Origin: Trypanosoma brucei
Taxonomy: Eukaryota
Reading direction: 5' to 3'
Length of the DNA stretch: 64,000 nucleotides
Assembly: GCA_000002445.1 (NCBI GenBank)
Contig: CM000208.1
Span: forward strand, 960,001-1,024,000
Shown here: piece by piece, positions 1 to 64,000 of the stretch
Position numbering within the stretch: position 1 is the first letter of the stretch
Layout: every line of letters begins with the position of its first letter
Made by a program: the position numbers and the translations under genes
Notes under the pieces: generated by a model
What the model saw: only the letters and a program-made list of their open reading frames with translations
Database searches by the model: none
Told to the model about the DNA's origin: nothing

Positions 1-514
1 GGTGCTGCTGCGCAAATCCTGCATAAAGCGATTCCACTATTTCCAATTCATTAATACGAAGCACATCACCATTCGTCCACTGGAACTTGCCATTTGTGTA
101 TTGCCGTATCTGCTCGAGATGACCGTTAAATCGTTCATCTTGTTCAATACCCAACACACCAACACACGGCCGAGTTAACAGGCTACGAGTCAAAGCCCCT
201 GCACCAGGGCCCAGTTCCAGCAACAACTTGTCCGGCGTGCGTAGCGTTGTGCGACTAAGCAGCGCTGCTACCTGGTGTGTAAGCTTCAGGTTCAAAATGA
301 AGCGCTGGCCATACTTGGCAAGGTAACCGGCGTGCGGTACTTTGAAAAGTTGTTTAAGGCCCTCCGCCTTTACGCGTGGCCCTCCGGGGCAGCGCAGCGG
401 CGGAAGAGGTGATGCTGCGGCATCCGTACTTGGTTTACTGACGCCTCTCCTGGAGTATAATAAAGCAGCAGACGCAGAAGTCACTTGCGACCGGTTGAGG
501 AATCGACGGGACAT
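1..514 (-). CDS. rRNA adenine N6-dimethyltransferase family protein (KsgA/Dim1/TFB1M-like), partial; C-terminus runs off the window start
   Basis: Hand translation of the minus strand gives MSRRFLNRSQVTSASAALLYSRRGVSKPST...FKVPHAGYLAKYGQRFILNLKLTHQV...LLLELGPGAGALTRSLL...VLGIEQDERF...FQWTNGDVL. This carries the GQNF[LI] N-terminal motif and the LE[IL]GPGxGxLT SAM-binding motif I of the KsgA/Dim1 family. ATG confirmed as cat at plus 512-514. The R/S-rich N-terminus looks like a mitochondrial presequence. Confidence 0.6.
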   Translation of the reverse strand, partial: MSRRFLNRSQVTSASAALLYSRRGVSKPSTDAAASPLPPLRCPGGPRVKAEGLKQLFKVPHAGYLAKYGQRFILNLKLTHQVAALLSRTTLRTPDKLLLELGPGAGALTRSLLTRPCVGVLGIEQDERFNGHLEQIRQYTNGKFQWTNGDVLRINELEIVESLYAGFAQQH

Positions 515-2439
515 AAGCGATAGAGTGAATGCAAAAAATAAAACCGATGAAAACTAACAAATTCCCTCGCCCACAGCACTATGGGAACAGGTGTGAAGAA
601 CACAAGAGAGCACCGAAACAAGAAATGACAGAAGAAAATAAGGGAAATATATACGCCAAATGAGTTTTTTTTTAAAAAAGAAAACTGCCACCGATGTCGG
701 GGCGCGACTCAAAGGAGGCGCAGTCATGCGCGCAAACATAAATACAAGGGAAGTACGAGCGGGTGGCAACCGAGCACAAACGTAATTAGGAAATGTCATG
801 GTGCAAGTAGGCAGGACCCCCTAACCCACTGACACAACTTCCTGAAATTTTACCGCTTAAGCAGAAGAGCCCCCAGATTTCCCCCCTTTCTTATAACCCT
901 TCAATATAACACACATACGCATATCTCGTTTCCCATGCTCTTACCAAACCACGACACCAAAACATCACAGAAAGCGGCAAATATTATTTTTATCGATATT
1001 ATATGATGCCGGTGGAAGGCACACTGTTGAAAAATCTCTACAGTTGCCATTATTCAAAGTTTGTCAGTCAATCTCAATAACAACAAAAGAAAAAGTTATG
1101 ACGCGTCTGAAGGCTAAACTGCAAGTTACTGCACCCGAAGCGACTTTACCGCACTCACATAAATGACGCATACACGGAGAAATATATGTTTATAAACATA
1201 CAACGACACCGTCAATATTGGCGACAACAACAACGACAAAAGAGAGATGGATGTGGAAAAATACAATGCTATTTTGCTAACTGAAGTTGTGTATATCAAA
1301 GCAACTGGCTCACTTCAAAACATTCATGATCACAAAAAGAGGAATAGACAAGGTGAAGATATGGAATAAAACGCAAAACAAACAACCGAAAAAAAAAAGA
1401 TAATTGCGCTACTGTAAACAACCAAATGAAAAATATAGAAAAAAAAAATGTGCGTATTCATAGTAAAAAGGAGAAAAAGGGAATGAAAAGAGAGCTACTC
1501 GCAAAAGTAAGGCGGAAAGAAAAAAAAAAGAGCCAGCTGTGATAAATGTTAAGTCACGCACAAACTGTAGTATGTCGCAGTGGTGTGCCTTCCATTCCTC
1601 GAATGTGCATGGACGGAGAGAACAACAAAAAGGTTTGAGAGCGTCAGTATTGACAAAAAAAGGAAAAAAAAGAAAAAATGATCAGTGGTAATGATACTAA
1701 TAATAAGAATAATGAAGAAGAGGAGTGGAGACAAACTCACTTTGATGTTGCCCCTGACGTCCGTGTCGAATTCTCCATCTTAACTTTCCCATTTATCAAA
1801 AATTATTATTAATGATAATAGAAAATGAATAAGTGAATGCACATTCACATTCACTCTATGCCCGATGCTCACAACACACGCCACAAACACTTTAAAAATG
1901 TGTATTTTTCTTCCTTCCGATGTCAACCATTCATCAGGGTCCCTTGAGGCGTCATCCCCTCAATGAAGAGAGCAAAAGTAACCCCCTCCCCCGCAAAAAA
2001 AAAAACGATAAAAAATATCAAAAGAAAAAAAAAGAGTAAATAGTCCCCGCGCACAACAAAAAGGAAGTAGGAAGACAACATGTTCGCTACTTCTTCTTTC
2101 CACTTTGTGTTTTGCTCTTCTGTCTTCACATCCACCGCCATCCTGACACCTCTCCTCCATCACACGAAAACAACCAAACGACAAAAAAAAACATCAGAAA
2201 AGCGAATCGCTGGCACTTGCCAAGTGGAACAAAAGTACAAATCCCGTTCTTTGGGGAGTAAATATTGGTTTCAGAAGAAGGAAAATAACAACCAAGACGA
2301 ACAAACAAATACGGAATTCATATGAACAAAGAAAGAAGAAAAGGAATGATAAATCAACAAACTTTAGATGTCGATGTTACGCTCCTCTATTTATCTATCG
2401 TATTTTCATATTCCTTTATCTTCATTATCATTTCGCACG

Positions 2440-3948
2440 TCAGGTACCACAGCCGCACTGACTCTTACTTGGGTTGTTGGTATTTGTTGTGCCGAACACT
2501 AAGAAAAAGACCACTTCCGATATGTTCAGCTGACCGCGCAATTTTTTAGTATTAGGATCAACAAGGAACAGCTCCCTCACCCGCTGACGTACAAAGAAAA
2601 TAAATATTTCACGCAGCGTGTCATTCTCATAGAATACCCTAATCTTCTTTGGCGGTCTATCGCCAAGCGCGCCTCGTACGGTGAGTTGTGTGTTGTAAAC
2701 CCCATTATCTTCAATCCGCACAATATCACTGCGGCCAATGGCATCAACGACAACATCATTTTCTGACACCACAGCGATACAATCAATATTGTGCAGCAAT
2801 AGCAGACGTAGGGCATCCAGAAATGGAGTCTCTAATGTTACGCTAATAGGTGTCTTACGATGCTGTCCAAGTTGAGGAACAAAACGAAATGGTACGTCAG
2901 TAATCGCCTTATACGGCCCTACGCTTGCGTAGCTGCCAAAGTCAACTGGATTCTCCCGCCCCTCATTTAGTACGAGGTCGTGTAAATTACGCACATGAAG
3001 AGGAAGTGTTACACCTCCCCTCGAAAACTCGGAGTTGCTGGCGACTACACTGTCAATGAAGGGACGGTATCCGGACACGGCTTCTAACGCACTCGGCCCC
3101 CCCGTACCTTCTGCGTAATCCGACGCCTCCCGACTCGTGATGGAGGAACTCATCGCCGTGTCTGCACTGACCCCGCGAGGGCCAGATCCCTGTGACTCCA
3201 CAGAAAGAAAAAGCGCCCCCAAGTATGATAGAATTTGCTGAAGGTCGAGTAACGCCTTTACGTTAAAGTCCTCACTTTCCTTTTCTACAAGAACGACAAT
3301 ACGTTTCGCTTTATTGTTCATTATCTGAGCCAAGCATTCACTCACTGATGTCTCTGATGTACATGTAATAAGTGGCGGAACAGGGGAAAGCGAACACAAC
3401 CTATCAAATGAGTTTGCCAGTGTTTCTGCCTCAGTTGCACCTGCGTTCACAGTGCCACTGGGTTTATAGTTTCTGACCTTTTCGCGCCAATACCGAATGG
3501 TGTACTGGGGAACTCGTTCCGCCTCATCGGGATGATCGCTACAGTACAGCAATATTTCAATATAATCTGTGGAGCTCAAGACCCCACAGACGGCGCATTC
3601 CTCCCTGTCCCACAAGACGCAAGCGGCGAGCCCTCTCTCCTGCGCGGCGATAAATGCAGTCGTTAGTTCAACATCCACATCAAGTAGCACAACTTGGGTG
3701 GATGTTCCGAGAACTTCGTAGCATCTGCAGCGGGAGAGTAACTCCCTTACAGGATTCGCCAGTTGTTTACACTCATCATCAGTAGGGAAATACCCCACTT
3801 GTTGACTGGTCCTGTGACCATGCGATTCCGGTCCAAAGTTATTACTGGTGATACTGGAGGCAGCGACGGCGACACTGTTGCGGCGAGACTCAGAACTTGC
3901 AGCTATGTACGCTGCGGGGGTATCAAATAAATGGTCATACTGAGACAT
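2440..3948 (-). CDS. AMP-activated protein kinase gamma subunit-like protein (tandem CBS domains), 502 aa
   Basis: ATG confirmed (cat at 3946-3948). CBS-pair signature resembling AMPK gamma/SNF4 (AFIAAQERGLAACVLWD..., AKRIVVL, DCIAVVSENDVVVDAIGRSDIV). S/T-rich N-terminal extension. Confidence 0.7.
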   Translation of the reverse strand: MSQYDHLFDTPAAYIAASSESRRNSVAVAASSITSNNFGPESHGHRTSQQVGYFPTDDECKQLANPVRELLSRCRCYEVLGTSTQVVLLDVDVELTTAFIAAQERGLAACVLWDREECAVCGVLSSTDYIEILLYCSDHPDEAERVPQYTIRYWREKVRNYKPSGTVNAGATEAETLANSFDRLCSLSPVPPLITCTSETSVSECLAQIMNNKAKRIVVLVEKESEDFNVKALLDLQQILSYLGALFLSVESQGSGPRGVSADTAMSSSITSREASDYAEGTGGPSALEAVSGYRPFIDSVVASNSEFSRGGVTLPLHVRNLHDLVLNEGRENPVDFGSYASVGPYKAITDVPFRFVPQLGQHRKTPISVTLETPFLDALRLLLLHNIDCIAVVSENDVVVDAIGRSDIVRIEDNGVYNTQLTVRGALGDRPPKKIRVFYENDTLREIFIFFVRQRVRELFLVDPNTKKLRGQLNISEVVFFLVFGTTNTNNPSKSQCGCGT

Positions 3949-4280
3949 AGCTTCTTCCCCTCCGCACTGTATCCTTCTCTTTGTTTTCTCTGTATCGTTT
4001 TATTTTGTAATGTACTTTTTTTTTTATTTCTTACTTTTAATGCTTCCCTCAAAGTGAATCCTTACCTTATTCGCCTTTTCCCCCTTTGTTACTTTACAAG
4101 CTCTTACTCACCCCCAACGTGGCCAATGTTCTACACTTGTTTATCTCCGCTACTCTTATTTTCACTTATTTCCCTTTCAAAGTACTAAGGAATGTATATA
4201 GACCCTACCGTTCCTTTGTTCAAAACAGGTGAAGAACGTTTTTGCTTTTAATCCCGTTTTTCTCCTCAGCTAAACTACAC

Positions 4281-4346
4281 AGGAAAATACGCGGAAAAGG
4301 AAATAGGAGAAGAAAACATGAAATGAAATGGAATGAACAAATGAAT
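4281..4346 (-). promoter_or_regulatory. Polypyrimidine tract upstream of AMPK-gamma-like ORF
   Basis: Plus-strand purine run (aggaaaatacgcggaaaaggaaataggagaagaaaacatgaaatgaaatggaatgaacaaatgaa), 330-400 nt upstream of ATG 3948. Confidence 0.35.
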
Positions 4347-5184
4347 CCATAGTAAACCAGTTAAAATTAACAACAGTAGCAACACTTTTTTTTTCTATTA
4401 TAATTGTCCCTTGCAGGTTGATCCCTTCACTTCTCACCCCGTCATCAAATTCAGCCCCTTTTGGAGTTGCTGAAGCGCGAGGGAAATAAATACGTGGAAT
4501 CACACTGAAGTGGTTATCAATATTACGGCAGTAACATTGATGCCACCGACGATGAGTGTTGGTCGACGGGAAGACGCTTCGTTCCCCTCTCCCCCCCTAT
4601 ACTCACATATATTAACATCTTCCCCTCTTTTGCACGTGTGGGTGCTGTTTATTTTTTTTATTTTCGTGTCGACCTGATTTCAAAGGATTGGTTCATTTTA
4701 ATATGATAGTCTCACTAAGTCGGAAAGTAATACATACATAGCTTGCTATAAATATATGTTCCTGTCCCATACACTTTCCTCTTACTTCCTTCAATATACC
4801 TTTAACAACAACTCTCACTGCTTCCGGTACTTGAATACAAATGCGTAAGTCCTTCCTTTGTGAGAAAAGGTAGTGAGCCAAAAAAAAAAAAAACAAAACA
4901 GCAACACTAAGTTTTACAAAAGCGTTTGTGCAACGGACAAGGACACATAACGAAAGCGAGCGCACAACATACATGTGAAGAAGGGAAAGCAAAGTGAAAA
5001 GATGAAACTACTAGTGTTAGAGGGTAGACGAAGGTGACCCAATAGTCATATATGTGTGAACGCATATATGACTGCAAGAATTCGCATCATACCCTTGACA
5101 AAGAGAAAATCGAATAAACGCCAGCCACTGCTCAAAACAGCGAATGCACTGCTGCAGCACATAGTTTCAATTTCCAGCATCACG

Positions 5185-5880
5185 TCAACTCACCATATGA
5201 TCGCTTCCCGTACGAGGCTGAATGAGCTTCTTCCAGTTCAGCAAGTAGGCGTTGATAACCGCCCGCACCATTGTGGAAAGGTGAGTGGTGGCCAACTCGA
5301 CCTTCAGCATGAAATCCGCGTCAATTTGGCGAAGTTCCAACAGAAGAGAAGGAGATTGGCTTCCTCCCTTTGTCTTGCCGCTCTCCGCATCAACGCTTCC
5401 AAGCAACTTATCCTCCACTGTTGATCGCGCGCTCAAGTACTCCCGAAGGGCATACATTCCAATAGGTGTCGGTGCGCCGCCGCTGCCACTCTTTTCACCA
5501 CTTCCGAGCGTCTTAATCTCAAGTTCGTCAATGACTTTCAACACAGCGTGCTGCACAGCCACACCAAGGTTATCTTCTTCCTTATGCTCGGGGATGCGAA
5601 TTGCGATGACGGTCCGGATGGTTTCTGCCTGGCAATAAACGTTGTGGCAAAGATCTTGGTATCGCTGCAGCACTCCCAAAAGTTGTTCTGGCGACTTTTC
5701 AGCCTGGGCACGGCCGTACGTGCTGTTACGAATGGTGGCATGAGCCTCGACTGCCGCCTTCGCGATTCCTTCAATCTCCTGAAGTGTACCGGCGGCCCAT
5801 TCCTCGATGACAGCAAAGCTGCTTGTTTCCGTGTAACTATCACGAAGATTCTGAATGAGTGCGGCGCGTTTCGGTGGCAT
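5185..5880 (-). CDS. PA26: Proteasome activator PA26 (11S/PA28 family), 231 aa
   Basis: The track ORF begins at GTG (5896-5898). The first ATG is M7 (cat at 5878-5880), giving MPPKRAALIQNLRDSYTETSSF...DHMVS. That is 231 aa, which matches my recollection of T. brucei PA26 in length and sequence. Confidence 0.8.
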   Translation of the reverse strand: MPPKRAALIQNLRDSYTETSSFAVIEEWAAGTLQEIEGIAKAAVEAHATIRNSTYGRAQAEKSPEQLLGVLQRYQDLCHNVYCQAETIRTVIAIRIPEHKEEDNLGVAVQHAVLKVIDELEIKTLGSGEKSGSGGAPTPIGMYALREYLSARSTVEDKLLGSVDAESGKTKGGSQSPSLLLELRQIDADFMLKVELATTHLSTMVRAVINAYLLNWKKLIQPRTGSDHMVS

Positions 5881-6361
5881 TAGATTCCAACGACACACAG
5901 CACACGACCCTGGGGAAATGTATAGTTAGTTCGGTTATCCTTCCCTTCCAGGAGTTACAAGATTTGATCACTCTTGTATCTTGGATATTTGCTTGGTTTG
6001 GTCTTAACTGTCGCGTTTTCCTGGTGTTAAGCAGAGAAAATAAAAAAAGGATATAATACAAAGTCGCTTAATGGTGTGACTGCGCTAAGAAAAACACGTG
6101 GAATCAGTCGTACGCCATTGAGTGTCCCCCACTTTTCTCGTCTACCGTTACTTCCCGAACGACCGTAATCACGTCTCCATGCAGATTCAATCGTGGAAAC
6201 TGGTAACACTGCGAAACGTAAGTAAAAAATGACTTTATTACGGGAGACAGTGTATCATATTGTCTGCACTATCCGGAAATACCAGCGCAACAGGCATACG
6301 TGTGTGCAACCTGTCCACTGCAACTGAGACAGCGAGAAAACCAACAATATATAAATAAACG

Positions 6362-6391
<30 letters not shown>
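6362..6391. repeat. (TA)15 microsatellite
   Basis: Perfect tatatata... run in the spacer between the PA26 gene and the FHA-protein gene. Confidence 0.9.
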
Positions 6392-6392
<1 letters not shown>

Positions 6393-6488
6393 CACGTTTA
6401 TTTAAGCATCACAAAGAAAATGAAAAACACGAGTAGCCACAACAGTGCATTGAATTATTGTATTGTAGGCGTCATCTGCATCAGGTGC

Positions 6489-8015
6489 TCACCATCTATT
6501 CCGCTTACGGGGTCGGGGGACCGTCAGTGACGATTTTCCACTAATAGCTTTCCCCTTCTTGGCACCAGCGTCCAGTTTTACAGACGACTGCACCGACCTC
6601 CTCCCTTCGCGCTGCAGCCCGTTTGATACCTTTATGGGTTCAACAAACTGCGTCCGACAAGTAAGCCCCACAGGGCTTGGACTACGCCTGGAAAAGACAT
6701 AAACGGGAAGTTGTGGGGGAAGCACAACGCATGGCTCTTCAACTTCCGTGGGGATGTTATCATTTCTATTTCCCCTCGTAATTACACGTGGTCGCACAGG
6801 TGAAATGGTATCGTCAACAATAGCGGATGCACTGTGACCAGTCATCTCGTATGGAAAGCGGCCGTCACAGTTGAACACCTTGGGTGGTGTGATGTCTTCA
6901 TCGTAGTCATGGCATACAACTACGGGAGTTTCGCGAACGTCGATACCTTTCGTGGGAGTTTTAGTATACACCTCACTGAGGTACTTCGGTTCGTCCTGCT
7001 CCAGTTTACAATCCTTCCCTTCCTCTAGCGAACTAAGTGCATTATTCGTTTTGGGTGGGGATAAACCTGATAACCCTCCATCAACGTTCTGACAAACTCC
7101 TGCCGACACCGAGTCAAGGGGTTGCGGGAGGCGACGTGGAGCAACCGACTCCCGATAGCGTGCTATTCGCTTGCCACCGACCTCAACAAATGAGGGAATA
7201 GTAGTTCCACATTCCGGAAACGAGGCTGTAGAGCAACCAGGTGAACCATTAGATCGTTGGGGAGCGGTGTGATTATAAGACAAATATTTACTTTCATCCC
7301 CGTTAGCAACATGCACACCGTAGGTCAAACCACTTTGTCCCGTAGCTCCCGAGTTCACGTTATCCTCTGGTCGAAGCGGCTGCAGTATACCACCTTCTTC
7401 ATCAAACGGGTTCTCCAGAAACGAAATGATGTCATTCTCACAGAGACAATGGCTGCGTCCTTGTGGAAGCTGTCTATCATTCACATATAGTGGGTTAGAA
7501 CCGCTGTTAAGCAAGCAGAAGTAGGGCCCCTCGAACTTCGTTGTCCCATTATCGCCGCACTTATATCCTGTTGTACTGCGACCACTGTTTGTTCCTGAGG
7601 GAACGCCCCACGTCATGGGTGGAAACTTGGAAAGCACTTTCCTGTGGAACACAGTATTTTCGACATGAACAACACGGCATTGAAGCCGACTGATGGACCC
7701 GTGTTTTAGTCGGTAGTCAGATGGCAAGAGCGTATGACGACCCAATACCACATGCGGTATTGTTTTCATCCATTCGTCCGTCTGAACACCAGCTAGTCCA
7801 CTACTCGCCTTGGTGTTGCATACACTTCCCCTCCCAACACGCCGCGGAATGCGATTTTTCTTTACTCTGGCAGAACCGCTATCTTCACTCCAGCTGTTGT
7901 AGAAATGCTCCAGCAGCAGTGGCTGTGGGGATGTGGGAAGAATGAGATCATTGTTACAGATGCACCCGTTGATAACTTTTAGTTGCCATACCGGCAATGG
8001 CACATCCCCTCGCAT
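6489..8015 (-). CDS. FHA-domain protein (start uncertain; 508 aa from the first ATG)
   Basis: The track ORF starts at GTG (8253-8255). The first in-frame ATG is at codon 81 (cat 8013-8015). FHA-like core: GRHTLLPSDYRLKHGSISRLQCRV...NGTTKFEGPYFCLLNSGSNPLYVNDRQLPQG...ENDIISF. Taking this ATG also restores a normal ~500-bp spacer to the upstream gene. Confidence 0.55.
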   Translation of the reverse strand: MRGDVPLPVWQLKVINGCICNNDLILPTSPQPLLLEHFYNSWSEDSGSARVKKNRIPRRVGRGSVCNTKASSGLAGVQTDEWMKTIPHVVLGRHTLLPSDYRLKHGSISRLQCRVVHVENTVFHRKVLSKFPPMTWGVPSGTNSGRSTTGYKCGDNGTTKFEGPYFCLLNSGSNPLYVNDRQLPQGRSHCLCENDIISFLENPFDEEGGILQPLRPEDNVNSGATGQSGLTYGVHVANGDESKYLSYNHTAPQRSNGSPGCSTASFPECGTTIPSFVEVGGKRIARYRESVAPRRLPQPLDSVSAGVCQNVDGGLSGLSPPKTNNALSSLEEGKDCKLEQDEPKYLSEVYTKTPTKGIDVRETPVVVCHDYDEDITPPKVFNCDGRFPYEMTGHSASAIVDDTISPVRPRVITRGNRNDNIPTEVEEPCVVLPPQLPVYVFSRRSPSPVGLTCRTQFVEPIKVSNGLQREGRRSVQSSVKLDAGAKKGKAISGKSSLTVPRPRKRNRW

Positions 8016-8517
8016 CAGTCCGTAGTAGGTTGCGTTGACCAACAGCAGCAACGGATGTATATGTCCTTTTATCTCCAGTTCGTGCGTTCCTCCTCTTCCT
8101 CTTTGCCGGTCCAACCCTGCGGAAGATAGACCTAACAAACACACCGCAGGGAAGAGAGACAATATGGGGTTAAAAAGTACAGTTAATTTCTTCAAAATAA
8201 CGAATATCAGTGAACACGGGTGCGTGAGACAAGAAAAGGAAATACAATAACGCACATGTCCATATTAAATTCACCTCTGTCCATACGTAAAGTGTGAACA
8301 CGTGAGCCCTATTCACTCCCCTGCTTCACGGCCACTCTGCCAGCAACACCAACACACAACCCCCCCCCACACACCCCACAGGGTAATGGGAGCAAGAAAA
8401 CAAATATTTTGAAGCTCCCCTCCCTCCATCCATCCATACGAGCGAGCAAACTAACATTAAAAAAAACACTCACCTCTCTTCAAAACAACTACTGCCTGGC
8501 GTATTTAACCGTCCTCG

Positions 8518-10536
8518 TCACCGTGCTGGTCGCGCCCACGGGTCCTGGGCTACTCGTTCCGGTATGGGCCCCCTATCCGGCGTGTACATTTCCTCCTGTC
8601 GACTCTCCTCCAGAAGCTCAAAAAGCCCACGAGCCCTCCTCTTCAGTTTCTCTCTCCCCGACTCCCCGTGCCGCATTTCTTCTTCCTCACCCGTTTCCCG
8701 CTCCCGCATTGTTGCGTGCTCCATATCTCTCTGGCGCATCACAAGGAGTTGTAGGAAAATGCTGAAAATCAGCATAGCAACGAGCAACCTGGGCGTGCGC
8801 GCGTACTTGGAGTCCAATGTGGGAGCGCATTTTGGGCACTTGCACCAAAAGCGGTACCGGTCATGAAGCACATACTGACGGTTGTCAAACGACCACTCAG
8901 GTGGTACATAGCTAATGAGGATTTCGGAGCCCGCAGGAATGTCAGCGGTAGCACGACAGCAGAACAGATATTCCACAGTCCCACTAGGAATTATTTGGTT
9001 ACCATCAGCATTGTGCACATCCTCCATGCACTCATCCTCACTAGCATCCCTATCGCTTTTCGTGTCACTCGTGGTGTTACGCCCACTCGTGGCATCAACT
9101 ATGTCATTGTTGCTGCTTTTCGTGTACTCACCGTAGTTGGTAGCACAGAACGCGGCATTGGCCGAGTCCCCCAACTCGTCAACGTAGTAATCTGTCTCAC
9201 AGAAAGTGTGCGCCGGAATTACATCGTACGTTGCATTAGGAGAACAACTGTGGTTAAAAAAACCTGCTTCTGGAAAGTATGCCATACCCTTACGCACGGC
9301 GTACGAAGACTCCACGAGAAAGCTGTTCATATCCATAATGGCTGCTAATCGCGCAATGTGGATCTCGTGCAACTCAAGAGCACGCAACACCTCCGCGCCG
9401 CCAATACACTCCAAAACCTGTTTGGTTGCGCTGCGCGGCCAATGCAACAACAAGGATGATGGCTGACCTGTTAAAACCCAGTCGTGTAGGAAGTCCAACT
9501 TTTGCGGGTTTCCATTGCAGAAGTTATTGTACGTGTCCGACAAAACGTCCGTGCACATCTCCACTAGACGCTCGATCTCACTTTTCACGCCAAGATTCCT
9601 CGCAGTGTTGCGGACGATCATAATGGTTTCACCAGCCGACACATCCCGAGTTGTAAAAACACCACGACCTGTCAGTGCAAAGCTATTCTTGATGACTGTC
9701 TCCTGTAGCACCTTGCCATTGCAAGACGGTAGACTTTGGTGCAACGTAGAGCGATGCTGAAGGCCGCGAAAATCACGAGGGAGAGGTAACATTACCTCCC
9801 CCATCGTTGCTGCAGCCACCTCCGTGGTATTATCAGAAGTAAACGCGTCCTCAAAGCCCACCTCACCCGTTCCCACCACTCCCAGCTGACCATCTCCATG
9901 TACAATAAACGGACCAGTCGGTGTCTTCTTTACCCAGGGGTGCGATTGTGCAGGTGGGAGCTCCGGGACGTTGTCACGCCGGTCGTATACCGGGTAATCT
10001 GGGTCAAGTGCTACCACAAGCATTTGTTGATGTCGCTTAATCCGACGGAACTGAGGAACAACGTCATCTGGATGGGGAGGGTACGGAATGGTGGAGTTGC
10101 GTTGTTGGTGGTGGTGCGCGATTTCACGCTCCTTTCTAAACAAAAATGCACGCACCTCATTTTCCGAGAGGTCCCCCACCCGATTTCCGCCAAAGACAGT
10201 TTCTGCTTTATCATTGATACCGTTGACGCCTTCTCCGCCTCCACACCGGCTTAGTTCATCTGCTTCCTCCGATTTAGACTTCTGCGGGTCGTGCAGAGTT
10301 ACGTGCACACGCGGGTACGCAGCAGATGTTTGCATCATCCGCGCATTCACTGCCTCAGTGCGGGGGACAGATGCGGAGCCGCAATAGTTCTCACCGGTAT
10401 GGCAATAAGGCGGTGTTTGCTTTCCTTCATCGGCACTTGTCCCATTCTTCTTGGCACTCTGCTGGCGACGGGAAACGAAGCAGCTGATGCAGTGCGACCT
10501 CAAGACGCCATTGGCACCTGGGAAATACGGACGCAT
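8518..10536 (-). CDS. SET-domain protein-lysine methyltransferase-like with post-SET Cys cluster and C-terminal hydrophobic anchor
   Basis: GTG at 10543-10545; first ATG is M4 (cat 10534-10536). SET motifs: GRGVFTTRDVSAGETIMIV, FFNHSCSPNATYDV, ELxISY. Post-SET-like CKCPKC. C-terminal hydrophobic segment LLVAMLIFSIFLQLLVM. Confidence 0.65.
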   Translation of the reverse strand: MRPYFPGANGVLRSHCISCFVSRRQQSAKKNGTSADEGKQTPPYCHTGENYCGSASVPRTEAVNARMMQTSAAYPRVHVTLHDPQKSKSEEADELSRCGGGEGVNGINDKAETVFGGNRVGDLSENEVRAFLFRKEREIAHHHQQRNSTIPYPPHPDDVVPQFRRIKRHQQMLVVALDPDYPVYDRRDNVPELPPAQSHPWVKKTPTGPFIVHGDGQLGVVGTGEVGFEDAFTSDNTTEVAAATMGEVMLPLPRDFRGLQHRSTLHQSLPSCNGKVLQETVIKNSFALTGRGVFTTRDVSAGETIMIVRNTARNLGVKSEIERLVEMCTDVLSDTYNNFCNGNPQKLDFLHDWVLTGQPSSLLLHWPRSATKQVLECIGGAEVLRALELHEIHIARLAAIMDMNSFLVESSYAVRKGMAYFPEAGFFNHSCSPNATYDVIPAHTFCETDYYVDELGDSANAAFCATNYGEYTKSSNNDIVDATSGRNTTSDTKSDRDASEDECMEDVHNADGNQIIPSGTVEYLFCCRATADIPAGSEILISYVPPEWSFDNRQYVLHDRYRFWCKCPKCAPTLDSKYARTPRLLVAMLIFSIFLQLLVMRQRDMEHATMRERETGEEEEMRHGESGREKLKRRARGLFELLEESRQEEMYTPDRGPIPERVAQDPWARPAR

Positions 10537-10568
10537 CAAAAGCACAACAAGAGCCGCCTAACGTATAA

Positions 10569-10591
10569 TATATATATATATATATATATAT
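10569..10591. repeat. (AT)11 microsatellite ~33 nt upstream of SET-gene ATG
   Basis: Perfect AT dinucleotide run seen directly. It lies between ATG 10536 and the stop of the upstream gene at 10824. Confidence 0.9.
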
Positions 10592-10823
10592 CAAACACGC
10601 ATTTAAATTCAAAAGAAAATTAAACAAATGAAACTATGTGAATGTAAAGCACGAAAAAGCGTAGCAAACTCCGCTAAATGGAGCTATCAACTTTTCGAAA
10701 CAACATATTTATGTGCGTGCACGCATATCTCTCCCGGAGATATTCAAACGAACACCACCTGCAACGGCAACCAAGAACCAACACGACATCTCTCCCCCCT
10801 CACAACTGATGCCCCATTTTTCA

Positions 10824-12266
10824 TCACAACACGTTTGTAGGGGTATGAAGACACAAACACAAACCCATCTGCTCCTTGAGAAGCTGGTCAGCGCTACACG
10901 GTCGGCCTAAACGAAATGACAGACCCCTCCAGTCACAATTACCTCGACGCCCAACACCTCCGTAGGCCGCACCCCACGTAGCACGATGCCACCACGGAAT
11001 TCCTCCGCAAGAGTACCAACTGCGCAGTTGTAGCAGAAGTTCCCCTTCCTTCTCCGCTTTGAGATTGCAATCCTTGGCATTGCCCCCGGATGCATTGATC
11101 TTCCGGACCCCTGAGCTGCACCCCAAACTCTCCGGATACTGTAAATGTTGAAGCTGCGTGTATATCTCCTTTTGAGTTGGGCGTGGCCGCACGTCGGGGC
11201 GCGCCACCGCTTCGTTAATGTACAATAATCGGGGAAGACCACACGAAGCAACCGGCACAAAACGGGGCCCTGCCGCAGAGGCTGCTGAAGAAGGATGGAC
11301 ACCTGTCAAGTTTTTCATTTCAGGGTCCAATACCGGAGATCCTTCATATCCCCGCCGCAATGCGCGAGGATAACCATAGGTCGAGGTAACAGGAGAGTCA
11401 CTTCCCTTCACGGTGTTGATGCTATCAGTGGGTTGCAGTATCCGCCCCCCTGAATATTCTACAACAGGGTCGCTTACAACTGCAGCGTCAACTAGCTCCC
11501 TTTGCATACGGCACCACTGCTCATGCCAATACTCACTAAACGGCACCGCCTCCCGAAGTGATAATTGCCACAGCTGCAGGTGCGTGCTCAAAAGCAGCGG
11601 ATTAAGTGGGCACGCCCAAAAACCTACTACCTCCACCCAGTGCTGAGGACTAAATACCAGGCAACACAGCTTTCCCTCCTTTTCATCGTTAATATATTCA
11701 GCCTGTGGTTCAAAAGCCATAGTAACGGGAATTCGGAGGCAATGTAAGATCATTTTCGAAGTTCTGTGAAGAAACTGGCGCCGAACCCTCTCTGCGGCAA
11801 CGCGGCGCAGCAGTGGATCGATAACACAAAAGCACAACATATAAAATCCATAACAAAATTGGCACATTACGATCTCCGATATCGTGAGCGCTTCATCGCG
11901 GAAATTTAACGGGGTGCACTGTGCCGCCTCAAGCCCATCTAACTGAAGCAGCATTGCCTTCCTGTCCACAGCGGACATGGATTTGAGTGGTAAGTTGTGT
12001 ATCACTTCCCTAAGTTGTTGAATTTTACAGTAGACAGAAAGTCGCTCGCGGTTCGTCGTACACAATGACCCTGGAAGATCCTGAATACTACGATTGAGAA
12101 GAGCATACTGCTGCATTAATTGTAACAAGTACGATTTCTCCGCTTGTATAGACGATTCCATTTCTTCCCGTTCAGTGTATCGATCACCATAAAAATGTTT
12201 GCAAAAGACATACTGCCCGCATCCCGCAAGTGTGGCCCCTAACATCCAAATATGTAACCGCGGCAT
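10824..12266 (-). CDS. Hypothetical protein, 480 aa, N-terminal hydrophobic segment
   Basis: Long ORF in the same orientation as its neighbours. GTG at 12267-12269; ATG M2 at 12264-12266. Coding-like composition. No domain I can name. Confidence 0.5.
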   Translation of the reverse strand: MPRLHIWMLGATLAGCGQYVFCKHFYGDRYTEREEMESSIQAEKSYLLQLMQQYALLNRSIQDLPGSLCTTNRERLSVYCKIQQLREVIHNLPLKSMSAVDRKAMLLQLDGLEAAQCTPLNFRDEALTISEIVMCQFCYGFYMLCFCVIDPLLRRVAAERVRRQFLHRTSKMILHCLRIPVTMAFEPQAEYINDEKEGKLCCLVFSPQHWVEVVGFWACPLNPLLLSTHLQLWQLSLREAVPFSEYWHEQWCRMQRELVDAAVVSDPVVEYSGGRILQPTDSINTVKGSDSPVTSTYGYPRALRRGYEGSPVLDPEMKNLTGVHPSSAASAAGPRFVPVASCGLPRLLYINEAVARPDVRPRPTQKEIYTQLQHLQYPESLGCSSGVRKINASGGNAKDCNLKAEKEGELLLQLRSWYSCGGIPWWHRATWGAAYGGVGRRGNCDWRGLSFRLGRPCSADQLLKEQMGLCLCLHTPTNVL

Positions 12267-12485
12267 CACCGCAACGAGGCTAATTCAGATCTTTGTACCG
12301 TCGGGTTACACCTTTCCACCTCCTGCTCACTTAAAGAAAGGGAGAGAGGTTAAGGTTGCTACAACCCTGAACTCAGCTTCGATTTTGTGTTTATAAGTTG
12401 CCTTTGGACAAAATGGTGATGAAACCACAAAAGAAAGAAATCTGTAATCAAATACATGCATACATACGCACACACGCTCATAAGA

Positions 12486-12509
12486 ATATATATATATATA
12501 TATATATAT
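12486..12509. repeat. (AT)12 microsatellite
   Basis: Perfect AT run in the 1.7-kb spacer 12267-13992. Confidence 0.9.
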
Positions 12510-13669
12510 TCACGTACTGCATTTTATCAATACAGTTGGTGTTATATTATCATGCAGGTTTCCTATCAAGTAGATGGGTGGCGAGAAGCTAGTAAAGAGT
12601 GTACGTTCTCAACCGGTCAGTTTGTGAAATTTATTTCGCAAACAATAAGCCAAATACGGCTTGCAAACAAAAAAGGAAAAACGAGGGGCAAAGCCAAGAA
12701 CATGTTAACAAAAGAAATACTAAAGGTAACCCCCTACGGTACATCGGAACATATTCACAACAATAAATATTAGCAATGCCTCGCTTACATACGCAACGGT
12801 TGCCCCATGATTTCATATTCCTTACATGGTCCACACGATGGGGGTTAGACAATAAAATCAAGAAAGATGTCGCGACAAGCAAGTTGTATAAGTAGATACA
12901 TGCATATACATGTATATTTAAATATTAATTATGCCTAGGTATGTTGGTAAGGTGCTGGCAGTTTCCAACCATCCCATACCCCCCCCCTACTTTACGAAAA
13001 AAAAAAAGAGAATATCAAAAACAACCAAACCAAGCACAATACACAATTTCATCACGGCATACTACGAGCAGTTGCAATAGCAAAGAAACCAGTAAAAGAC
13101 GATGGCACTACAACATCAATGACAGTCATTACAAGTTTACTGGCGTAGCTCGGCACAGCGCACTTGGTGTCATTTATAAGGAAAAACAACCCACAAGTAG
13201 CAAAAGAGGAACAAACAAAAGGTGTGAATAAAACACCACCGTCATCAAACAAAGCAAATACTTTACAGCTCCGGTGTCACCCGACACACAAAGCCAAAGT
13301 AGATCGTAGTGCCCCACATCAACACCAACAGTGGAAAGGATGCAAACCATCAACAACAACAACAAAACAGCGAACAAAGATGTTGAAACTCGAATTTTTT
13401 TTTTCGCCAAACCGGTTACTTCCTCACGAAACGTATCAAAACGAGTGCGCTAACCCCGTGACTTACCACTGACTAATATATATACATGGGTATATATAAG
13501 TGCACATAAAACCACATATGCACATCTTCGTTTATATAAAGATATATGTACATAGAATAAGTGAGCACCCTCATTTTTTTTTTGCTCATCTGCATAAATG
13601 TAAACGCACAGAGGGGAAAGTTCACAAGTACGGTTATGCCAAATAAACCAGTTGGGTTCGCGGGTACGC

Positions 13670-13740
13670 AGGGGGGAGGGGGGCGCGGAAAAAGGGAAAG
13701 ATTGTGGTACAATTCCATATGCCCCCCCCCCCAAAAAAAA
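13670..13740. repeat. G-run (G6AG6) / C11 / A8 homopolymer cluster
   Basis: caggggggagggggggcgcgg at 13670-13688, then 33 nt on, ccccccccccc at 13722-13732 and aaaaaaaa at 13733-13740. The G and C runs are mutually complementary. Confidence 0.8.
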
Positions 13741-13992
13741 GAAACAAGAGACTACCTCCCTTTATACACGGAGGAACTTTTCCCGACTCGACAATGCTTC
13801 CCGACATTACAAAAACCAACACAAACACACCAACATATTTATGTGTGCGCACGCACAGAGGTGCAGTCACAATTATATAAAAGTTTCTTCGTTTTCCTTT
13901 TTGCTTCGTTTCTCCTCATCCTCTAATCTTTTGAATACGGCGCATTTCCGGACCTCCCACACATGCATCCACATTCTCTCCTTTCACTACTG

Positions 13993-15549
13993 TTAAAGAT
14001 TTCTGTTGATGATGGACCGCGCAAATACTGCAACAACCAGCCACAAAGTGATCCACAAGAATGAGAGAAACATCACATTAGAAACTGGCGTTATACGAAA
14101 GGTAGTGTCTCCAGGATACGTTTCGGTTGATTTTCCAGGATTTTGCATCAAATGTATCAATAGGCCCTTATGATCTGAAGCACTGAAGTCCTCATTAAAC
14201 AGAACATATCCATCGGGTACGGGTTGCCCGCTTCGAAGAGATTCCGCGGATGACGAGGTGATACTTCCACTTTCCTGAAGACGGTGAACAATATCTTCTG
14301 GGAGCTCCGGCGGCAGCACCCGAACATTGCTGAGCAATGTCCAGTCTAATTTCCCTTTCACGAAACCGTAAAAATCAGGGTTATCCAAGGTGACGGAGCG
14401 CACCTTATCACTTGGATCGTAGAAGCAGAGGCTCTTATTGTCCATCGCCTCCAGTTCCTCGGGGGAAAAACCATACAGAAGTCGGTACATGGTATCGCTG
14501 TTAATGACACGATTATATAACCTCCGTAAGGTAGAAACAATATTGGATAGCTGTGAAGCGGGTTCGGCGCTATCAACCCACTGCATACCCCGCGAAAGTA
14601 TTTTCCGCTGCAACCAACATGATTCCTTCTCGCCGATGCTGAGAAACCGCATTCGATCGTTCGCAACAGTTTTAGACAACCGCACAACGCCGTAAACGAC
14701 AGTGTTGAGATCGCCACCAAGAACGAACGCGGGTTGTTGATCCATTCCTTCGCTCTCCTTTAGCAAAGCGTTAGCATCACGCAACACGTCCACTAACTGC
14801 CGCGCTCGCCCAAGCACCCCACAAAAAATTTCAAAATGGCAGGAGTACAAGTATAAGTCTGGCATAGAGACGTTCTCGCGCTCACAACTTTTGATACAGC
14901 ACCGCATAAAATAACGAAATCCGCAGCGTGGCTCCCGCAACTTAACACCATGCTTCTCCCAGTCCAGCCCAACATAATGCGGAATAGCGGTAACATTACT
15001 TAGAGTGGCGACAGAGGAAAGTATAGCATTCCCATGAAAATGGCGTTGACCCCTTCGCTGCCCCGAAATCCCACCGGCACCAGAATTCCCGCTTCTGCTA
15101 TCCAAATGCAATGTCGGTTGGGAAAGCGGTCCAACAGCGTTTTTCGGGGAGCGAAGTGTCGAGTCCAACTCCTCAAACTCGCAGAGAAAATAAACCTCCA
15201 TTTCTAGGGCCTTTGCCAGTTCTTTGGCCACATTGCGATAACCGGACCGTCGGCAGTTGATATCCAGTTCCTGCAGGATAAGTATATCTGCTTTCAGGGC
15301 ACGGAATGTGTCCTTAACACGATCCCATTGAATGCCTCGCTCGATATTCCACTGGACAACGTGAAACTGATCGGGAAGACGTTTTTCCTTCGCCATCGGC
15401 GTCCTGTAGTCGTAGTGCAGAAATCCTCCTGGAGTCAGTTTTTCCAACTGTTCCTCGGCGCTTTCGTTAAATGTAGCATCGTGCAGACATTCCCTATCGA
15501 TGCGCATCGACGCATGGTTGGCATCCACAAACTTACCGGTACTGGACAT
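13993..15549 (-). CDS. Endonuclease/exonuclease/phosphatase (EEP) family protein with C-terminal transmembrane segment
   Basis: The track ORF starts at TTG (15640-15642). The first ATG is codon 32 (cat 15547-15549). EEP-like N-terminal block QFHVVQWNIERG...ADILILQELD and later GGDLNT. C-terminal hydrophobic stretch FLSFLWITLWLVVAVFA. Confidence 0.55.
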   Translation of the reverse strand: MSSTGKFVDANHASMRIDRECLHDATFNESAEEQLEKLTPGGFLHYDYRTPMAKEKRLPDQFHVVQWNIERGIQWDRVKDTFRALKADILILQELDINCRRSGYRNVAKELAKALEMEVYFLCEFEELDSTLRSPKNAVGPLSQPTLHLDSRSGNSGAGGISGQRRGQRHFHGNAILSSVATLSNVTAIPHYVGLDWEKHGVKLREPRCGFRYFMRCCIKSCERENVSMPDLYLYSCHFEIFCGVLGRARQLVDVLRDANALLKESEGMDQQPAFVLGGDLNTVVYGVVRLSKTVANDRMRFLSIGEKESCWLQRKILSRGMQWVDSAEPASQLSNIVSTLRRLYNRVINSDTMYRLLYGFSPEELEAMDNKSLCFYDPSDKVRSVTLDNPDFYGFVKGKLDWTLLSNVRVLPPELPEDIVHRLQESGSITSSSAESLRSGQPVPDGYVLFNEDFSASDHKGLLIHLMQNPGKSTETYPGDTTFRITPVSNVMFLSFLWITLWLVVAVFARSIINRNL

Positions 15550-16036
15550 GATGCTTATGGGGGTTTCCAAGGATGCAGGAGCAAAAGGAGAGAAGTGACC
15601 ATGTTTTACATAGGGGAAAATACAACACAGAAAGTACAACAACTCTCATCTAACCTTCCTCTACCACATGCGCAGGCCAACCGTTAGTAGCACATAAAGA
15701 ATAACAACAACAACAAAAGACGTGGGAACAGCTGATTTTTAAAACATGTTACCCAAACAAGCATACGGAGCAAGGGTAGGGAGTTTTGGAGGGGGAAAAA
15801 CAGAGGGAAAACGTAATACCAATCAAATGCCCATCACGCTATCGGTTGCCAGTTACACATTCGAATCACGTTTCGCTACCGCTAAAATATAGTTTCCACC
15901 TTCCCCCCCCCATTGTTTTAAATACCAACTCCCCTCCCAGTTTCCCCCGCTGCTCACCATTCATAACAATAGCAATAATGAACTTAACTACCCTCTGGTG
16001 CAGGAGGTAAGTGAGGCGCACCAAACAATCTTCCTT

Positions 16037-16888
16037 CTACACAACAAGATCCGCCTCGGTCACATCATTATCATCTTTACCAGGACTCATGGACAGAAGG
16101 TTCGAAGCTGCAGCAGCGGCATTATCAGCAGCTTCTTTGCGGTCTTTGTTCTGCTGTAAAATTTTCTTCTTCTTCTGAATCATCTTCAAACGGAAGAACT
16201 CCTCACGTTCCTGCTCATCAAGCTCAGAGGAGATGTAATTCAACGTGTTTTCCATTCGTGGGATAACGACCTTCTCTAGTGCATTTACACGTCGACTTGT
16301 TACTTTCTGAGCGACGTCGAGTGTCATCCAACTTACTTGAAGAGAGGCAATTTTCACGAAAAGTTTGAGTGTTTCGCGGAAGGCATCTCGGGCTTCTCGA
16401 AGTTGCTCGCCACCACGACCGATACCGGCGGCGCTTGTTGCTTGTTGTTTGCTAGGGCCGCCTCCACTCCCGTAGTTTCCGTAACTGTTAACTCCACTCC
16501 TGGATTTATTGTTCTGTTGATTACCACCGGCAGCTGTGGACTCATCACGGCTATTACGTTCCGTAAAAGCGGGTACACGAACACCAGCCACGTTATCTAC
16601 GCGTAATGTCAAAGTGTATGTGGGAAGTTTCAACGACTCCTGTACAGCAAGACTAATGTCGCCCGCAATGAATTGTGCCTGTGTGATGGTAAAATAGGAA
16701 CCCTTTATTTGGTCCGCCACCTCCAGCTTTGCACGCCGCAATTCGTCCATAACAGTGCGGTAGCGGAAAGCGAGTGCATCCGCTTTCTTCTTTAGGAGCG
16801 AGTGTCCCTTTTGAGCTCCCTTTAGGCGGGTTTTGAAAGCAATCAGCGACATGCGACTGGGAAGAGCAGTGTACCGGTTCGATGACAT
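16037..16888 (-). CDS. V-type proton ATPase subunit D
   Basis: ATG confirmed (cat 16886-16888). N-terminus YTALPSRMSLIAFKTRLKGAQKGHSLLKKKADALAFRYR matches conserved V-ATPase D (Vma8) family sequence. Size 283 aa. Confidence 0.85.
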   Translation of the reverse strand: MSSNRYTALPSRMSLIAFKTRLKGAQKGHSLLKKKADALAFRYRTVMDELRRAKLEVADQIKGSYFTITQAQFIAGDISLAVQESLKLPTYTLTLRVDNVAGVRVPAFTERNSRDESTAAGGNQQNNKSRSGVNSYGNYGSGGGPSKQQATSAAGIGRGGEQLREARDAFRETLKLFVKIASLQVSWMTLDVAQKVTSRRVNALEKVVIPRMENTLNYISSELDEQEREEFFRLKMIQKKKKILQQNKDRKEAADNAAAAASNLLSMSPGKDDNDVTEADLVV

Positions 16889-17054
16889 GATTCAGTGAGT
16901 AATACCAGTTTTTTTGTTGGGAAATTAATAATGTGTGTCTTCGTGTTTTCGGTGGGAAACTTAATGCTACTTAATTTTCGTGGTAAATTTATGTCAAAGA
17001 ATGTATTCTGCCTTAGTGACTCAAAGCGGGTTCAGCGTTTCTTTCTTTTTGTTT

Positions 17055-17130
17055 GAAGAAATTTTAAAAAACGAGGAAGTAAAAAATTATAATAAAGGAA
17101 AGAGTCAAAGAAGAGGTAAATTAGAAAAAA
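17055..17130 (-). promoter_or_regulatory. Polypyrimidine tract (coding strand) upstream of V-ATPase D ORF; candidate trans-splicing/polyadenylation signal
   Basis: Plus strand is almost purine-only (gaagaaattttaaaaaacgaggaagtaaaaaattataataaaggaaagagtcaaagaagagg), so a polyY run on the transcribed minus strand 170-240 nt upstream of ATG 16888. Confidence 0.4.
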
Positions 17131-17526
17131 TGGTATTTTATAACGGCCACCTAAGAGGCTTTAGACGATGAATGAAGCCACAAACTTTTAAAAGAAATAA
17201 CATTTGTGATCACAAACACCAACAGTTGTGATAGCGATAACTAATACCTTTAAACGCGAACCTACCAATCTTCACTTTTTCGCCTCATACCAAGTGAGAC
17301 ACCCAAATCCCTTTTGACAAGCCATTCCCAGTGCCTCATCTCCGTTGGTGCTCCGCATGTTGCTCCCTCCTGCCCTCGTTAAACGCATCCACACACATTC
17401 GAACAAGAGCCTGTGGCAAAGAAAAAAAAAAAAGAGCAAACTGCCATCGGAACATGTCACCAGGAAACATAAACGGGGGTAATAAGTTTGCACCTTTGCG
17501 TCATGTTGTCGGTAAAAGGTGGTTTC

Positions 17527-19629
17527 TCACCTTCCATCGCCTTTATTATCACCAACCTCTATCACCAGGCCAGAGGTGCTAATAGCCTCAGTGTTTGAAA
17601 ATGTGCCTTCTTCTGCGTTCCAACTTTCCATCGGCGGTATCTGCTGCTCCGTCTTGGCAACCTCTTGGCGGAGATACTGCGTTAAATCTGCATCGTATTT
17701 GAAGGCGATTTTCTTTGCCTCGGCAACGTGCCGTGTTGCTGCCGCGTACTTTTTCAAGGAGACGTACACTCGAGCTATGTGGTTGAGAGATTCAGCTGTC
17801 GCCATCTCACTACTTTCCCCTCGTGTACGCCGCACGTTCAATGCTTTTTCATGCCAAGTTAGCGCATCTGCATATCGCTTCTGTAGGTGGCAGCAATGGC
17901 CATACGTCGTATACACATCCGCTTGGGCAAGCACGTTAGATCTAGCGGTTTTGGCGTACATGTCGAGTGCACACTTGCACATCTTCTCACAATTCTCCGT
18001 GTCCTCGCGGTGTAGGTAGAGAAGTGCAAAATTACTGTAAGAATACGCGACGGTTGCATGAGTTTCACCGAGCATTTCAATACGGATATCAAGGGCCTCC
18101 TTTAGGCACGCCTCAGCCTTCTCGTAATGATGAAAATCAAGGTAGAGGAGCCCAAGATCATCCAGCACGTCAGTTAAAAAGGTCCGCTGCAGCGGCTCCA
18201 CCTTCGCATTTTCACGAAACTGCTCAATGGAAAGAAGGAAGTACGCCTCGGCATGCGACTCCCGCCGCATGGCGTACACATCACCAATTTTCTGGTATAA
18301 ATACGCTAACTGCGGATCTTTGCCGTTGCTGCTAAGACCACTAGGACTTTTGTTAGCTTTGCGCAACTCCACTGCATTCCGGAAGAGGTCAATAGCACGG
18401 TCCAAATCGCGTCGCTTTACAAGAAGTGAACCAAGGAATGTATACGCTTCCGCCAGCTGCAAGGCACTTGGTCCCAGGGCCTTTTTAATTATGTCAATGC
18501 CTTTTTCGTATGCTTTCTGAGAAGTAGAGTAATCATCGCACAGCTCTTCAATGCGACCAAGTTTCACGAGCTCCTGCCCGTACAGAGCAGAGTCTTCTCC
18601 CAGTGATGCGGCATACGCTCGGCAACTTTCCTCGTAAAATCTCTTCGCTTCACGGAACTGCCGGCGCGCGGCCAGCAGTGATGCTTTACTGCTAGTGGCT
18701 TGAGCCGTTGCGGGTGAGTCACGGCCCAATGAAGCGATACAGATGTCAAGGCACTCCGTGATGCACATTTCTGCCCCGGTAGAATCGTTAATAGTTTTTT
18801 TGAGTTCACACAACTTATTCAACGTTTGTGCGATGATTGGCCTAAACTTGTTGTGGCGCGTGTAAAGGAAGCGACGAATCTCGAGCGCTTCTTCAAGAAA
18901 TACGATAGCGCGATGTTCCTGATTTTGTAGAAGAAACAGCTGTGCACAGTCTGCTAATGCGTGTGCTGCAGAGGCTAGCGGGTGGTTCTGTGGTTCTGTC
19001 AATGCAGCGGCTTCAGCTTCAGCATTATCAGGTAGCCATGAACCCGCCGCGTGGTTGTAACAAACGTCACGAAAGATTTTTATACTCTCGCGAAAGGCCT
19101 TTTCCGCCTCAGGAATGAAATTTAGATGCGTGTATGCCAGCGCAAGAAGAGAAAGACTTTCTGCGTATTTGAGCGACTTGGCTCCTTCAACTTCCTCATA
19201 GATGGCTGCCGCTTCTGTGAGCGCATTTTCCGCCGCGGCCGGCTCGCGCATATCCAGGAAGACGCGACCAATGTTATGTAACGTGGCCGCGCATTTGCTG
19301 TGAATGGGTCCGTACTTCTCTCGTCGCATCGTGAGCGCGCGATCGTAAAGGGAAATCGCATCGCCATAGTTTTTTGTCTGGTGTGCGACTTTAGCAAGGC
19401 CGTTACACTCCTCCCCAAATTCAAATGTCATAGGAGCTCGTCCTGCTGCCTCACGGAAGCCTTTTGGCGCGTACTGCCGGGGCCCAATGAAGCGCTGCTG
19501 AAAGAAAAGTGCGTTCAAACGAATATTGGTAGGCAGCGGAGTGCGACTCCTCAAAAGAAAAATGCCACTGTTTCTTGCTACAGCTGAGTGCTGGCTTCCA
19601 AAGCGAGAAAAAGTGGCGGTGTTCATCAT
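17527..19629 (-). CDS. Tetratricopeptide-repeat (TPR) protein
   Basis: Track ORF starts at TTG. First ATGs are MM at 19627-19629 and 19624-19626. Multiple TPR-like units: AxxYxxLG...A...F / AL.IR...G, with recurrent AEAxxxY(Y)...A. Confidence 0.6.
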   Translation of the reverse strand: MMNTATFSRFGSQHSAVARNSGIFLLRSRTPLPTNIRLNALFFQQRFIGPRQYAPKGFREAAGRAPMTFEFGEECNGLAKVAHQTKNYGDAISLYDRALTMRREKYGPIHSKCAATLHNIGRVFLDMREPAAAENALTEAAAIYEEVEGAKSLKYAESLSLLALAYTHLNFIPEAEKAFRESIKIFRDVCYNHAAGSWLPDNAEAEAAALTEPQNHPLASAAHALADCAQLFLLQNQEHRAIVFLEEALEIRRFLYTRHNKFRPIIAQTLNKLCELKKTINDSTGAEMCITECLDICIASLGRDSPATAQATSSKASLLAARRQFREAKRFYEESCRAYAASLGEDSALYGQELVKLGRIEELCDDYSTSQKAYEKGIDIIKKALGPSALQLAEAYTFLGSLLVKRRDLDRAIDLFRNAVELRKANKSPSGLSSNGKDPQLAYLYQKIGDVYAMRRESHAEAYFLLSIEQFRENAKVEPLQRTFLTDVLDDLGLLYLDFHHYEKAEACLKEALDIRIEMLGETHATVAYSYSNFALLYLHREDTENCEKMCKCALDMYAKTARSNVLAQADVYTTYGHCCHLQKRYADALTWHEKALNVRRTRGESSEMATAESLNHIARVYVSLKKYAAATRHVAEAKKIAFKYDADLTQYLRQEVAKTEQQIPPMESWNAEEGTFSNTEAISTSGLVIEVGDNKGDGR

Positions 19630-19712
19630 TTTGGCAAACGTTTTGATCACCTTGCGTCCTCCTTTCCCCTCTTGTGTTAGTGTCAAAACTGCCCCCCTAC
19701 CACTCTTGCCAC

Positions 19713-19783
19713 TTGAAAGTTACGACGGTAATGGAAACAAAAAAGGAGAAAAAATTATAGAAAAATAGTAACGGGAAGAAGGC
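19713..19783 (-). promoter_or_regulatory. Polypyrimidine tract upstream of TPR-protein ORF
   Basis: Plus strand purine-rich (gaaagttacgacggtaatggaaacaaaaaaggagaaaaaattatagaaaaatagtaacgggaagaagg), 85-155 nt upstream of ATG 19629. Confidence 0.4.
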
Positions 19784-19818
19784 ATTTGTGGCATCCCCTG
19801 TATTGAAGCGTCCGTTGC

Positions 19819-20022
19819 TTTTTAAAAAAAAAAAATCAATAGGTGTTGTATGTGACGGAGCCTCCTTTTTTCTCTCTTTCTTAATAGCAATATTTTTTTT
19901 AAAAAAATATACACTACAAATTTCTCCGCCTTAATGCACTTAAACAGGAACCGCTGCCCCCTCCCCCCTCGCTTTTTGTCATTTTGCTTTTTTTTTTGAC
20001 TTCGGTTTTTTTAAAAAAAAAA
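19819..20022. repeat. Cluster of self-complementary TnAn homopolymer junctions (T5A12, T8A7, T10, T7A10) in gene-free spacer
   Basis: tttttaaaaaaaaaaaa at 19819-19835, ttttttttaaaaaaa at 19893-19907, tttttttttt at 19988-19997, and tttttttaaaaaaaaaa at 20006-20022. Confidence 0.8.
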
Positions 20023-21132
20023 CATAAATTATTTTTATCCCACAAGAAAGTGAGAAGGTAAAGACAATCAAAGGTGAATCATTTCCTCTCTTCTTCAACG
20101 TTAACAAAAAGAGAAAAGTTCGAGGGAACAGCGAAACCTAACGACACCACCCGCTTGAACTTACAAAAGTCAGCAGACCGATGTTAAGGGAGTATCCAGA
20201 AAAGGGAGAAAAAATCCGAGAGTAGAAGGGTGCGCGTGAAACGGAAGAAACAAAACATAAAAATGGTCAATGCAAAGAGAAATGCGCAAAAACAAAAACA
20301 AAAAAGATCTGACGGAATGGGTGGAGAAACATCCAGGTTGTTACGGAGGGATAATAGTGAGCAAATATAATGTCATAAATAAATAAAAGATCAGAGGCGA
20401 CGAGGGGTTTAAAAAAAAAAACGCAAATGAAATATGATCATTGCTTCGCTTCTATCTCCCTGCCACAACCCCACCGCACCGTTGGTCCCCTCTGCTTTCC
20501 ACACAAAATAAAGCAGCGGTTGCTTCTCTATACTTCACATCAAGTATTCCCCCTTTTCTTACACACTTGCAACCACGTACTTCCATCAACTTGCCGCAAC
20601 TGGACGCTGAGAAATGTACTTTATTTTGCTTCCGCATCGTTTCCGCTCTCTTGCTCACCTTTCAAAGCAAGGGTATATTCTCCGGAACATGCTTGTTCTG
20701 CGTTGACCAATAAGCAAAAAGTTTCATTCAAATGCATAGTACAAAAACAAGCAAACAAACATAAAGAATGTGGAAAAGTATAATATAACAAGTTCTTTAA
20801 AGGGGGAAAAAAGAGACAAATACAGATGCCTACATCACCTTCTCAGGTACGGACCACAAATCACAGAAATTACTTGTCCCTTCTCATTCATAAATTAACC
20901 AGTTACACGAATGGGCACAGCTACCCATATCAATATATATATATATACGTGAACGTGTAGGCGCACGTCCCCAACAACAGAAATGCTTCCCATTTTTTTC
21001 TGTCTCCGTTAGAGCTTGACGAAGGCACATCAGTGAAACAACATCCCATTTCTCGTGAGGGCATTGCTTGGGCTACACGTAAGCATATTTTAACTTTTGC
21101 TTCGTCCCACGTGCACTTACAGCGCCAGATCG

Positions 21133-24100
21133 CTAACTAGCCACAACATCAAAAAGCAACAACTGCGCCCGAACATGTAGTGGCAGCTTCCGGTGCTCGC
21201 GCACGTCATGAAACGACGTATTCCACATTTGACCAAAAGAGGAAAGGACGCTCACTACACTCTGCGCATAGTGCGCCTCCTCTTCCATGGGAGAATTGTC
21301 ATCGGCTTCAACCTGCTCTTCCCCTACTTCAGAAGAATCACTGCGGGGGAGCGGCAACTTTCCCTTCCCATTGCTACCGTTCCTTTTAGCATCACTTTGA
21401 CGAGTACCCACAACGCTATTTATCGCTTTCAAAGGACTCCGCTTACCATTCGCACTGCGAGTCTCCTTCTGGCGCTTTTTTTCTTGCTCTTGACGATGCA
21501 CAAAATGAAGAAATTCCTCAATTTCGTTGTTTAGGTATACGCTACCATTTTTGATTTCCGTATCTGAAAGATTCAACGACTCTCTCAATGGTTCGCCTGC
21601 CACTTGCGGAGGCGATGTGGACGAGGCCCTACTCAGCGCCATTGCGTGTTGCGATGACAAGGGAACTGACTGTATTTTAGTGAAATCCGATTTACTATGC
21701 CCCTTAGCCGGAGGAGGTGGACGTTTCTCCCGACGCTGTGGTGCCGCATAGACGTTCGTTTCCGGTGCTTGCGAGGGTGATCTTCGACAGCTGTCATGCA
21801 AGACAGAAAAATCCAGTGGTGTAACTAAGTTGGTTTGCTCTTCCCTCTTCTTACCCTCCCGCCCTGAATCCGACTTCTGCCTTACAACTAATCGTGTCTT
21901 TTCCGCAAAACAAGCCGCATCATCCGCGTTATTATTCAGACGCCTTGCTAGTGCCGAGGTCAGATGCACGGACTTCTCGCTTCCCCTCGCACGATCGGCT
22001 GTTCCGGTGCTCCTTATGGTACTGCCCTTCACCTGCAGTTTCTCTGACGTTCTTTCATCTACATTTCCTGTACTGATACTAACCGATCTTGGGCTCAGGT
22101 TGCCTTGTTTCTTTTCGTCCTCGTCATCACCTATGAGCCAGGACTGCGTCAAAGATCCAGAGGATGCATTTGACAGACTGCTTACTCCGTTTTGGTTTCC
22201 AACCGCAGCTACTGCACCCTCTGCACGTATCTCGTTTTCTGTAGCGGATCTGGAACCCATATCCAACTGCTTCGGGAAAAGTCCTACGAAAGTACTTTCC
22301 TTCCTTGGCGAGGATTGAAATGCAGAGCCCTCAATCCCTTTTTCTCCAGTAGAGCTACTGGAAGATGAACATCCGGGTGGTTTACTGCATCTGCGTTTAA
22401 GTGATACCCTTGCCTCATGTTCTTCCTGCATCAAAAGTAGTCGTTCATGGTTCTCGTCGCCGCAAAATAAAAAGAACGGGTCACCAACGAGGTTATCTAA
22501 ATTTTGTGTCACGGCATCGTCCAGAAGCTGTGCTATGGAGTGAGTCGAAGTAGTTCCTTGACATTTCGCTTTCGACAAATTCTGTGCATTCGGTTGGCTA
22601 GCACAAGAGCCTGAAAAAATGATTTTTTCTTTGCCTGGGCTCCCGGCTCCTGACGACGCCGAAGGCATGTTGCAATCTTTGTTTTTATCATTGCTGCTGG
22701 CCGCGATATCCGTTACAACAGTGGACGACGTAGACCCAAAAGGGCGACTCACATTACTGAAGTTGAGGTTGTAAATTGACGACACCATGATACTCGTGTC
22801 TGACCGACCATGTCCCTTAGGTATGTCTGAGCCAATACCCAAACTCGGCGCACTGGATGAATTGGCTGGAATACAAATATCGGATCGCTTGCTAACCTTC
22901 TCGTCATCACTAAAAAGCCGCCGGTACGGTCGTCTGAAGAGAAGTGGAGTGCCGCGTTCGATTATTCGTCGCTCGTTCATTTGCACTATGCGCGAAGATG
23001 CGGTATCATCCCTGTCACCTACATCGAGCGTTGAGCAATCGGACGGCACGGCGTTCGTGCTTTCGCATGAGTGCCGCTGTGTGCGCACATCAGCCAACTT
23101 TTCTCGAGAGAGCTGGTTCCTGTGTGCGCTACAGCAGTTAGGCCATCCACATCGAATGCGTTCCCGCAACAAAATAACTTGTCCCCGACGAACCAAATCC
23201 TCCTGCTTAATAGCTCCAGGGGTACGACGATCGTACAGCAAGTACTCGTCTTGTGGTTGTATAATGCTACGGGCCCATTTTTCTGTTACAACAGGACCGG
23301 ATGCAGACCGCTGGACACTGGATGAAAAACTGTTCATCGCGCACCCTTCATCATTAAAGTTGCTATTGCGAGCACTACCGTTGCTTATGCTTGGTGTACA
23401 AGCGCACATACTGTTTTTAAACAGACTAGCCTGACTGCCTTCTAATACCGTCACATAACTCCTGTCAGTGGCGAGGGGTTCGCTGTCAGATTTTCGTTTC
23501 CTTCCACATTTAACTTTTTTGCGTTTGCGTTTCTCCGAAGTTGTTGACTGCTGCACGACACCGTCAACACCAACTGCGCCGTCGCCCACCAATTTCTGGG
23601 GCTGCCGCTCTTCCCCTGAACGAGGATTCTGTTCCCGTAGTGGTAATTGTGCGATGATGCTGCAAGTGGACCCCGCTGGCATCTTTTCCCTCGTTTCCGC
23701 ATGTCGCTGCCGCACCAGTCTCGCAGATGGTGGGCAAACATCTCCATCTGTACAGGTTCCGCTCCCACCTTCCTTCAACAGTTGTCCCTGAGGATCGAGT
23801 GAAACTGTTCTCTCCACATTCTTGTTTCGCGCTGTTCTTTGAGAAGGGATAGAATGGGTTGCAATTGACCAATCAGGCTGGAGCGGCGGCCACCCAGAAG
23901 GGGGCTCACCAGATGCCACCTTCCAATTGCCGTTGGACAGAGATACGGCGCTGAGTTCGTGGGCGCTGTACAACGTTTTTACACGCCCGCTGTTGTCGCC
24001 GGCCGCATAGGAAGGAGAATTATACATCACTCTGCGTCTGGTAGCGATCGTCTTGATGGAAGTCGGGCCGACGGTGGAGGTATGCCCATTACCGTCGAGT

Positions 24101-24201
24101 AGTGGTGCTGGTGTCGCCGGAAGAGACATTACCGCGCTGCGTATGATAGTCCGGCCGCTGCGTGGACAATTACTATTCCCGGTGTCCTTTCGAGATATCA
24201 T
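21133..24201 (-). CDS. Hypothetical Ser-rich low-complexity protein with basic NLS-like cluster, 1022 aa
   Basis: ATG confirmed (cat 24199-24201). Uninterrupted 3-kb ORF in the transcription-unit orientation. KRKRKKVKCGRKRK cluster. No recognisable domain. Confidence 0.5.
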   Translation of the reverse strand: MISRKDTGNSNCPRSGRTIIRSAVMSLPATPAPLLDGNGHTSTVGPTSIKTIATRRRVMYNSPSYAAGDNSGRVKTLYSAHELSAVSLSNGNWKVASGEPPSGWPPLQPDWSIATHSIPSQRTARNKNVERTVSLDPQGQLLKEGGSGTCTDGDVCPPSARLVRQRHAETREKMPAGSTCSIIAQLPLREQNPRSGEERQPQKLVGDGAVGVDGVVQQSTTSEKRKRKKVKCGRKRKSDSEPLATDRSYVTVLEGSQASLFKNSMCACTPSISNGSARNSNFNDEGCAMNSFSSSVQRSASGPVVTEKWARSIIQPQDEYLLYDRRTPGAIKQEDLVRRGQVILLRERIRCGWPNCCSAHRNQLSREKLADVRTQRHSCESTNAVPSDCSTLDVGDRDDTASSRIVQMNERRIIERGTPLLFRRPYRRLFSDDEKVSKRSDICIPANSSSAPSLGIGSDIPKGHGRSDTSIMVSSIYNLNFSNVSRPFGSTSSTVVTDIAASSNDKNKDCNMPSASSGAGSPGKEKIIFSGSCASQPNAQNLSKAKCQGTTSTHSIAQLLDDAVTQNLDNLVGDPFFLFCGDENHERLLLMQEEHEARVSLKRRCSKPPGCSSSSSSTGEKGIEGSAFQSSPRKESTFVGLFPKQLDMGSRSATENEIRAEGAVAAVGNQNGVSSLSNASSGSLTQSWLIGDDEDEKKQGNLSPRSVSISTGNVDERTSEKLQVKGSTIRSTGTADRARGSEKSVHLTSALARRLNNNADDAACFAEKTRLVVRQKSDSGREGKKREEQTNLVTPLDFSVLHDSCRRSPSQAPETNVYAAPQRREKRPPPPAKGHSKSDFTKIQSVPLSSQHAMALSRASSTSPPQVAGEPLRESLNLSDTEIKNGSVYLNNEIEEFLHFVHRQEQEKKRQKETRSANGKRSPLKAINSVVGTRQSDAKRNGSNGKGKLPLPRSDSSEVGEEQVEADDNSPMEEEAHYAQSVVSVLSSFGQMWNTSFHDVREHRKLPLHVRAQLLLFDVVAS

Positions 24202-25224
24202 CGTTAGTTTCAGTTGAACACGAGTAAATAAACAATATAGATATGTTTATTTATGTACTGCTGTGGCGATCACCAACTTCGTAATCCACCTGGCAGCCCT
24301 ATTATGCGAATTTTCTCACACGCGACCCTCTTAGCTTACCCTGCCGTTTACCCTTTCTCCAGTTGTGCGCAGTACACGAGACACACAGAGTATAAGTGCC
24401 ACCAGGCGGGTTCAAAGTTTACGAGGTTCCTCTAATTATACACGAGCAAAGAGAGAGACAGTTACGCTTCCAGCCTTACCTTCGTTTACTTACTCAGAGA
24501 AGTGCCGTACGAGGCTCAATTGAGAGGGAAGGTGGGGTAGCGAAGGAGTGCACATATTCACGCGTGTAAGCACAAACAGCGGCAACAAAGCGGAATGGAC
24601 AAAAAAAAAACAACATCAGGTTGGAACACACAGTAAATTCATAAGCGAGGCGACGGTATTGCGTGGTCCTGATCACACTCTCCACGCAAATGACCTACTC
24701 GCATCCTCACCAATCTGTCTGCGTGACCGCCGATGCGCATCTCAAATGACATTCACGTTTAGAAGAAGAGAAACATCGTTACCTTCTGTTTCCTAAAACA
24801 CAGCGGGGGAACAAAATGCTTAAATTTTTACTCGATTAATTTATTATTTACACTACACGTTACGCACCCTCCTTTCTCGCACTCTTGTTACCATTCCTAT
24901 CACCCTCGCACACGTCCCTGTCGCATATGCTATGGCCCGAAGCACTCGCAGAACATTCCGTCAGCTACCGTCGACGAACAAAAAAAAAGCATGTACATCT
25001 TCTCTAACTCATCCCACCGCCTCACTCATTCGAGGCGCAATAGTTTCGTGATCGATTGCAGAATGTCACTGAACGCATGATATGTACACAAGCGCGCCGC
25101 TTGTAGAAACCAAAACACGAAAAGCAAGAACGAACAAAAGAACAGTGTGTGGCAGAGGGTTCTCTAGGGACCACGGGGCTTATCACCAGTAACCGTCGTG
25201 GTGTTTTAAACACAACTCCTCTTT

Positions 25225-28200
25225 TTACCTCCGCGAGGTCCTTGCTCTTTTATTCCCCTTAGGGTAACTTTCATCCGCACTGCGGGCCCTCTTTCGGAGA
25301 GTGTTCGTTGTATCACGACGCGCCAACTCATCCTTTCTGGCATTTTTTATCTCCTCTGCCACTGTGGTCAGGGCGAAAAGAGCATCATCAACAGTAACAA
25401 AACTCCCAGTACACCTGTCACAGTTGCCGTTATTGCTCTTGTCCCTGCTAATCTTTCTTAGCTTCTTCCTTCCCTCTAATGGCGATACATTCACCGCTGC
25501 GTTTTCATCGTCGGCGTGTGCGCGGGCGGTGTCGTAGTCGTGTCGACGTGCTTCCAATTGCTCACGGAGAACGTAGGCAACCTGCGTTGCCAGTGTACTG
25601 AGCTTTTCCGACCGTCTGCCGCATCGCATGGCAACCGCCACGGTCGGTGCCACAGTCTGTTGTATGAATTCCAGGTTGATTGCATTGCACAAGAGCCAAC
25701 GAGCGACACTTCCGACGTCAACTCGTTCCCCTTCGTTAACATCACCGAGTGTTTCAGATGCGCTCTTGTTATCACCCCGGGACGTTTTTCGACCGTTGCC
25801 GTTAACACAGGGCATTGCAGCAACCAAACCACCGAAGCATTGCACAAGCGAAGCTGTACGCACCATCACATTTGTAACACTCCCATTTGATATTGCTGGT
25901 GCAGCGATTGAGTTAAACTGACGGCGCAGTGCCACGAAGTGTCTGGTAACAACCTCACGAACGTGAAGTAACCCCTCCTCACTCTCATTTGCAGTGGCGT
26001 TAACTAGGAGGGCCATACTAACTGCTGCCAGGGAACGTATCAAATACAGCGCAAGACGCACCGCATCGGTTCGCGATGAGCGAGCAATCGCTCGGTGTGC
26101 GGCGTACTTTTCGTTAGAGACATCCGACTGCGCAAAGTTAAGCAAGAGAAGTCGTAGTGAGGCAGATATCTCATTAAGCACTTCCTCCGCGCGATCTGTA
26201 TTGTCTATGGGGCCAGTCCCTCGGAATACCACCATGTACGGAAGAGTGTCCCCAGATGCAGTTGACGACGGTTGGATGGCCACCGCCGAGTTTCTGCTTC
26301 TTCTGGTCGGCTTTTGACTTGTGTCTTTTTCACTCCTTCTCCTTTTGCTCCCCAACACTTCCACTGCGCTAGTGACAAGATGTGCACCAACCCATCCATC
26401 ATCAACCAAATACGAGCACCGTGTTTCCACACCATTCGTACAGTACATACCCAGTAGCCTCAACGCCACCCCTCGCACCCAGGGATGCGTGTGCAGAATA
26501 AGACGGCCAGAAAGATACAGCACAAGGGGTTTGGCAAAGGTTACATCGTGCCACACAAGCGAGGGAGCAGCGCTAGCTATTGCTTCCACGCACCGCAAAC
26601 CAAAGAAAACGTACATCCAACCCTTCATTTCGATCTTTCGTCGCAAAGTTCCTGAAAGCTCCTCGGAACGTCGCCTGATGCGCGACGCACTAATTTGATC
26701 ATATGTTGCTGCGTCCATAATGGATGGTAGTGACCAGGTATAGTAAGTAGCGAACTCCTCCGCCTCTGCGGTGATACCCTTTGTATTATCCGAGCTTGAA
26801 TCATTGTCTTTCCCACTAAGTCCGAGAGCAGATGCAATGGCAGAAAGCATCAACGCCCAAGTTTGTAGAGCTATTGTTTTCCGTTTACGGGTTTGATCTT
26901 TTTCAAGCCATTTTGATAGTGTAGGCACAACAGTGTCAACACCGGCATTCCGCACCAAATCTTGAAGTGCCGTGCCCGCCTTTCTCCTCGCCTCAAGAAA
27001 CTCTGAGCCCGACAGAGTAACTGCGAGTGGGAGTAGCAGCAATGGAGCCTCCTGCCTCAGAACTACAGTGGGTAGTCGATTTATAAGGGCGATGAAGAGC
27101 TCCAATAAAGCGATACGACCGGTTACCTCTGGGTAATCCATGTTTCGGTATAATAAATCCATGTGCGACCGGAATTTTTCCGGTGTCATCCGATACTCTG
27201 TTAGGAAACGAGTGATAACGGAAATACATCGTTGGCGCATAAGCCGCTTAGCACTGACATGCAATAGTAACTCGGTCACTACACCCATCAATTCGTACAC
27301 CTCAACCACGTGCACGTGCCTACCGAGTACAGCGTAAAAAAGGGTTAGTGCCATAGGAGCAAACCGATTACGCTCAACCAGCTCTGCATGGCAAAGGCCT
27401 GTGATTTGTGACGCTTGTGCCTCCGTTAGCGTAAAACGCTGGTGGGATATTACCGACGCTGCCACTCGCATTGCCCGCTGCTTGACAGAACCACCTCGCT
27501 CAAAAAAGGCGGTAACGGTATCGTAAAGATTTGTATGATACATTCCCACGATCTTCAAAGGTGGACGCAACGAGAGAAGGGCCAGCATACAGTCAAGTGC
27601 GTACCCGATAACCGCGTCACTCCCCTCACCATGGAGTGTCGACAAAACAACAGGCACCAACTCTTCCAATAGTTGTTGGTAGTGTCGAGTGAATGATGCC
27701 GTCAAATCGGCTGAGCCACGTCGTTTCCTCTTTTCCGTCCGAACACATAATTTTTTAGACGGCTCCCCGGTTTCCTTTTGCCTCTGTTCGTCATCCCTCT
27801 CCTCGGCTTCAGCAGCAAATCGATCCAGTGCATCACCCTCTCTGTCATCCAAGTTCTCCGGATCGAGTAGCACGTCAGCCGAAGATACGCTGGAAGCATC
27901 TTGTTCTCCCTCTTCGTCCGATGCGTTGGTGTGAGTGATGTAGTTATCTCCATCGGTTTGTTCCTCCTTTTGTTTGTTTTTTGAGCGCAGGAGATCAAGA
28001 CGTACAGCAATCTTGGATGACTTACGCTCTTTTCCCATGCCGAGAACTTGTTTGAGCACACTCAGAAGGTATTTAAGAAGAAATTCATCCAAAGTGTCGA
28101 GAACCACTGCGGCTGTTGGGTCCTCACGATAAAAGTGCTTTGCTGCCTGTTTCACGTCTTTGCCGTATCGACCACGATACGTTCGGAGTTTCTGCTTCTG

Positions 28201-31200
28201 TTGAGTGGCTAGTACAGTATGAGCACTAAAGTCGACGTCCACTCGCTCCGGTCGTGGTGCGACAAGAAAATTAGCATCCAGTTGCTCACGACGCGTGGTT
28301 GCAATCACGGACGGGCGCTGTGCTATGAGCTGTGCGCTTCCTCGGATACGGCGGGTCCCTTCTTTTGCTTCGAACTTTTTAATCTTCTCTTCTCTCGTTT
28401 CGTTGTGGCGGTGAAGCAAGTCCCGCACCACACGAAATGAGCTTTCCACCTCCATGGTTGCGTTCTTGAGGAGGGCTCGGGCCACACGGACAGCCAGCAA
28501 ACGCACCTTCTGCACGAAAGCAAAGTCAGCCGCAGCGCTTTTGCCGATGGTGCTATACTTTGTCTTGAGTTCTTGAAGCAGCAGCAATGCGCCAGCACGC
28601 GCGCCACCGCCCCGGGTGTTAGTCTCCACGTTAGCTGCTTCGCTAGGAGGTGTGAGCAACCATGTTATTTTCTGCAGAAAAACTTCAATCACGCGGGTCG
28701 CCTGACAGTGTGATGCGATAAGTGTAAAACCATGCAGTGCCCGACTGCTCTTCACCTCAAGCATTGTGCTCATCAGTTCCACCTGCCGTTTCTGCTCACT
28801 CACCTCGCCAAGGTAGTCATCAAGGAGTATTGTCATGATATCGTCAAGACAGGCGGTTAAACACGAGACACCGTATTCGTAATCAAATTGAACAGCAGCA
28901 GGTATAATCATGCGTAGTAGCTCTTCTTCCTCGTCATCTTCGTGGTTGCCCGTTGTAACATCATCACCGCTCTTTTCCTTACTGTTACTCGTTTGACCAA
29001 GTGCGCCTCCTCCCTGCTTGTCGTGTTGTTGACTACCATTTGGTCTGATTGCTTCGCCACCTCCCACTACAGAATGCCGCGCCTTCGCCCCGGCTTCTTT
29101 GTGAAGTTTTTTTCCTGGTGTTTTTTTCCTCCCGTATGAAAGGGAGTGGCGCGGTTCGTAGAGGTTGTAAAGAAGTGTCACAACTGTGTAACCTAGAACG
29201 TGCAACTGGTAGCCATGCACTAAGTGATCCCGAAGCTTTGTAATAATGAAACCCAGTTTCCCCGGCCCAACCTCGCACATCATTGCACTGAGGACACGGC
29301 GCGCCCGCTCGCGATGTTTATCATTCTTCGTTCGGAGTTTCAGAACCACTTCATCGAGCAATTGCTCTGCATGCGAAGAGAACCTGTCAAGCGGAAAGCG
29401 CTTCACAATCTTCGTAATGGCGATTGCAACTGGTAACTGAAGGATAGTCGTGTTTTGTTGTGCCCCATCAGTCTTCCGCATTTCATCTCTAACACTTGTG
29501 GCAGTGTGAGCGCTTACAAGAACCTCAGACCCACTCGCATGAATACCACTTCTACGGGTGCCACTCGATAAAAAACCGTACAACTGCGGTAAGATGTCAT
29601 CCTCCATCACATGCATTATCCGTGCATTGCGATATTTAATGCGCTTAGCACGAAGTGTCACTTCCAAAGCTGCAGCCACTGCATCATCGTCATTTTCTCC
29701 ATCCTCATCCTCATCATAATCATCCCCCTGCGCTGTCTGAGGACTCTCCTCGGCGCCCTTTCTTTGCCGTCCATCTTCAGGAATATCATTATTATTATTA
29801 CTGCAGGTACCAATTTTATCATCGACACCTTCCTCCAAAAAATGGAAATGGTCGAGTACCAACACAACCCCCTGAAGCATCGGAAGCCGCAAGGAAGCGT
29901 TTTCCTGTGCATTAATAAGAAGCAGGCTTAGTAAACGGTAGTAACCCTCCCACGGCAACATACCTGCAACAGTTGCCACGGTGTTCAACAGCGCATCACA
30001 GTATCCCTTCGCACGTCCCTCCGTGAGGTTTTGTAGATCCCTTTTACCCTGCGCGAAGTCCTTCACGGTGGCCAAAAGAAACGGAACGAAAACACGGAGA
30101 GCGTCACGTGGATGCAACTGGTCCACCTTCTTCCGCAGAAGTGCAAGCGCATTTAGGCGACATCGGTGCTGTAAATGACCTATATTAACGAAGAAATTGA
30201 GCTCCACATTGCGGTCGTAAAGCGCAGCAAATGACCGGAATGAGTCTTTGTAGTGCTGCGCAAGGGCACCAAACACCTGCATGTGTGAGTTTCGAATATG
30301 AACGTCACGTGCCACAACACCCCGGCGTAGCGAGGGCAAGATGATCCGCCTAATGACTTGGTTGAGAATGAGTGTATCGTATTCAGCTACCCTCGTATTT
30401 TGACGTGATGCATATCGGATCATCGCTTCAACAACTTGAACAGCAAGAGCCGAGATGGTTCCCTCAGGATCGCGAAGGAAAAATACAGCATTCGAAGCCA
30501 AAACAAGGAAACCCTCCACGCAGAGCACCGGGGCCTCGAGGTCATCAAGTGGTATGGTGGAGTCAAAATCACCGCTATAATCACGCTCTTCCCTTACTTG
30601 GCTTTGTTGAGCACGCTTCCGTTTCCCAATGCTAACCGGCGCAGATTCACCACCATTATGAAAGAATTGCTGTAGCGTCCGCAGCGTATGGAAACGGAGA
30701 TCAAAGTCATAGCGATCTAGCGAGCTATTGTTATCATCAAAACTGTTCAGGCAAGAAACTGCCCGACCCACCGCGGCCAATTGTGCGGCGTAGCCCCTGG
30801 AGCCACGTTGCACACCGTCAAGGAGAAAATCGGTGTTTTCTTCGTTGCAGAAGCAACTAACAGGATCGGAAGAAGATGAAACCGCACCCATTTGTGTAAG
30901 CATAACGTTCAGCGTCCGGCAAAGTAGCAGCCGTGCCTCTGGGTTTGTCACTGCATTGAAAAGGTGCACGAGGGGTTCGTAGTGGAGCAGCACGTTAATA
31001 CGATGAACGTGTGGTAAAAGATATTCCAAAACCCCAACTGCTGCCACGCAAGTTTCCCGGTCCTTCATACAAGCTGGATGGGCGACAAAGGCAATACACA
31101 TCTCTAGAAGACGGGACAACATTGTATTTGTATCTTCCGAATTAGCGTGCTTCCCCCCAGCAGACTCCTTCTCCTCGGCATTTTGCTTTTCGATTACTAC

Positions 31201-34200
31201 AACATATTCAGTGAGCATGGAAACGGTCGCAATCAGCTCCTTCCACATAGAAACACTAAAAGACATAACGGTTGTGGCGGGTCGGCCCCCCTTATCCCTC
31301 GACGCGGGGAAACGAGTGTTCTTTTCCCTGACACCACATGAAGCACCTCTCCTGATGAGTGTGTACAAAGATGTGAAAATTTCAGAAACATGAGGTTCGA
31401 CAAACATGACACGTAAAGTCGATTGCTCAGTCGCTCCAAAAACATTAATCTGCTCATCACTAGCATTTAGAAGTTCAGCGACACAGCGCAATCCTTCGTG
31501 CAAGGCCAGTACTGCAGTTTGTTGTTGATTATTTCTCGATAAGACCGATAGTCCCGAACCACTGGTATTGGTGGTTCCGGTAACCGTCGAATTTGCAGCA
31601 AATAACTGTTTAATCATCTCCGTAACAGCACCTGCGAATGTGCCAACGAGCGGCAGCGTATGCGGTGAAGCTATCCAAGCGCGTACCAGACGCATAAACG
31701 GAGTCGCAGCTGCTCGTTGGCTGTCGCCAATCAACTCGGCCACAGCACCTCCACCGTTCATATGCAGGGCAGCGACATAACGGGAAATAAGACTGTGCTC
31801 AACTGAAGCAGCACCAGTATCGCCGCTCCCTACACCGAGGTCAGCACGAAGGGTTTCCATAACCTCAGCGGGAAACTGCTCAAATAAAGATGCTACCATC
31901 GTCGCTGCTCCACGGCGCATCCGAGACATGAGTGACTTCAGTGCTGAAGAGCTTAGTGCACTTTTCACGCGCCACCCAATCTCTTCTTGGGTCGCTCCGT
32001 CGTCACAAGCACCGCCGTTTATTCCAGGGAAAGTGGTCGCACTCAATGGGGCGAGTAGGGTTTGTTTGCAACTGATAAGGTACGCGTTTATCCCAAGTAG
32101 TAGACAAGTGCCTGCGAACGAGGAGAACCCCTTTCCGACCGCCTGCAGAAGTGCACTCAACAGTTTTGTGGTGTTCAGCAACTGCCGCAGTAGACGCTCA
32201 AGGCGGCGTGTACAATGTGTTTGTTCTCTTACCCACTTTTCCCACCAGCTGCCGAAACAAAAGACCCCACTTCCTGCAGCCTTTGTTGGTGTGACATGCT
32301 CAACAATGAGTCTCTGAACAAGTCCGTTAAGGACAGCTGTAAATTCTCCTCTGTCCGTGAGGTGCGTAACAAAAGCGAGTAGTCGACGCTGGAGAACCGC
32401 CTGATCCTTCACTTTATCCCGTGAAACGCTGCTCGTCAGTTTGGGGAGAGCAACAGTAAGCGCAGTTGCGATATAATCGGCCCGATGCTCCTGCGGTACG
32501 TCAGTCTCCACGTGAAAACTTGAAAGAAAGTTGAAAAGGTTCTGCTGAGTGTCGCAGAATGGGACAAGCTGACGGTAATAACGGGAAAACGGTGCGACCT
32601 TAAGACGCCGTAGTAGATCAATCGCTGCCCGCTGTAGTTTGGTATTTGAATCTGATACAAGACTTGCACAAATTCGGTGGAGCCGTTTAGTTAAGAGGGT
32701 TGCATCCTCCCTTGATTGGCCCGACGGCTGTAGGGGAGACTCTTCTTCTGTGTAGGCGACTGTAGCGGCTGCTGTATAGGCATTTAACGCCAACGTGAGA
32801 CGTTCGTCCAACATCTTGAGATGACGTATGCCGCTTGGGTGCTCCCCACATCGAATCGCAGATAACTCAACCGCTAACTCCGCGACAAGTGAATCTTTGG
32901 TGTCGGCTGCCGATCCTCCACCCGTTCGAGCCATGTCCGATAGGCCCGAAAGAAACGTCTTTGCCAACACAGCACGATCTGTTGCGTGACGTGCTGCAGC
33001 TCTACCATGTGTGTATGTTGGTGAAACAGCCGGGAGGTAATGTCGTTCCCACATCAATATTTCACCATCGTTATTTACCAGTAACAACCAAGTAACAGTG
33101 GAACTTTTATACTGTGCTGTAGAAAAGTCCTTGCTTACCAGCTCGCCCTTCTCGTGTCGCTGCATATCTGTCAGTTGAATTCGATAAAAGAGTGGGGAAC
33201 TGCTGCTATGAATGGACGACTCAGTGCCCTTGTAGTTGCTGGTACTGTTATTATTGTAACAATCATCAGTATCGCACTCGTTAGAAGCGGATGACGCAAC
33301 CCGAACAATGTCGCCTAAGACAATGGAGCGTGCGTACCGGGAAATAACGGTCTCCCACACAAGGGGGTCAAGTAAACTTTTACAATCCTCAACCTCTTCG
33401 TTGTCACCGAAAGGGGACCCGTCGTCTCTCAGCTGATGTAAACCGGTGCCGTGCCGTCGAGCTACTGTATCCTCACTTTTCACCAGATCGGAGAGAATCT
33501 TCAGTGCAATGGGCCAGGCGACAGAATATTTTGTGTGCAGCAGCCCCATCATTGCCCTTGCGAGAATCACTCGCCTCAGGGGCTCACGCAGCGCTCCAGA
33601 AGCGGCATCAAACGATAACTTCGCAAGTGCTTGCTGAATACCGTCCAGATTTCCTGCCGATGAAAGAGGATTAAAAAGTTCAGCGCGAAGTAACGAATCG
33701 AAGAATGTCGGATCGACCGAACTGCAACCAGAAACCCTTTTAGTATCTTCCACTTCAGGGTGACAGAAAAGCCTCAGCAGGCGCAACGCTACGACGCGCA
33801 ACGACTGTATCGGTGACACAAGAGCCTCAAATAAAAGCGTATGGACCAAAGCACGTTGTGACTTGTCGTCCAATGTTTCATGTAGCCGCGCCGTTGCTCT
33901 AAGAAAGGTTTGCCGCTGTTGTGATATTTGCTGTGATACGACGTGGCCCTTCGCCTTTTCCTTTTTATGAACAGCTACAGTAGCTTCACTACCTTCTCCA
34001 TCTGCTACGAGGCTCTCTTCCACACCAAACAATCGAAACATAGCATGCAACAGGCATTCCATACCGTGTAGTAACCGTCCCACCTCGCTATCACCCAAAA
34101 TCACTACGCGATGCTCCTCAAAGCTAGTCGCAAGAATTACAACGGCATCCCTAATAAACTCCATGGAGTCTTTATCACTTTCCGGTGCACCGCAGAGGGG

Positions 34201-36930
34201 TGCCAATTGCATGAGCAAAGCCGAAGCTTGTGCGAACAGAGCAAAAGAAGAAGCAGTGACACGTGCAGAAGTAGCGGATGGCGCCCCATGCACAGCCAGC
34301 TTCACCGCTGATATCACCTGTAATAGCGCATCGCGAAACTGCCAAGCGAACAAGGCGTTTGCCTCGGCGGGCTCATTTCCTCGTGTTTGTCTCAGTGTGG
34401 TGCGTTCTGCCTCGGCAACAACGAGGGCAGGAGGAAGAACGGCAATCAGTACATCGGCCCACTTAGCTGCTTTCGTGCGTGCTGTGAATGCTTCAGCAGC
34501 ACTTTGCAAGGATGTAAACAGCGCAGCAGTGCCAAGCAAAAGTGTCTGAATGTCCTTCATTAGCGTGACGCGTTCCTCAAGAGACAAATTATTATTGTTA
34601 TTATTATTATTTCTCTTTTTACTTCCCTCACCAAAGGCGGTGGTAAGGGTCGTCGTGGTCAGCAGGTGTAAGGGGCTCACTGAAGTGTTTCTTGTGCGAT
34701 CGCACATCATCCCAATCATCATAACCGCGTGGGTTGTGTCACGAAACGCTATCGACTCTTCATCCGGACCCGAAGAGTGACTAGCTTCGTCCCTGTCTTC
34801 AAGAGTGTCTCCGCTGTTAAGCTTAGAGAGAGATGCGTTTGCCATTTTACACGAGGCATGAAGCACTGGTGCTAGAAGCGCATACGCGAAGGAAGTCAAC
34901 CGAGACTTTACCCGGTCAGAGCCACTTCTACTTCGACCTACCGTTCCCATTTGGTTTGCGCTCTCCTCATCGTCACGCTCATGAATGATCCGTTCTTGCC
35001 GCAAGCTGTAGGCGTAGTTTTTCTGCAACACATCTTGCACAAACGCAAAAAGCAAAAGCCGCGTTGAAGTTTGCAGCTCTAAATCCAACGTTACACCTTG
35101 AGGACCAATAGACCCATCACCTTTGAAAGAGCTAACTGACACGCACGTTGAGATGATATCACGGCAAAGTGGCAGGCACAGATCGTGTAATTTGGCCATG
35201 TGAGAGCGCGGCACCATCCCGGTATCAACACATAATGGCGTAAACAACTCGAGTGCGGCACCACAAGAGCGTACGAGATGACACCAACCTGCCGTTGGAT
35301 GTCCACATATCGCAACATCGTTGTGTGCCAAGGTTTCCCGCCGGTTTGCCAGAAAAAATTGTAGTTGTTTTGCCATTTGTCGTATCGCCGGTAGCGAAGC
35401 GCCCTTCCACAAAAGTAAACAATCCTTGGCATGCAATAACTGCTGAAGTAGATGCAGAAAAGGAGCAGTGAAGTCAAGCGTTGCCACCACGGTCGTCAGC
35501 ATTTGCAACGGTGGTGAGTGCACGCTTCCACTATCATCTCTATCCTCCTCAAAATCATCATCAACATCACCCATTGAGGCGGCAGTGGCTGAGGAGTTGG
35601 CAGTCTCCTCAATCAAAGTGCGGAGAGCGCTGCCGATCGAAGTGGCTCCGATCATTTGCACCAGCTCACCAAGTACTCCGGTTTGGGTATCACCATGCTG
35701 TTGCACGAATTCCACCCCTTCCTTTTCGTATTCTTCCCGACTCTCAAGAAACAACTCTTTCCAATGGGTATAATGGGCAAACCCTTCGGCTTCCTCCACT
35801 GTGAAACCGAAAAATTCTTGTTCGTTTACTCCGTACCCAGAATCGTAAGCACTTGAGAAATTTGTGCGCTTGGAAAGACCAAAAACGTATATTAGCACGA
35901 CGTAAAAGTTCTCAAAATTTGTATTGAGTGAGCCACGAATTCCACGTAGAACATCAGCAGCGAAGAAACACAAACTATCAACAACTGGAAGGAACGAGAG
36001 ACGTTCCTTCTGGTACCTTAATAGTCGGTCGAGTGTCAGAGCATTTGTTTTTGAACCCATCACTTCCCTTACCCTATTGCCTTCCTCATGGTGAGTACCA
36101 ATCGTACCATGACTTTCCTCATATTCCTCTTCGTTATCCATTCCGTCAACATCATCGTCTGCGCCGCGAACCTTGCGTGCATCGTCACCACAGTAGTCTT
36201 TGAAATCGTGCACAACATCGACACACATTACTTCCAACACTAACGGAAGCAACTCACGCGTCATTCGACATGTCGACGCCAGGACTTCGGCTGCCAACCG
36301 CCGTATGTATTCCTTTGAATCATGCATCTGTCGCACGTACAATTTAATGACAAGTTCGACCAGCTTTCGTTGCTCCTGCAGGAGCCAAAAGGGTCGCATT
36401 TCACGGCACCACGCTGCCTGTGCAGAGAAAATAAGTTGCAGGCGTCGAGTTTCCGCCAGAAGCTGCCCGTTCGCGTCATATATACCCCCATTAATGGCCT
36501 GATGGAAGCATTCAAAATATAGAAAAAACTTTTCACGCATGTCCCGTGCAAAGGCCACGGTGAGTCGAGCAAATGCTTCAAATCCCTCAGCGAACTTGTC
36601 ACGGTTCATCATGGCAAGTAACAATTTTTGGGCTATCTTACGGTGATTAAGTTGAAACAATGCGCGTGAACTGCACAAATCCAGCACCTCCCACCGGAAA
36701 CTCTTAAAATCTGTGGTTGAGTGAGAAAGCATTTGCTCGTTCAATTCAGTAAGGAAGGCACAATCCTCGCTCTCGGGATGTGGCGCCCAATCATCGGTGA
36801 ATCCACCGGCAGGTTGCATGTTTATCGCCCCGAGGACGTTGTAGCCAATACCCACGTGTACATGCTGTACGGCGTTGCGAAATATCTTCTCACGTCCGCG
36901 GGCATTGTGACCACGCTTTTTTGGTGGCAT
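25225..36930 (-). CDS. Giant HEAT/ARM-repeat protein, tentatively UTP20/DRIM-like SSU-processome component, 3901 aa
   Basis: GTG at 36976-36978; first ATG is codon 17 (cat 36928-36930). An 11.7-kb uninterrupted ORF. Alpha-helical repeat composition throughout. N-terminal block (WEVLDLCSS...ARLTVAFARDMREKFFLYFECF) resembles the UTP20 N-terminus as I recall it. Strongly basic C-terminal tail (KRARSADESYPKGNKRARTSRR). Confidence 0.6.
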   Translation of the reverse strand: MPPKKRGHNARGREKIFRNAVQHVHVGIGYNVLGAINMQPAGGFTDDWAPHPESEDCAFLTELNEQMLSHSTTDFKSFRWEVLDLCSSRALFQLNHRKIAQKLLLAMMNRDKFAEGFEAFARLTVAFARDMREKFFLYFECFHQAINGGIYDANGQLLAETRRLQLIFSAQAAWCREMRPFWLLQEQRKLVELVIKLYVRQMHDSKEYIRRLAAEVLASTCRMTRELLPLVLEVMCVDVVHDFKDYCGDDARKVRGADDDVDGMDNEEEYEESHGTIGTHHEEGNRVREVMGSKTNALTLDRLLRYQKERLSFLPVVDSLCFFAADVLRGIRGSLNTNFENFYVVLIYVFGLSKRTNFSSAYDSGYGVNEQEFFGFTVEEAEGFAHYTHWKELFLESREEYEKEGVEFVQQHGDTQTGVLGELVQMIGATSIGSALRTLIEETANSSATAASMGDVDDDFEEDRDDSGSVHSPPLQMLTTVVATLDFTAPFLHLLQQLLHAKDCLLLWKGASLPAIRQMAKQLQFFLANRRETLAHNDVAICGHPTAGWCHLVRSCGAALELFTPLCVDTGMVPRSHMAKLHDLCLPLCRDIISTCVSVSSFKGDGSIGPQGVTLDLELQTSTRLLLFAFVQDVLQKNYAYSLRQERIIHERDDEESANQMGTVGRSRSGSDRVKSRLTSFAYALLAPVLHASCKMANASLSKLNSGDTLEDRDEASHSSGPDEESIAFRDTTHAVMMIGMMCDRTRNTSVSPLHLLTTTTLTTAFGEGSKKRNNNNNNNNLSLEERVTLMKDIQTLLLGTAALFTSLQSAAEAFTARTKAAKWADVLIAVLPPALVVAEAERTTLRQTRGNEPAEANALFAWQFRDALLQVISAVKLAVHGAPSATSARVTASSFALFAQASALLMQLAPLCGAPESDKDSMEFIRDAVVILATSFEEHRVVILGDSEVGRLLHGMECLLHAMFRLFGVEESLVADGEGSEATVAVHKKEKAKGHVVSQQISQQRQTFLRATARLHETLDDKSQRALVHTLLFEALVSPIQSLRVVALRLLRLFCHPEVEDTKRVSGCSSVDPTFFDSLLRAELFNPLSSAGNLDGIQQALAKLSFDAASGALREPLRRVILARAMMGLLHTKYSVAWPIALKILSDLVKSEDTVARRHGTGLHQLRDDGSPFGDNEEVEDCKSLLDPLVWETVISRYARSIVLGDIVRVASSASNECDTDDCYNNNSTSNYKGTESSIHSSSSPLFYRIQLTDMQRHEKGELVSKDFSTAQYKSSTVTWLLLVNNDGEILMWERHYLPAVSPTYTHGRAAARHATDRAVLAKTFLSGLSDMARTGGGSAADTKDSLVAELAVELSAIRCGEHPSGIRHLKMLDERLTLALNAYTAAATVAYTEEESPLQPSGQSREDATLLTKRLHRICASLVSDSNTKLQRAAIDLLRRLKVAPFSRYYRQLVPFCDTQQNLFNFLSSFHVETDVPQEHRADYIATALTVALPKLTSSVSRDKVKDQAVLQRRLLAFVTHLTDRGEFTAVLNGLVQRLIVEHVTPTKAAGSGVFCFGSWWEKWVREQTHCTRRLERLLRQLLNTTKLLSALLQAVGKGFSSFAGTCLLLGINAYLISCKQTLLAPLSATTFPGINGGACDDGATQEEIGWRVKSALSSSALKSLMSRMRRGAATMVASLFEQFPAEVMETLRADLGVGSGDTGAASVEHSLISRYVAALHMNGGGAVAELIGDSQRAAATPFMRLVRAWIASPHTLPLVGTFAGAVTEMIKQLFAANSTVTGTTNTSGSGLSVLSRNNQQQTAVLALHEGLRCVAELLNASDEQINVFGATEQSTLRVMFVEPHVSEIFTSLYTLIRRGASCGVREKNTRFPASRDKGGRPATTVMSFSVSMWKELIATVSMLTEYVVVIEKQNAEEKESAGGKHANSEDTNTMLSRLLEMCIAFVAHPACMKDRETCVAAVGVLEYLLPHVHRINVLLHYEPLVHLFNAVTNPEARLLLCRTLNVMLTQMGAVSSSSDPVSCFCNEENTDFLLDGVQRGSRGYAAQLAAVGRAVSCLNSFDDNNSSLDRYDFDLRFHTLRTLQQFFHNGGESAPVSIGKRKRAQQSQVREERDYSGDFDSTIPLDDLEAPVLCVEGFLVLASNAVFFLRDPEGTISALAVQVVEAMIRYASRQNTRVAEYDTLILNQVIRRIILPSLRRGVVARDVHIRNSHMQVFGALAQHYKDSFRSFAALYDRNVELNFFVNIGHLQHRCRLNALALLRKKVDQLHPRDALRVFVPFLLATVKDFAQGKRDLQNLTEGRAKGYCDALLNTVATVAGMLPWEGYYRLLSLLLINAQENASLRLPMLQGVVLVLDHFHFLEEGVDDKIGTCSNNNNDIPEDGRQRKGAEESPQTAQGDDYDEDEDGENDDDAVAAALEVTLRAKRIKYRNARIMHVMEDDILPQLYGFLSSGTRRSGIHASGSEVLVSAHTATSVRDEMRKTDGAQQNTTILQLPVAIAITKIVKRFPLDRFSSHAEQLLDEVVLKLRTKNDKHRERARRVLSAMMCEVGPGKLGFIITKLRDHLVHGYQLHVLGYTVVTLLYNLYEPRHSLSYGRKKTPGKKLHKEAGAKARHSVVGGGEAIRPNGSQQHDKQGGGALGQTSNSKEKSGDDVTTGNHEDDEEEELLRMIIPAAVQFDYEYGVSCLTACLDDIMTILLDDYLGEVSEQKRQVELMSTMLEVKSSRALHGFTLIASHCQATRVIEVFLQKITWLLTPPSEAANVETNTRGGGARAGALLLLQELKTKYSTIGKSAAADFAFVQKVRLLAVRVARALLKNATMEVESSFRVVRDLLHRHNETREEKIKKFEAKEGTRRIRGSAQLIAQRPSVIATTRREQLDANFLVAPRPERVDVDFSAHTVLATQQKQKLRTYRGRYGKDVKQAAKHFYREDPTAAVVLDTLDEFLLKYLLSVLKQVLGMGKERKSSKIAVRLDLLRSKNKQKEEQTDGDNYITHTNASDEEGEQDASSVSSADVLLDPENLDDREGDALDRFAAEAEERDDEQRQKETGEPSKKLCVRTEKRKRRGSADLTASFTRHYQQLLEELVPVVLSTLHGEGSDAVIGYALDCMLALLSLRPPLKIVGMYHTNLYDTVTAFFERGGSVKQRAMRVAASVISHQRFTLTEAQASQITGLCHAELVERNRFAPMALTLFYAVLGRHVHVVEVYELMGVVTELLLHVSAKRLMRQRCISVITRFLTEYRMTPEKFRSHMDLLYRNMDYPEVTGRIALLELFIALINRLPTVVLRQEAPLLLLPLAVTLSGSEFLEARRKAGTALQDLVRNAGVDTVVPTLSKWLEKDQTRKRKTIALQTWALMLSAIASALGLSGKDNDSSSDNTKGITAEAEEFATYYTWSLPSIMDAATYDQISASRIRRRSEELSGTLRRKIEMKGWMYVFFGLRCVEAIASAAPSLVWHDVTFAKPLVLYLSGRLILHTHPWVRGVALRLLGMYCTNGVETRCSYLVDDGWVGAHLVTSAVEVLGSKRRRSEKDTSQKPTRRSRNSAVAIQPSSTASGDTLPYMVVFRGTGPIDNTDRAEEVLNEISASLRLLLLNFAQSDVSNEKYAAHRAIARSSRTDAVRLALYLIRSLAAVSMALLVNATANESEEGLLHVREVVTRHFVALRRQFNSIAAPAISNGSVTNVMVRTASLVQCFGGLVAAMPCVNGNGRKTSRGDNKSASETLGDVNEGERVDVGSVARWLLCNAINLEFIQQTVAPTVAVAMRCGRRSEKLSTLATQVAYVLREQLEARRHDYDTARAHADDENAAVNVSPLEGRKKLRKISRDKSNNGNCDRCTGSFVTVDDALFALTTVAEEIKNARKDELARRDTTNTLRKRARSADESYPKGNKRARTSRR

Positions 36931-37281
36931 CTCTCTTTTTTTTTCAATTCCAATCAACTTCACCAACGGTTGTTCCACCGTGGGGGAATAATGGAGGTTT
37001 TAGGTATAATACCAACGTAATCTGCACACTTGCTCGAGCGTATCCCTCTTCGACAGTAGATGGGTAAGAGGAAAAAGACACTCCACCAACGAACCAAACA
37101 CGGTGAATGAACCTACAATGTACAATATTAAGGTATAGAAGAGAAAGAAGTAAGGTTTTTCTTTTTTAAAAAAGTATACTAACATTTTTTTAGGACGGCA
37201 AAACGTCGCGAATGAATTAGCAGCAATGGGAAATAGAAAAGGCAGCAAGTCAAATCAATGTACACGAACCGAGTACCTCAT

Positions 37282-37350
37282 AATGAAGGAGAGGAAGCAA
37301 AACAAAAGAAAAGTTAGAGTATGAAAGATAAGAAACCTTAAGAAGAATGG
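37282..37350 (-). promoter_or_regulatory. Polypyrimidine tract upstream of the giant HEAT-repeat ORF
   Basis: Plus-strand purine run (aatgaaggagaggaagcaaaacaaaagaaaagttagagtatgaaagataagaaaccttaagaagaatgg), 350-420 nt upstream of ATG 36930. Confidence 0.35.
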
Positions 37351-37493
37351 ATAATTTTTCACCTAAAAGTTGTCGACTTTAAAAAGATATATATATTATT
37401 ACTTCATAGTTCGCTGTGGGTCACGTGACTCGAAAAACCTTCCAGCTTCGATGAACCCGTCTTTTTTCTTTTTGAGTTTCATTTTGTGACTAA

Positions 37494-40400
37494 TCACTGA
37501 TCAGAGCCTACACAAGATTCACATGAACTATCCTGAAGTCTTCCAGAAAAAGTTCGGAGCAGCCACTTTGTTGACCGCAGCATTACATGTGGTGCGGAAT
37601 ACCTTTCGGTAACGTCACCAAACGTTACAAATGGTTTCGACCCTACAAAAACTTGCGAAGGGCTCACATCACGGACCGGGGTTACCTCCCTCGACTGTAC
37701 AAGGGAAAGTAATACGCTAAATGACTGTAGAATTCTCTCGAGGCGACGCTTGAACAGTAGTTGGCTACCCGAGCACGGTGCATCTTTTCCAGTGGACACG
37801 GAGTCGCGCAAAATTATAACGTTTCGTATTAAAAACGTACTCGCGGTACACCTCTCAGGGCAGCACTCAACGTTAAAAACACTACGCCCAGCACCATTCG
37901 CCATATGCATCGCGTTCTGCACTGCTGTCACTCTTTCGTCGTGATCACAGCCATTTCTTCCTATCATAACGTCGTTATAGCTCATGGACATGGCATCCAG
38001 CAATAGCTGACGCACACACTCCTCCGGAAACCTTAGAAGTACCCCACCACTGAGAAGAATCAGACGGCGCCAGCTGCAGAAATCATAGCCTCCTGTTACT
38101 GTAGCCGATAACTCTCGAGATGATCCACGCATGCTGATACTTCCACTCGTTTGTTGCTGTAAGAGAAGTTGAAGGACACTATCTGGCAGCAACATAAAGG
38201 CATGTCCTTCAGCCGCCCACCTTCCCGGAGTTTGGTTGTCGACAGACGCCCCACTACCCCCACATGTTGAAACGGACTCATGGCGAGACCATGATGGTCT
38301 TTTCGAATATTGAAGGGCAGGAAGCAAGCACCGCGCTGCCACACTTTCGACAATCCACCTAAAGTCGGTTACCAGTGCACCGCTCACGAGCGCACAAGCT
38401 GTAGTTGGTGTCATAGACGTTAGGTTACTATCTCTCGCGGAAGGCACGCCACCGCAGTCACTAATACAACTTCCGTCGTCACTAATAGAGGCAAGTCTTC
38501 CTTCCGTGGGCATAATAAGACAGTACGAGCAAGTAATTGATGCAGCGGCGTAATGTCTCTCCTTCCAGTACAATTGACTTTCTGCAGGAGTTCCAGACCC
38601 CTGACAACTGGGGAGACGAAAGACATGTCGTATCACTTTCTGTGGTTTGGGGTCATAGATACGTAAACGGCTGTCAACACTACCCATACGTTCATCAAGG
38701 ACTCTGGCGCCAAACATCTGCGCCGCTGAAACGAGGACTTCGCCAGTTTTGGTTGAATTTTCTACGGAAGCATCCACCGAAAAGGTGTGCGGCAACCTAA
38801 ACACATCATCTTTATGCTCTGATAACTGCGATGTCGAGATCGTAGAGGTACTGCGTTCACGAGCTCCCGAACCTCCCGCAATATTTTTCCCGTGATTTAA
38901 TAACTCCCTTCCAGAACATATATCAGGATCACATGACGATAGATTCTGCGTCACGGCAACCCCGCCGTTATGTACTTGGTTCTCGTGGGTATTCGCTCTG
39001 CCCTTTGTCTCAAAAATGAGTGCCGATTCAGTGGGAATCTCTGAGCGCTGGGCATGTACTCGAAAGTTGAAACTTTCACCAAAGAAACTGCTGCTGTCGC
39101 TACTGCTCAAGCTGCTGTCGCTACTGCTGTCCTTCCCATCCCCTTCACCCACTTCACGCACAGTTGGTGCATCCTTTGGTAACGTATTCGACTGAACACT
39201 GGTAGACACTGCCGTCGCAACAGGTGTTAAGGCATCTCCCCCCACGTTATCAATAACACCCACGTCTTCTTGAGGTTTCTGGGAAAAGTGCCTTGTTGAT
39301 GCACTCGACTGAACACTGGTAGGCACTGCCGTCGCAACAGCTGTTAAGGCATCTCCTCCCGCAGTTCCACTACCAACGGCATTTGTACGATGACATGGTT
39401 CACTATGCCGCTGTAAATCTTGACTAGAGCCCGACTCGGAGCAAGAGCTACTTAACTCTTCAAAATTTCGTAAAACATCCGAATTTTCTGCATCCCCGTT
39501 TGAAGTTAGGGGTCGACACACTTCCGACGGAGAGGAACAACCAACCCCTCTCGTTTTCGACCTTCCGTGGGGTTCTGGCATCGTCTGATGTACACCACCT
39601 ACAACTTCTGGAGAGCCGCTACGCGAGCGGACTGACACGGGGAAGTTGTGGTCAGACAACGTGACAGTGCTATGCGGATTGGTCGTATTTACAGAAACGT
39701 GGCTAGTGACCGACAGAGGTGATGTGCCCATAGGAGTTGCGGATGGCGAGTACGGCAGCGAACCAATCGCCTGCCTGTGGGTTCCATGTTCAGATTTTTT
39801 CTCAGGTTCACCAGTTGCCTCCTCAGCAACGGGGGGTGCATTGTTAGATTGCAGTGTCACTGTCTGGACGCCAGCGTTCCCTGTCAGAGACACCCCACTT
39901 AGTGTTGATAATACCTGGGAAACCTCTGCAGAAGGTGCCAACGCTTCTTCCTCTTCGATGTGTCCAGCCTTCACCAGATCGTTATCATCATTACTTTTAG
40001 GACTAACTAGTGCAGCGGACAGCAATGGATGTTTCATAATATCTGAAACTAGATTGCTCACCAATGAAACACTAATCAAATCTGAAATCTGAGCAGGAAC
40101 GGAGCAAATGGGGCACGACTGACCTAGTCTGAGGCGTTTCGTGCTACGCCCTCTTCCGGACTTCGCCACTGGGGACGTTCGGACGTCGTTGATATTTCCC
40201 CTCCCTCTACTATTTCTTTTTTGTGGACTGCTCCATTGGTCCCCATGACTGTTTTCGGTAAGTTGCCTCTCGTCTTCTTCCCAAGGATCTTTCACAGAAG
40301 GGCAACTTTTTTCAATCGCATTGACGATGCAACTGTGACAAAATACATGACCACAAACGTCCAAAGCGGTGGGATTTTCTTGAAGCGGCCGGTGACATAT

Positions 40401-40520
40401 TGGACAGAGGAACGTTTGTCGAAGTTTCTTGAACACGAGCTCTGTTAGGGCTGGATCTTCTTCTTCACCTTCAACGCCTTCTGACTTACGCACCCGAAAA
40501 CTGTTAAGCTCTGTGGTCAT
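37494..40520 (-). CDS. RING-finger (C3HC4) protein, 1008 aa, with internal tandem repeat
   Basis: ATG confirmed (cat 40518-40520). N-terminal CPICHRPLQENPTALDVCGHVFCHSCI RING signature plus a second CPIC motif. Contains a ~117-bp direct repeat encoding GGDALT[AP]VATAV[PS]TSVQS. Confidence 0.6.
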   Translation of the reverse strand: MTTELNSFRVRKSEGVEGEEEDPALTELVFKKLRQTFLCPICHRPLQENPTALDVCGHVFCHSCIVNAIEKSCPSVKDPWEEDERQLTENSHGDQWSSPQKRNSRGRGNINDVRTSPVAKSGRGRSTKRLRLGQSCPICSVPAQISDLISVSLVSNLVSDIMKHPLLSAALVSPKSNDDNDLVKAGHIEEEEALAPSAEVSQVLSTLSGVSLTGNAGVQTVTLQSNNAPPVAEEATGEPEKKSEHGTHRQAIGSLPYSPSATPMGTSPLSVTSHVSVNTTNPHSTVTLSDHNFPVSVRSRSGSPEVVGGVHQTMPEPHGRSKTRGVGCSSPSEVCRPLTSNGDAENSDVLRNFEELSSSCSESGSSQDLQRHSEPCHRTNAVGSGTAGGDALTAVATAVPTSVQSSASTRHFSQKPQEDVGVIDNVGGDALTPVATAVSTSVQSNTLPKDAPTVREVGEGDGKDSSSDSSLSSSDSSSFFGESFNFRVHAQRSEIPTESALIFETKGRANTHENQVHNGGVAVTQNLSSCDPDICSGRELLNHGKNIAGGSGARERSTSTISTSQLSEHKDDVFRLPHTFSVDASVENSTKTGEVLVSAAQMFGARVLDERMGSVDSRLRIYDPKPQKVIRHVFRLPSCQGSGTPAESQLYWKERHYAAASITCSYCLIMPTEGRLASISDDGSCISDCGGVPSARDSNLTSMTPTTACALVSGALVTDFRWIVESVAARCLLPALQYSKRPSWSRHESVSTCGGSGASVDNQTPGRWAAEGHAFMLLPDSVLQLLLQQQTSGSISMRGSSRELSATVTGGYDFCSWRRLILLSGGVLLRFPEECVRQLLLDAMSMSYNDVMIGRNGCDHDERVTAVQNAMHMANGAGRSVFNVECCPERCTASTFLIRNVIILRDSVSTGKDAPCSGSQLLFKRRLERILQSFSVLLSLVQSREVTPVRDVSPSQVFVGSKPFVTFGDVTERYSAPHVMLRSTKWLLRTFSGRLQDSSCESCVGSDQ
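39187..39360 (-). repeat. Intragenic direct repeat (2 copies, ~57 nt each, period ~117 bp) within the RING-protein CDS
   Basis: cgactgaacactggtagacactgccgtcgcaacaggtgttaaggcatctcccc at 39189-39243 and cgactgaacactggtaggcactgccgtcgcaacagctgttaaggcatctcctccc at 39305-39360. At protein level GGDALTAVATAVPTSVQSS / GGDALTPVATAVSTSVQSN. Confidence 0.85.
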
Positions 40521-40682
40521 TTGTATAAGCAGTACTTGTAGCTATAACCACAGCTGATTCTGATCTCAAGTCCCTTTACAACAAGATAAACATTCACAAC
40601 GATGGAAAGCATGGTATGTCAACTGCAAAAGTGTAATACGCAGCCATTTACAAGAACAAAAAAATGGTGGAGCAATGGGGAC

Positions 40683-40700
40683 TTTTTTTTTAAAAAAAAA
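40683..40700. repeat. Perfect T9A9 palindrome
   Basis: tttttttttaaaaaaaaa is exactly self-complementary. Located ~165 nt upstream of the RING-protein ATG. Confidence 0.85.
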
Positions 40701-40998
40701 GAAAAAGAATTTCTTGTTTTTTAAATATTAACTCAAGCATGTGTACAGGTAGAAAGAACCATTGAATGACACACTTTGAATAAGTGCGAATGTATTTACC
40801 TCTGCACACCATGTTAACAGTTTACACCCAAGAGGTAATAAAGTGATGAAACATAAACGGATAATCCGAATGGAAAGAATTCATCTATCTTAGCACCACT
40901 GCCCATGCTGGTCTCGTATTTTTGATGTTGCCAAACCTCTGTCGTAGGAAACTGGACATATAACACACCACCACAAATTGTTCTTCTTGGGTAAAATA

Positions 40999-42786
40999 TC
41001 AGAGTGTTTTTGCCCTGTATTTGTCGCTTCCATGAACTCTGTCGATCAACAATACGTTCGGTACAACTTCGTTAAACGGCTGTTGTGAACTTCCGGTAGG
41101 GTTATCCCGACGATCCACAATTTTTTTACTGGATTGGAGGACATCTTCACCCCTTCCACGTGTGAATGTGTGCCGCATGTCAGCGTAATTAACATTGCGC
41201 GAGATGATAATAAGCAACAATATCACGAAGAGAGAGTACAGAGAACTGCTTTCGTGCCAACGAGTCGGTGCCCACTCTGCAAGCACCGGGGTAGAAACCT
41301 GTCCGGAACTATGATCGTCGACAGAGTGGAGGCGGCTGGCGGCACCATAGTGACGGTTTCGGATCATGGCACGCCGCTTCCTACCCTGGGAAACAACGTC
41401 GAGCAAAAAACGTGCTTCACCAGACTCTGTGAAGTTAGCATTATTATTTATTGTTCTCTCATCGCCCTTTACGAGCAGTTGTTTGACTCGACAGGGAATG
41501 TAAAGAATCCCACGGATCACACGTTTAAACAGACCGCGTTCCGTCACGTCTGCTTTAAATGCACAAAGAACCGAGTAATTTCCGGGGAGTGGCAGTGTCG
41601 GCTGAGCATTTCTTATCTGATGTTCCGCGTCGTGGTGATAGCGGCGCCCTCGCGCCAGAAGACACGATGGAATTGTCGCCTCAGTTAAGGGAGATACTCC
41701 TCCGTTACGGTTGCTTTCACTGCTTGCTCCCTTACAGACGGTCCCGCCGAGTCCATCGGAACCATTTTCATGAAACACTTGCGTGTTCGCAGTTGAGGTG
41801 GTGGAAGAAGGAGAGGAGGACCCCCTGGTGTTAGTGTTACCGCACCCGCTTGTGTCAGCATCAGACCTGTCATGAGTATGAGCGGGGCTGGCAGTCCACC
41901 GAGCACTCCATGGGGAGCAAAGTGCCTCACGAATGAGACTCCCCAGTCCGCGTGAAGAAGCAGCCGATCTCAACCCTGGGCGTCCTTCTTCTACAAACGG
42001 TGTCAAAGACGCCTTTTGTAACCTGTCCGCACCACACGGCGTTGCTCCAACCGTATTGAGGACACCTTCTCCTCCCTCCTCAAGTAACGTTTCCCCGCAG
42101 TAGTTGTTTTCGCTCCCCTCGCGCCTCCCTTCCAGAGACTTAATTAGCCGTTCCTGCTTCAGCTGCTCCTGTAAGAACAATTCATCTGTACACCACGCAA
42201 TTCCAACCGCCTCCTCACGGGAAGCTCCATTAACTCGGCCGTCTTGCACTTTAGATTCCGTTCCGCACACTGCGGAACTGTATAAATTGTTCGTGGAAGG
42301 CGCAGAAACAATCAGGGGGCTTTGATAAACCGCCCGGGCTGCGGCGACGGGATCCTCAAACTTGACGTAGAACCAGTTTTGCTGGCTGCTGTGACCAACA
42401 ACCGAAGTAGAAGTCAGCCCACCGCTGGGTACAGCCGCTCGTGTAGGGAGTTTGTGCATCAGTGTGCGGCCAAACATCACGTCCAGACTCTCACGAACAT
42501 CTAGAATCGATGTAGGTAACACACCGTACACAGTAACCCATTGTTGCCCAGCGTATGACGGTGTGGCTGCTGCTTGATCCGCATGTGAAGCCGCGGAGGC
42601 AGTGGAAAATACCGCAGGGTGTTCGCCCTTCTCTTCAAATCCTTCAGGAACGAAACCAACACGCACCGGTAAGCGCTGAGGTCCTGATGTGTACGTGCAA
42701 GGTTGAGGTGGCGAAACCTGTGGCTGCTTCGTCCAACCCTTCCGCCCCTTGCGTTCAACCCACTGCCCAATATCTTGCTTCCACAT
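40999..42786 (-). CDS. Nup53/Nup35-type nucleoporin-like protein (RRM/MPPN-like domain plus C-terminal TM segment); candidate TbNup65
   Basis: TTG at 42793-42795; first ATG is M4 (cat 42784-42786). WVTVYGV...NWFYVKFEDPVAAARAV resembles the Nup35 RRM-like domain (WVTVFGF...NWMHI...A..A). Hydrophobic segment LYSLFVILLLIIIS near the C-terminus. Confidence 0.5.
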   Translation of the reverse strand: MWKQDIGQWVERKGRKGWTKQPQVSPPQPCTYTSGPQRLPVRVGFVPEGFEEKGEHPAVFSTASAASHADQAAATPSYAGQQWVTVYGVLPTSILDVRESLDVMFGRTLMHKLPTRAAVPSGGLTSTSVVGHSSQQNWFYVKFEDPVAAARAVYQSPLIVSAPSTNNLYSSAVCGTESKVQDGRVNGASREEAVGIAWCTDELFLQEQLKQERLIKSLEGRREGSENNYCGETLLEEGGEGVLNTVGATPCGADRLQKASLTPFVEEGRPGLRSAASSRGLGSLIREALCSPWSARWTASPAHTHDRSDADTSGCGNTNTRGSSSPSSTTSTANTQVFHENGSDGLGGTVCKGASSESNRNGGVSPLTEATIPSCLLARGRRYHHDAEHQIRNAQPTLPLPGNYSVLCAFKADVTERGLFKRVIRGILYIPCRVKQLLVKGDERTINNNANFTESGEARFLLDVVSQGRKRRAMIRNRHYGAASRLHSVDDHSSGQVSTPVLAEWAPTRWHESSSLYSLFVILLLIIISRNVNYADMRHTFTRGRGEDVLQSSKKIVDRRDNPTGSSQQPFNEVVPNVLLIDRVHGSDKYRAKTL

Positions 42787-43392
42787 TGCAAGCAATAAAT
42801 TACTCCCTCTTGATCCGGAATGTAGTTAAGCCTTCAGGGGTTTACGAAACACGTTTTTTATGATTAATATCAGTTAATTATGATGTTTTTTCTCCTTTTT
42901 TTACTTTCTATTTTCGCTCCTTTATGAGCGTATAAAGTTGTTGAACCCGTTACCTACGTGCCATTTGCGTTTAAGCACGACGCGAAGATTGTTGAATTGT
43001 AATTGAGAGAAGCATAAATAACGAAGGTGATGTTGAGGGTGCATGGTTTCATATGGAGCAAGGAGAAAGAAGCAAAGTGAAGATGTTCACGAAAAAAAGG
43101 AGTGGAATGCTCAGTGGGTGAGCGAAGCGGTGAACCAATCACAACTTGTTGATCTATCAAAAAGCACTCACTCCTAGTGAATTTACATTTCCTCCATGCC
43201 CACGAACATGAGGTATAACTCAACATTTCAGATTCTTCCGGAAGATCACAAAACACCAAGAAGAATACAAAAGGTAGTCGAAATGCGGTATAAATGAGGG
43301 GAGGTTCGAAGAAAATTCCGAAAAGGGGCGACAGCGCACTAAGGTAAGTAAAACCTCCTTCTATTCTTTAGGAAACACGACCCCCTCCTTAG

Positions 43393-46300
43393 TCACTCCA
43401 CCGGTGCTGTGCCATTGAAACTTGCGGTTTCATCAGCGGTAGGCCTCTCACTCCCTTCGCAGAGAGGATCATCCACTGGCGTTCCCCCGAAACCGCATGT
43501 GGTACCTGCAGCTTTTGAGTACTGCACAAGCGATGCCAACTGCCGCTGCCGGCGCGAAACCTCCAATAGGAGAAGCTGTTGGACAACCCCCGCGACATCA
43601 GAAAATTTGAAAAACATGCGAAGCTGTTCAATTGGAGAGTCGCCCACCGTCAAATTGTGGGAACCTGCAGGAGCATCAATCACGTTTGCCCCTCCACCGA
43701 TGCGGTCACCGGAAAAGGCAGAATCTGCCTTAAAGTTTACTTTCCCAGTATCTTTCATGGAATGCCGACAATGTTTCAGAAATCTCCGCGGCGGTTGTAG
43801 CACGACTGGTAACCAACGCGACGTGGGAAACAAGCTTGTGCCACCTGAGAACAAAGCAAGGTTGCGCTGCTGATTGACAGCTTCACCAAGTTTTGACCCC
43901 AACATCATAACATTTCCAGCAGCGCCGGTTCTTGCATCAGTAAGACCACACTCTGCTGCGAGCGAAGACGCTGTCACTGCATGTGACGTACCCCAGTTAT
44001 AGGGTGATCGATGCAACGACATCTTGTTCACGCTAGGTTCATCAGCGTCAATCATTTCCTTGTTTTCAGCCAGTCGCAAAAAAGTCATCTGTTGCACCCC
44101 TGGCTCGCCGGTGCAGGTGCTAAGAGACAAAAATACAGGTGTCACTCCAGATGCCCTCTCCCTTATGAAGTCGTTCACGTCACGTAGTTGAAGGTATTGA
44201 ACAACTCTACCGTCCTGCATCTCGGAGAAAAAAAGCGGGGCAATGACCGTTGGGGGGGAGGAGTCCTGTGGAAAATAGGACTGTGCGTCGAACACATCTA
44301 CGAGTTGTGGGTGTTCCCTCGGTTGGACATTTGCCGCATTTTTAAGCAGGTTGTCATATTGGGTGCGTTGGCCCCATATGGGGGTAGCTGAGCCAGGCAA
44401 CTTGGCGTCAGACGCACTCGGAGGTTCGCTGCACCTCTTGCTTTCCTGGGCGGCAGACTTAAGTAGGCTCATAGACAGCAAGTTGTTGGCAATAACAAAC
44501 TCCTCGGCTATTTCACGCAGTCGGTTGGTTAAAGGGGGGCACTTTCCACTGATGCGGTTCCGTCTGTCCTCTTCTTCCGCTTCAATCTCCTCCCGGCGCA
44601 TTGCCTGCCACCGCGCCTTCGTTACCTTATGTGGTGTATACATCGGAAGGACAAGTTGCCTGAGTAGGTGTTCCAGCGTGTACCCTCGAATGCTTGACTG
44701 CACAGGACCTGAAGAGTAAAGATGTTTGACTTCGGTCAGGTGCTGTCGTCCATCCACTAACCGCAACCCACCAAGGGCTACGTCAAATACAGGAAAGCCC
44801 TCACCCACAGCCATCGACATCACCGACGATCTGTTCCGCAACCCCGCTTCCGCAGGTTCTACAATAACAACACCAGACTCGTGGAGTATGCGCACGGATG
44901 TCTCGCTTCGGCGAGTGAAAAGAGTCTCAAGAAAAGGTGTGACTGTACCGCGCATTCCACGGTATATGACGCGCCGCCGTAGCACCGTTCCATCGCCAAA
45001 CAACACGTAAAACCGGTCATATGGTTTGGGGTCGTTCGTGGGAGCTGGATCACGAGCAAACGAAGCGACATAAGAGGAATTTGCATTTTCTTCGGCACCT
45101 TGAGAAAGGGGAGACAAAAGCCCCCTATTGTTGTTCCCATCGTGCGAAACATCTTTATCGTTCAGTTGCGACGAAACCTTGGGGTTATCACCCACTCCGA
45201 AAGATACCTCCGCACGGGAAGCCCGGGAAGCTTGGTTATCGACGGGTTTATAAAGTGGCGCACAAAGGAACACACGCGGAAAAAAGGGGCCTTCCACACA
45301 GTACTGCACATCCGCATCGCATGAGCTTTGTACGGCGGCTGCGTCCTCCAGTAATGGGGCCAGTGGGACGGGAAGATGCTCATCTGCCTCATGCAGAAGA
45401 CCACCTAAGAGACTAGTGATGCACGTTCCATCAACGTGGAGCGCAACGCGAGCGAGTACCATTTCATCGAAACCACCACCACACCCGTGCTTTTGATCCG
45501 TTTTTCCTGCCCCGAGACTTGCAGCATTGCCCTCCTTCTTGGTTTTATGGGGAAAATACTTATTGTACGTAACCACAATAAGTCCATCGGCCCGCGACAT
45601 TGTGTGGCAGTGGTTGCAACGATCATACGTCATACAGGACTCCACGTTTCCTGATGGAACGGGATGAAGGCTCCCGGTCTCTTCCAGACCTACTTCCCGC
45701 ACATAGCACAGTCCCTCGGGTGTTAATACTGTTTCAACAACGGGTTGCGCACCATCTTCTTGAGTGCTTGAAACCCCACCTACAGGGGCCACGGGATAAC
45801 CTGTTACTATCATACCGTCTGGGTACAGCATCTGGGTCGTGCCGGAGTGAAAGTATCGGCACACAATCCCTGAGTCTTCAATAAGAGCCCGACGAACCTC
45901 CACCTCCATGGATCTCTGCAATACCACTTCCTCTCCTACACAATGCGCACAACGTACTAATTCTGGAACGGGATGTCGCATGGAATCGTGTCTCGACAAC
46001 CACAGGATTCCTTCGTGCTCTTCGTTATGAACGCTCACACCACCAGCAGAAACTGTGATTGCCACCGCTGGAACACCATGCTGTACTGGAAGTTGAACGG
46101 CAGTCTCATGCGGGTGTTTTGGATCTTTCACAGCAGGCCACAATAGGATAGAGCCACTATCATCAACAGGGAAAGTTCGTGTCATCCCTTCCTGGGCATT
46201 CTTACCAGAGTTTGACCCGTCGTCTTCACCTCTGCTTCTACTCCTGGGCCTACGGGACAAGCGGCGCTTAAGTGCTTGTGTTGGACCCTGAGCTGAACCC

Positions 46301-49300
46301 GGCAAACCGCCGCGCACTCGGCCAGAAAAAGGACCTATGCTCTTCCGCGATTGCAACCTTCCCCGTCCATTCAGTGCGTCGCGCGGAGTGAAGCCACTTC
46401 CATAGGCGCCATCTTTGTCGCTGTTAATAGTAGAATTTGCATATTGGAGTCTGTAACGAGGTCGTGCAGAGCAGGTAAGGACCACACCGTCATCAAAGGC
46501 CGCAGTGAAGTACATAAGCTCTTCCTCCTTTCGCCGTGACGATGGAGGTGCAGAGGAGCATGCAGAAAAGCCTCCGTCCACCGCTTCGCCAGCCGTTTGA
46601 GCGGAAGTAGACGTGGCATTAGTGACAGCGGGAGAGGAAGAGGGGGCAGCGCGGGGTGGTGGTGCAATATAATAGTGGAGCGTGCATATTATTTCACTCG
46701 CCCTCACATAACGGCAAATTCGGCTACGGTCAGTCGTAATCACTTCAATAATACTATTGTCGTGCGGGTACAAAGTGTGTCGTCCTTCGAGTGCTGTTTG
46801 GATGTCCCCTTCAGAGCGCCAAACACCCCTTCCCCTCACTACTTCCTCAAGTTGAGGAATAATAAATTGTGGAGAATTGCGTAGATCCCGCAGGAGTTGC
46901 ACCCTTATAGCATCACCCAGATCTCCTCCAAAACACTGCGTCGCACCAAACGTCTTGGCGATGTCCGTTGGTGCGCTCGACAGCGTTGGTAAGGTTAAAG
47001 TTGTACCGAGACACACCGACTCAGAAGAAAGTAACTCGTTAAACTGGTCGAGTGACGGCACACCAGAAATATAGTGACACCATACACGTATCGATTGCCG
47101 CTGTATTGGTGTGACCACCCCACCCGCCATAACGGCAACAACCTTATCCCGTACACGTGTGTTTTCCGCTCCCACAGAACGGAACATCGCAAGATTACCG
47201 TATATTGACTCGAGGGGGTCCGGTACTACGCACCGCACCAATCGACAGAGGTGTTCACCAAAGCGGGAGGAGAAGTCATTGAGGCACCGGATCGCAGCAC
47301 GTTTGCTAATGTTCTCCTCAAGCGGTCGCGCGTTCGGATAAAACCCCTCGTGTAACGACGGTGTTAACGCGGTGATAGACACACTGTTGGATTGCCTGCC
47401 TTCTGGAAAGTCGGCGTTTACAACTTTGTCACTAACGCCAATTGCAGCTGCTATCATTTCCAGAAAAAAGCACTGAAGAACGTGCGTCCGTTCCCGGGGT
47501 GTCAAACTCCGTTCTACACTTCGCTGCAGTTTTTCGTCGACAAAGGGAGCCCTAAGAGCGGCAGCCTCCGCTGCCTCTCTTATCTTGTCAAACGTAACTC
47601 CAGATGTCCTGTCTGTGCACGAGAACAGCTTTTCTACGCGCTCCAATAAACGTAAGTCCACACCCTCCTCCGCCATGTTCAAGACAAGTCCGTTCATTGG
47701 TTCTTCCAGCAGCTCCTGCGCGCGCATCGAACTGTATGACCTTCCCCCGTTTGGCAAAGAGAGAGTCATTGTAATTGGATTATCTTGCTTGAACACTCCA
47801 AGCCCCTTTTGGACAAACTCCCGCGTTAAGCAGCGCACATCATTTTGCGTGGGTTGTGGGAAGGGGCGATCCATTGTGTGGTCCAGAGGTAGCATTACCG
47901 CGGGATCGTTGCCCTCGTGCTGAGTTGAAGCGAGTTCACTGGGGGAGTGTGGGATCGGTGATGGTGACTGGGTTTGTTTTCGCAACCTTCCTGGAGACTT
48001 TCGGTCCTTCAGCTTCGACTCACTGGCATGACGCTTCGTTGCAGCATCCACAGCTGCTTCTATCTGCTCATTTAGAGGCTCGTCATCTATACCTTCGTGT
48101 CGTGGAAACGCGGCCGACAATATGGGTTCCTTTTCCGCATAACAGTATATAGACTGGGGTAGCAGAGAATGAGTGCCAGAGAGTTCCTTCCCAGTACTGA
48201 CAGTTTCACTATGAGGCGTGCTATGCACCTCATGCACTGGAGTTAGTTCTTCTCGTGGCACAGGACGCACATATTTGGGAGTTTGCCTCCTAGCAAGGGA
48301 CACAGTAACCTGTGCAGCGAGCGCGTGCAGAGCAGATACACATGTCCACTGATCACAGACCTTCCTCCCCTGAAGGTAGTGCGACCAGTCCCTAAAAGGG
48401 AATGAGGGTTCACAACCTGGACACACAGATCGGGGAGCGTCCTCACAAAAGTGTGGGCGACCCCTCTCCACAGATCCCCCAGAAGGCGGAGGGAACGTAG
48501 CAGCCTCCTCCTGTGGTAGAGGTAAAGGTAAATTCGGGCATTGATACGTCGCTTTAGTGGACATACATCTAGTGTAATATGTCATATTACTCACCACGTT
48601 GAACACAGTGGGAAGCACAGAATCTAAACATCGCCTGATCACAGAACTCTTATCATCCCCACGATTTTCTACTATTTCACGCATACATAGTGCGGTGTAC
48701 GCATGCAAAGCAGCATCGGTATCAGTTATCGTTGTAGCAAGCCCCAGTCGCGCGCACTGTTCAATTACTCCAGCAAATGAACTGCCACTGGGAGCCACTG
48801 TATTAACGTCGCCTTCCTTACTCCCACTAGCCGTCTGCCCCGCTGCCGCGTCACGGCCCGGTTGCCGTTTAGAGGAAGGTGTTGTCCGCTGTCGCTGACT
48901 AGAGGGAGTACAACTCACACCCGCTACTTGAGCCGTACCGCCCGGAGAAGTGGGTGCATCGACGAAGTTCACAACCAAACGAATATCGAGCCGCTTGGGT
49001 GGGGCGTCACACCCGTGTCCTAACAAGAACGCTAACACGCGTGGATCTCGAATGGGAACAACAACGGGGAGAATACTCATCTCTTTTGCGTGCGCCTCCA
49101 TACGCGTAAGCGGTACCGGTGTAGCCACCCTTGGTGCTTCCTTTAACCCTTCACTGGCATCGCCGCGCAGCGACACTGAACGAGCCCTGGAGACTCTTCG
49201 AGATACGGGCGCAGTTCTACCCTCCATTTCATCCACAATTGTACACAAAGCCTTTTGAATGGTCGCAACAGCATCTGCAGGATTTGGATTGCGCGGTAAT

Positions 49301-49836
49301 GCAGCTGCCAGGACGGCATCCTCTTCTGGGCGATCGAATGACGGTATATGATGCACAATCACCAGTGGTCGTGTACAACGACGATTATGCACTACCGAAT
49401 ACCACGAGTTACCATCGCCTGCCTGCGTCTTTTGAGATCCCTCCGTTGGAGAACTAAGTGCAGTTGCACCCTTGGCTCCCGATGCCCCGGCCGCTTTTCC
49501 ACCTTTGGGTTTCCCACCTTTTGCTGGAGCAGCCCCAATGGCGGTTGCCGGAACATTTGTCCCCCTTTTTGCACTCATATACTTCATGAATGCTGCTTGC
49601 ACTTCTGCCACGACGCCATTTTGATCAAAGTCATCAGTTTCCTGCTCATCTAATACAACCCGCGACGACCTTGTGGCTACACTGTCAGCGTCACTGCTGT
49701 CCCTTGGTGGAGTAAAATGACAGGCAGCCTTTGAAAGAATGAAACCGATGTACCTGATATCGGCCGCGTCGCCGTCACTGCACACGAGGATAAGGCGGCA
49801 ACGCCGTTGCTTCTGTGCTTCCGCCTGTGAAGACAT
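43393..49836 (-). CDS. Hypothetical protein, 2147 aa, no recognisable domain
   Basis: ATG confirmed (cat 49834-49836). 6.4-kb uninterrupted ORF with coding composition. Gly/Lys/Ala-rich segment near the N-terminus. Confidence 0.5.
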   Translation of the reverse strand: MSSQAEAQKQRRCRLILVCSDGDAADIRYIGFILSKAACHFTPPRDSSDADSVATRSSRVVLDEQETDDFDQNGVVAEVQAAFMKYMSAKRGTNVPATAIGAAPAKGGKPKGGKAAGASGAKGATALSSPTEGSQKTQAGDGNSWYSVVHNRRCTRPLVIVHHIPSFDRPEEDAVLAAALPRNPNPADAVATIQKALCTIVDEMEGRTAPVSRRVSRARSVSLRGDASEGLKEAPRVATPVPLTRMEAHAKEMSILPVVVPIRDPRVLAFLLGHGCDAPPKRLDIRLVVNFVDAPTSPGGTAQVAGVSCTPSSQRQRTTPSSKRQPGRDAAAGQTASGSKEGDVNTVAPSGSSFAGVIEQCARLGLATTITDTDAALHAYTALCMREIVENRGDDKSSVIRRCLDSVLPTVFNVVSNMTYYTRCMSTKATYQCPNLPLPLPQEEAATFPPPSGGSVERGRPHFCEDAPRSVCPGCEPSFPFRDWSHYLQGRKVCDQWTCVSALHALAAQVTVSLARRQTPKYVRPVPREELTPVHEVHSTPHSETVSTGKELSGTHSLLPQSIYCYAEKEPILSAAFPRHEGIDDEPLNEQIEAAVDAATKRHASESKLKDRKSPGRLRKQTQSPSPIPHSPSELASTQHEGNDPAVMLPLDHTMDRPFPQPTQNDVRCLTREFVQKGLGVFKQDNPITMTLSLPNGGRSYSSMRAQELLEEPMNGLVLNMAEEGVDLRLLERVEKLFSCTDRTSGVTFDKIREAAEAAALRAPFVDEKLQRSVERSLTPRERTHVLQCFFLEMIAAAIGVSDKVVNADFPEGRQSNSVSITALTPSLHEGFYPNARPLEENISKRAAIRCLNDFSSRFGEHLCRLVRCVVPDPLESIYGNLAMFRSVGAENTRVRDKVVAVMAGGVVTPIQRQSIRVWCHYISGVPSLDQFNELLSSESVCLGTTLTLPTLSSAPTDIAKTFGATQCFGGDLGDAIRVQLLRDLRNSPQFIIPQLEEVVRGRGVWRSEGDIQTALEGRHTLYPHDNSIIEVITTDRSRICRYVRASEIICTLHYYIAPPPRAAPSSSPAVTNATSTSAQTAGEAVDGGFSACSSAPPSSRRKEEELMYFTAAFDDGVVLTCSARPRYRLQYANSTINSDKDGAYGSGFTPRDALNGRGRLQSRKSIGPFSGRVRGGLPGSAQGPTQALKRRLSRRPRSRSRGEDDGSNSGKNAQEGMTRTFPVDDSGSILLWPAVKDPKHPHETAVQLPVQHGVPAVAITVSAGGVSVHNEEHEGILWLSRHDSMRHPVPELVRCAHCVGEEVVLQRSMEVEVRRALIEDSGIVCRYFHSGTTQMLYPDGMIVTGYPVAPVGGVSSTQEDGAQPVVETVLTPEGLCYVREVGLEETGSLHPVPSGNVESCMTYDRCNHCHTMSRADGLIVVTYNKYFPHKTKKEGNAASLGAGKTDQKHGCGGGFDEMVLARVALHVDGTCITSLLGGLLHEADEHLPVPLAPLLEDAAAVQSSCDADVQYCVEGPFFPRVFLCAPLYKPVDNQASRASRAEVSFGVGDNPKVSSQLNDKDVSHDGNNNRGLLSPLSQGAEENANSSYVASFARDPAPTNDPKPYDRFYVLFGDGTVLRRRVIYRGMRGTVTPFLETLFTRRSETSVRILHESGVVIVEPAEAGLRNRSSVMSMAVGEGFPVFDVALGGLRLVDGRQHLTEVKHLYSSGPVQSSIRGYTLEHLLRQLVLPMYTPHKVTKARWQAMRREEIEAEEEDRRNRISGKCPPLTNRLREIAEEFVIANNLLSMSLLKSAAQESKRCSEPPSASDAKLPGSATPIWGQRTQYDNLLKNAANVQPREHPQLVDVFDAQSYFPQDSSPPTVIAPLFFSEMQDGRVVQYLQLRDVNDFIRERASGVTPVFLSLSTCTGEPGVQQMTFLRLAENKEMIDADEPSVNKMSLHRSPYNWGTSHAVTASSLAAECGLTDARTGAAGNVMMLGSKLGEAVNQQRNLALFSGGTSLFPTSRWLPVVLQPPRRFLKHCRHSMKDTGKVNFKADSAFSGDRIGGGANVIDAPAGSHNLTVGDSPIEQLRMFFKFSDVAGVVQQLLLLEVSRRQRQLASLVQYSKAAGTTCGFGGTPVDDPLCEGSERPTADETASFNGTAPVE

Positions 49837-50160
49837 TGCTGTATGCAGGCGACCTTGTGCAAAGAAAAAACAGCGGCACAGGTGGTGACCAAACTACAGG
49901 GACCCAAGGGTTGTGATTTTCTTCCCCTTTCCAAATATGTTTGTACGGGGTTTATCACTCTTAATGTTTATGTTGTCCCGTATTTCCCCTTTGCTCGCAC
50001 TCCCTTAACAGGAACTAATGACTAATTATTTTTTTTTGATCTTGTTACCTGTTTCCCGTTCACCAAACACCTCACCCTTTACAGTCTCCCCCAACCAATA
50101 CTTTGTGAAAACTTTACGCGACCAGGGGAGAAAAGCCCCTTGTGGGAAAGGCACTGCGAT

Positions 50161-50216
50161 AACAAAAAACAGAAGAAACAAAGAAAACAGAAGAGACAAA
50201 GGAAGAAAAAAAATAA
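50161..50216 (-). promoter_or_regulatory. Polypyrimidine tract upstream of the 2147-aa ORF
   Basis: 56-nt near-pure purine run on plus (acaaaaaacagaagaaacaaagaaaacagaagagacaaaggaagaaaaaaaataatg), about 330 nt upstream of ATG 49836. Confidence 0.4.
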
Positions 50217-50778
50217 TGTGCCTAACCAGCGGATAAACGATTATTGAAGATATCCCAACTATCCAAGAACAGGCTCACATACACGTTGATTATTACTTTT
50301 TTAAGAATTAAAAATAAATAAAAACACATATATGCACCAAAGAAAATGGAACAGATAGGCAAAAGCACATTAAGATGAACGTTGGAAACAAGGTGCAAAA
50401 CCACACATCGATCCCTAAAGGCGAAGAGGATGTAAGACCAGCCAACCTTATCCCCTGTATTGTACGTGAAGCACGGCCTCTGGCGAACTAAAACGGCGAG
50501 AAAAAACTGAGCGGCCCACGAGAGTGTTGTCAGAAACATGCTGTTCGTCGCTTGGCGTCTGATGACGTCGAACGAAGCATATTGTTCAAGGTTCCTAGGA
50601 TGCCAGAAGCTCCTTGAAGTAACGCACTGCAGCACATTTTTCAAACAAAACACCCGTCTCCTCCCGCAGGTGGCGGTTCCATTCCGAAGTTCATAATCAC
50701 ACTTGGGTACATTCATCCGAGCCCCCACCCTCCACAATTCCCTCCCCCTTGCGATAGCATACACCAGCTTCAGCACCA

Positions 50779-51318
50779 CTATGCAACCACTGCCCGCTTC
50801 GAGTTCTTCTTCACAAATATGACACGGTCCTTGCGTGGTGCCTTCACACGGCGCTGCAGGAGCGGGAACGACAGGTTGTGTGGGTGGAACTGCGCCACGT
50901 TCAGGCGGCGTACTTCGTGGTTCGGGATGCTCTTTACGCCAAGCACTTCAATGTTGTGATACCGCGCGCGGTGGCGTGAGGCGAGGTCATTATAAGCCTG
51001 ACTTACAGCACCAGCTTTGCACACATCACGAAACTCCTTCACCATGTGCGTATAACCACAACGCTGGCTGTAATATGCAATATCCACGCTGTAATTGCGG
51101 GCAGCCAGTTTGCGATCCTTCACCACCTTGCAGGAGAGAACGTCGCCGTGTGTTGACTTCACTTTGTTTTTTTCACGCATCATGCGCCAGAAGCGGCTCT
51201 TTGCCACGACAAAGTTCGGTGCAAAAACCTCAAATTTGTATACGGTGGGTTGAGGATTCTTCTCCGAGGGCGTCTCCCGCCCAACCACGCAGTAGTGACG
51301 AAGATGCGGTCTGACCAT
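50779..51318 (-). CDS. RPL18A: 60S ribosomal protein eL20 (L18a)
   Basis: ATG confirmed (cat 51316-51318). YCVVGRETPSEKNPQPTVYKFEVFAPNFVVAKSRFW...AGAVSQAYNDLASRHRAR...FHPHNLSFPL is the conserved eL20 family sequence. 179 aa. Confidence 0.85.
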   Translation of the reverse strand: MVRPHLRHYCVVGRETPSEKNPQPTVYKFEVFAPNFVVAKSRFWRMMREKNKVKSTHGDVLSCKVVKDRKLAARNYSVDIAYYSQRCGYTHMVKEFRDVCKAGAVSQAYNDLASRHRARYHNIEVLGVKSIPNHEVRRLNVAQFHPHNLSFPLLQRRVKAPRKDRVIFVKKNSKRAVVA

Positions 51319-51892
51319 TTGCGCTTGCTACTATCGAAGTTCCTTTTTGGTTCTAGTGTTTGAACAGAGGTTTTTCAGTGAATTTTATAGCACGACGCGA
51401 CGGCAATGCGACCATTCACAATACCAACCATTGAGGTTTGACAGTTACATAAAAAAAACGGCAAATACGCAAAAAGGAAGAGGTTTCGGTATGCGAATAA
51501 CAGTAATTATAGTCATCCTGGTGAGTGCATCATCGAAGAAGTGGGAGGATGGCCCACAGTAACACTTTTTTTTATGTTAAGTTGAACGTTGTCTTGCCAC
51601 TTATTTTAAATTTTTGCGACAACATTGTACAGGACCAACCACTTTTCCCCTCCAAGGTTATTATATCCGTCGCTCTGTTCGGAAACCATGTGAATTAGTA
51701 TAAAAATATAAAAATAATAACAAAAAATAAATAAAACGACACATAAACAATGGGCAGTCACCCAAAGAAGAAAAAAGAGGATAACGAATAAGGGCAATTG
51801 TGTCTGAAAAATGCAAATAAAAAGAAAATGAAAAGCAAACCATAACCTTTGCAAAAAAAAAAAACATAGATGTGTCCATTACAATTTCAACC

Positions 51893-53803
51893 TCAGTCAC
51901 TCATAGGAAATTGAGCGCACGCCGCGTCACGGAGGTACATCCACAGTGCTAAGGACATGATGTGTTCCTCCTCCTCCACATCAAACACGGAGCCAACACT
52001 GTCAGTAACATTGTACGATGGAACATGAAGCATGGATGCGGATTTTTCTCCTTTTTCGGTGATAGTCGTATTTTTCACATGAGAACCCGGAGTATTATAC
52101 GTCGCACGAAAAGGGAACCTCACACCGCTCTTTTGTTCAATTACTTCAACTATGGACGTGGCTACGTGCGTAGAGAAGGTAGCGAGTGACTTGGCTTCAC
52201 TTTTACTCAAGGGGTCACGCATAACGCTGGTGGCACTGAGAAGGACAGCGAGAGAAGCATTCATGGCTGCATCGTAAACTTTTACGTCTGCCGAGCCACT
52301 ATCAGTTACGTGTGCAGTCAAAGAGCTCATCACGCGTTCGTCAGAATTATAAAATGTGTCAACTACATCCAAGGAATGTGACAAACTCAAATATGCGTCC
52401 CGAACAACATGTGTTACGTGGATAGTGGCCACTCGTAGCACGTGCCACTGCAAATCTGGGGACAACACTATCCGCTTAGCCACACCAGTTGCCACAGAAG
52501 CCGAAAAAAAACGATAGCTGCACCACAGTTCACCAACCCGCCGTAGTTCCGCGGCCGTGTGAGCATAACGAGGCGTTGTTTGCGGCACTGCTATTGAAAA
52601 GTCCCATTCTTTCCGACCGAGTTGAACCGTCGCCATGTGAACGCGCATGAACCACCAGTAGTACGCGTACTGTCCTTGGTTGTGCTGTAGAAGACCAAAC
52701 TTCATTGTAGCACCGGTACACACGACTTCAGAGTAGAGGGGTTGTGTCCCTCCATTTTTCTCTACACTTGTCCCTTTGATTTCCACGGCTTCAATCGGAG
52801 GAGTACTCTCTTTGAATTCATCAACTGCTCCCTGCTGCTCCTTTACAGTAACCAGGGGAAACAACGGAGCACCTTCACAGAAAATTTTGTGAGAGACTGA
52901 TGCACAGTGCTCAATGAAATCGGATGCTGTACCGAACCAACCGCCATTATGTATTGCTGGGAAAAAACAAGAAAGGGCTTCTTCATCCCCACACTTGATG
53001 GCACTCGTCGGGAATAATGAAGAAAGGGAAGCCACAGCAAAGCTACAAGTGGAAGTCGCACAATTCGAGTCCATGGTGCTCTGATGTGATTGAGTTGAGC
53101 CAACAGACGGTGGTCCGAGGTTAAGGGTATGACGACCAAATATATCGTGCACGCGTGGGGGGAGCAAAGGCAGAGCGACATGAAACCGCTGATTTTGCAC
53201 ACAATCGGGTAAAAAGGAAGAAGACAGCTTGGGTTCCTTCGAACTCTCCCTCCCACGCACCTGACGTGTTGGAGGAAATGAAGTCTTTTGGAATGGTAAA
53301 CTCGCCTCCTCCGCCGTAGGACCGGACGCACGCACCCCTGCAGCCGCTGTTTCCCTGGCCAGACTCATCTTACGGAGGAACGAAACAAAGTAGTCCCCGA
53401 ATTTCCTTGCTTTAGATTTTCTCTGTTGTTCTGTTTTCCTATTCATAGCAACCGTCTTTTTCTTAGAATCTCCAACGTTCTTCGATCCGCGGGATGTGTC
53501 TCTGCCACCAACATGTGTACTTTTGACCACTGACGAAACACTCGTACTCCCTTTCGCTCCATCGGTATTTTTGTTTCTTTTTCCACACACCTTGCTTTTT
53601 ACGGTTCGCTCACATTTATTCCCGACATGGACACGACGCCTTCTCTTAGTCGTTTTTGTACATGATATCACGCATGCCATTTTATTCAGAGCAACTTTAA
53701 CACTGTCTGCACGTTCCGCTCCACCTGCACAAGCCAGTTCCGCCACCTGCCGTGTGGAGGATGCCACTTCCTCCGAAAGATGGTGCCCCTTCACTTCTGT
53801 CAT
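51893..53803 (-). CDS. Hypothetical protein with basic N-terminal (NLS-like) region, 636 aa
   Basis: GTG at 53810-53812; first ATG is M4 (cat 53801-53803). Long ORF in the transcription-unit orientation. KTTKRRRRVHVGNK basic cluster. No domain recognised. Confidence 0.5.
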   Translation of the reverse strand: MTEVKGHHLSEEVASSTRQVAELACAGGAERADSVKVALNKMACVISCTKTTKRRRRVHVGNKCERTVKSKVCGKRNKNTDGAKGSTSVSSVVKSTHVGGRDTSRGSKNVGDSKKKTVAMNRKTEQQRKSKARKFGDYFVSFLRKMSLARETAAAGVRASGPTAEEASLPFQKTSFPPTRQVRGRESSKEPKLSSSFLPDCVQNQRFHVALPLLPPRVHDIFGRHTLNLGPPSVGSTQSHQSTMDSNCATSTCSFAVASLSSLFPTSAIKCGDEEALSCFFPAIHNGGWFGTASDFIEHCASVSHKIFCEGAPLFPLVTVKEQQGAVDEFKESTPPIEAVEIKGTSVEKNGGTQPLYSEVVCTGATMKFGLLQHNQGQYAYYWWFMRVHMATVQLGRKEWDFSIAVPQTTPRYAHTAAELRRVGELWCSYRFFSASVATGVAKRIVLSPDLQWHVLRVATIHVTHVVRDAYLSLSHSLDVVDTFYNSDERVMSSLTAHVTDSGSADVKVYDAAMNASLAVLLSATSVMRDPLSKSEAKSLATFSTHVATSIVEVIEQKSGVRFPFRATYNTPGSHVKNTTITEKGEKSASMLHVPSYNVTDSVGSVFDVEEEEHIMSLALWMYLRDAACAQFPMSD

Positions 53804-54848
53804 GAAACGCACTTACTTTTCCTAATTTTTCTTACACTAAGAAAAGCAGTAGTCGGTAGCCCCACAGGTTCTTACACCTACGTGTGTAAAGAAGGTAAAA
53901 AATAAAGGAAATAGTAATGATCCTCCTCTGCACTGGACATCGCCAGTAACTTCTCAGATTGTGTGGTAAGAAGAGATAAACAAAAGCAAAGGGGATAACG
54001 TGAGAACGACCAAATACGTCATGAAGTGAATGACGCGTACTAAATTCTGAAAAATTTGGCACATCTCGAATGCACCTACCACCTGATCAGGTGTGGAACC
54101 ACCACAGCGCAACTTTTCCCCCTCTCCTTATCTTCTGTTTCTCCCTGTCACATCCTCTGTATATGGTACAGAACTGTAAATACGAGTACGACTACCCGCT
54201 ACCTCAGTCGCACATCTTTGTCAGTATACAGTTAAATAATCCCCTATTAGGGGAATCTTCAAAGCAAACAAACAAACCAATGAACATCATCAGAAGTGCC
54301 GGGACACGAATGAGCAAAAGAAAGTTGGAGTCGGAGGAAAGTACAAGAACGATCGGCTCTTTGACGGCTATTGGTGGCAAGTCGATGATTCAGCAAATAA
54401 ACTGAAGTGAAAGCTGCGGTGGCATCAGGAAAGCGACAAGCCGCACCTCAGCGAAAGAGTATAAGAGAATGACACTGCGCTAAAGAGTAAAAAGAGCATA
54501 CATTTATTGAGATACATACATATGTATATATCTATATATGCATAAAGAGGGAACGCCCAAGTGCTGAAGGGGAACTGGGGGAGGGACGATTAAAACATCG
54601 CGTTATGCCTTACACATCACCCAAGTCACAACAAAGGCACGCAAAAAAAAAAAACACTTCCTGCTCCCATCTCATAGCGACGGACTAAGAAATCAAACAG
54701 GGGAAGGAACAAACAACAATGCCATTAAACACAAGCTCCGCGTGAGAAGCGCTAATTACGCTTACCAAACTGCATCTGTTCCTTATCACTTTTTTTTCTT
54801 TTTGACTACACATATATCTTCAACCGACTACAGAGGACGGAGATGTTT

Positions 54849-55511
54849 TTACAGTCCCAACTGTGTTTCCAGTTTATACGGATCAGGTGTTTCAGTTTCC
54901 TGCTGTTGCTGGGTGTTACTCATAAGGTCCGGTAACCTCCCACTAGGCATAGCAAGTGCGTCCGACAAATAACTCGAATCCGCTTCATTCCCTGATTGCA
55001 TTGCGAGTGCCTCCAACTCGCCTAACATTTCATCCTCATCGATACTGTCAGGAACATCGTAGGAACGACCCATTGCTTCTTGAACGTACTGCGCATCCTC
55101 ATAGAGGTTAAGCAGTTCATCCTGCAATTTCTCTACATCTGCTACAGACATTTTCTTGAACTCCCGCTTCAGCGTCTTTGTCGCGTCCTTCATGGCATCC
55201 ACCTGCAGTTTGGCATCCTTAACCGACTCGGTAGTAAACTGTAGTTGGTCAATGTTGAATTGCTGCTGCATTAAAACATCTTGCTGATTTTGGTACAGTC
55301 GCTTCTGCTGAAGTAGCTGTATGGCACGTTGCTTGTGCCGCTGCTGCGTGGCGCCTGTAGTCCGCTGGATGCACTCCTTTAGTTTGGCGAGTTCTGCATC
55401 TATTTTACTCACGCGCGCATCCACAGCGTCACAGCGGGCACCGATCTTGACACTCGCGTCCTCAAGTGTTGGTTTCTGTGTGTCCTTTTTCCGACCGAAT
55501 AGACGGTTCAT
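54849..55511 (-). CDS. VPS60: ESCRT-III related protein CHMP5/Vps60 (Snf7 family)
   Basis: ATG confirmed (cat 55509-55511). MNRLFGRKK...LLQQKRLYQNQQD...DAMKDATKTLKREFKKMSVADVEKLQDEL...EAMGRSY aligns with the conserved CHMP5/Vps60 pattern. 220 aa. Confidence 0.8.
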   Translation of the reverse strand: MNRLFGRKKDTQKPTLEDASVKIGARCDAVDARVSKIDAELAKLKECIQRTTGATQQRHKQRAIQLLQQKRLYQNQQDVLMQQQFNIDQLQFTTESVKDAKLQVDAMKDATKTLKREFKKMSVADVEKLQDELLNLYEDAQYVQEAMGRSYDVPDSIDEDEMLGELEALAMQSGNEADSSYLSDALAMPSGRLPDLMSNTQQQQETETPDPYKLETQLGL

Positions 55512-55520
55512 CCTGCGCCG

Positions 55521-55551
55521 ACAACAACAACAACAATAATAATAATAATAA
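55521..55551. repeat. Compound (ACA)5(ATA)5 trinucleotide microsatellite abutting CHMP5/Vps60 start codon
   Basis: acaacaacaacaacaataataataataataa begins 10 nt upstream of ATG 55509-55511. On the mRNA strand this reads as a (TTA)n(TTG)n pyrimidine-rich run. Confidence 0.85.
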
Positions 55552-57024
55552 AGGAGAAAGTCAGTCGCCTAACAATTAGCTCGCGCCTGAGGTATACAAC
55601 TTAACCTGTTCTTCCGTTTCCTCACTCTCAACCCAGGTAAAAGTAGGAAACAAAGTGTCAGAACGGAACTTCTTCCTAAAAATCGGTTTGATTGTCTTCC
55701 ACTTTTAACCCATGGTTGAGAAGCAGCAAGAAGAAAAGTCACCTTCGAAGCGGACAAGGCAACAGGCACTTCATGTGGGAGCATAAAGTCGCGCAAGAAG
55801 AGCGCAAAAAAAAAAAAAAGAATTGAGACGCCTCCATTCTTGCTTTTCAAAGTGTAAGCGTGGGAAGCAGGCAAAACGAGGTAATGTGGACATTAGTATA
55901 ATCTACACACGGAACCAAATTAAGTAAATTCCAACTCAGTAGGAACGAAAGCATGGGAGTAACAGGTGTATTATCCCGCTGATAAATGGAGCAGAAATAA
56001 ACCCACTGTCCATTTGTTTAACGGAATATCACCAGGGGGACGGCATAACGACGGAAAGGCCCACTAAAGAAAAGGTGGTACGGGCCAAAAACTGATCAGC
56101 TCGAATACCACATGAGGCAGAAGGATGCATGTCACCGTTCCCCTTTCAACTGATGGAAGAAGTTGTTGCTTTTTTTTAAATCTCTCCCACAGATAGAAGG
56201 AAAGAAAAATAGGGTTAAATAAACTGGAATCACCCAGCAACTGCACAGCTCCACACAAATGTGGCCTCCGCACTGCACACAGGCCGACCCACATATGCAT
56301 GCGCCCAACCCTACACGTAAATACGAATAGGTGCAAGCGTATGTGAGAACATACAAAACGTTTATCTGCGGTTTGAAAAAGGCACCACATGTTACGCTGA
56401 ACAGAAAGAAATAAGTGAAGGCAGTAAAGGAAAAATGAAATAATTATTAGTGCGATGCGCAAGAAGTTCTAACTCTGAAACAAAGTGTCATTGCCATCTC
56501 ATATTCACGACAACACAACAAAGAAAGAGGAATCTCACTTCTTTCACTTACTCCCGCAGAGAGGCGCACACATGCCATATTTGAAAGTTTATTTTACTTC
56601 CCTATCACTTCTTCCTCGTCACGTCCACTAACCGAAAGTGAAACCCACCCCCCGTGGCATTTTTTTGGTGTCAACTGTAACCTCACCTCAACCTCCGTCC
56701 CATCACCACCATTATCACCTTAAAGAACTAAATGCATATAATTAAAATATTTACAAAAAATCGATATGAGATCCCCCCCCCGGTGAACGTCTCGACAACA
56801 GTCGAAGAGGAAAAGGCACAACTTAGGACGAGGCGTAGCACTTACATCGGATACCTCTGATAATCAAAGCAATAATTCAAATATACACACAGTTCGCTCC
56901 ACGACATACTTATTCTGTGGGTCACGCGATGCGACAACTTTCTATACATAAATATACAAGAACGGGAGAGGGGAAATACAATATAATAACATTCACAAGC
57001 AGCTTTAGGAAGCACAATATGGGG

Positions 57025-60000
57025 CTACATATGACCTCCCATTATGCTTTGCGCCCGTTGTATTGCTGGCAGTTTCGATGGGTTGGTATTGGAACGCAAC
57101 AGCAGCTGTTCTTTTTCTTGCAGTGCCGCGGTTAGCACCGCCGTCATTACGTCCTTCTCTTCCTCCAGTACGGTCATCAAACTTTTTACCTGCGGGGAGG
57201 TGTCGATACTAGGTGTTCTTACATTCCGCGTGACGTTCATGAACGGTGGAATTAAAGCTGGAAGTGTCATGGATGCCACTGAGGAATCCGAGTAAGAAAG
57301 CAACGAGCCCTCGTAAACTGGCTTGCAATTAGGGGGCCGAACGGTGGAGACAATCCCCTTGCCGCCGGTTACCTTGGGTACAGGACAAGTGTTCCAGCTC
57401 ATTAGAGTTTTCATCACTCGCAGCCGCTCCTCCTGCTCAGACTTTCGTTTTGGCTTCTTTGAACTCGATGTGGATGCCCCTCCCACGGTGAAGCAGCTGC
57501 TGTATGTCCTCGTACGTGGGTGATCGCTTGAAGCAACCGGGAAAGGTGATGGCATCTGTCCCCGAATGGGTTGTAAACCCTTTCGCCCCGAAGAGGATCC
57601 GTCGTCACTCCCAGGCCCCAGTAGAGTCATCACGCCGCGCCATTTCTCACGCTCTACATGATCCCTTATCGCCTTGGAGGATGGAACAGCGTTAAACGAA
57701 AATTCATTTTTCACAGGGGAGCCCCCACGGGGACTGCTACCCTTTTTCGCTTGGCTCTTGTGGGTTCCTGCAGCCGGAGAGCAACGGCGCCGAGGAAGTG
57801 GTGCGCAGGTCGCGCCTCTTACAACTATTTCAGGTTGAAGCACCCATGCGTCCACGGTTCCTGCAAGCAGTCCTAAATATACAGAGCTGGGTGGCAAGTT
57901 GCAGTTTGGCGGCATATTCACCACAGTTGTTCCTGTGTCACGGCCCGACCTTTCCGTTGAAGAAGACATCGCTTTCCGCGACACCTGAGGCACGCACACA
58001 ACTGGGCTTTGTTTCTCCTTCTCCTCACTCGCGAAGATTGAAGAGCCGCGGTTGGGTAAGACCAGGGGTGTAGCGAGCATGGACGGGACAACAGGAGCGA
58101 TGCCGGCAGGTCCAAATGCTGGGTTGCAGGAGAATGCGGCCTCCGCGATTCGGTGTGCCGCCGAAAAGGTATCAGATAGTGCCGCAGACTCTTCCCTCAG
58201 TGCGGGTGCTTGTGGAGTACTATGCAGTACAGTTACTCCGTATGCCTCTCGTGGGGTCTCACAAATGGTATCCGTTCGCGTCCTCCTCCGAGCAAAAACG
58301 CCGCGATGTGGAGAAATGAGTGCTGAATCTTTGCGAGAGATAGGCGATGGCACATGTGTTTTGAACTCACGCCCAACAACTTCATCGAACAGGCGCTTAA
58401 GAAGCGCAGGCAAGTCGTGTTCCCCATGGAATTCATCCCTAAAAGCAAGAGCATAGGATGGGGGGTACCCGCTACCACTACCCTGCTGCATATCAGTTTT
58501 TGTGCTCTGATCGGACCAGAAAATTGAGGCACGTGGAGAAATGTCACCGCTCCTCTTGAGCCCAATACGGCTCATTGTCCTCGTCCCAAATAACAGTGCC
58601 CCGTGGGGCGCACTCGGCAGCCCACCACGAAACCTAACTCCCAGCATATCCTCCTTAACGATCTCAGCAGCCCTCGTAATAGCAGCCTCCACCTGTCTGT
58701 TGTCAAACAACTCGCGAACACATGGGAAAAGCCGCTTCTGCACATATTCTTTCCGCACCACATCCAACACTTCAAAAGAGCAGGGGTTATGTTTCAACGA
58801 TGGCATCTTGGGTGGCACCTCACTGTTTCCCCCAAAATAGCCAATACAGCTAACGGTACATTCACTAGGGTTTCCAAAAGAGACAGAGGGTACCAACACA
58901 CTCCACACGTAAACGTAGCCATCGTCGCAGCTTGCGCAAAGAAAGACTGCCGTGTGCCTGTCCACGAAAGGAGCCGTTGCATTAAAGGTATTTACTCTCA
59001 CGCTCTGACCTTCCCCTTTGCTTGCTTCTGTCAGACTCTCAGCGGGAAACGGCGACAACTCCGCTTCGCTTGTGGTAGAGGCCAAAAAAGACGTTTTTCG
59101 TATGAACCGGACGGCTGTCAGATTGTTTTTGTGAGCACGCCAGCGCCGTAGCAATATTACACCTTCATGCATAGAGCCTTCTGTTTCCCACGGCGATGAT
59201 ATAGTCCAATTTATATTACTCACGTCCAGCAAGGCCATATGACCCCTATGATCGGACACAGCAATGTAAACGCCATCACGGCTCACCTCCATCGCGGTGA
59301 TGGCGTCCAATTCGTAGGTGACACGGAACCGAAATGACTCCGCTCGTCTGCGACCGTTCCAAATCTGGATGACTCCGTCATCGCTGCCAGTCACAATATA
59401 ACCGGTCGTGCCAACGGGTACGATATGTGAAACGAAACCGAGGTTTGCAAATTGCTCAGAAAGCAAGAATCCGCAGTCACGCTTGGATGCAGGAAGGAAC
59501 TCATCAAAATCCCGACTAAAAAGCAAAAGTGGCGGCAATTCCTCACTCTTGCGCTGAACACTCTCGCTACCGTCGTCCAACAAAACGTCATACTTGTTCT
59601 CGGCATGGGTATTACTAGGGTTGCTTGGGGCTGTAACCCGAGTCGGTTCATTGCAATTTAGGTAGCGTTCGCGCTTCTGCATGAACTCCCTAGTATAATT
59701 CACCGGATCTTGAACGAGAGGACCTGGAAGTAACGCAACAAGATCTAGCGGCGCCGGCACAACGGTGTTCTCGCACGATGTTTGTACAGACTGACAATCA
59801 CGTGCATCAGTAGTGGCGGGAAATTTAGAGCTTTTTTGACTCGAAGCTCTGGTGCTGGTTCTGGCGCTAGCATCCAAATCTGAAGAGTCGCTGTCACTGT
59901 GAAGTGCATTGGTGGTGGAAGAGCGTTGAGAGACGTGTATTTGCTGTTTGTCGCCCACGAACCTCCGCTTAAAGGACTCGGATACGCTTGCCCTGATGCT

Positions 60001-63000
60001 CCTCTTACCCTCAGACTTATGTTGAGAGGTGTCTGTCAAGCGTGTGCACGGAATCGGGCACTTTGTAACCTCGTCCACAGGCGTTGTGCTGATGCCTCCG
60101 CGATGGCCAACAATAACAATTCCAAGAGTTTCGTAAATAATGGCAGCGGCGACGCCGACGCGATCTGTTATAATCTGGCGATGTGCCTCGATAGTGTTGT
60201 CGCCAAGCGCTGACAACGATTCACTAGACTTACCAGGTAGTAAATACAGAGCGGTGGTACCGTCTAGAGATCTCTCTTTCTCAAAAGTGGCGGAAAGCAG
60301 AGAGACCGACTGCCGTAGCGTCCCCTTTCCCTCCATGACCCCGCAAGCCATGGAAGAAAGTTCGTTAACCCCAGATGGAAATGTAAATGTACGTACTAGA
60401 GTGCCATTGAGGCCGTTGTATTCCTTTATGCATCGGCAATGCTCAAGTGCAACAAAAACATGCGCCGACTCTGTTTGTTCCACCGAAATGCAACAAATTC
60501 CGCCATCAACAACCCACGATCGCTCGACAACAGTTGTTATCTTCCAATGAGCATTGGCGTCGCTAGCCGATGATTCCTCAAGTTGAGGATCGCTCTCGTC
60601 CGGCTGTTGTGACTGCTCTGTATCAGGGGGAAACATAACAGCTGCCTTTCTCACCCCTAATCTCACTTCAGTAACAGCGGGGCGCCACACAATGATAACT
60701 TCTTCGTCAGCACTAAACCAAATGTCCCACTTCCTCTGGTGAACAAGATTCACAACCGGCTTCCGATGGCCAAGGTAACCCGCTGGATAGTCATCCGTCT
60801 GTTTGGGGTTCCAAACCCTTGGATAGTACCCGCCTAGTATAAGACGGTCTTGGACGGCATCGTAGCGAGCACAGAGCATCTCCCCAAAGCGAAGCGAAGC
60901 AGCGCTGTCGTCACTTACAACACAGACGCACTGGTAGGTGTCAACATCAAAGAAGTACAGTACGCGCTTCGAGTCGGCAGCCATCAACATCAGTGGCCGC
61001 AGTGGCGGTTGCATAAACGCCACATCTACTGGATAACCGGATGTTGCAGATTTCCTAAATTCTGACAGCTCCAACCGGTGAAGTGGGCGCGGGGAAGAGG
61101 GCACCCAAAAGATGACTGTACGGTCTAAACTCCCTGTTACTAAAATGGCCCGACCCGCATGAAAAGTAGCGCACGTAATCCGCTTTCTGTGCCCATGGTT
61201 TTGCGATAGCCATAGGCTCGTTGAGCCGGTAGACCCTAGCTTCACGGCTCCTGTGGGGGCAACTGTTTCACCTAATGTCATGAATGGTACTTCCACGCGG
61301 CTCAGGTGGCGTACACCCACTGTGCAGTCGTCGCTAACGGTCATCACAATATCACTTTCTACACTAACGACAATTTTCACAATGGCAGCACGATGTAGCT
61401 TCAGGGTTAACAGGGGTTCGTGCGATTCTGGGGGTTCTAACCGCGTCTCCGTTTGGCCAAATACGTCAAACCAGTGGGCACGCAAAGGATAAAACTGTAG
61501 CACACCAGAACTAAATCCTATAAGCATGAGTGGGCCTGTCGGAAGAAGGGAGGTGGAGCTAAACTTCACGTAATTTGCAAGAGCGACGCAGCGGCTAAAC
61601 CATGCGACACCTTCATCCGTGTAATCGGAAGCACAGTGCCCTGGCGTTGGCTTTCTGTTGCTGCGCTCGCTCCCCACACCTTCGAAAACATGGCCATCCC
61701 CTCTGCTGCCACAGTGAACCCATCTGGTACTTTCAAGAGAGTTTCCCGTATCTTGTGTCGTCTCCGGTGTGACCACTTCCTCCCTCGTCCCACACCGGGG
61801 CCGTTCGCACCTTGTTGCGGGACGAGATCTATAGCCAAGTGAAGAAGCACCACACACGCCAAATCGTGAGAGAAAATCCGTTTTCACCGGTTGAGGTCGC
61901 TCAAGATGCTCGTACGTGGGCGCTATAATGCCAAGGCCAGTGAAATACCGTGAAACATCCGTAAAGAGAATATCCAGTGCGTCGCGGCGGTATGCGCGAA
62001 CCTTATATTCGGGCCGCATCACCCTGCTCGGATCCTCATCCTGGAGTTGTGTAACGTCCACTGTGCACAACAAGTCTAGTGACTCCTCCGGGGTACCTCC
62101 ACGCAAGCAGCTAGGTGTCTTGGGTAGACCGTTTTGAAGTTCCACTGGCAATGTGGGAACCGAATGCCGCCCGAGAAACGTTTTGACAACCTCCGCCGTC
62201 CCAGCACGAACAAGAGTAACGGAACAGTCGATAGTCAACACAACCAACATTTCCACATTGCCTAATGACTGCGGCGAGCACGACATATCAAGAATAGGTA
62301 CACCGGCTGCCAAAAGGTTCCGCTCGTGCACAATAGCGGGTTTGCCCTGTGCGTTGGCTAGTCGTGGATCGGTGCGCCAGAGCTTTACTAGCCCATCCCA
62401 CGCGGCCGTGACATAGCGCCTACCGTGATCGATAAACACGATATGACTAATAGCCTCGGTGTGGTATAAGAAGCGCACTAGCGGGTAACGCTTCTGCCAC
62501 AATGTGGTGTTCGCGGGAACAGTAGTTAAATCTAAGATGCGCCCAACATAGTCTACTGATTTTTCCTTTTCTTCATCGGGAGAAGTCCTGCCAGATTTCC
62601 CCCTCTTCCTACGTGCAGAAGCGTCCCCTTTCACGAGTGACCGCTCGCCACACTCGAGAATGTAGGTGCTCAGTTCGTCCCATGTCACCAAACCATCACC
62701 ATCCGCGTCAATAGTGCGGAAAAGGTTCTCGGCAGCTTCCACGTGGCTCTGGTTCAACCGCTGATACGTCAGGCGGGACAAATTACGATTCCCTGATAAA
62801 AACTGCATGTGGTCTGAGCCCATCCCATGCCAAGTCAGCGCATCGAATCCCTCGACCTGCGGTTGCTTTTGGCTAACAATGGGTGGAAAGAGGGCATCAA
62901 AAAACGGCTCCACAATGTCTCGTTCAAAATCGCCGAGGGCCATACCAGGTGGTGACGTGCTCAAAAGACTTGTAAGGGTACACTTGTTCCGAATCCCAAC

Positions 63001-63480
63001 ATCTGGAGAAAGATCATCAGCACGTGCTTCACTTAAGTTCTTCTGCAACTCAGCACATTGTTGCTTGTACCGAAACATCGCGGCCACCTCTTCCTTGCTG
63101 TTTCGCTCGTACGAGTATGATCCTGCAAAGTCTAGTACCGGGTTACGCTTCATTTGGTGGCGCCATTCGTGCAAATCAAAAGCTAAACGCATCCTCGCTA
63201 ACACGGGAAGGGGAGCTAGCGGTTCAGATAACTTTCGCGTATTGCAAATGTCATCCTCCCGCGCAACAGAACCGGAAAACTCAAACGTACAAGATCCCCT
63301 TTGCGACACGATCTTTGTGTTTGCCTCCTCACGTTTCTTCCTCTCTCTTTCCAAGAGTCTTACATATGCAGAAACCACCTTTCCATCTTCTTTGCCGACT
63401 TCTGGTAAGTTACCCGCAGTCCGCTGCGCGTAGGCAACCGATGTTGCCTCCTCGAATGATATAGAATTTGTAATATCCAT
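57025..63480 (-). CDS. Large WD40-repeat protein with N-terminal EF-hand, 2151 aa
   Basis: TTG at 63502-63504; first ATG is M9 (cat 63478-63480). Canonical EF-hand loop DADGDGLVTWDEL. Multiple WD-like units (e.g. TGSLDRTVIFW, GSDDGVIQIWN, ISVSDDCTVGV). Confidence 0.6.
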   Translation of the reverse strand: MDITNSISFEEATSVAYAQRTAGNLPEVGKEDGKVVSAYVRLLERERKKREEANTKIVSQRGSCTFEFSGSVAREDDICNTRKLSEPLAPLPVLARMRLAFDLHEWRHQMKRNPVLDFAGSYSYERNSKEEVAAMFRYKQQCAELQKNLSEARADDLSPDVGIRNKCTLTSLLSTSPPGMALGDFERDIVEPFFDALFPPIVSQKQPQVEGFDALTWHGMGSDHMQFLSGNRNLSRLTYQRLNQSHVEAAENLFRTIDADGDGLVTWDELSTYILECGERSLVKGDASARRKRGKSGRTSPDEEKEKSVDYVGRILDLTTVPANTTLWQKRYPLVRFLYHTEAISHIVFIDHGRRYVTAAWDGLVKLWRTDPRLANAQGKPAIVHERNLLAAGVPILDMSCSPQSLGNVEMLVVLTIDCSVTLVRAGTAEVVKTFLGRHSVPTLPVELQNGLPKTPSCLRGGTPEESLDLLCTVDVTQLQDEDPSRVMRPEYKVRAYRRDALDILFTDVSRYFTGLGIIAPTYEHLERPQPVKTDFLSRFGVCGASSLGYRSRPATRCERPRCGTREEVVTPETTQDTGNSLESTRWVHCGSRGDGHVFEGVGSERSNRKPTPGHCASDYTDEGVAWFSRCVALANYVKFSSTSLLPTGPLMLIGFSSGVLQFYPLRAHWFDVFGQTETRLEPPESHEPLLTLKLHRAAIVKIVVSVESDIVMTVSDDCTVGVRHLSRVEVPFMTLGETVAPTGAVKLGSTGSTSLWLSQNHGHRKRITCATFHAGRAILVTGSLDRTVIFWVPSSPRPLHRLELSEFRKSATSGYPVDVAFMQPPLRPLMLMAADSKRVLYFFDVDTYQCVCVVSDDSAASLRFGEMLCARYDAVQDRLILGGYYPRVWNPKQTDDYPAGYLGHRKPVVNLVHQRKWDIWFSADEEVIIVWRPAVTEVRLGVRKAAVMFPPDTEQSQQPDESDPQLEESSASDANAHWKITTVVERSWVVDGGICCISVEQTESAHVFVALEHCRCIKEYNGLNGTLVRTFTFPSGVNELSSMACGVMEGKGTLRQSVSLLSATFEKERSLDGTTALYLLPGKSSESLSALGDNTIEAHRQIITDRVGVAAAIIYETLGIVIVGHRGGISTTPVDEVTKCPIPCTRLTDTSQHKSEGKRSIRASVSESFKRRFVGDKQQIHVSQRSSTTNALHSDSDSSDLDASARTSTRASSQKSSKFPATTDARDCQSVQTSCENTVVPAPLDLVALLPGPLVQDPVNYTREFMQKRERYLNCNEPTRVTAPSNPSNTHAENKYDVLLDDGSESVQRKSEELPPLLLFSRDFDEFLPASKRDCGFLLSEQFANLGFVSHIVPVGTTGYIVTGSDDGVIQIWNGRRRAESFRFRVTYELDAITAMEVSRDGVYIAVSDHRGHMALLDVSNINWTISSPWETEGSMHEGVILLRRWRAHKNNLTAVRFIRKTSFLASTTSEAELSPFPAESLTEASKGEGQSVRVNTFNATAPFVDRHTAVFLCASCDDGYVYVWSVLVPSVSFGNPSECTVSCIGYFGGNSEVPPKMPSLKHNPCSFEVLDVVRKEYVQKRLFPCVRELFDNRQVEAAITRAAEIVKEDMLGVRFRGGLPSAPHGALLFGTRTMSRIGLKRSGDISPRASIFWSDQSTKTDMQQGSGSGYPPSYALAFRDEFHGEHDLPALLKRLFDEVVGREFKTHVPSPISRKDSALISPHRGVFARRRTRTDTICETPREAYGVTVLHSTPQAPALREESAALSDTFSAAHRIAEAAFSCNPAFGPAGIAPVVPSMLATPLVLPNRGSSIFASEEKEKQSPVVCVPQVSRKAMSSSTERSGRDTGTTVVNMPPNCNLPPSSVYLGLLAGTVDAWVLQPEIVVRGATCAPLPRRRCSPAAGTHKSQAKKGSSPRGGSPVKNEFSFNAVPSSKAIRDHVEREKWRGVMTLLGPGSDDGSSSGRKGLQPIRGQMPSPFPVASSDHPRTRTYSSCFTVGGASTSSSKKPKRKSEQEERLRVMKTLMSWNTCPVPKVTGGKGIVSTVRPPNCKPVYEGSLLSYSDSSVASMTLPALIPPFMNVTRNVRTPSIDTSPQVKSLMTVLEEEKDVMTAVLTAALQEKEQLLLRSNTNPSKLPAIQRAQSIMGGHM

Positions 63481-64000
63481 CCTCTGTTGACAAATACGGA
63501 TCAATTTTATCTCCCGTAAAAAAGTATACGGTCTTTCTCTTTCCTTCCTTTATTCAGTCTTCAGGGGCGAAACAGTTCGAAGAAAGAATTCCACACTTTC
63601 CCCTTCGTGTTCGTCCCGGTCCACCCAGTCGGAGGTGGGTACAACTGCTTGCTTTAAACAACAACAAGTTTTTTTTTTCAACGACAAGAAACGGAAAGAA
63701 GAAAAATACGGTATAGTCCAGAATAATGACGGAAACTATGGGATTTCATAAGTTGGCCAACCAAACAGATGTCCCAATGGCAAAAATATGTATGAACAAC
63801 AAGGCGGTAATGACGACAACAAAAATGGGGTTAGCCTTCACTTAGAAGTATCTCCAACGGGAAACGATGAAAAACGTGGTTAATAAAAATAGAAGCATAT
63901 ACGGTGCGATAATTTTCTCCGTAACTTGCAAGCAACTATTGTGGAGTAAGATCACGTTTCGGTTGCCAAGTGGCATAAAGTTCCCCTACGCCAAATCATC

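Follow-up and report, generated by a model that had tools for sequence, protein, structure and literature searches.

The 3901-residue protein encoded in the window (the whole 64-kb stretch of Trypanosoma brucei DNA analysed here, to which all nucleotide positions refer) is, with a probability that we put at roughly 0.93, the putatively single-copy T. brucei orthologue of UTP20 (DRIM), and its ~1100 extra residues are additions specific to kinetoplastids, spread over a body that stays collinear with UTP20. In humans UTP20 goes by the name DRIM; no HEAT-repeat scaffold of the nucleolar small-subunit (SSU) processome, the 90S pre-ribosome, is longer. Both the identification and the anomalous length are already known, since a recent study (PMC13248013, J Proteome Res 2026) names the protein TbUTP20 and gives its size excess. 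That work lists 3901 residues for T. brucei, 3915 for T. cruzi and ~4180 for Leishmania, next to 2493 for yeast and 2785 for human, and notes that the expansion is trypanosomatid-wide; it also reports TbUTP20 as enriched in the TbUTP6 pull-down, with TbUTP20 present in the TbPNO1 pull-down only in the unfiltered data. What we add here is a collinear alignment, a map of the inserts, a dating of the expansion through Bodo and a diplonemid, and a structural confirmation for residues 2100–3299.

The gene and its reading frame

An earlier note on this DNA had described a single uninterrupted reading frame for 3901 residues, and the description holds. The ORF list gives an uninterrupted minus-strand frame at 25225..36978, with 3917 codons when counted from a GTG; the first ATG of this frame is at 36930, from which translation yields 3901 residues up to the stop codon at 25225–25227. 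Some 3900 stop-free codons at ~50% GC would arise by chance with P ~ e^-188, taking a stop frequency of 3/64. The ATG at 36930 is also supported as the start by residues that follow it, since M1, P2, P3, K4, G7, G12, K15, F17 and R18 (MPPK..G....G..K.FR) are invariant across eight aligned kinetoplastid orthologues.

Since 2005 the T. brucei reference genome has carried this gene under the label ‘conserved hypothetical’. By exact-sequence look-up its product is identical to the T. b. brucei TREU927 chromosome 10 protein XP_822628.1 (EAN77800.1; UniProt Q38BM0), which is annotated in the database as ‘hypothetical protein, conserved’, and the 90%-identity cluster of that entry holds orthologues of the same length from T. 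b. gambiense and T. equiperdum. Searches for homologues in protein databases yielded only the 3901-residue gene itself or orthologue fragments from Trypanosoma and other kinetoplastids; a second family did not appear.

The surrounding DNA looks like a polycistronic unit of a trypanosomatid: all 16 large ORFs in the window are on the minus strand, and the GC skew is negative throughout. Scans of the 64-kb window for Rfam families at gathering threshold, tRNAs and tandem repeats found nothing relevant.

Identity as UTP20

Two Pfam models specific to this family match the protein well above their cut-offs: PF20416 (UTP20; E=1.3e-34, 120 bits against a cut-off of 27) and PF07539 (UTP20_N, formerly DRIM; E=1.1e-17, 64.1 bits against 27.6). 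The PF20416 match comes in two stretches because the signature domain is split by the insert at residues 2591–2678. The first stretch carries the motif HGYQLHVLGYT (residues 2572–2582), whose columns are invariant in two of the alignments. Apart from the UTP20 models and a sub-threshold RasGEF_N_2, there was no Pfam family at E<=1, and the U3snoRNP10 and BP28CT domains of HEATR1/UTP10 gave no match at that level.

The sequences of the PDB tell the same story. With the single T. brucei sequence as query, all of the matches are UTP20 chains, with collinear blocks: human 7mq8_SP at 6e-23, Chaetomium 6rxu_UT (Utp20 of 2612 residues; 6RXU) at 5e-20, and yeast Utp20 at 1.6e-16 (chains 6ke6_RP and 7suk_SP; 2493 residues; 6KE6, 6ZQB-D, 9G33). 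A profile built from eight kinetoplastid orthologues raised 7mq8_SP to 7.6e-42 and still found UTP20 only. Neither search returned a kinetoplastid UTP20 or SSU processome structure, and residues 1–1200 searched alone gave chance low-complexity matches (E>=0.025).

For residues 2100–3299, the check by predicted structure that the earlier note had proposed came out in favour of UTP20 as well. The AlphaFold2 model of these residues has a mean pLDDT of 67 and reaches 70 or more at 706 positions. When it was searched against the PDB with Foldseek, UTP20 chains took the first 14 places; the best is the human chain 7mqa_SP at 1.7e-18, and 9g33_UT aligns with a TMq of 0.50 and an rmsd of 6.1 A. Like the T. 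brucei protein, human UTP20 (1A6/DRIM, 2785 residues, chain SP of 7MQ8, 7MQ9 and 7MQA) has the GYQLHVL motif and is an all-helical HEAT protein; identity between the two is 13–15% in structural alignments. The composition is Leu/Ala-rich and both AlphaFold models are all-helical outside the loops, which fits the alpha-solenoid that had been suggested from composition.

One part of that first description needs to be moved. The N-terminus had been likened to that of UTP20/DRIM; residues 6–243 do match canonical UTP20s, but the DRIM (UTP20_N) model itself sits in mid-protein, at residues 1741–2087. The phmmer matches of residues 6–243 are to three proteins of canonical length (P0043, P0045 and P0047; 2356–2790 residues; E=5e-17 to 3e-8), and all three carry PF20416. 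Toward the other end, the HEAT block at residues 3091–3363 matches 7mq8_SP and 6ke6_RP by phmmer, and P0043 and P0045 by BLASTP (E=1e-33 to 3e-36). The very end of the protein had been described as a strongly basic tail resembling a nuclear localization signal. This applies to the last ~25 residues, where a bipartite pattern can be read, but the last 60 together carry a net charge of just +5. A basic tail closes the kinetoplastid consensus as well, and we regard the T. brucei tail as a putative NLS.

Collinearity with canonical UTP20

The profile of nine kinetoplastid-type sequences was aligned by hhalign with a profile of seven UTP20s of canonical length. The result is a single collinear alignment of 2385 columns (E=4e-129), in which T. 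brucei residues 3–3497 correspond to residues 43–2515 of UTP20 from the diplonemid Artemidia motanka. When five segments were aligned separately, four fell where collinearity predicts (E=9e-5 to 8e-8). The segment 244–700 gave a weak match at the collinear place (residues 315–353 to 285–323; E=0.005, probability 7%), and residues 354–1014 gave no independent match to canonical UTP20 in the segment-wise alignments. The homology of this last region is weakly suggested by its flanking anchors and by collinearity alone. The features, the blocks shared with human UTP20 and the separate-segment anchors are collected in Table 1.

Table 1. Features of T. brucei UTP20, with positions in the window, and its collinear correspondences to other UTP20s
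Feature	T. brucei residues	Position in window	Strand	Counterpart residues	Basis
Complete CDS		25225..36930	-		ORF list; translation; exact database identity; Pfam UTP20 and UTP20_N
Conserved UTP20 N-terminal block	3-243	36202..36924	-		phmmer against canonical-length UTP20s; first hhalign block
Most expanded region	244-1348	32887..36201	-		hhalign insert map and segments; AlphaFold all-helical, low confidence
Asn8 run, (AAT)4 AAC (AAT)3	N774-N781	34588..34611	-		sequence; within insert 765-781
Best stretch of PF07539 (UTP20_N) match	1741-2087	30670..31710	-		Pfam; collinear hhalign anchors 1423-1691 and 1894-2092
UTP20 signature domain (PF20416), first half	2492-2594	29149..29457	-		Pfam; invariant alignment columns; pLDDT 79-90
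Charged low-complexity insert, 88 aa	2591-2678	28897..29160	-		insert map; IDR-like composition; pLDDT 37, helix 0.22
Acidic/basic insert, largest single, 113 aa	2971-3083	27682..28020	-		insert map; 35% D+E in 3001-3060; pLDDT 41
Conserved C-terminal HEAT block	3091-3363	26842..27660	-		common to human, yeast and diplonemid UTP20; pLDDT 80-92
Basic tail, LRKRARSADESYPKGNKRARTSRR plus the preceding residue	last 25	25228..25302	-		translation; bipartite-NLS-like on direct reading
Collinear block	50-160			human 39-146	
Collinear block	1039-1148			human 640-745	
Collinear block	2190-2590			human 1515-1912	
Collinear block	2688-2750			human 1918-1980	
Collinear block	3163-3330			human 2194-2358	
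Separate-segment anchor	1015-1149			634-753	hhalign 9e-5
Separate-segment anchor	1423-1691			928-1117	hhalign 8e-8
Separate-segment anchor	1894-2092			1232-1381	hhalign 3e-7
Separate-segment anchor	3437-3498			2457-2516	hhalign 7e-6

Where the extra residues are

At 3901 residues the protein is longer than human UTP20 by 1116 (+40%, the figure first estimated) and longer than yeast Utp20 by 56%. The excess over the human protein accumulates along the chain: the extra ~1100 residues are made up of ~25–27 inserts of 15–113 residues each and a C-terminal region that is ~130 residues longer. Parsing the global hhalign alignment gave 25 inserts of at least 15 residues, with 1110 inserted residues in total; for the N-terminal half, their exact ends hinge on a profile alignment of low similarity. 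Lineage-specific inserts, one of the two explanations of the length offered at the outset, are thus borne out by the insert map and by the kinetoplastid comparison below. Internal duplication was considered as a source of the length and rejected: self-alignment by hhalign had no off-diagonal match above 0.2% probability, and self-BLAST returned the identity match only. From the alignments, the extra residues are dispersed inserts; neither an added domain nor a fusion nor an internal duplication accounts for them.

Most of the gain lies in residues 244–1348, where 1105 residues stand against ~582 in the diplonemid protein, almost a doubling; within it, residues 354–1014 (~660) take the place of ~310 in canonical UTP20. 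The largest inserts of the N-terminal third are 355–424 (70 residues), 798–845 (48), 1201–1247 (47) and 969–1012 (44). The inserts of this third match the core in helix content (0.66 vs 0.68) in the AlphaFold model of residues 1–1200, which has a pLDDT of 52.9, and they may tentatively be taken as added or longer helices of the superhelix. One insert, 765–781, is a lineage-specific loop with 0% helix and a pLDDT of 36, and it holds the asparagine run; the run had been placed at 34585–34615, close to its actual span. The acidic stretches reported with it are there too, with 28–35% D+E in the 60-residue windows 241–300, 2371–2430 and 3001–3060.

The C-terminal half has three charged, low-confidence loops, one of them inside the Pfam UTP20 domain. 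This is the insert at 2591–2678, which interrupts the signature domain directly past HGYQLHVLGYT; it is found in other kinetoplastids too, where it is poorly conserved. Taken together, the inserts of this half are charged and low in complexity and differ from the core in both pLDDT (39 vs 75) and helix content (0.39 vs 0.69), and judging by the model they are probably disordered loops.

The age of the expansion

Full-length relatives came from an exhaustive search of protein representatives and were named by cluster look-up. Orthologues in Leishmania (Viannia) species have 4175–4181 residues, and some of the records are annotated as putative ‘Down-regulated in metastasis’; the orthologue of Bodo saltans (CUG87949.1) has 3532. 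Five kinetoplastid-like assemblies have proteins of 3486–4153 residues, and a divergent metagenomic protein has 3850. The kinetoplastid orthologues can be aligned with the T. brucei protein from end to end, at 35–38% identity overall, and have inserts at the same positions. They differ in the lengths of these inserts, which vary by lineage and are shortest in the free-living Bodo and longest in Leishmania; the occupancy of the inserts is 0.51 in Bodo and ~0.82 in Leishmania. Identity across kinetoplastids is 18–23% in the inserts vs 40–49% in core columns.

The nearest relative of canonical length that we found is the UTP20 of Artemidia motanka, a 2790-residue protein from a EukProt transcriptome which carries both PF07539 and PF20416. 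While it is collinear with T. brucei residues 3–3497, it lacks nearly all of the inserts. As far as a single transcriptome model can tell, most of the expansion therefore belongs to the kinetoplastid stem and followed the separation from diplonemids. The insert positions in common with Bodo, and the occupancies of the two lineages, indicate that the expansion is older than trypanosomatid parasitism and later grew further.

Other ways to read the length

The earlier note had left room for a different giant solenoid protein. This could be a Tor/Tra1-, karyopherin-, BLTP- or HEATR1/UTP10-like alpha-solenoid whose likeness to UTP20 is superficial. Such a reading could draw on the stretch at 354–1014, with no UTP20 match of its own, and on the model of residues 1–1200: built from a six-sequence alignment, this model finds generic solenoids in Foldseek at TM<=0.19, with karyopherins matching about as well as Chaetomium Utp20. 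At such a pLDDT, and with generic-solenoid matches only, the model is unusable for assigning a family. Against a different solenoid stand the two UTP20-specific Pfam models above cut-off with no other family beside them, the PDB sequence searches that return UTP20 chains alone, and an alignment with UTP20 that is collinear over the whole length. The structural neighbours of residues 2100–3299 are just as specific: the first match outside UTP20 is an importin-beta at 1.3e-6 (TMq 0.16), ~12 orders behind, and the human HEATR1/UTP10 chain 7mq8_LM follows at 1.2e-4 (TMq 0.13). Since the profiles match UTP20 and the neighbouring structures are UTP20, the opposite of what another family calls for, the UTP20 reading stands and a different solenoid is very improbable. 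Even less credible is that the excess is an artefact or a fusion, whether of merged adjacent genes or of UTP20 with an unrelated protein or domain. The one observation in its favour is the DPX39 assembly of T. b. equiperdum, in which the locus is annotated as three proteins of 477, 1408 and 638 residues. The same 3901-residue ORF is intact in independent genomes (T. b. brucei, T. b. gambiense, T. equiperdum OVI and a Logan assembly) and full-length orthologues of 3486–4181 residues occur in Leishmania, Bodo and the kinetoplastid-like assemblies, so the split is best read as frameshift errors in DPX39. A fusion is also at odds with UTP20 anchors near both ends (residues 3–243 and 3437–3498) and with extra residues that are dispersed rather than in one block; an embedded foreign domain was rejected, with the UTP20 models and the sub-threshold RasGEF_N_2 as the only Pfam results at E<=1.

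The alternative that deserves more weight accepts the protein as UTP20 and takes the extra residues to be functionally neutral: loops and helices of a tolerant solenoid would simply have lengthened by drift. Low-complexity expansions do occur in other trypanosomatid proteins. Here, the low identity of the inserts, their lineage-variable lengths with about half occupancy in Bodo, the charged, low-complexity and low-pLDDT character of those in the C-terminal half, and the asparagine run, a trinucleotide repeat, inside one of them would all be expected of such growth. What speaks for function is that the positions of the inserts have been kept since the common ancestor with Bodo, and that those of the N-terminal third, modelled as helical as the core, would lengthen the superhelix. 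UTP10, the second HEAT giant of the processome, is expanded in parallel and RRP5 is much shorter (PMC13248013), which suggests a remodelled architecture rather than general bloat. On this balance we consider neutral growth a real possibility, at about one chance in three.

Proposed role and significance

Yeast Utp20 is the longest protein of the 90S particle; it winds around the 5' apical subdomain of 18S rRNA for some three quarters of its circumference, displaces or supports ES3A and ES3B, and reaches the central domain, where its contacts are Sof1 and S7 (PMC5354517; bioRxiv 10.1101/175547). Judging from its homologues in yeast and human particles, the TbUTP20 superhelix would embrace the 5' domain of the growing 18S rRNA, prop up expansion segment ES3 and bridge to the central domain, and in this way may hold the rRNA domains in position until the early cleavages have taken place. 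A scaffold or chaperone role like that in yeast is the mechanism with most support, since the homology is collinear and co-purification of the T. brucei protein with TbUTP6 has been published.

As for the extra length, the likeliest idea is that it accommodates an enlarged kinetoplastid pre-18S rRNA: the longer solenoid and its charged loops could make room for the larger ES3, ES6 and ES7, or else for lineage-specific partners. The authors of PMC13248013 likewise suggest that the added length accommodates the enlarged SSU expansion segments of trypanosomatids. A more specific proposal, which we hold tentatively and think somewhat doubtful, is that residues ~354–1014 and the positionally conserved charged loops form a kinetoplastid-specific module that cradles the exceptionally large 18S expansion segments of kinetoplastids or recruits lineage-specific assembly factors.

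As a discovery the feature carries little weight; it is an ordinary, lineage-expanded orthologue of a well-known ribosome-assembly scaffold. Its use lies in the insert map, which offers concrete targets for deletion and an aid for interpreting density in a future structure of the kinetoplastid SSU processome. The differences between trypanosomatids and their hosts in ribosome biogenesis are a drug-target space of interest, and if the proposed module is real, part of TbUTP20 would give an essential machine a structurally distinct surface specific to the parasite.

Organization of the window and its other genes

All of the ORFs of at least 200 aa with coding support in the window (1-64000) lie on the minus strand, and the GC skew is negative in each of its 2-kb bins; the stretch is thus one polycistronic transcription unit without a strand switch. 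A tRNA scan of the window found none, and the Rfam scan returned no family at the gathering threshold. The only two tandem repeats in the window are both trivial.

The genes neighboring TbUTP20 have ordinary domain content, the more distant ones including CBS, FHA, SET, endonuclease/exonuclease/phosphatase and TPR proteins, and no functional tie to UTP20 is evident for any of the domain-annotated neighbors in the window. Four large minus-strand ORFs are without a Pfam match at E<=0.001. WD40 or beta-propeller models match the 2159-aa ORF in scattered places, near aa 350-450, 770-870 and 1370-1535, and its product is predicted to be a giant multi-propeller protein of no assigned family; the family-specific propeller models all scored far under their cut-offs.

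Features of the window
Feature	Position	Strand	Remark
PA28-like proteasome activator	5185-5898	-	
(AT)22	6347-6390		tandem repeat
481-aa ORF	10824-12269	-	no Pfam match
V-ATPase subunit D	16037-16888	-	
1022-aa ORF, XP_822627.1	21133-24201	-	no Pfam match; 'hypothetical protein, conserved'
TbUTP20 aa 2857-2938	28117-28362		near-invariant in kinetoplastids
RING-finger protein XP_822629.1	37494-40520	-	
Nup35/53-type RRM protein	40999-42795	-	
2147-aa ORF	43393-49836	-	no Pfam match
18-mer x2	50166-50201		tandem repeat
639-aa ORF	51893-53812	-	no Pfam match
Snf7/ESCRT-III protein	54849-55511	-	
2159-aa ORF	57025-63504	-	scattered WD40/beta-propeller matches

A conserved segment, gene integrity and a distant relative of UTP20

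The kinetoplastid alignment of TbUTP20 aa 2857-2938 contains conserved stretches such as GTRRIRG and FLVAPxPERVDVDFSAHTVLATQQKQKL..YRGRY, and canonical UTP20 also aligns with this segment. Despite this conservation, the AlphaFold model gives it a pLDDT below 50 and scant regular structure. The segment resembles an extended stretch that would take on a fold only when bound to a partner in the processome, whether protein or RNA.

In the T. b. equiperdum DPX39 assembly, the locus orthologous to window 25225-36930 is annotated as three distinct proteins: RHW69574.1 (477 aa), RHW69030.1 (1408 aa) and RHW69134.1 (638 aa). Since an exact-sequence and cluster look-up found a single 3901-aa UTP20 ORF in every other genome, the three-way split most likely reflects frameshift errors of that assembly.

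A protein of 3850 aa from an ENA metagenome (P0042, on contigs of 39-46 kb) is also a relative of UTP20. It shares about 30% identity with the T. brucei protein in the core columns, those outside the kinetoplastid inserts, and is far more divergent than the Bodo saltans orthologue; despite this divergence, it is about as long as TbUTP20 (3901 aa). The expansion of UTP20 in Euglenozoa may therefore be older, or broader, than the kinetoplastids alone.

Follow-up and report, generated by a model that had tools for sequence, protein, structure and literature searches.

Tb927.10.3870 of Trypanosoma brucei carries an EF-hand region followed by two tandem WD40 beta-propellers, is homologous over this whole module to the axonemal CFAP337/WDR49/WDR64 family, and is located in the distal flagellum in proximity to DRC1. 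We consider it probable that the protein belongs to the CFAP337 family as a kinetoplastid member that has diverged strongly and grown by insertions, acting as a distal-specific hub beside the N-DRC and the inner dynein arms.

Results

The gene lies in the window, the 64,000-nucleotide stretch of T. brucei DNA analysed here, and sequence comparison showed that its product is identical to XP_822635.1 of T. b. brucei TREU927. The gene ID is proven by the agreement of length and mass with a published APEX2 proteomics table, which lists Tb927.10.3870 with a length of 2151 and a molecular weight of 237,132 (237,131 Da computed here). Its neighbours in the same table,.3880 (761 aa) and.3860 (220 aa), support the ID, and AMPK-gamma (.3700), NUP65 (.3810) and PIP5K3 (.3890) provide further anchors nearby. 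Adjacent to the gene, the window also encodes a UTP20 homologue. Plus-strand antisense ORFs within the gene, taken from the ORF list, were considered as real genes and rejected. The accession numbers of the protein gave no matches in the literature, the TrypTag preprint supplements do not contain Tb927.10.3870, and CFAP337, FAP337 or WDR49 were not found linked to any Tb927 gene in the literature searched; curated orthology databases may already group them.

Table 1. Features of Tb927.10.3870, with positions in the window
Feature	Residues	Position	Strand	Description
CDS Tb927.10.3870, complete	2151 aa + stop	57025..63480	(-)	ORF list and translation; annotated 'hypothetical protein, conserved'
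N-terminal lead	1-128	63097..63480	(-)	partly helical, weakly conserved (conservation profile); outside the family module, hhalign match begins at residue 129
EF-hand pair region	~175-290	62611..62958	(-)	EF-hand 1 degenerate (FERDIVEPFFDALFPP plus insertion), EF-hand 2 canonical
Ca2+-binding loop of EF-hand 2	258-270	62671..62709	(-)	DADGDGLVTWDEL; PS00018 match, predicted Ca2+ site
Beta-propeller 1	~335-940	60661..62478	(-)	two blades (344-437), insertion, then five blades (629-939)
Small conserved alpha/beta insert between blades 2 and 3	487-538	61867..62022	(-)	VMRPEYKVRAYRR...TYEHLERP; many invariant Trypanosoma alignment columns
Variable, probably disordered insertion in propeller 1	~546-624	61609..61845	(-)	conservation 0.15-0.29; gapped against the family profile
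Beta-propeller 2, split by a long insertion	~975-1578	58747..60558	(-)	single collinear hhalign match
Ser/Asp/Thr-rich insertion in propeller 2	~1150-1307	59560..60033	(-)	conservation 0.14-0.22; S 15.5%; essentially unaligned to the family template
C-terminal extension	1579-2151	57028..58746	(-)	S/P/R/A-rich; conservation 0.14-0.33; beyond the hhalign match
Conserved C-terminal block, predicted amphipathic helix	2098-2130	57091..57189	(-)	VKSLMTVLEEEKDVMTAVLTAALQEKEQLLLRS; alignment columns ~2350-2385

An earlier note on this DNA had described a 2151-residue protein combining an EF-hand with multiple WD40 units and placed a canonical Ca2+-binding loop in its N-terminal third. Both statements hold on ORF translation, PS00018, Pfam WD40 and hhalign, the loop being that of EF-hand 2 (Table 1). 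This 12-residue loop has the canonical ligands at positions 1, 3, 5 and 12, Gly at position 6 and a hydrophobic residue at position 8, together with a Trp at position 10 that is typical of the family. In each of the five Trypanosoma orthologues compared, PS00018 matched at the equivalent alignment position; by chance, a match occurs in 0.6% of shuffles. Across 35 family sequences, D258 and W267, numbered D130 and W139 in the query fragment, hardly vary. Alignment of the EF-hand pair to family members, whose first loop reads AD.DGGG.LD..EF and whose second loop reads DANANGSVDWDEF, showed that EF-hand 1 of Tb927.10.3870 has lost its loop ligands. In the AlphaFold2 (AF2) model, helices were placed at residues 182-197, 244-257 and 267-286 with block-mean pLDDT values of 67-84. 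The domain search proposed in the earlier note gave a divided answer, with WD40 above the Pfam threshold and the best EF-hand score below it (17.6 bits against a cutoff of 25.4); bridging homologues exceed the EF-hand_7 cutoff, with 39.6 and 40.8 bits against 30. The loop is conserved in Trypanosoma and Phytomonas sequences and is degenerate in one lineage of homologues (SWRDNNRVTWDEF), and the Leishmaniinae orthologues have no EF-hand, their proteins beginning downstream of the EF region. From this degeneration and absence we argue that the core function does not require Ca2+ sensing.

The WD40 blades of Tb927.10.3870 span residues ~340-1580, with repeats above the Pfam threshold (including a stretch at residues 1361-1400) and a predicted seven-bladed propeller fold. 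AF2 gave a pLDDT of 35 from a five-sequence alignment and a usable model only with 30 more homologues added; in this model propeller 1 is complete and propeller 2 is begun, with at least three blades of its front part at residues 978-1134. The alpha/beta insert of propeller 1 was modelled with block-mean pLDDT values of 87-92 over most of its length and has a recognisable counterpart in the alignment with the bodonid-like homologues P0024-26, and the variable insertion that follows has a pLDDT below 50 (model residues 418-496). With the full-length alignment, hhalign matched propeller 2 in two parts, residues 991-1148 to template 568-698 and residues 1308-1578 to template 710-902. A three-propeller architecture was rejected, as hhalign shows two: what looks like a third WD region (1310-1578) belongs to propeller 2 and forms its back half, which the insertion has displaced. 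The C-terminal extension has no Pfam match and no recognisable domain, is missing from canonical CFAP337-family members, and holds at least 7 of the 13 substitutions between brucei and gambiense in 27% of the length. Residues 2098-2130 are the sole conserved block in this tail across four full-length orthologues, and their sequence suggests a helix or coiled coil. The earlier note had named a degenerate EF loop that does not score in a profile search, together with a lack of predicted propeller folds, as refuting its reading. Neither applies: across Trypanosoma the loop keeps its canonical form, and propellers are predicted.

To place the protein in a family, we relied on collinearity and on the scores of single stretches, because repeated matches add up and make whole-sequence scores a poor discriminator. 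Residues 129-1578 are collinear with a euglenozoan EF-hand plus two-propeller family (hhalign, Tb 129-1578 against template 15-902, 879 columns, probability 100%, E 3.8e-57), and a further profile-profile match to this family gave an E of 1.7e-62 over 620 columns. Diplonemid and euglenid homologues of the euglenozoan family in turn match 8TID chain Z and 9FQR chain No collinearly. The link of Tb927.10.3870 to solved CFAP337/WDR64 is thus transitive, since the similarity runs through euglenozoan intermediates. Tb927.10.3870 has the hallmarks of the family, namely an N-terminal EF-hand pair with a second loop of the form D-x-N/D-x-N/D-G-x-V/I-x-W-x-E-F/L and two tandem WD40 propellers right after the EF-hands, with homology over the whole module and its order kept. 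Direct PDB searches, made with the protein and with a Trypanosoma-only five-sequence profile, returned only generic WD40 chains among the best 60 matches listed, with no direct match to the solved axoneme chains, which include no trypanosome chain of the CFAP337 family. When a profile of the N-terminal module was searched against the PDB, idealised WD40 repeat proteins dominated the matches listed, and in fold searches CFAP337 and other tandem-propeller proteins were not clearly distinguished. Another axonemal protein that has both WD40 repeats and an EF-hand in some species is CFAP251/WDR66, which sits at the base of radial spoke 3 as part of the calmodulin- and spoke-associated complex. We considered and rejected it as the family of Tb927.10.3870: its EF-hand is C-terminal, so that the domain order is opposite, and it was not among the best PDB matches listed.

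The earlier note had also proposed a flagellar or cytoskeletal scaffold resembling cilium proteins, and here the published localisation data agree with the CFAP337-family collinearity. In TrypTag, Tb927.10.3870 is among the 17 proteins of the 'Distal' flagellum class, judged 'likely axoneme'. DRC1-APEX2 labelled it in each of 4 replicates, whereas the parental control yielded 0 spectra, and it was found in the detergent-insoluble (pellet) proximity proteome; the tip marker AC1-APEX2 labelled it too. The DRC1p list includes clear non-flagellar proteins, among them the UTP20 homologue encoded next to Tb927.10.3870. Taken together, the TrypTag and APEX2 data describe a stable axonemal component that differs from other family members in its distal-only position.

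Discussion

The CFAP337 family includes Chlamydomonas FAP337 (Cre13.g562800), Tetrahymena CFAP337A/B (8TID chain Z, 'EF hand protein'), mammalian WDR49, WDR64 and EFCAB8, and Drosophila WDY, which are axonemal proteins with an EF-hand pair and two WD40 propellers. In solved structures they lie on the A-tubule once per 96-nm repeat, atop the CCDC96/CCDC113 coiled coil and just distal to the N-DRC, where they contact CFAP57/CFAP58 and the inner dynein arm stem; bovine sperm WDR64 (9FQR chain No) binds atop the same coiled coil and contacts CFAP299, CFAP57 and CFAP58. Binding to CCDC96/CCDC113 and CFAP57-dependent assembly are known only for the Tetrahymena, Chlamydomonas and bovine sperm members. 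Tb927.10.3870 shares the collinear architecture of all these proteins, the second EF loop is alike (DVNGDGTMEWEEF in Tetrahymena, 8tid_Z), and both CFAP337 and the trypanosome protein are axonemal and near the N-DRC, the former by solved structure and the latter by DRC1-APEX2 labelling. In contrast to CFAP337, which has ~1000-1080 residues, the trypanosome protein is expanded to 2151 by four or five large propeller insertions and a ~570-residue tail, its EF-hand 1 has degenerated, it occurs only in the distal flagellum, and its sequence similarity is detectable only via euglenozoan intermediates. Descriptions of the mammalian proteins mention neither such insertions nor a long tail. Their paralogues are used by context, with WDR64 serving sperm and WDR49 epithelial cilia, and a position-specific trypanosome version would be a parallel case, although the mammalian choice is one of cell type and that of Tb927.10.3870 is one of position along a single flagellum.

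Could the resemblance to CFAP337 reflect nothing but shared WD repeats, the protein being an ordinary WD40 scaffold in which an EF-hand-like motif arose by chance? Against generic WD40 proteins, whole-sequence E-values equal or surpass those against family members, and many unrelated propellers rank similarly in fold searches. However, the alignment runs collinearly from the EF-hand through both propellers, whereas generic WD40 proteins give only numerous short matches that recur at the same profile positions, and just 4 of 106 extend to the EF region as well; the loop and its flanks carry the family signature, including the Trp at position 10, and the experimental flagellar localisation fits the family assignment. 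We regard this explanation as highly improbable. A kinetoplastid-specific, neofunctionalised paralogue, placed away from the CCDC96/CCDC113 site and building or marking a distal-only structure with its propellers and tail as generic scaffold, deserves more weight but is still rather unlikely. Solved and proteomic work places canonical members within the 96-nm repeat, whereas Tb927.10.3870 is distal only, extremely diverged, doubled in size and extended by a new tail of 570 residues, and it is labelled by AC1-APEX2 as well as by DRC1-APEX2. Paralogues are also common in the family (Chlamydomonas Cre07.g313850, Tetrahymena CFAP337A/B, WDR49/WDR64 and at least three in the diplonemid Namystynia); T. 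brucei may have a second, more canonical CFAP337 paralogue, in which case Tb927.10.3870 could sit elsewhere. Against this, the EF-hand and double-propeller module is retained whole and collinear, its blade motifs are conserved, the protein is insoluble in detergent and close to DRC1, its TrypTag class was judged likely axonemal, and no second trypanosomatid family lineage appeared among the best 150 matches listed of an exhaustive search, most of them without an organism name.

A separate question is whether the EF-hand is a Ca2+ switch or a structural relic in a constitutive scaffold, with no regulatory role for Ca2+. The latter is a serious alternative that we place somewhat short of even: ligands are kept in just one of the two EF-hands, Pfam EF-hand models stay below their gathering cutoffs, and the loop decays in one lineage and is missing from the Leishmaniinae proteins, which start downstream of the EF region. 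In the structural and proteomic CFAP337-family literature surveyed, Ca2+ binding is not reported, and the EF-hand has no demonstrated function in the organisms covered. On the other hand, seven Trypanosoma sequences, Phytomonas and the majority of loop-bearing homologues retain the ligands, Gly6 and the hydrophobic residue at position 8. Such retention at overall identities of only about 20-45% points to selection acting on the loop itself, and from the sequence Ca2+ regulation of Tb927.10.3870 is plausible.

Under the favoured assignment to the CFAP337 family, the two propellers of Tb927.10.3870 would serve as a hub for docking and relay, linking the N-DRC neighbourhood to the inner-arm dyneins. 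Installed only in the distal flagellum, such a hub would contribute to the proximal-distal asymmetry of the axoneme, and the single intact EF-hand 2 could make it Ca2+-responsive. The ~570-residue, probably disordered tail with its conserved, predicted terminal helix appears to be a lineage-specific addition, possibly involved in distal targeting or in contacts with trypanosome-specific structures. An axonemal component confined to one part of the flagellum has a parallel in the outer-dynein-arm docking complex, which is reportedly asymmetric between proximal and distal parts of the axoneme of trypanosomatids. This asymmetry has an influence on where beats begin, at the tip or at the base. The proteins are nevertheless unrelated, being a coiled-coil docking complex and a light chain on the outer arms, whereas the CFAP337 family belongs to the inner arms and the N-DRC. 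It is tempting to speculate that Tb927.10.3870 is a distal-axoneme version of the inner-arm/N-DRC hub whose EF-hand serves as a Ca2+ sensor biasing tip-to-base versus base-to-tip beating, although we think this improbable. If true, it would offer a molecular entry point to the Ca2+-dependent wave reversal that has long been observed in trypanosomatid flagella; a paralogue in the proximal part, or a site left empty there, would complete the asymmetry. The series of EF-hands that are conserved in Trypanosoma and Phytomonas, degenerate in one lineage and lost in Leishmaniinae constitutes a natural experiment on the role of the EF-hand. For one of the 17 TrypTag 'Distal' proteins, the CFAP337 assignment gives a specific and testable position, the CCDC96/CCDC113 site by the N-DRC and inner dynein arms, and it suggests that the inner-arm regulatory network, like the outer-arm docking complex, shows proximal-distal asymmetry.

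Gene Identity and Genomic Context

The window lies on chromosome 10 of T. brucei brucei TREU927, and its large open reading frames (ORFs) are all on the minus strand, as expected of a polycistronic unit. The gene ID of the 2151-residue protein was first inferred by gene counting between published anchors (table). In a published mass spectrometry table, Tb927.10.3870 has a length of 2151 and a molecular weight of 237,132, compared with 237,131 Da computed from our translation, and the lengths of the flanking genes match the same table (.3880, 761 aa;.3860, 220 aa), which proves that the protein is Tb927.10.3870. Its translation shows zero differences from XP_822635.1/Q38BL3. Two antisense ORFs within the gene run along the non-coding strand, opposite a minus-strand polycistron, and almost certainly arose by chance.

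The transcription unit contains another large uncharacterised protein, Tb927.10.3820 by gene count, for which no Pfam family reached E <= 0.001. NUP65 and the Snf7/ESCRT-III protein Tb927.10.3860 (length confirmed by the APEX2 table; classed as "points" in TrypTag source data) are ordinary neighbours without a functional link to Tb927.10.3870. The 639-residue GTG-start ORF has no Pfam match, and no gene is called at its place in the T. b. equiperdum annotation (stretch L001, 18629-22169), where the calls just beyond are a ribosomal L18A gene (179 aa) and a 164-residue gene; it may be spurious, or it may be Tb927.10.3850, a "hypothetical protein" in one paper.

Features of Tb927.10.3870 and of its surroundings (coordinates refer to the window unless residues are stated)
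Feature	Position	Strand	Remarks
Target ORF	57025-63480	-	2151 aa, translation
Lead	residues 1-128		conservation weak
Propeller 1	residues ~335-940		seven blades, judged from strand pattern
Alpha/beta insert after blade 2 of propeller 1	residues 487-538; 61867-62022	-	conserved, confident model
Disordered stretch in propeller 1	residues ~546-624
Propeller 2	residues ~975-1578		split by insertion
Ser-rich insertion in propeller 2	residues ~1150-1307
Tail	residues 1579-2151		S/P/R-rich, conservation poor
Conserved amphipathic helix ending tail	residues 2098-2130		predicted from sequence pattern
Antisense ORF	58603-59151	+	182 aa
Antisense ORF	62807-63433	+	208 aa
Anchor AMPK-gamma, Tb927.10.3700			published gene ID
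Anchor NUP65, Tb927.10.3810	40999-42795	-	published gene ID; Nup35-type RRM protein
Anchor PIP5K3, Tb927.10.3890			two genes upstream of target
Tb927.10.3780 (gene count)	21133-24201	-	1022 aa
Tb927.10.3790 (gene count)	25225-36978	-	3917 aa
Tb927.10.3820 (gene count)	43393-49836	-	2147 aa
GTG-start ORF	51893-53812	-	639 aa
Tb927.10.3860	54849-55511	-	220 aa

Domain Architecture

The layout of the protein was derived from alignments and from an AlphaFold2 model of residues 129-1160 (35-sequence alignment, pLDDT 73.8, pTM 0.62). An apparent third WD region was rejected, as the full-length profile-profile alignment identifies it as the back half of propeller 2, which is split by the Ser-rich insertion. 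No Pfam match was found in the tail. The alpha/beta insert between blades 2 and 3 (VMRPEYKVRAYRR...APTYEHLERP) is small and strongly conserved; a counterpart is recognisable in bodonid-like homologues and has diverged in diplonemids, suggesting that it may form a kinetoplastid-specific interaction surface.

The earlier note had proposed an EF-hand combined with WD40 units, and this combination is borne out: the loop DADGDGLVTWDEL (residues 258-270) fits PROSITE PS00018, any match to which occurs in only 0.6% of 20,000 shuffled versions of the protein, and a match is kept at the equivalent aligned position in each of the five Trypanosoma orthologues compared (overall identity 37-44%); Pfam WD40 scores 64.4 bits against a cutoff of 27. 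At the level of Pfam domains, WD40 has three significant stretches, and the EF-hand models match below cutoff (17.6 bits versus 25.4). Rather than the loop unscored in profile searches and the lack of predicted propeller folds that the earlier note had named as refuting its proposal, we found a canonical loop and predicted propellers. Within the EF-hand pair region (residues ~175-290), EF-hand 1 is without its loop and carries an insertion, and EF-hand 2 is canonical.

The EF-hand is kept in seven Trypanosoma sequences, Phytomonas and four further kinetoplastid-like sequences. One lineage (homologue P0021) retains the EF region with a degenerate loop, SWRDNNRVTWDEF. The Leptomonas and Leishmania tarentolae proteins, together with a metagenomic relative (homologues P0019, P0020 and P0023), lack the region and start with the first propeller blade or immediately behind it; judged from these sequences, the Ca2+ motif seems to have been lost in particular lineages, unless start codons are mis-annotated. 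The core function, whatever its nature, would evidently dispense with Ca2+ binding in these lineages.

Relationship to the CFAP337 Family

Direct searches of solved structures gave generic WD40 chains only among the best 60 matches. Residues 85-1160 and four orthologues served as the query of an exhaustive profile search covering 1.84 billion representative proteins. Its matches included trypanosomatid orthologues (T. conorhini, Phytomonas, Leptomonas, Leishmania tarentolae and several kinetoplastid-like sequences) and a second, distinct class, with 27 proteins among the matches listed, whose source-named members are diplonemid (Namystynia, Artemidia), euglenid (Entosiphon) and prokinetoplastid (Papus). 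Generic WD40 proteins place many short repeats on the same profile positions (median best stretch 14.5 bits); the distinct class matches collinearly from the EF-hand segment through the first blades to an extended part of the second WD region (median best stretch 51 bits), and nearly all its proteins have a DANANGSVDWDEF-type loop directly N-terminal to the WD region. Profile-profile comparison gave a probability of 100% (E 1.7e-62, 620 columns), and full-length alignments gave a single collinear match of residues 129-1578 to Entosiphon 15-902 (879 columns, E 3.8e-57).

This bridging class, with members in which the Pfam EF-hand pair model exceeds its cutoff, scores at most 81 bits per stretch against generic propellers. 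It matches Tetrahymena CFAP337 (8TID chain Z, "EF hand protein") in two collinear stretches (55 and 254 bits), the former spanning the EF-hand pair, and bovine sperm WDR64 (9FQR chain No) in one long stretch (profile 314-891; whole chain E 3.9e-86, 293 bits), with per-stretch scores for both chains far above those of any generic propeller. Tb927.10.3870 is therefore very probably a member of the CFAP337 family, its link to characterised members being transitive. T. brucei may also have a second, more canonical paralogue.

Flagellar Localisation and Proposed Role

TrypTag places the protein in the "Distal" flagellum class. It is absent from earlier flagellar proteomes and was detected in the detergent-insoluble DRC1 proximity proteome (PMC8141408). 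In the raw table of that study, it has 14.6-23.8 normalised spectra and 14-22% coverage in four of four DRC1-APEX2 pellets and zero spectra in four of four parental controls, although the list includes non-flagellar proteins such as Tb927.10.3790, here identified as a UTP20 homologue; the tip marker AC1-APEX2 also labels Tb927.10.3870. Tb927.10.3790, a "hypothetical protein, conserved" in that "flagellar" proteome, matches Pfam UTP20 (120 bits) and UTP20_N (64 bits), UTP20 being a protein of the U3 snoRNP/SSU processome, and is likely a nucleolar contaminant. Tb927.10.3780, with no Pfam match, is in the list too; TrypTag assigns it, with three other proteins, to "Middle dorsal", a rare cortical-cytoskeleton subdomain.

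The family member of other organisms is seated on the CCDC96/113 coiled coil, immediately distal to the N-DRC, where it touches the inner-arm dynein d stem as well as CFAP57, CFAP58 and CFAP299; it is lost upon removal of CFAP57 or CCDC96. Whether the trypanosome protein binds at the same site we consider evenly balanced. Chlamydomonas has a compensating paralogue, and its FAP337 is reduced in short axonemes; in mammals WDR64 is found in sperm and WDR49 probably elsewhere; context-specific versions of the hub thus have precedent. We moderately favour a model in which Tb927.10.3870 is a distal-axoneme-specific CFAP337-family hub, whose two propellers would tie the N-DRC/CCDC96-113/CFAP57 network to inner-arm dyneins and so presumably regulate them. 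The single EF-hand could confer Ca2+ sensitivity, a tentative suggestion that we hold as somewhat doubtful, and the disordered tail, a lineage-specific feature, may have a part in targeting or in contacts peculiar to trypanosomes. Of this model, the homology, architecture, localisation and DRC1 proximity rest on data, and the binding site, dynein regulation and Ca2+ binding are inferred.

Public records already contain the protein, an automatic "EF-hand domain-containing" label for it and its TrypTag localisation. In the literature searched, we found no main-text mention of Tb927.10.3870 and no paper that ties any Tb927 gene to CFAP337, FAP337 or WDR49; what is new is its probable place as a very divergent, expanded member of the CFAP337 family. 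It would become far more interesting if it turned out to be the Ca2+ sensor in proximal-distal beat control.
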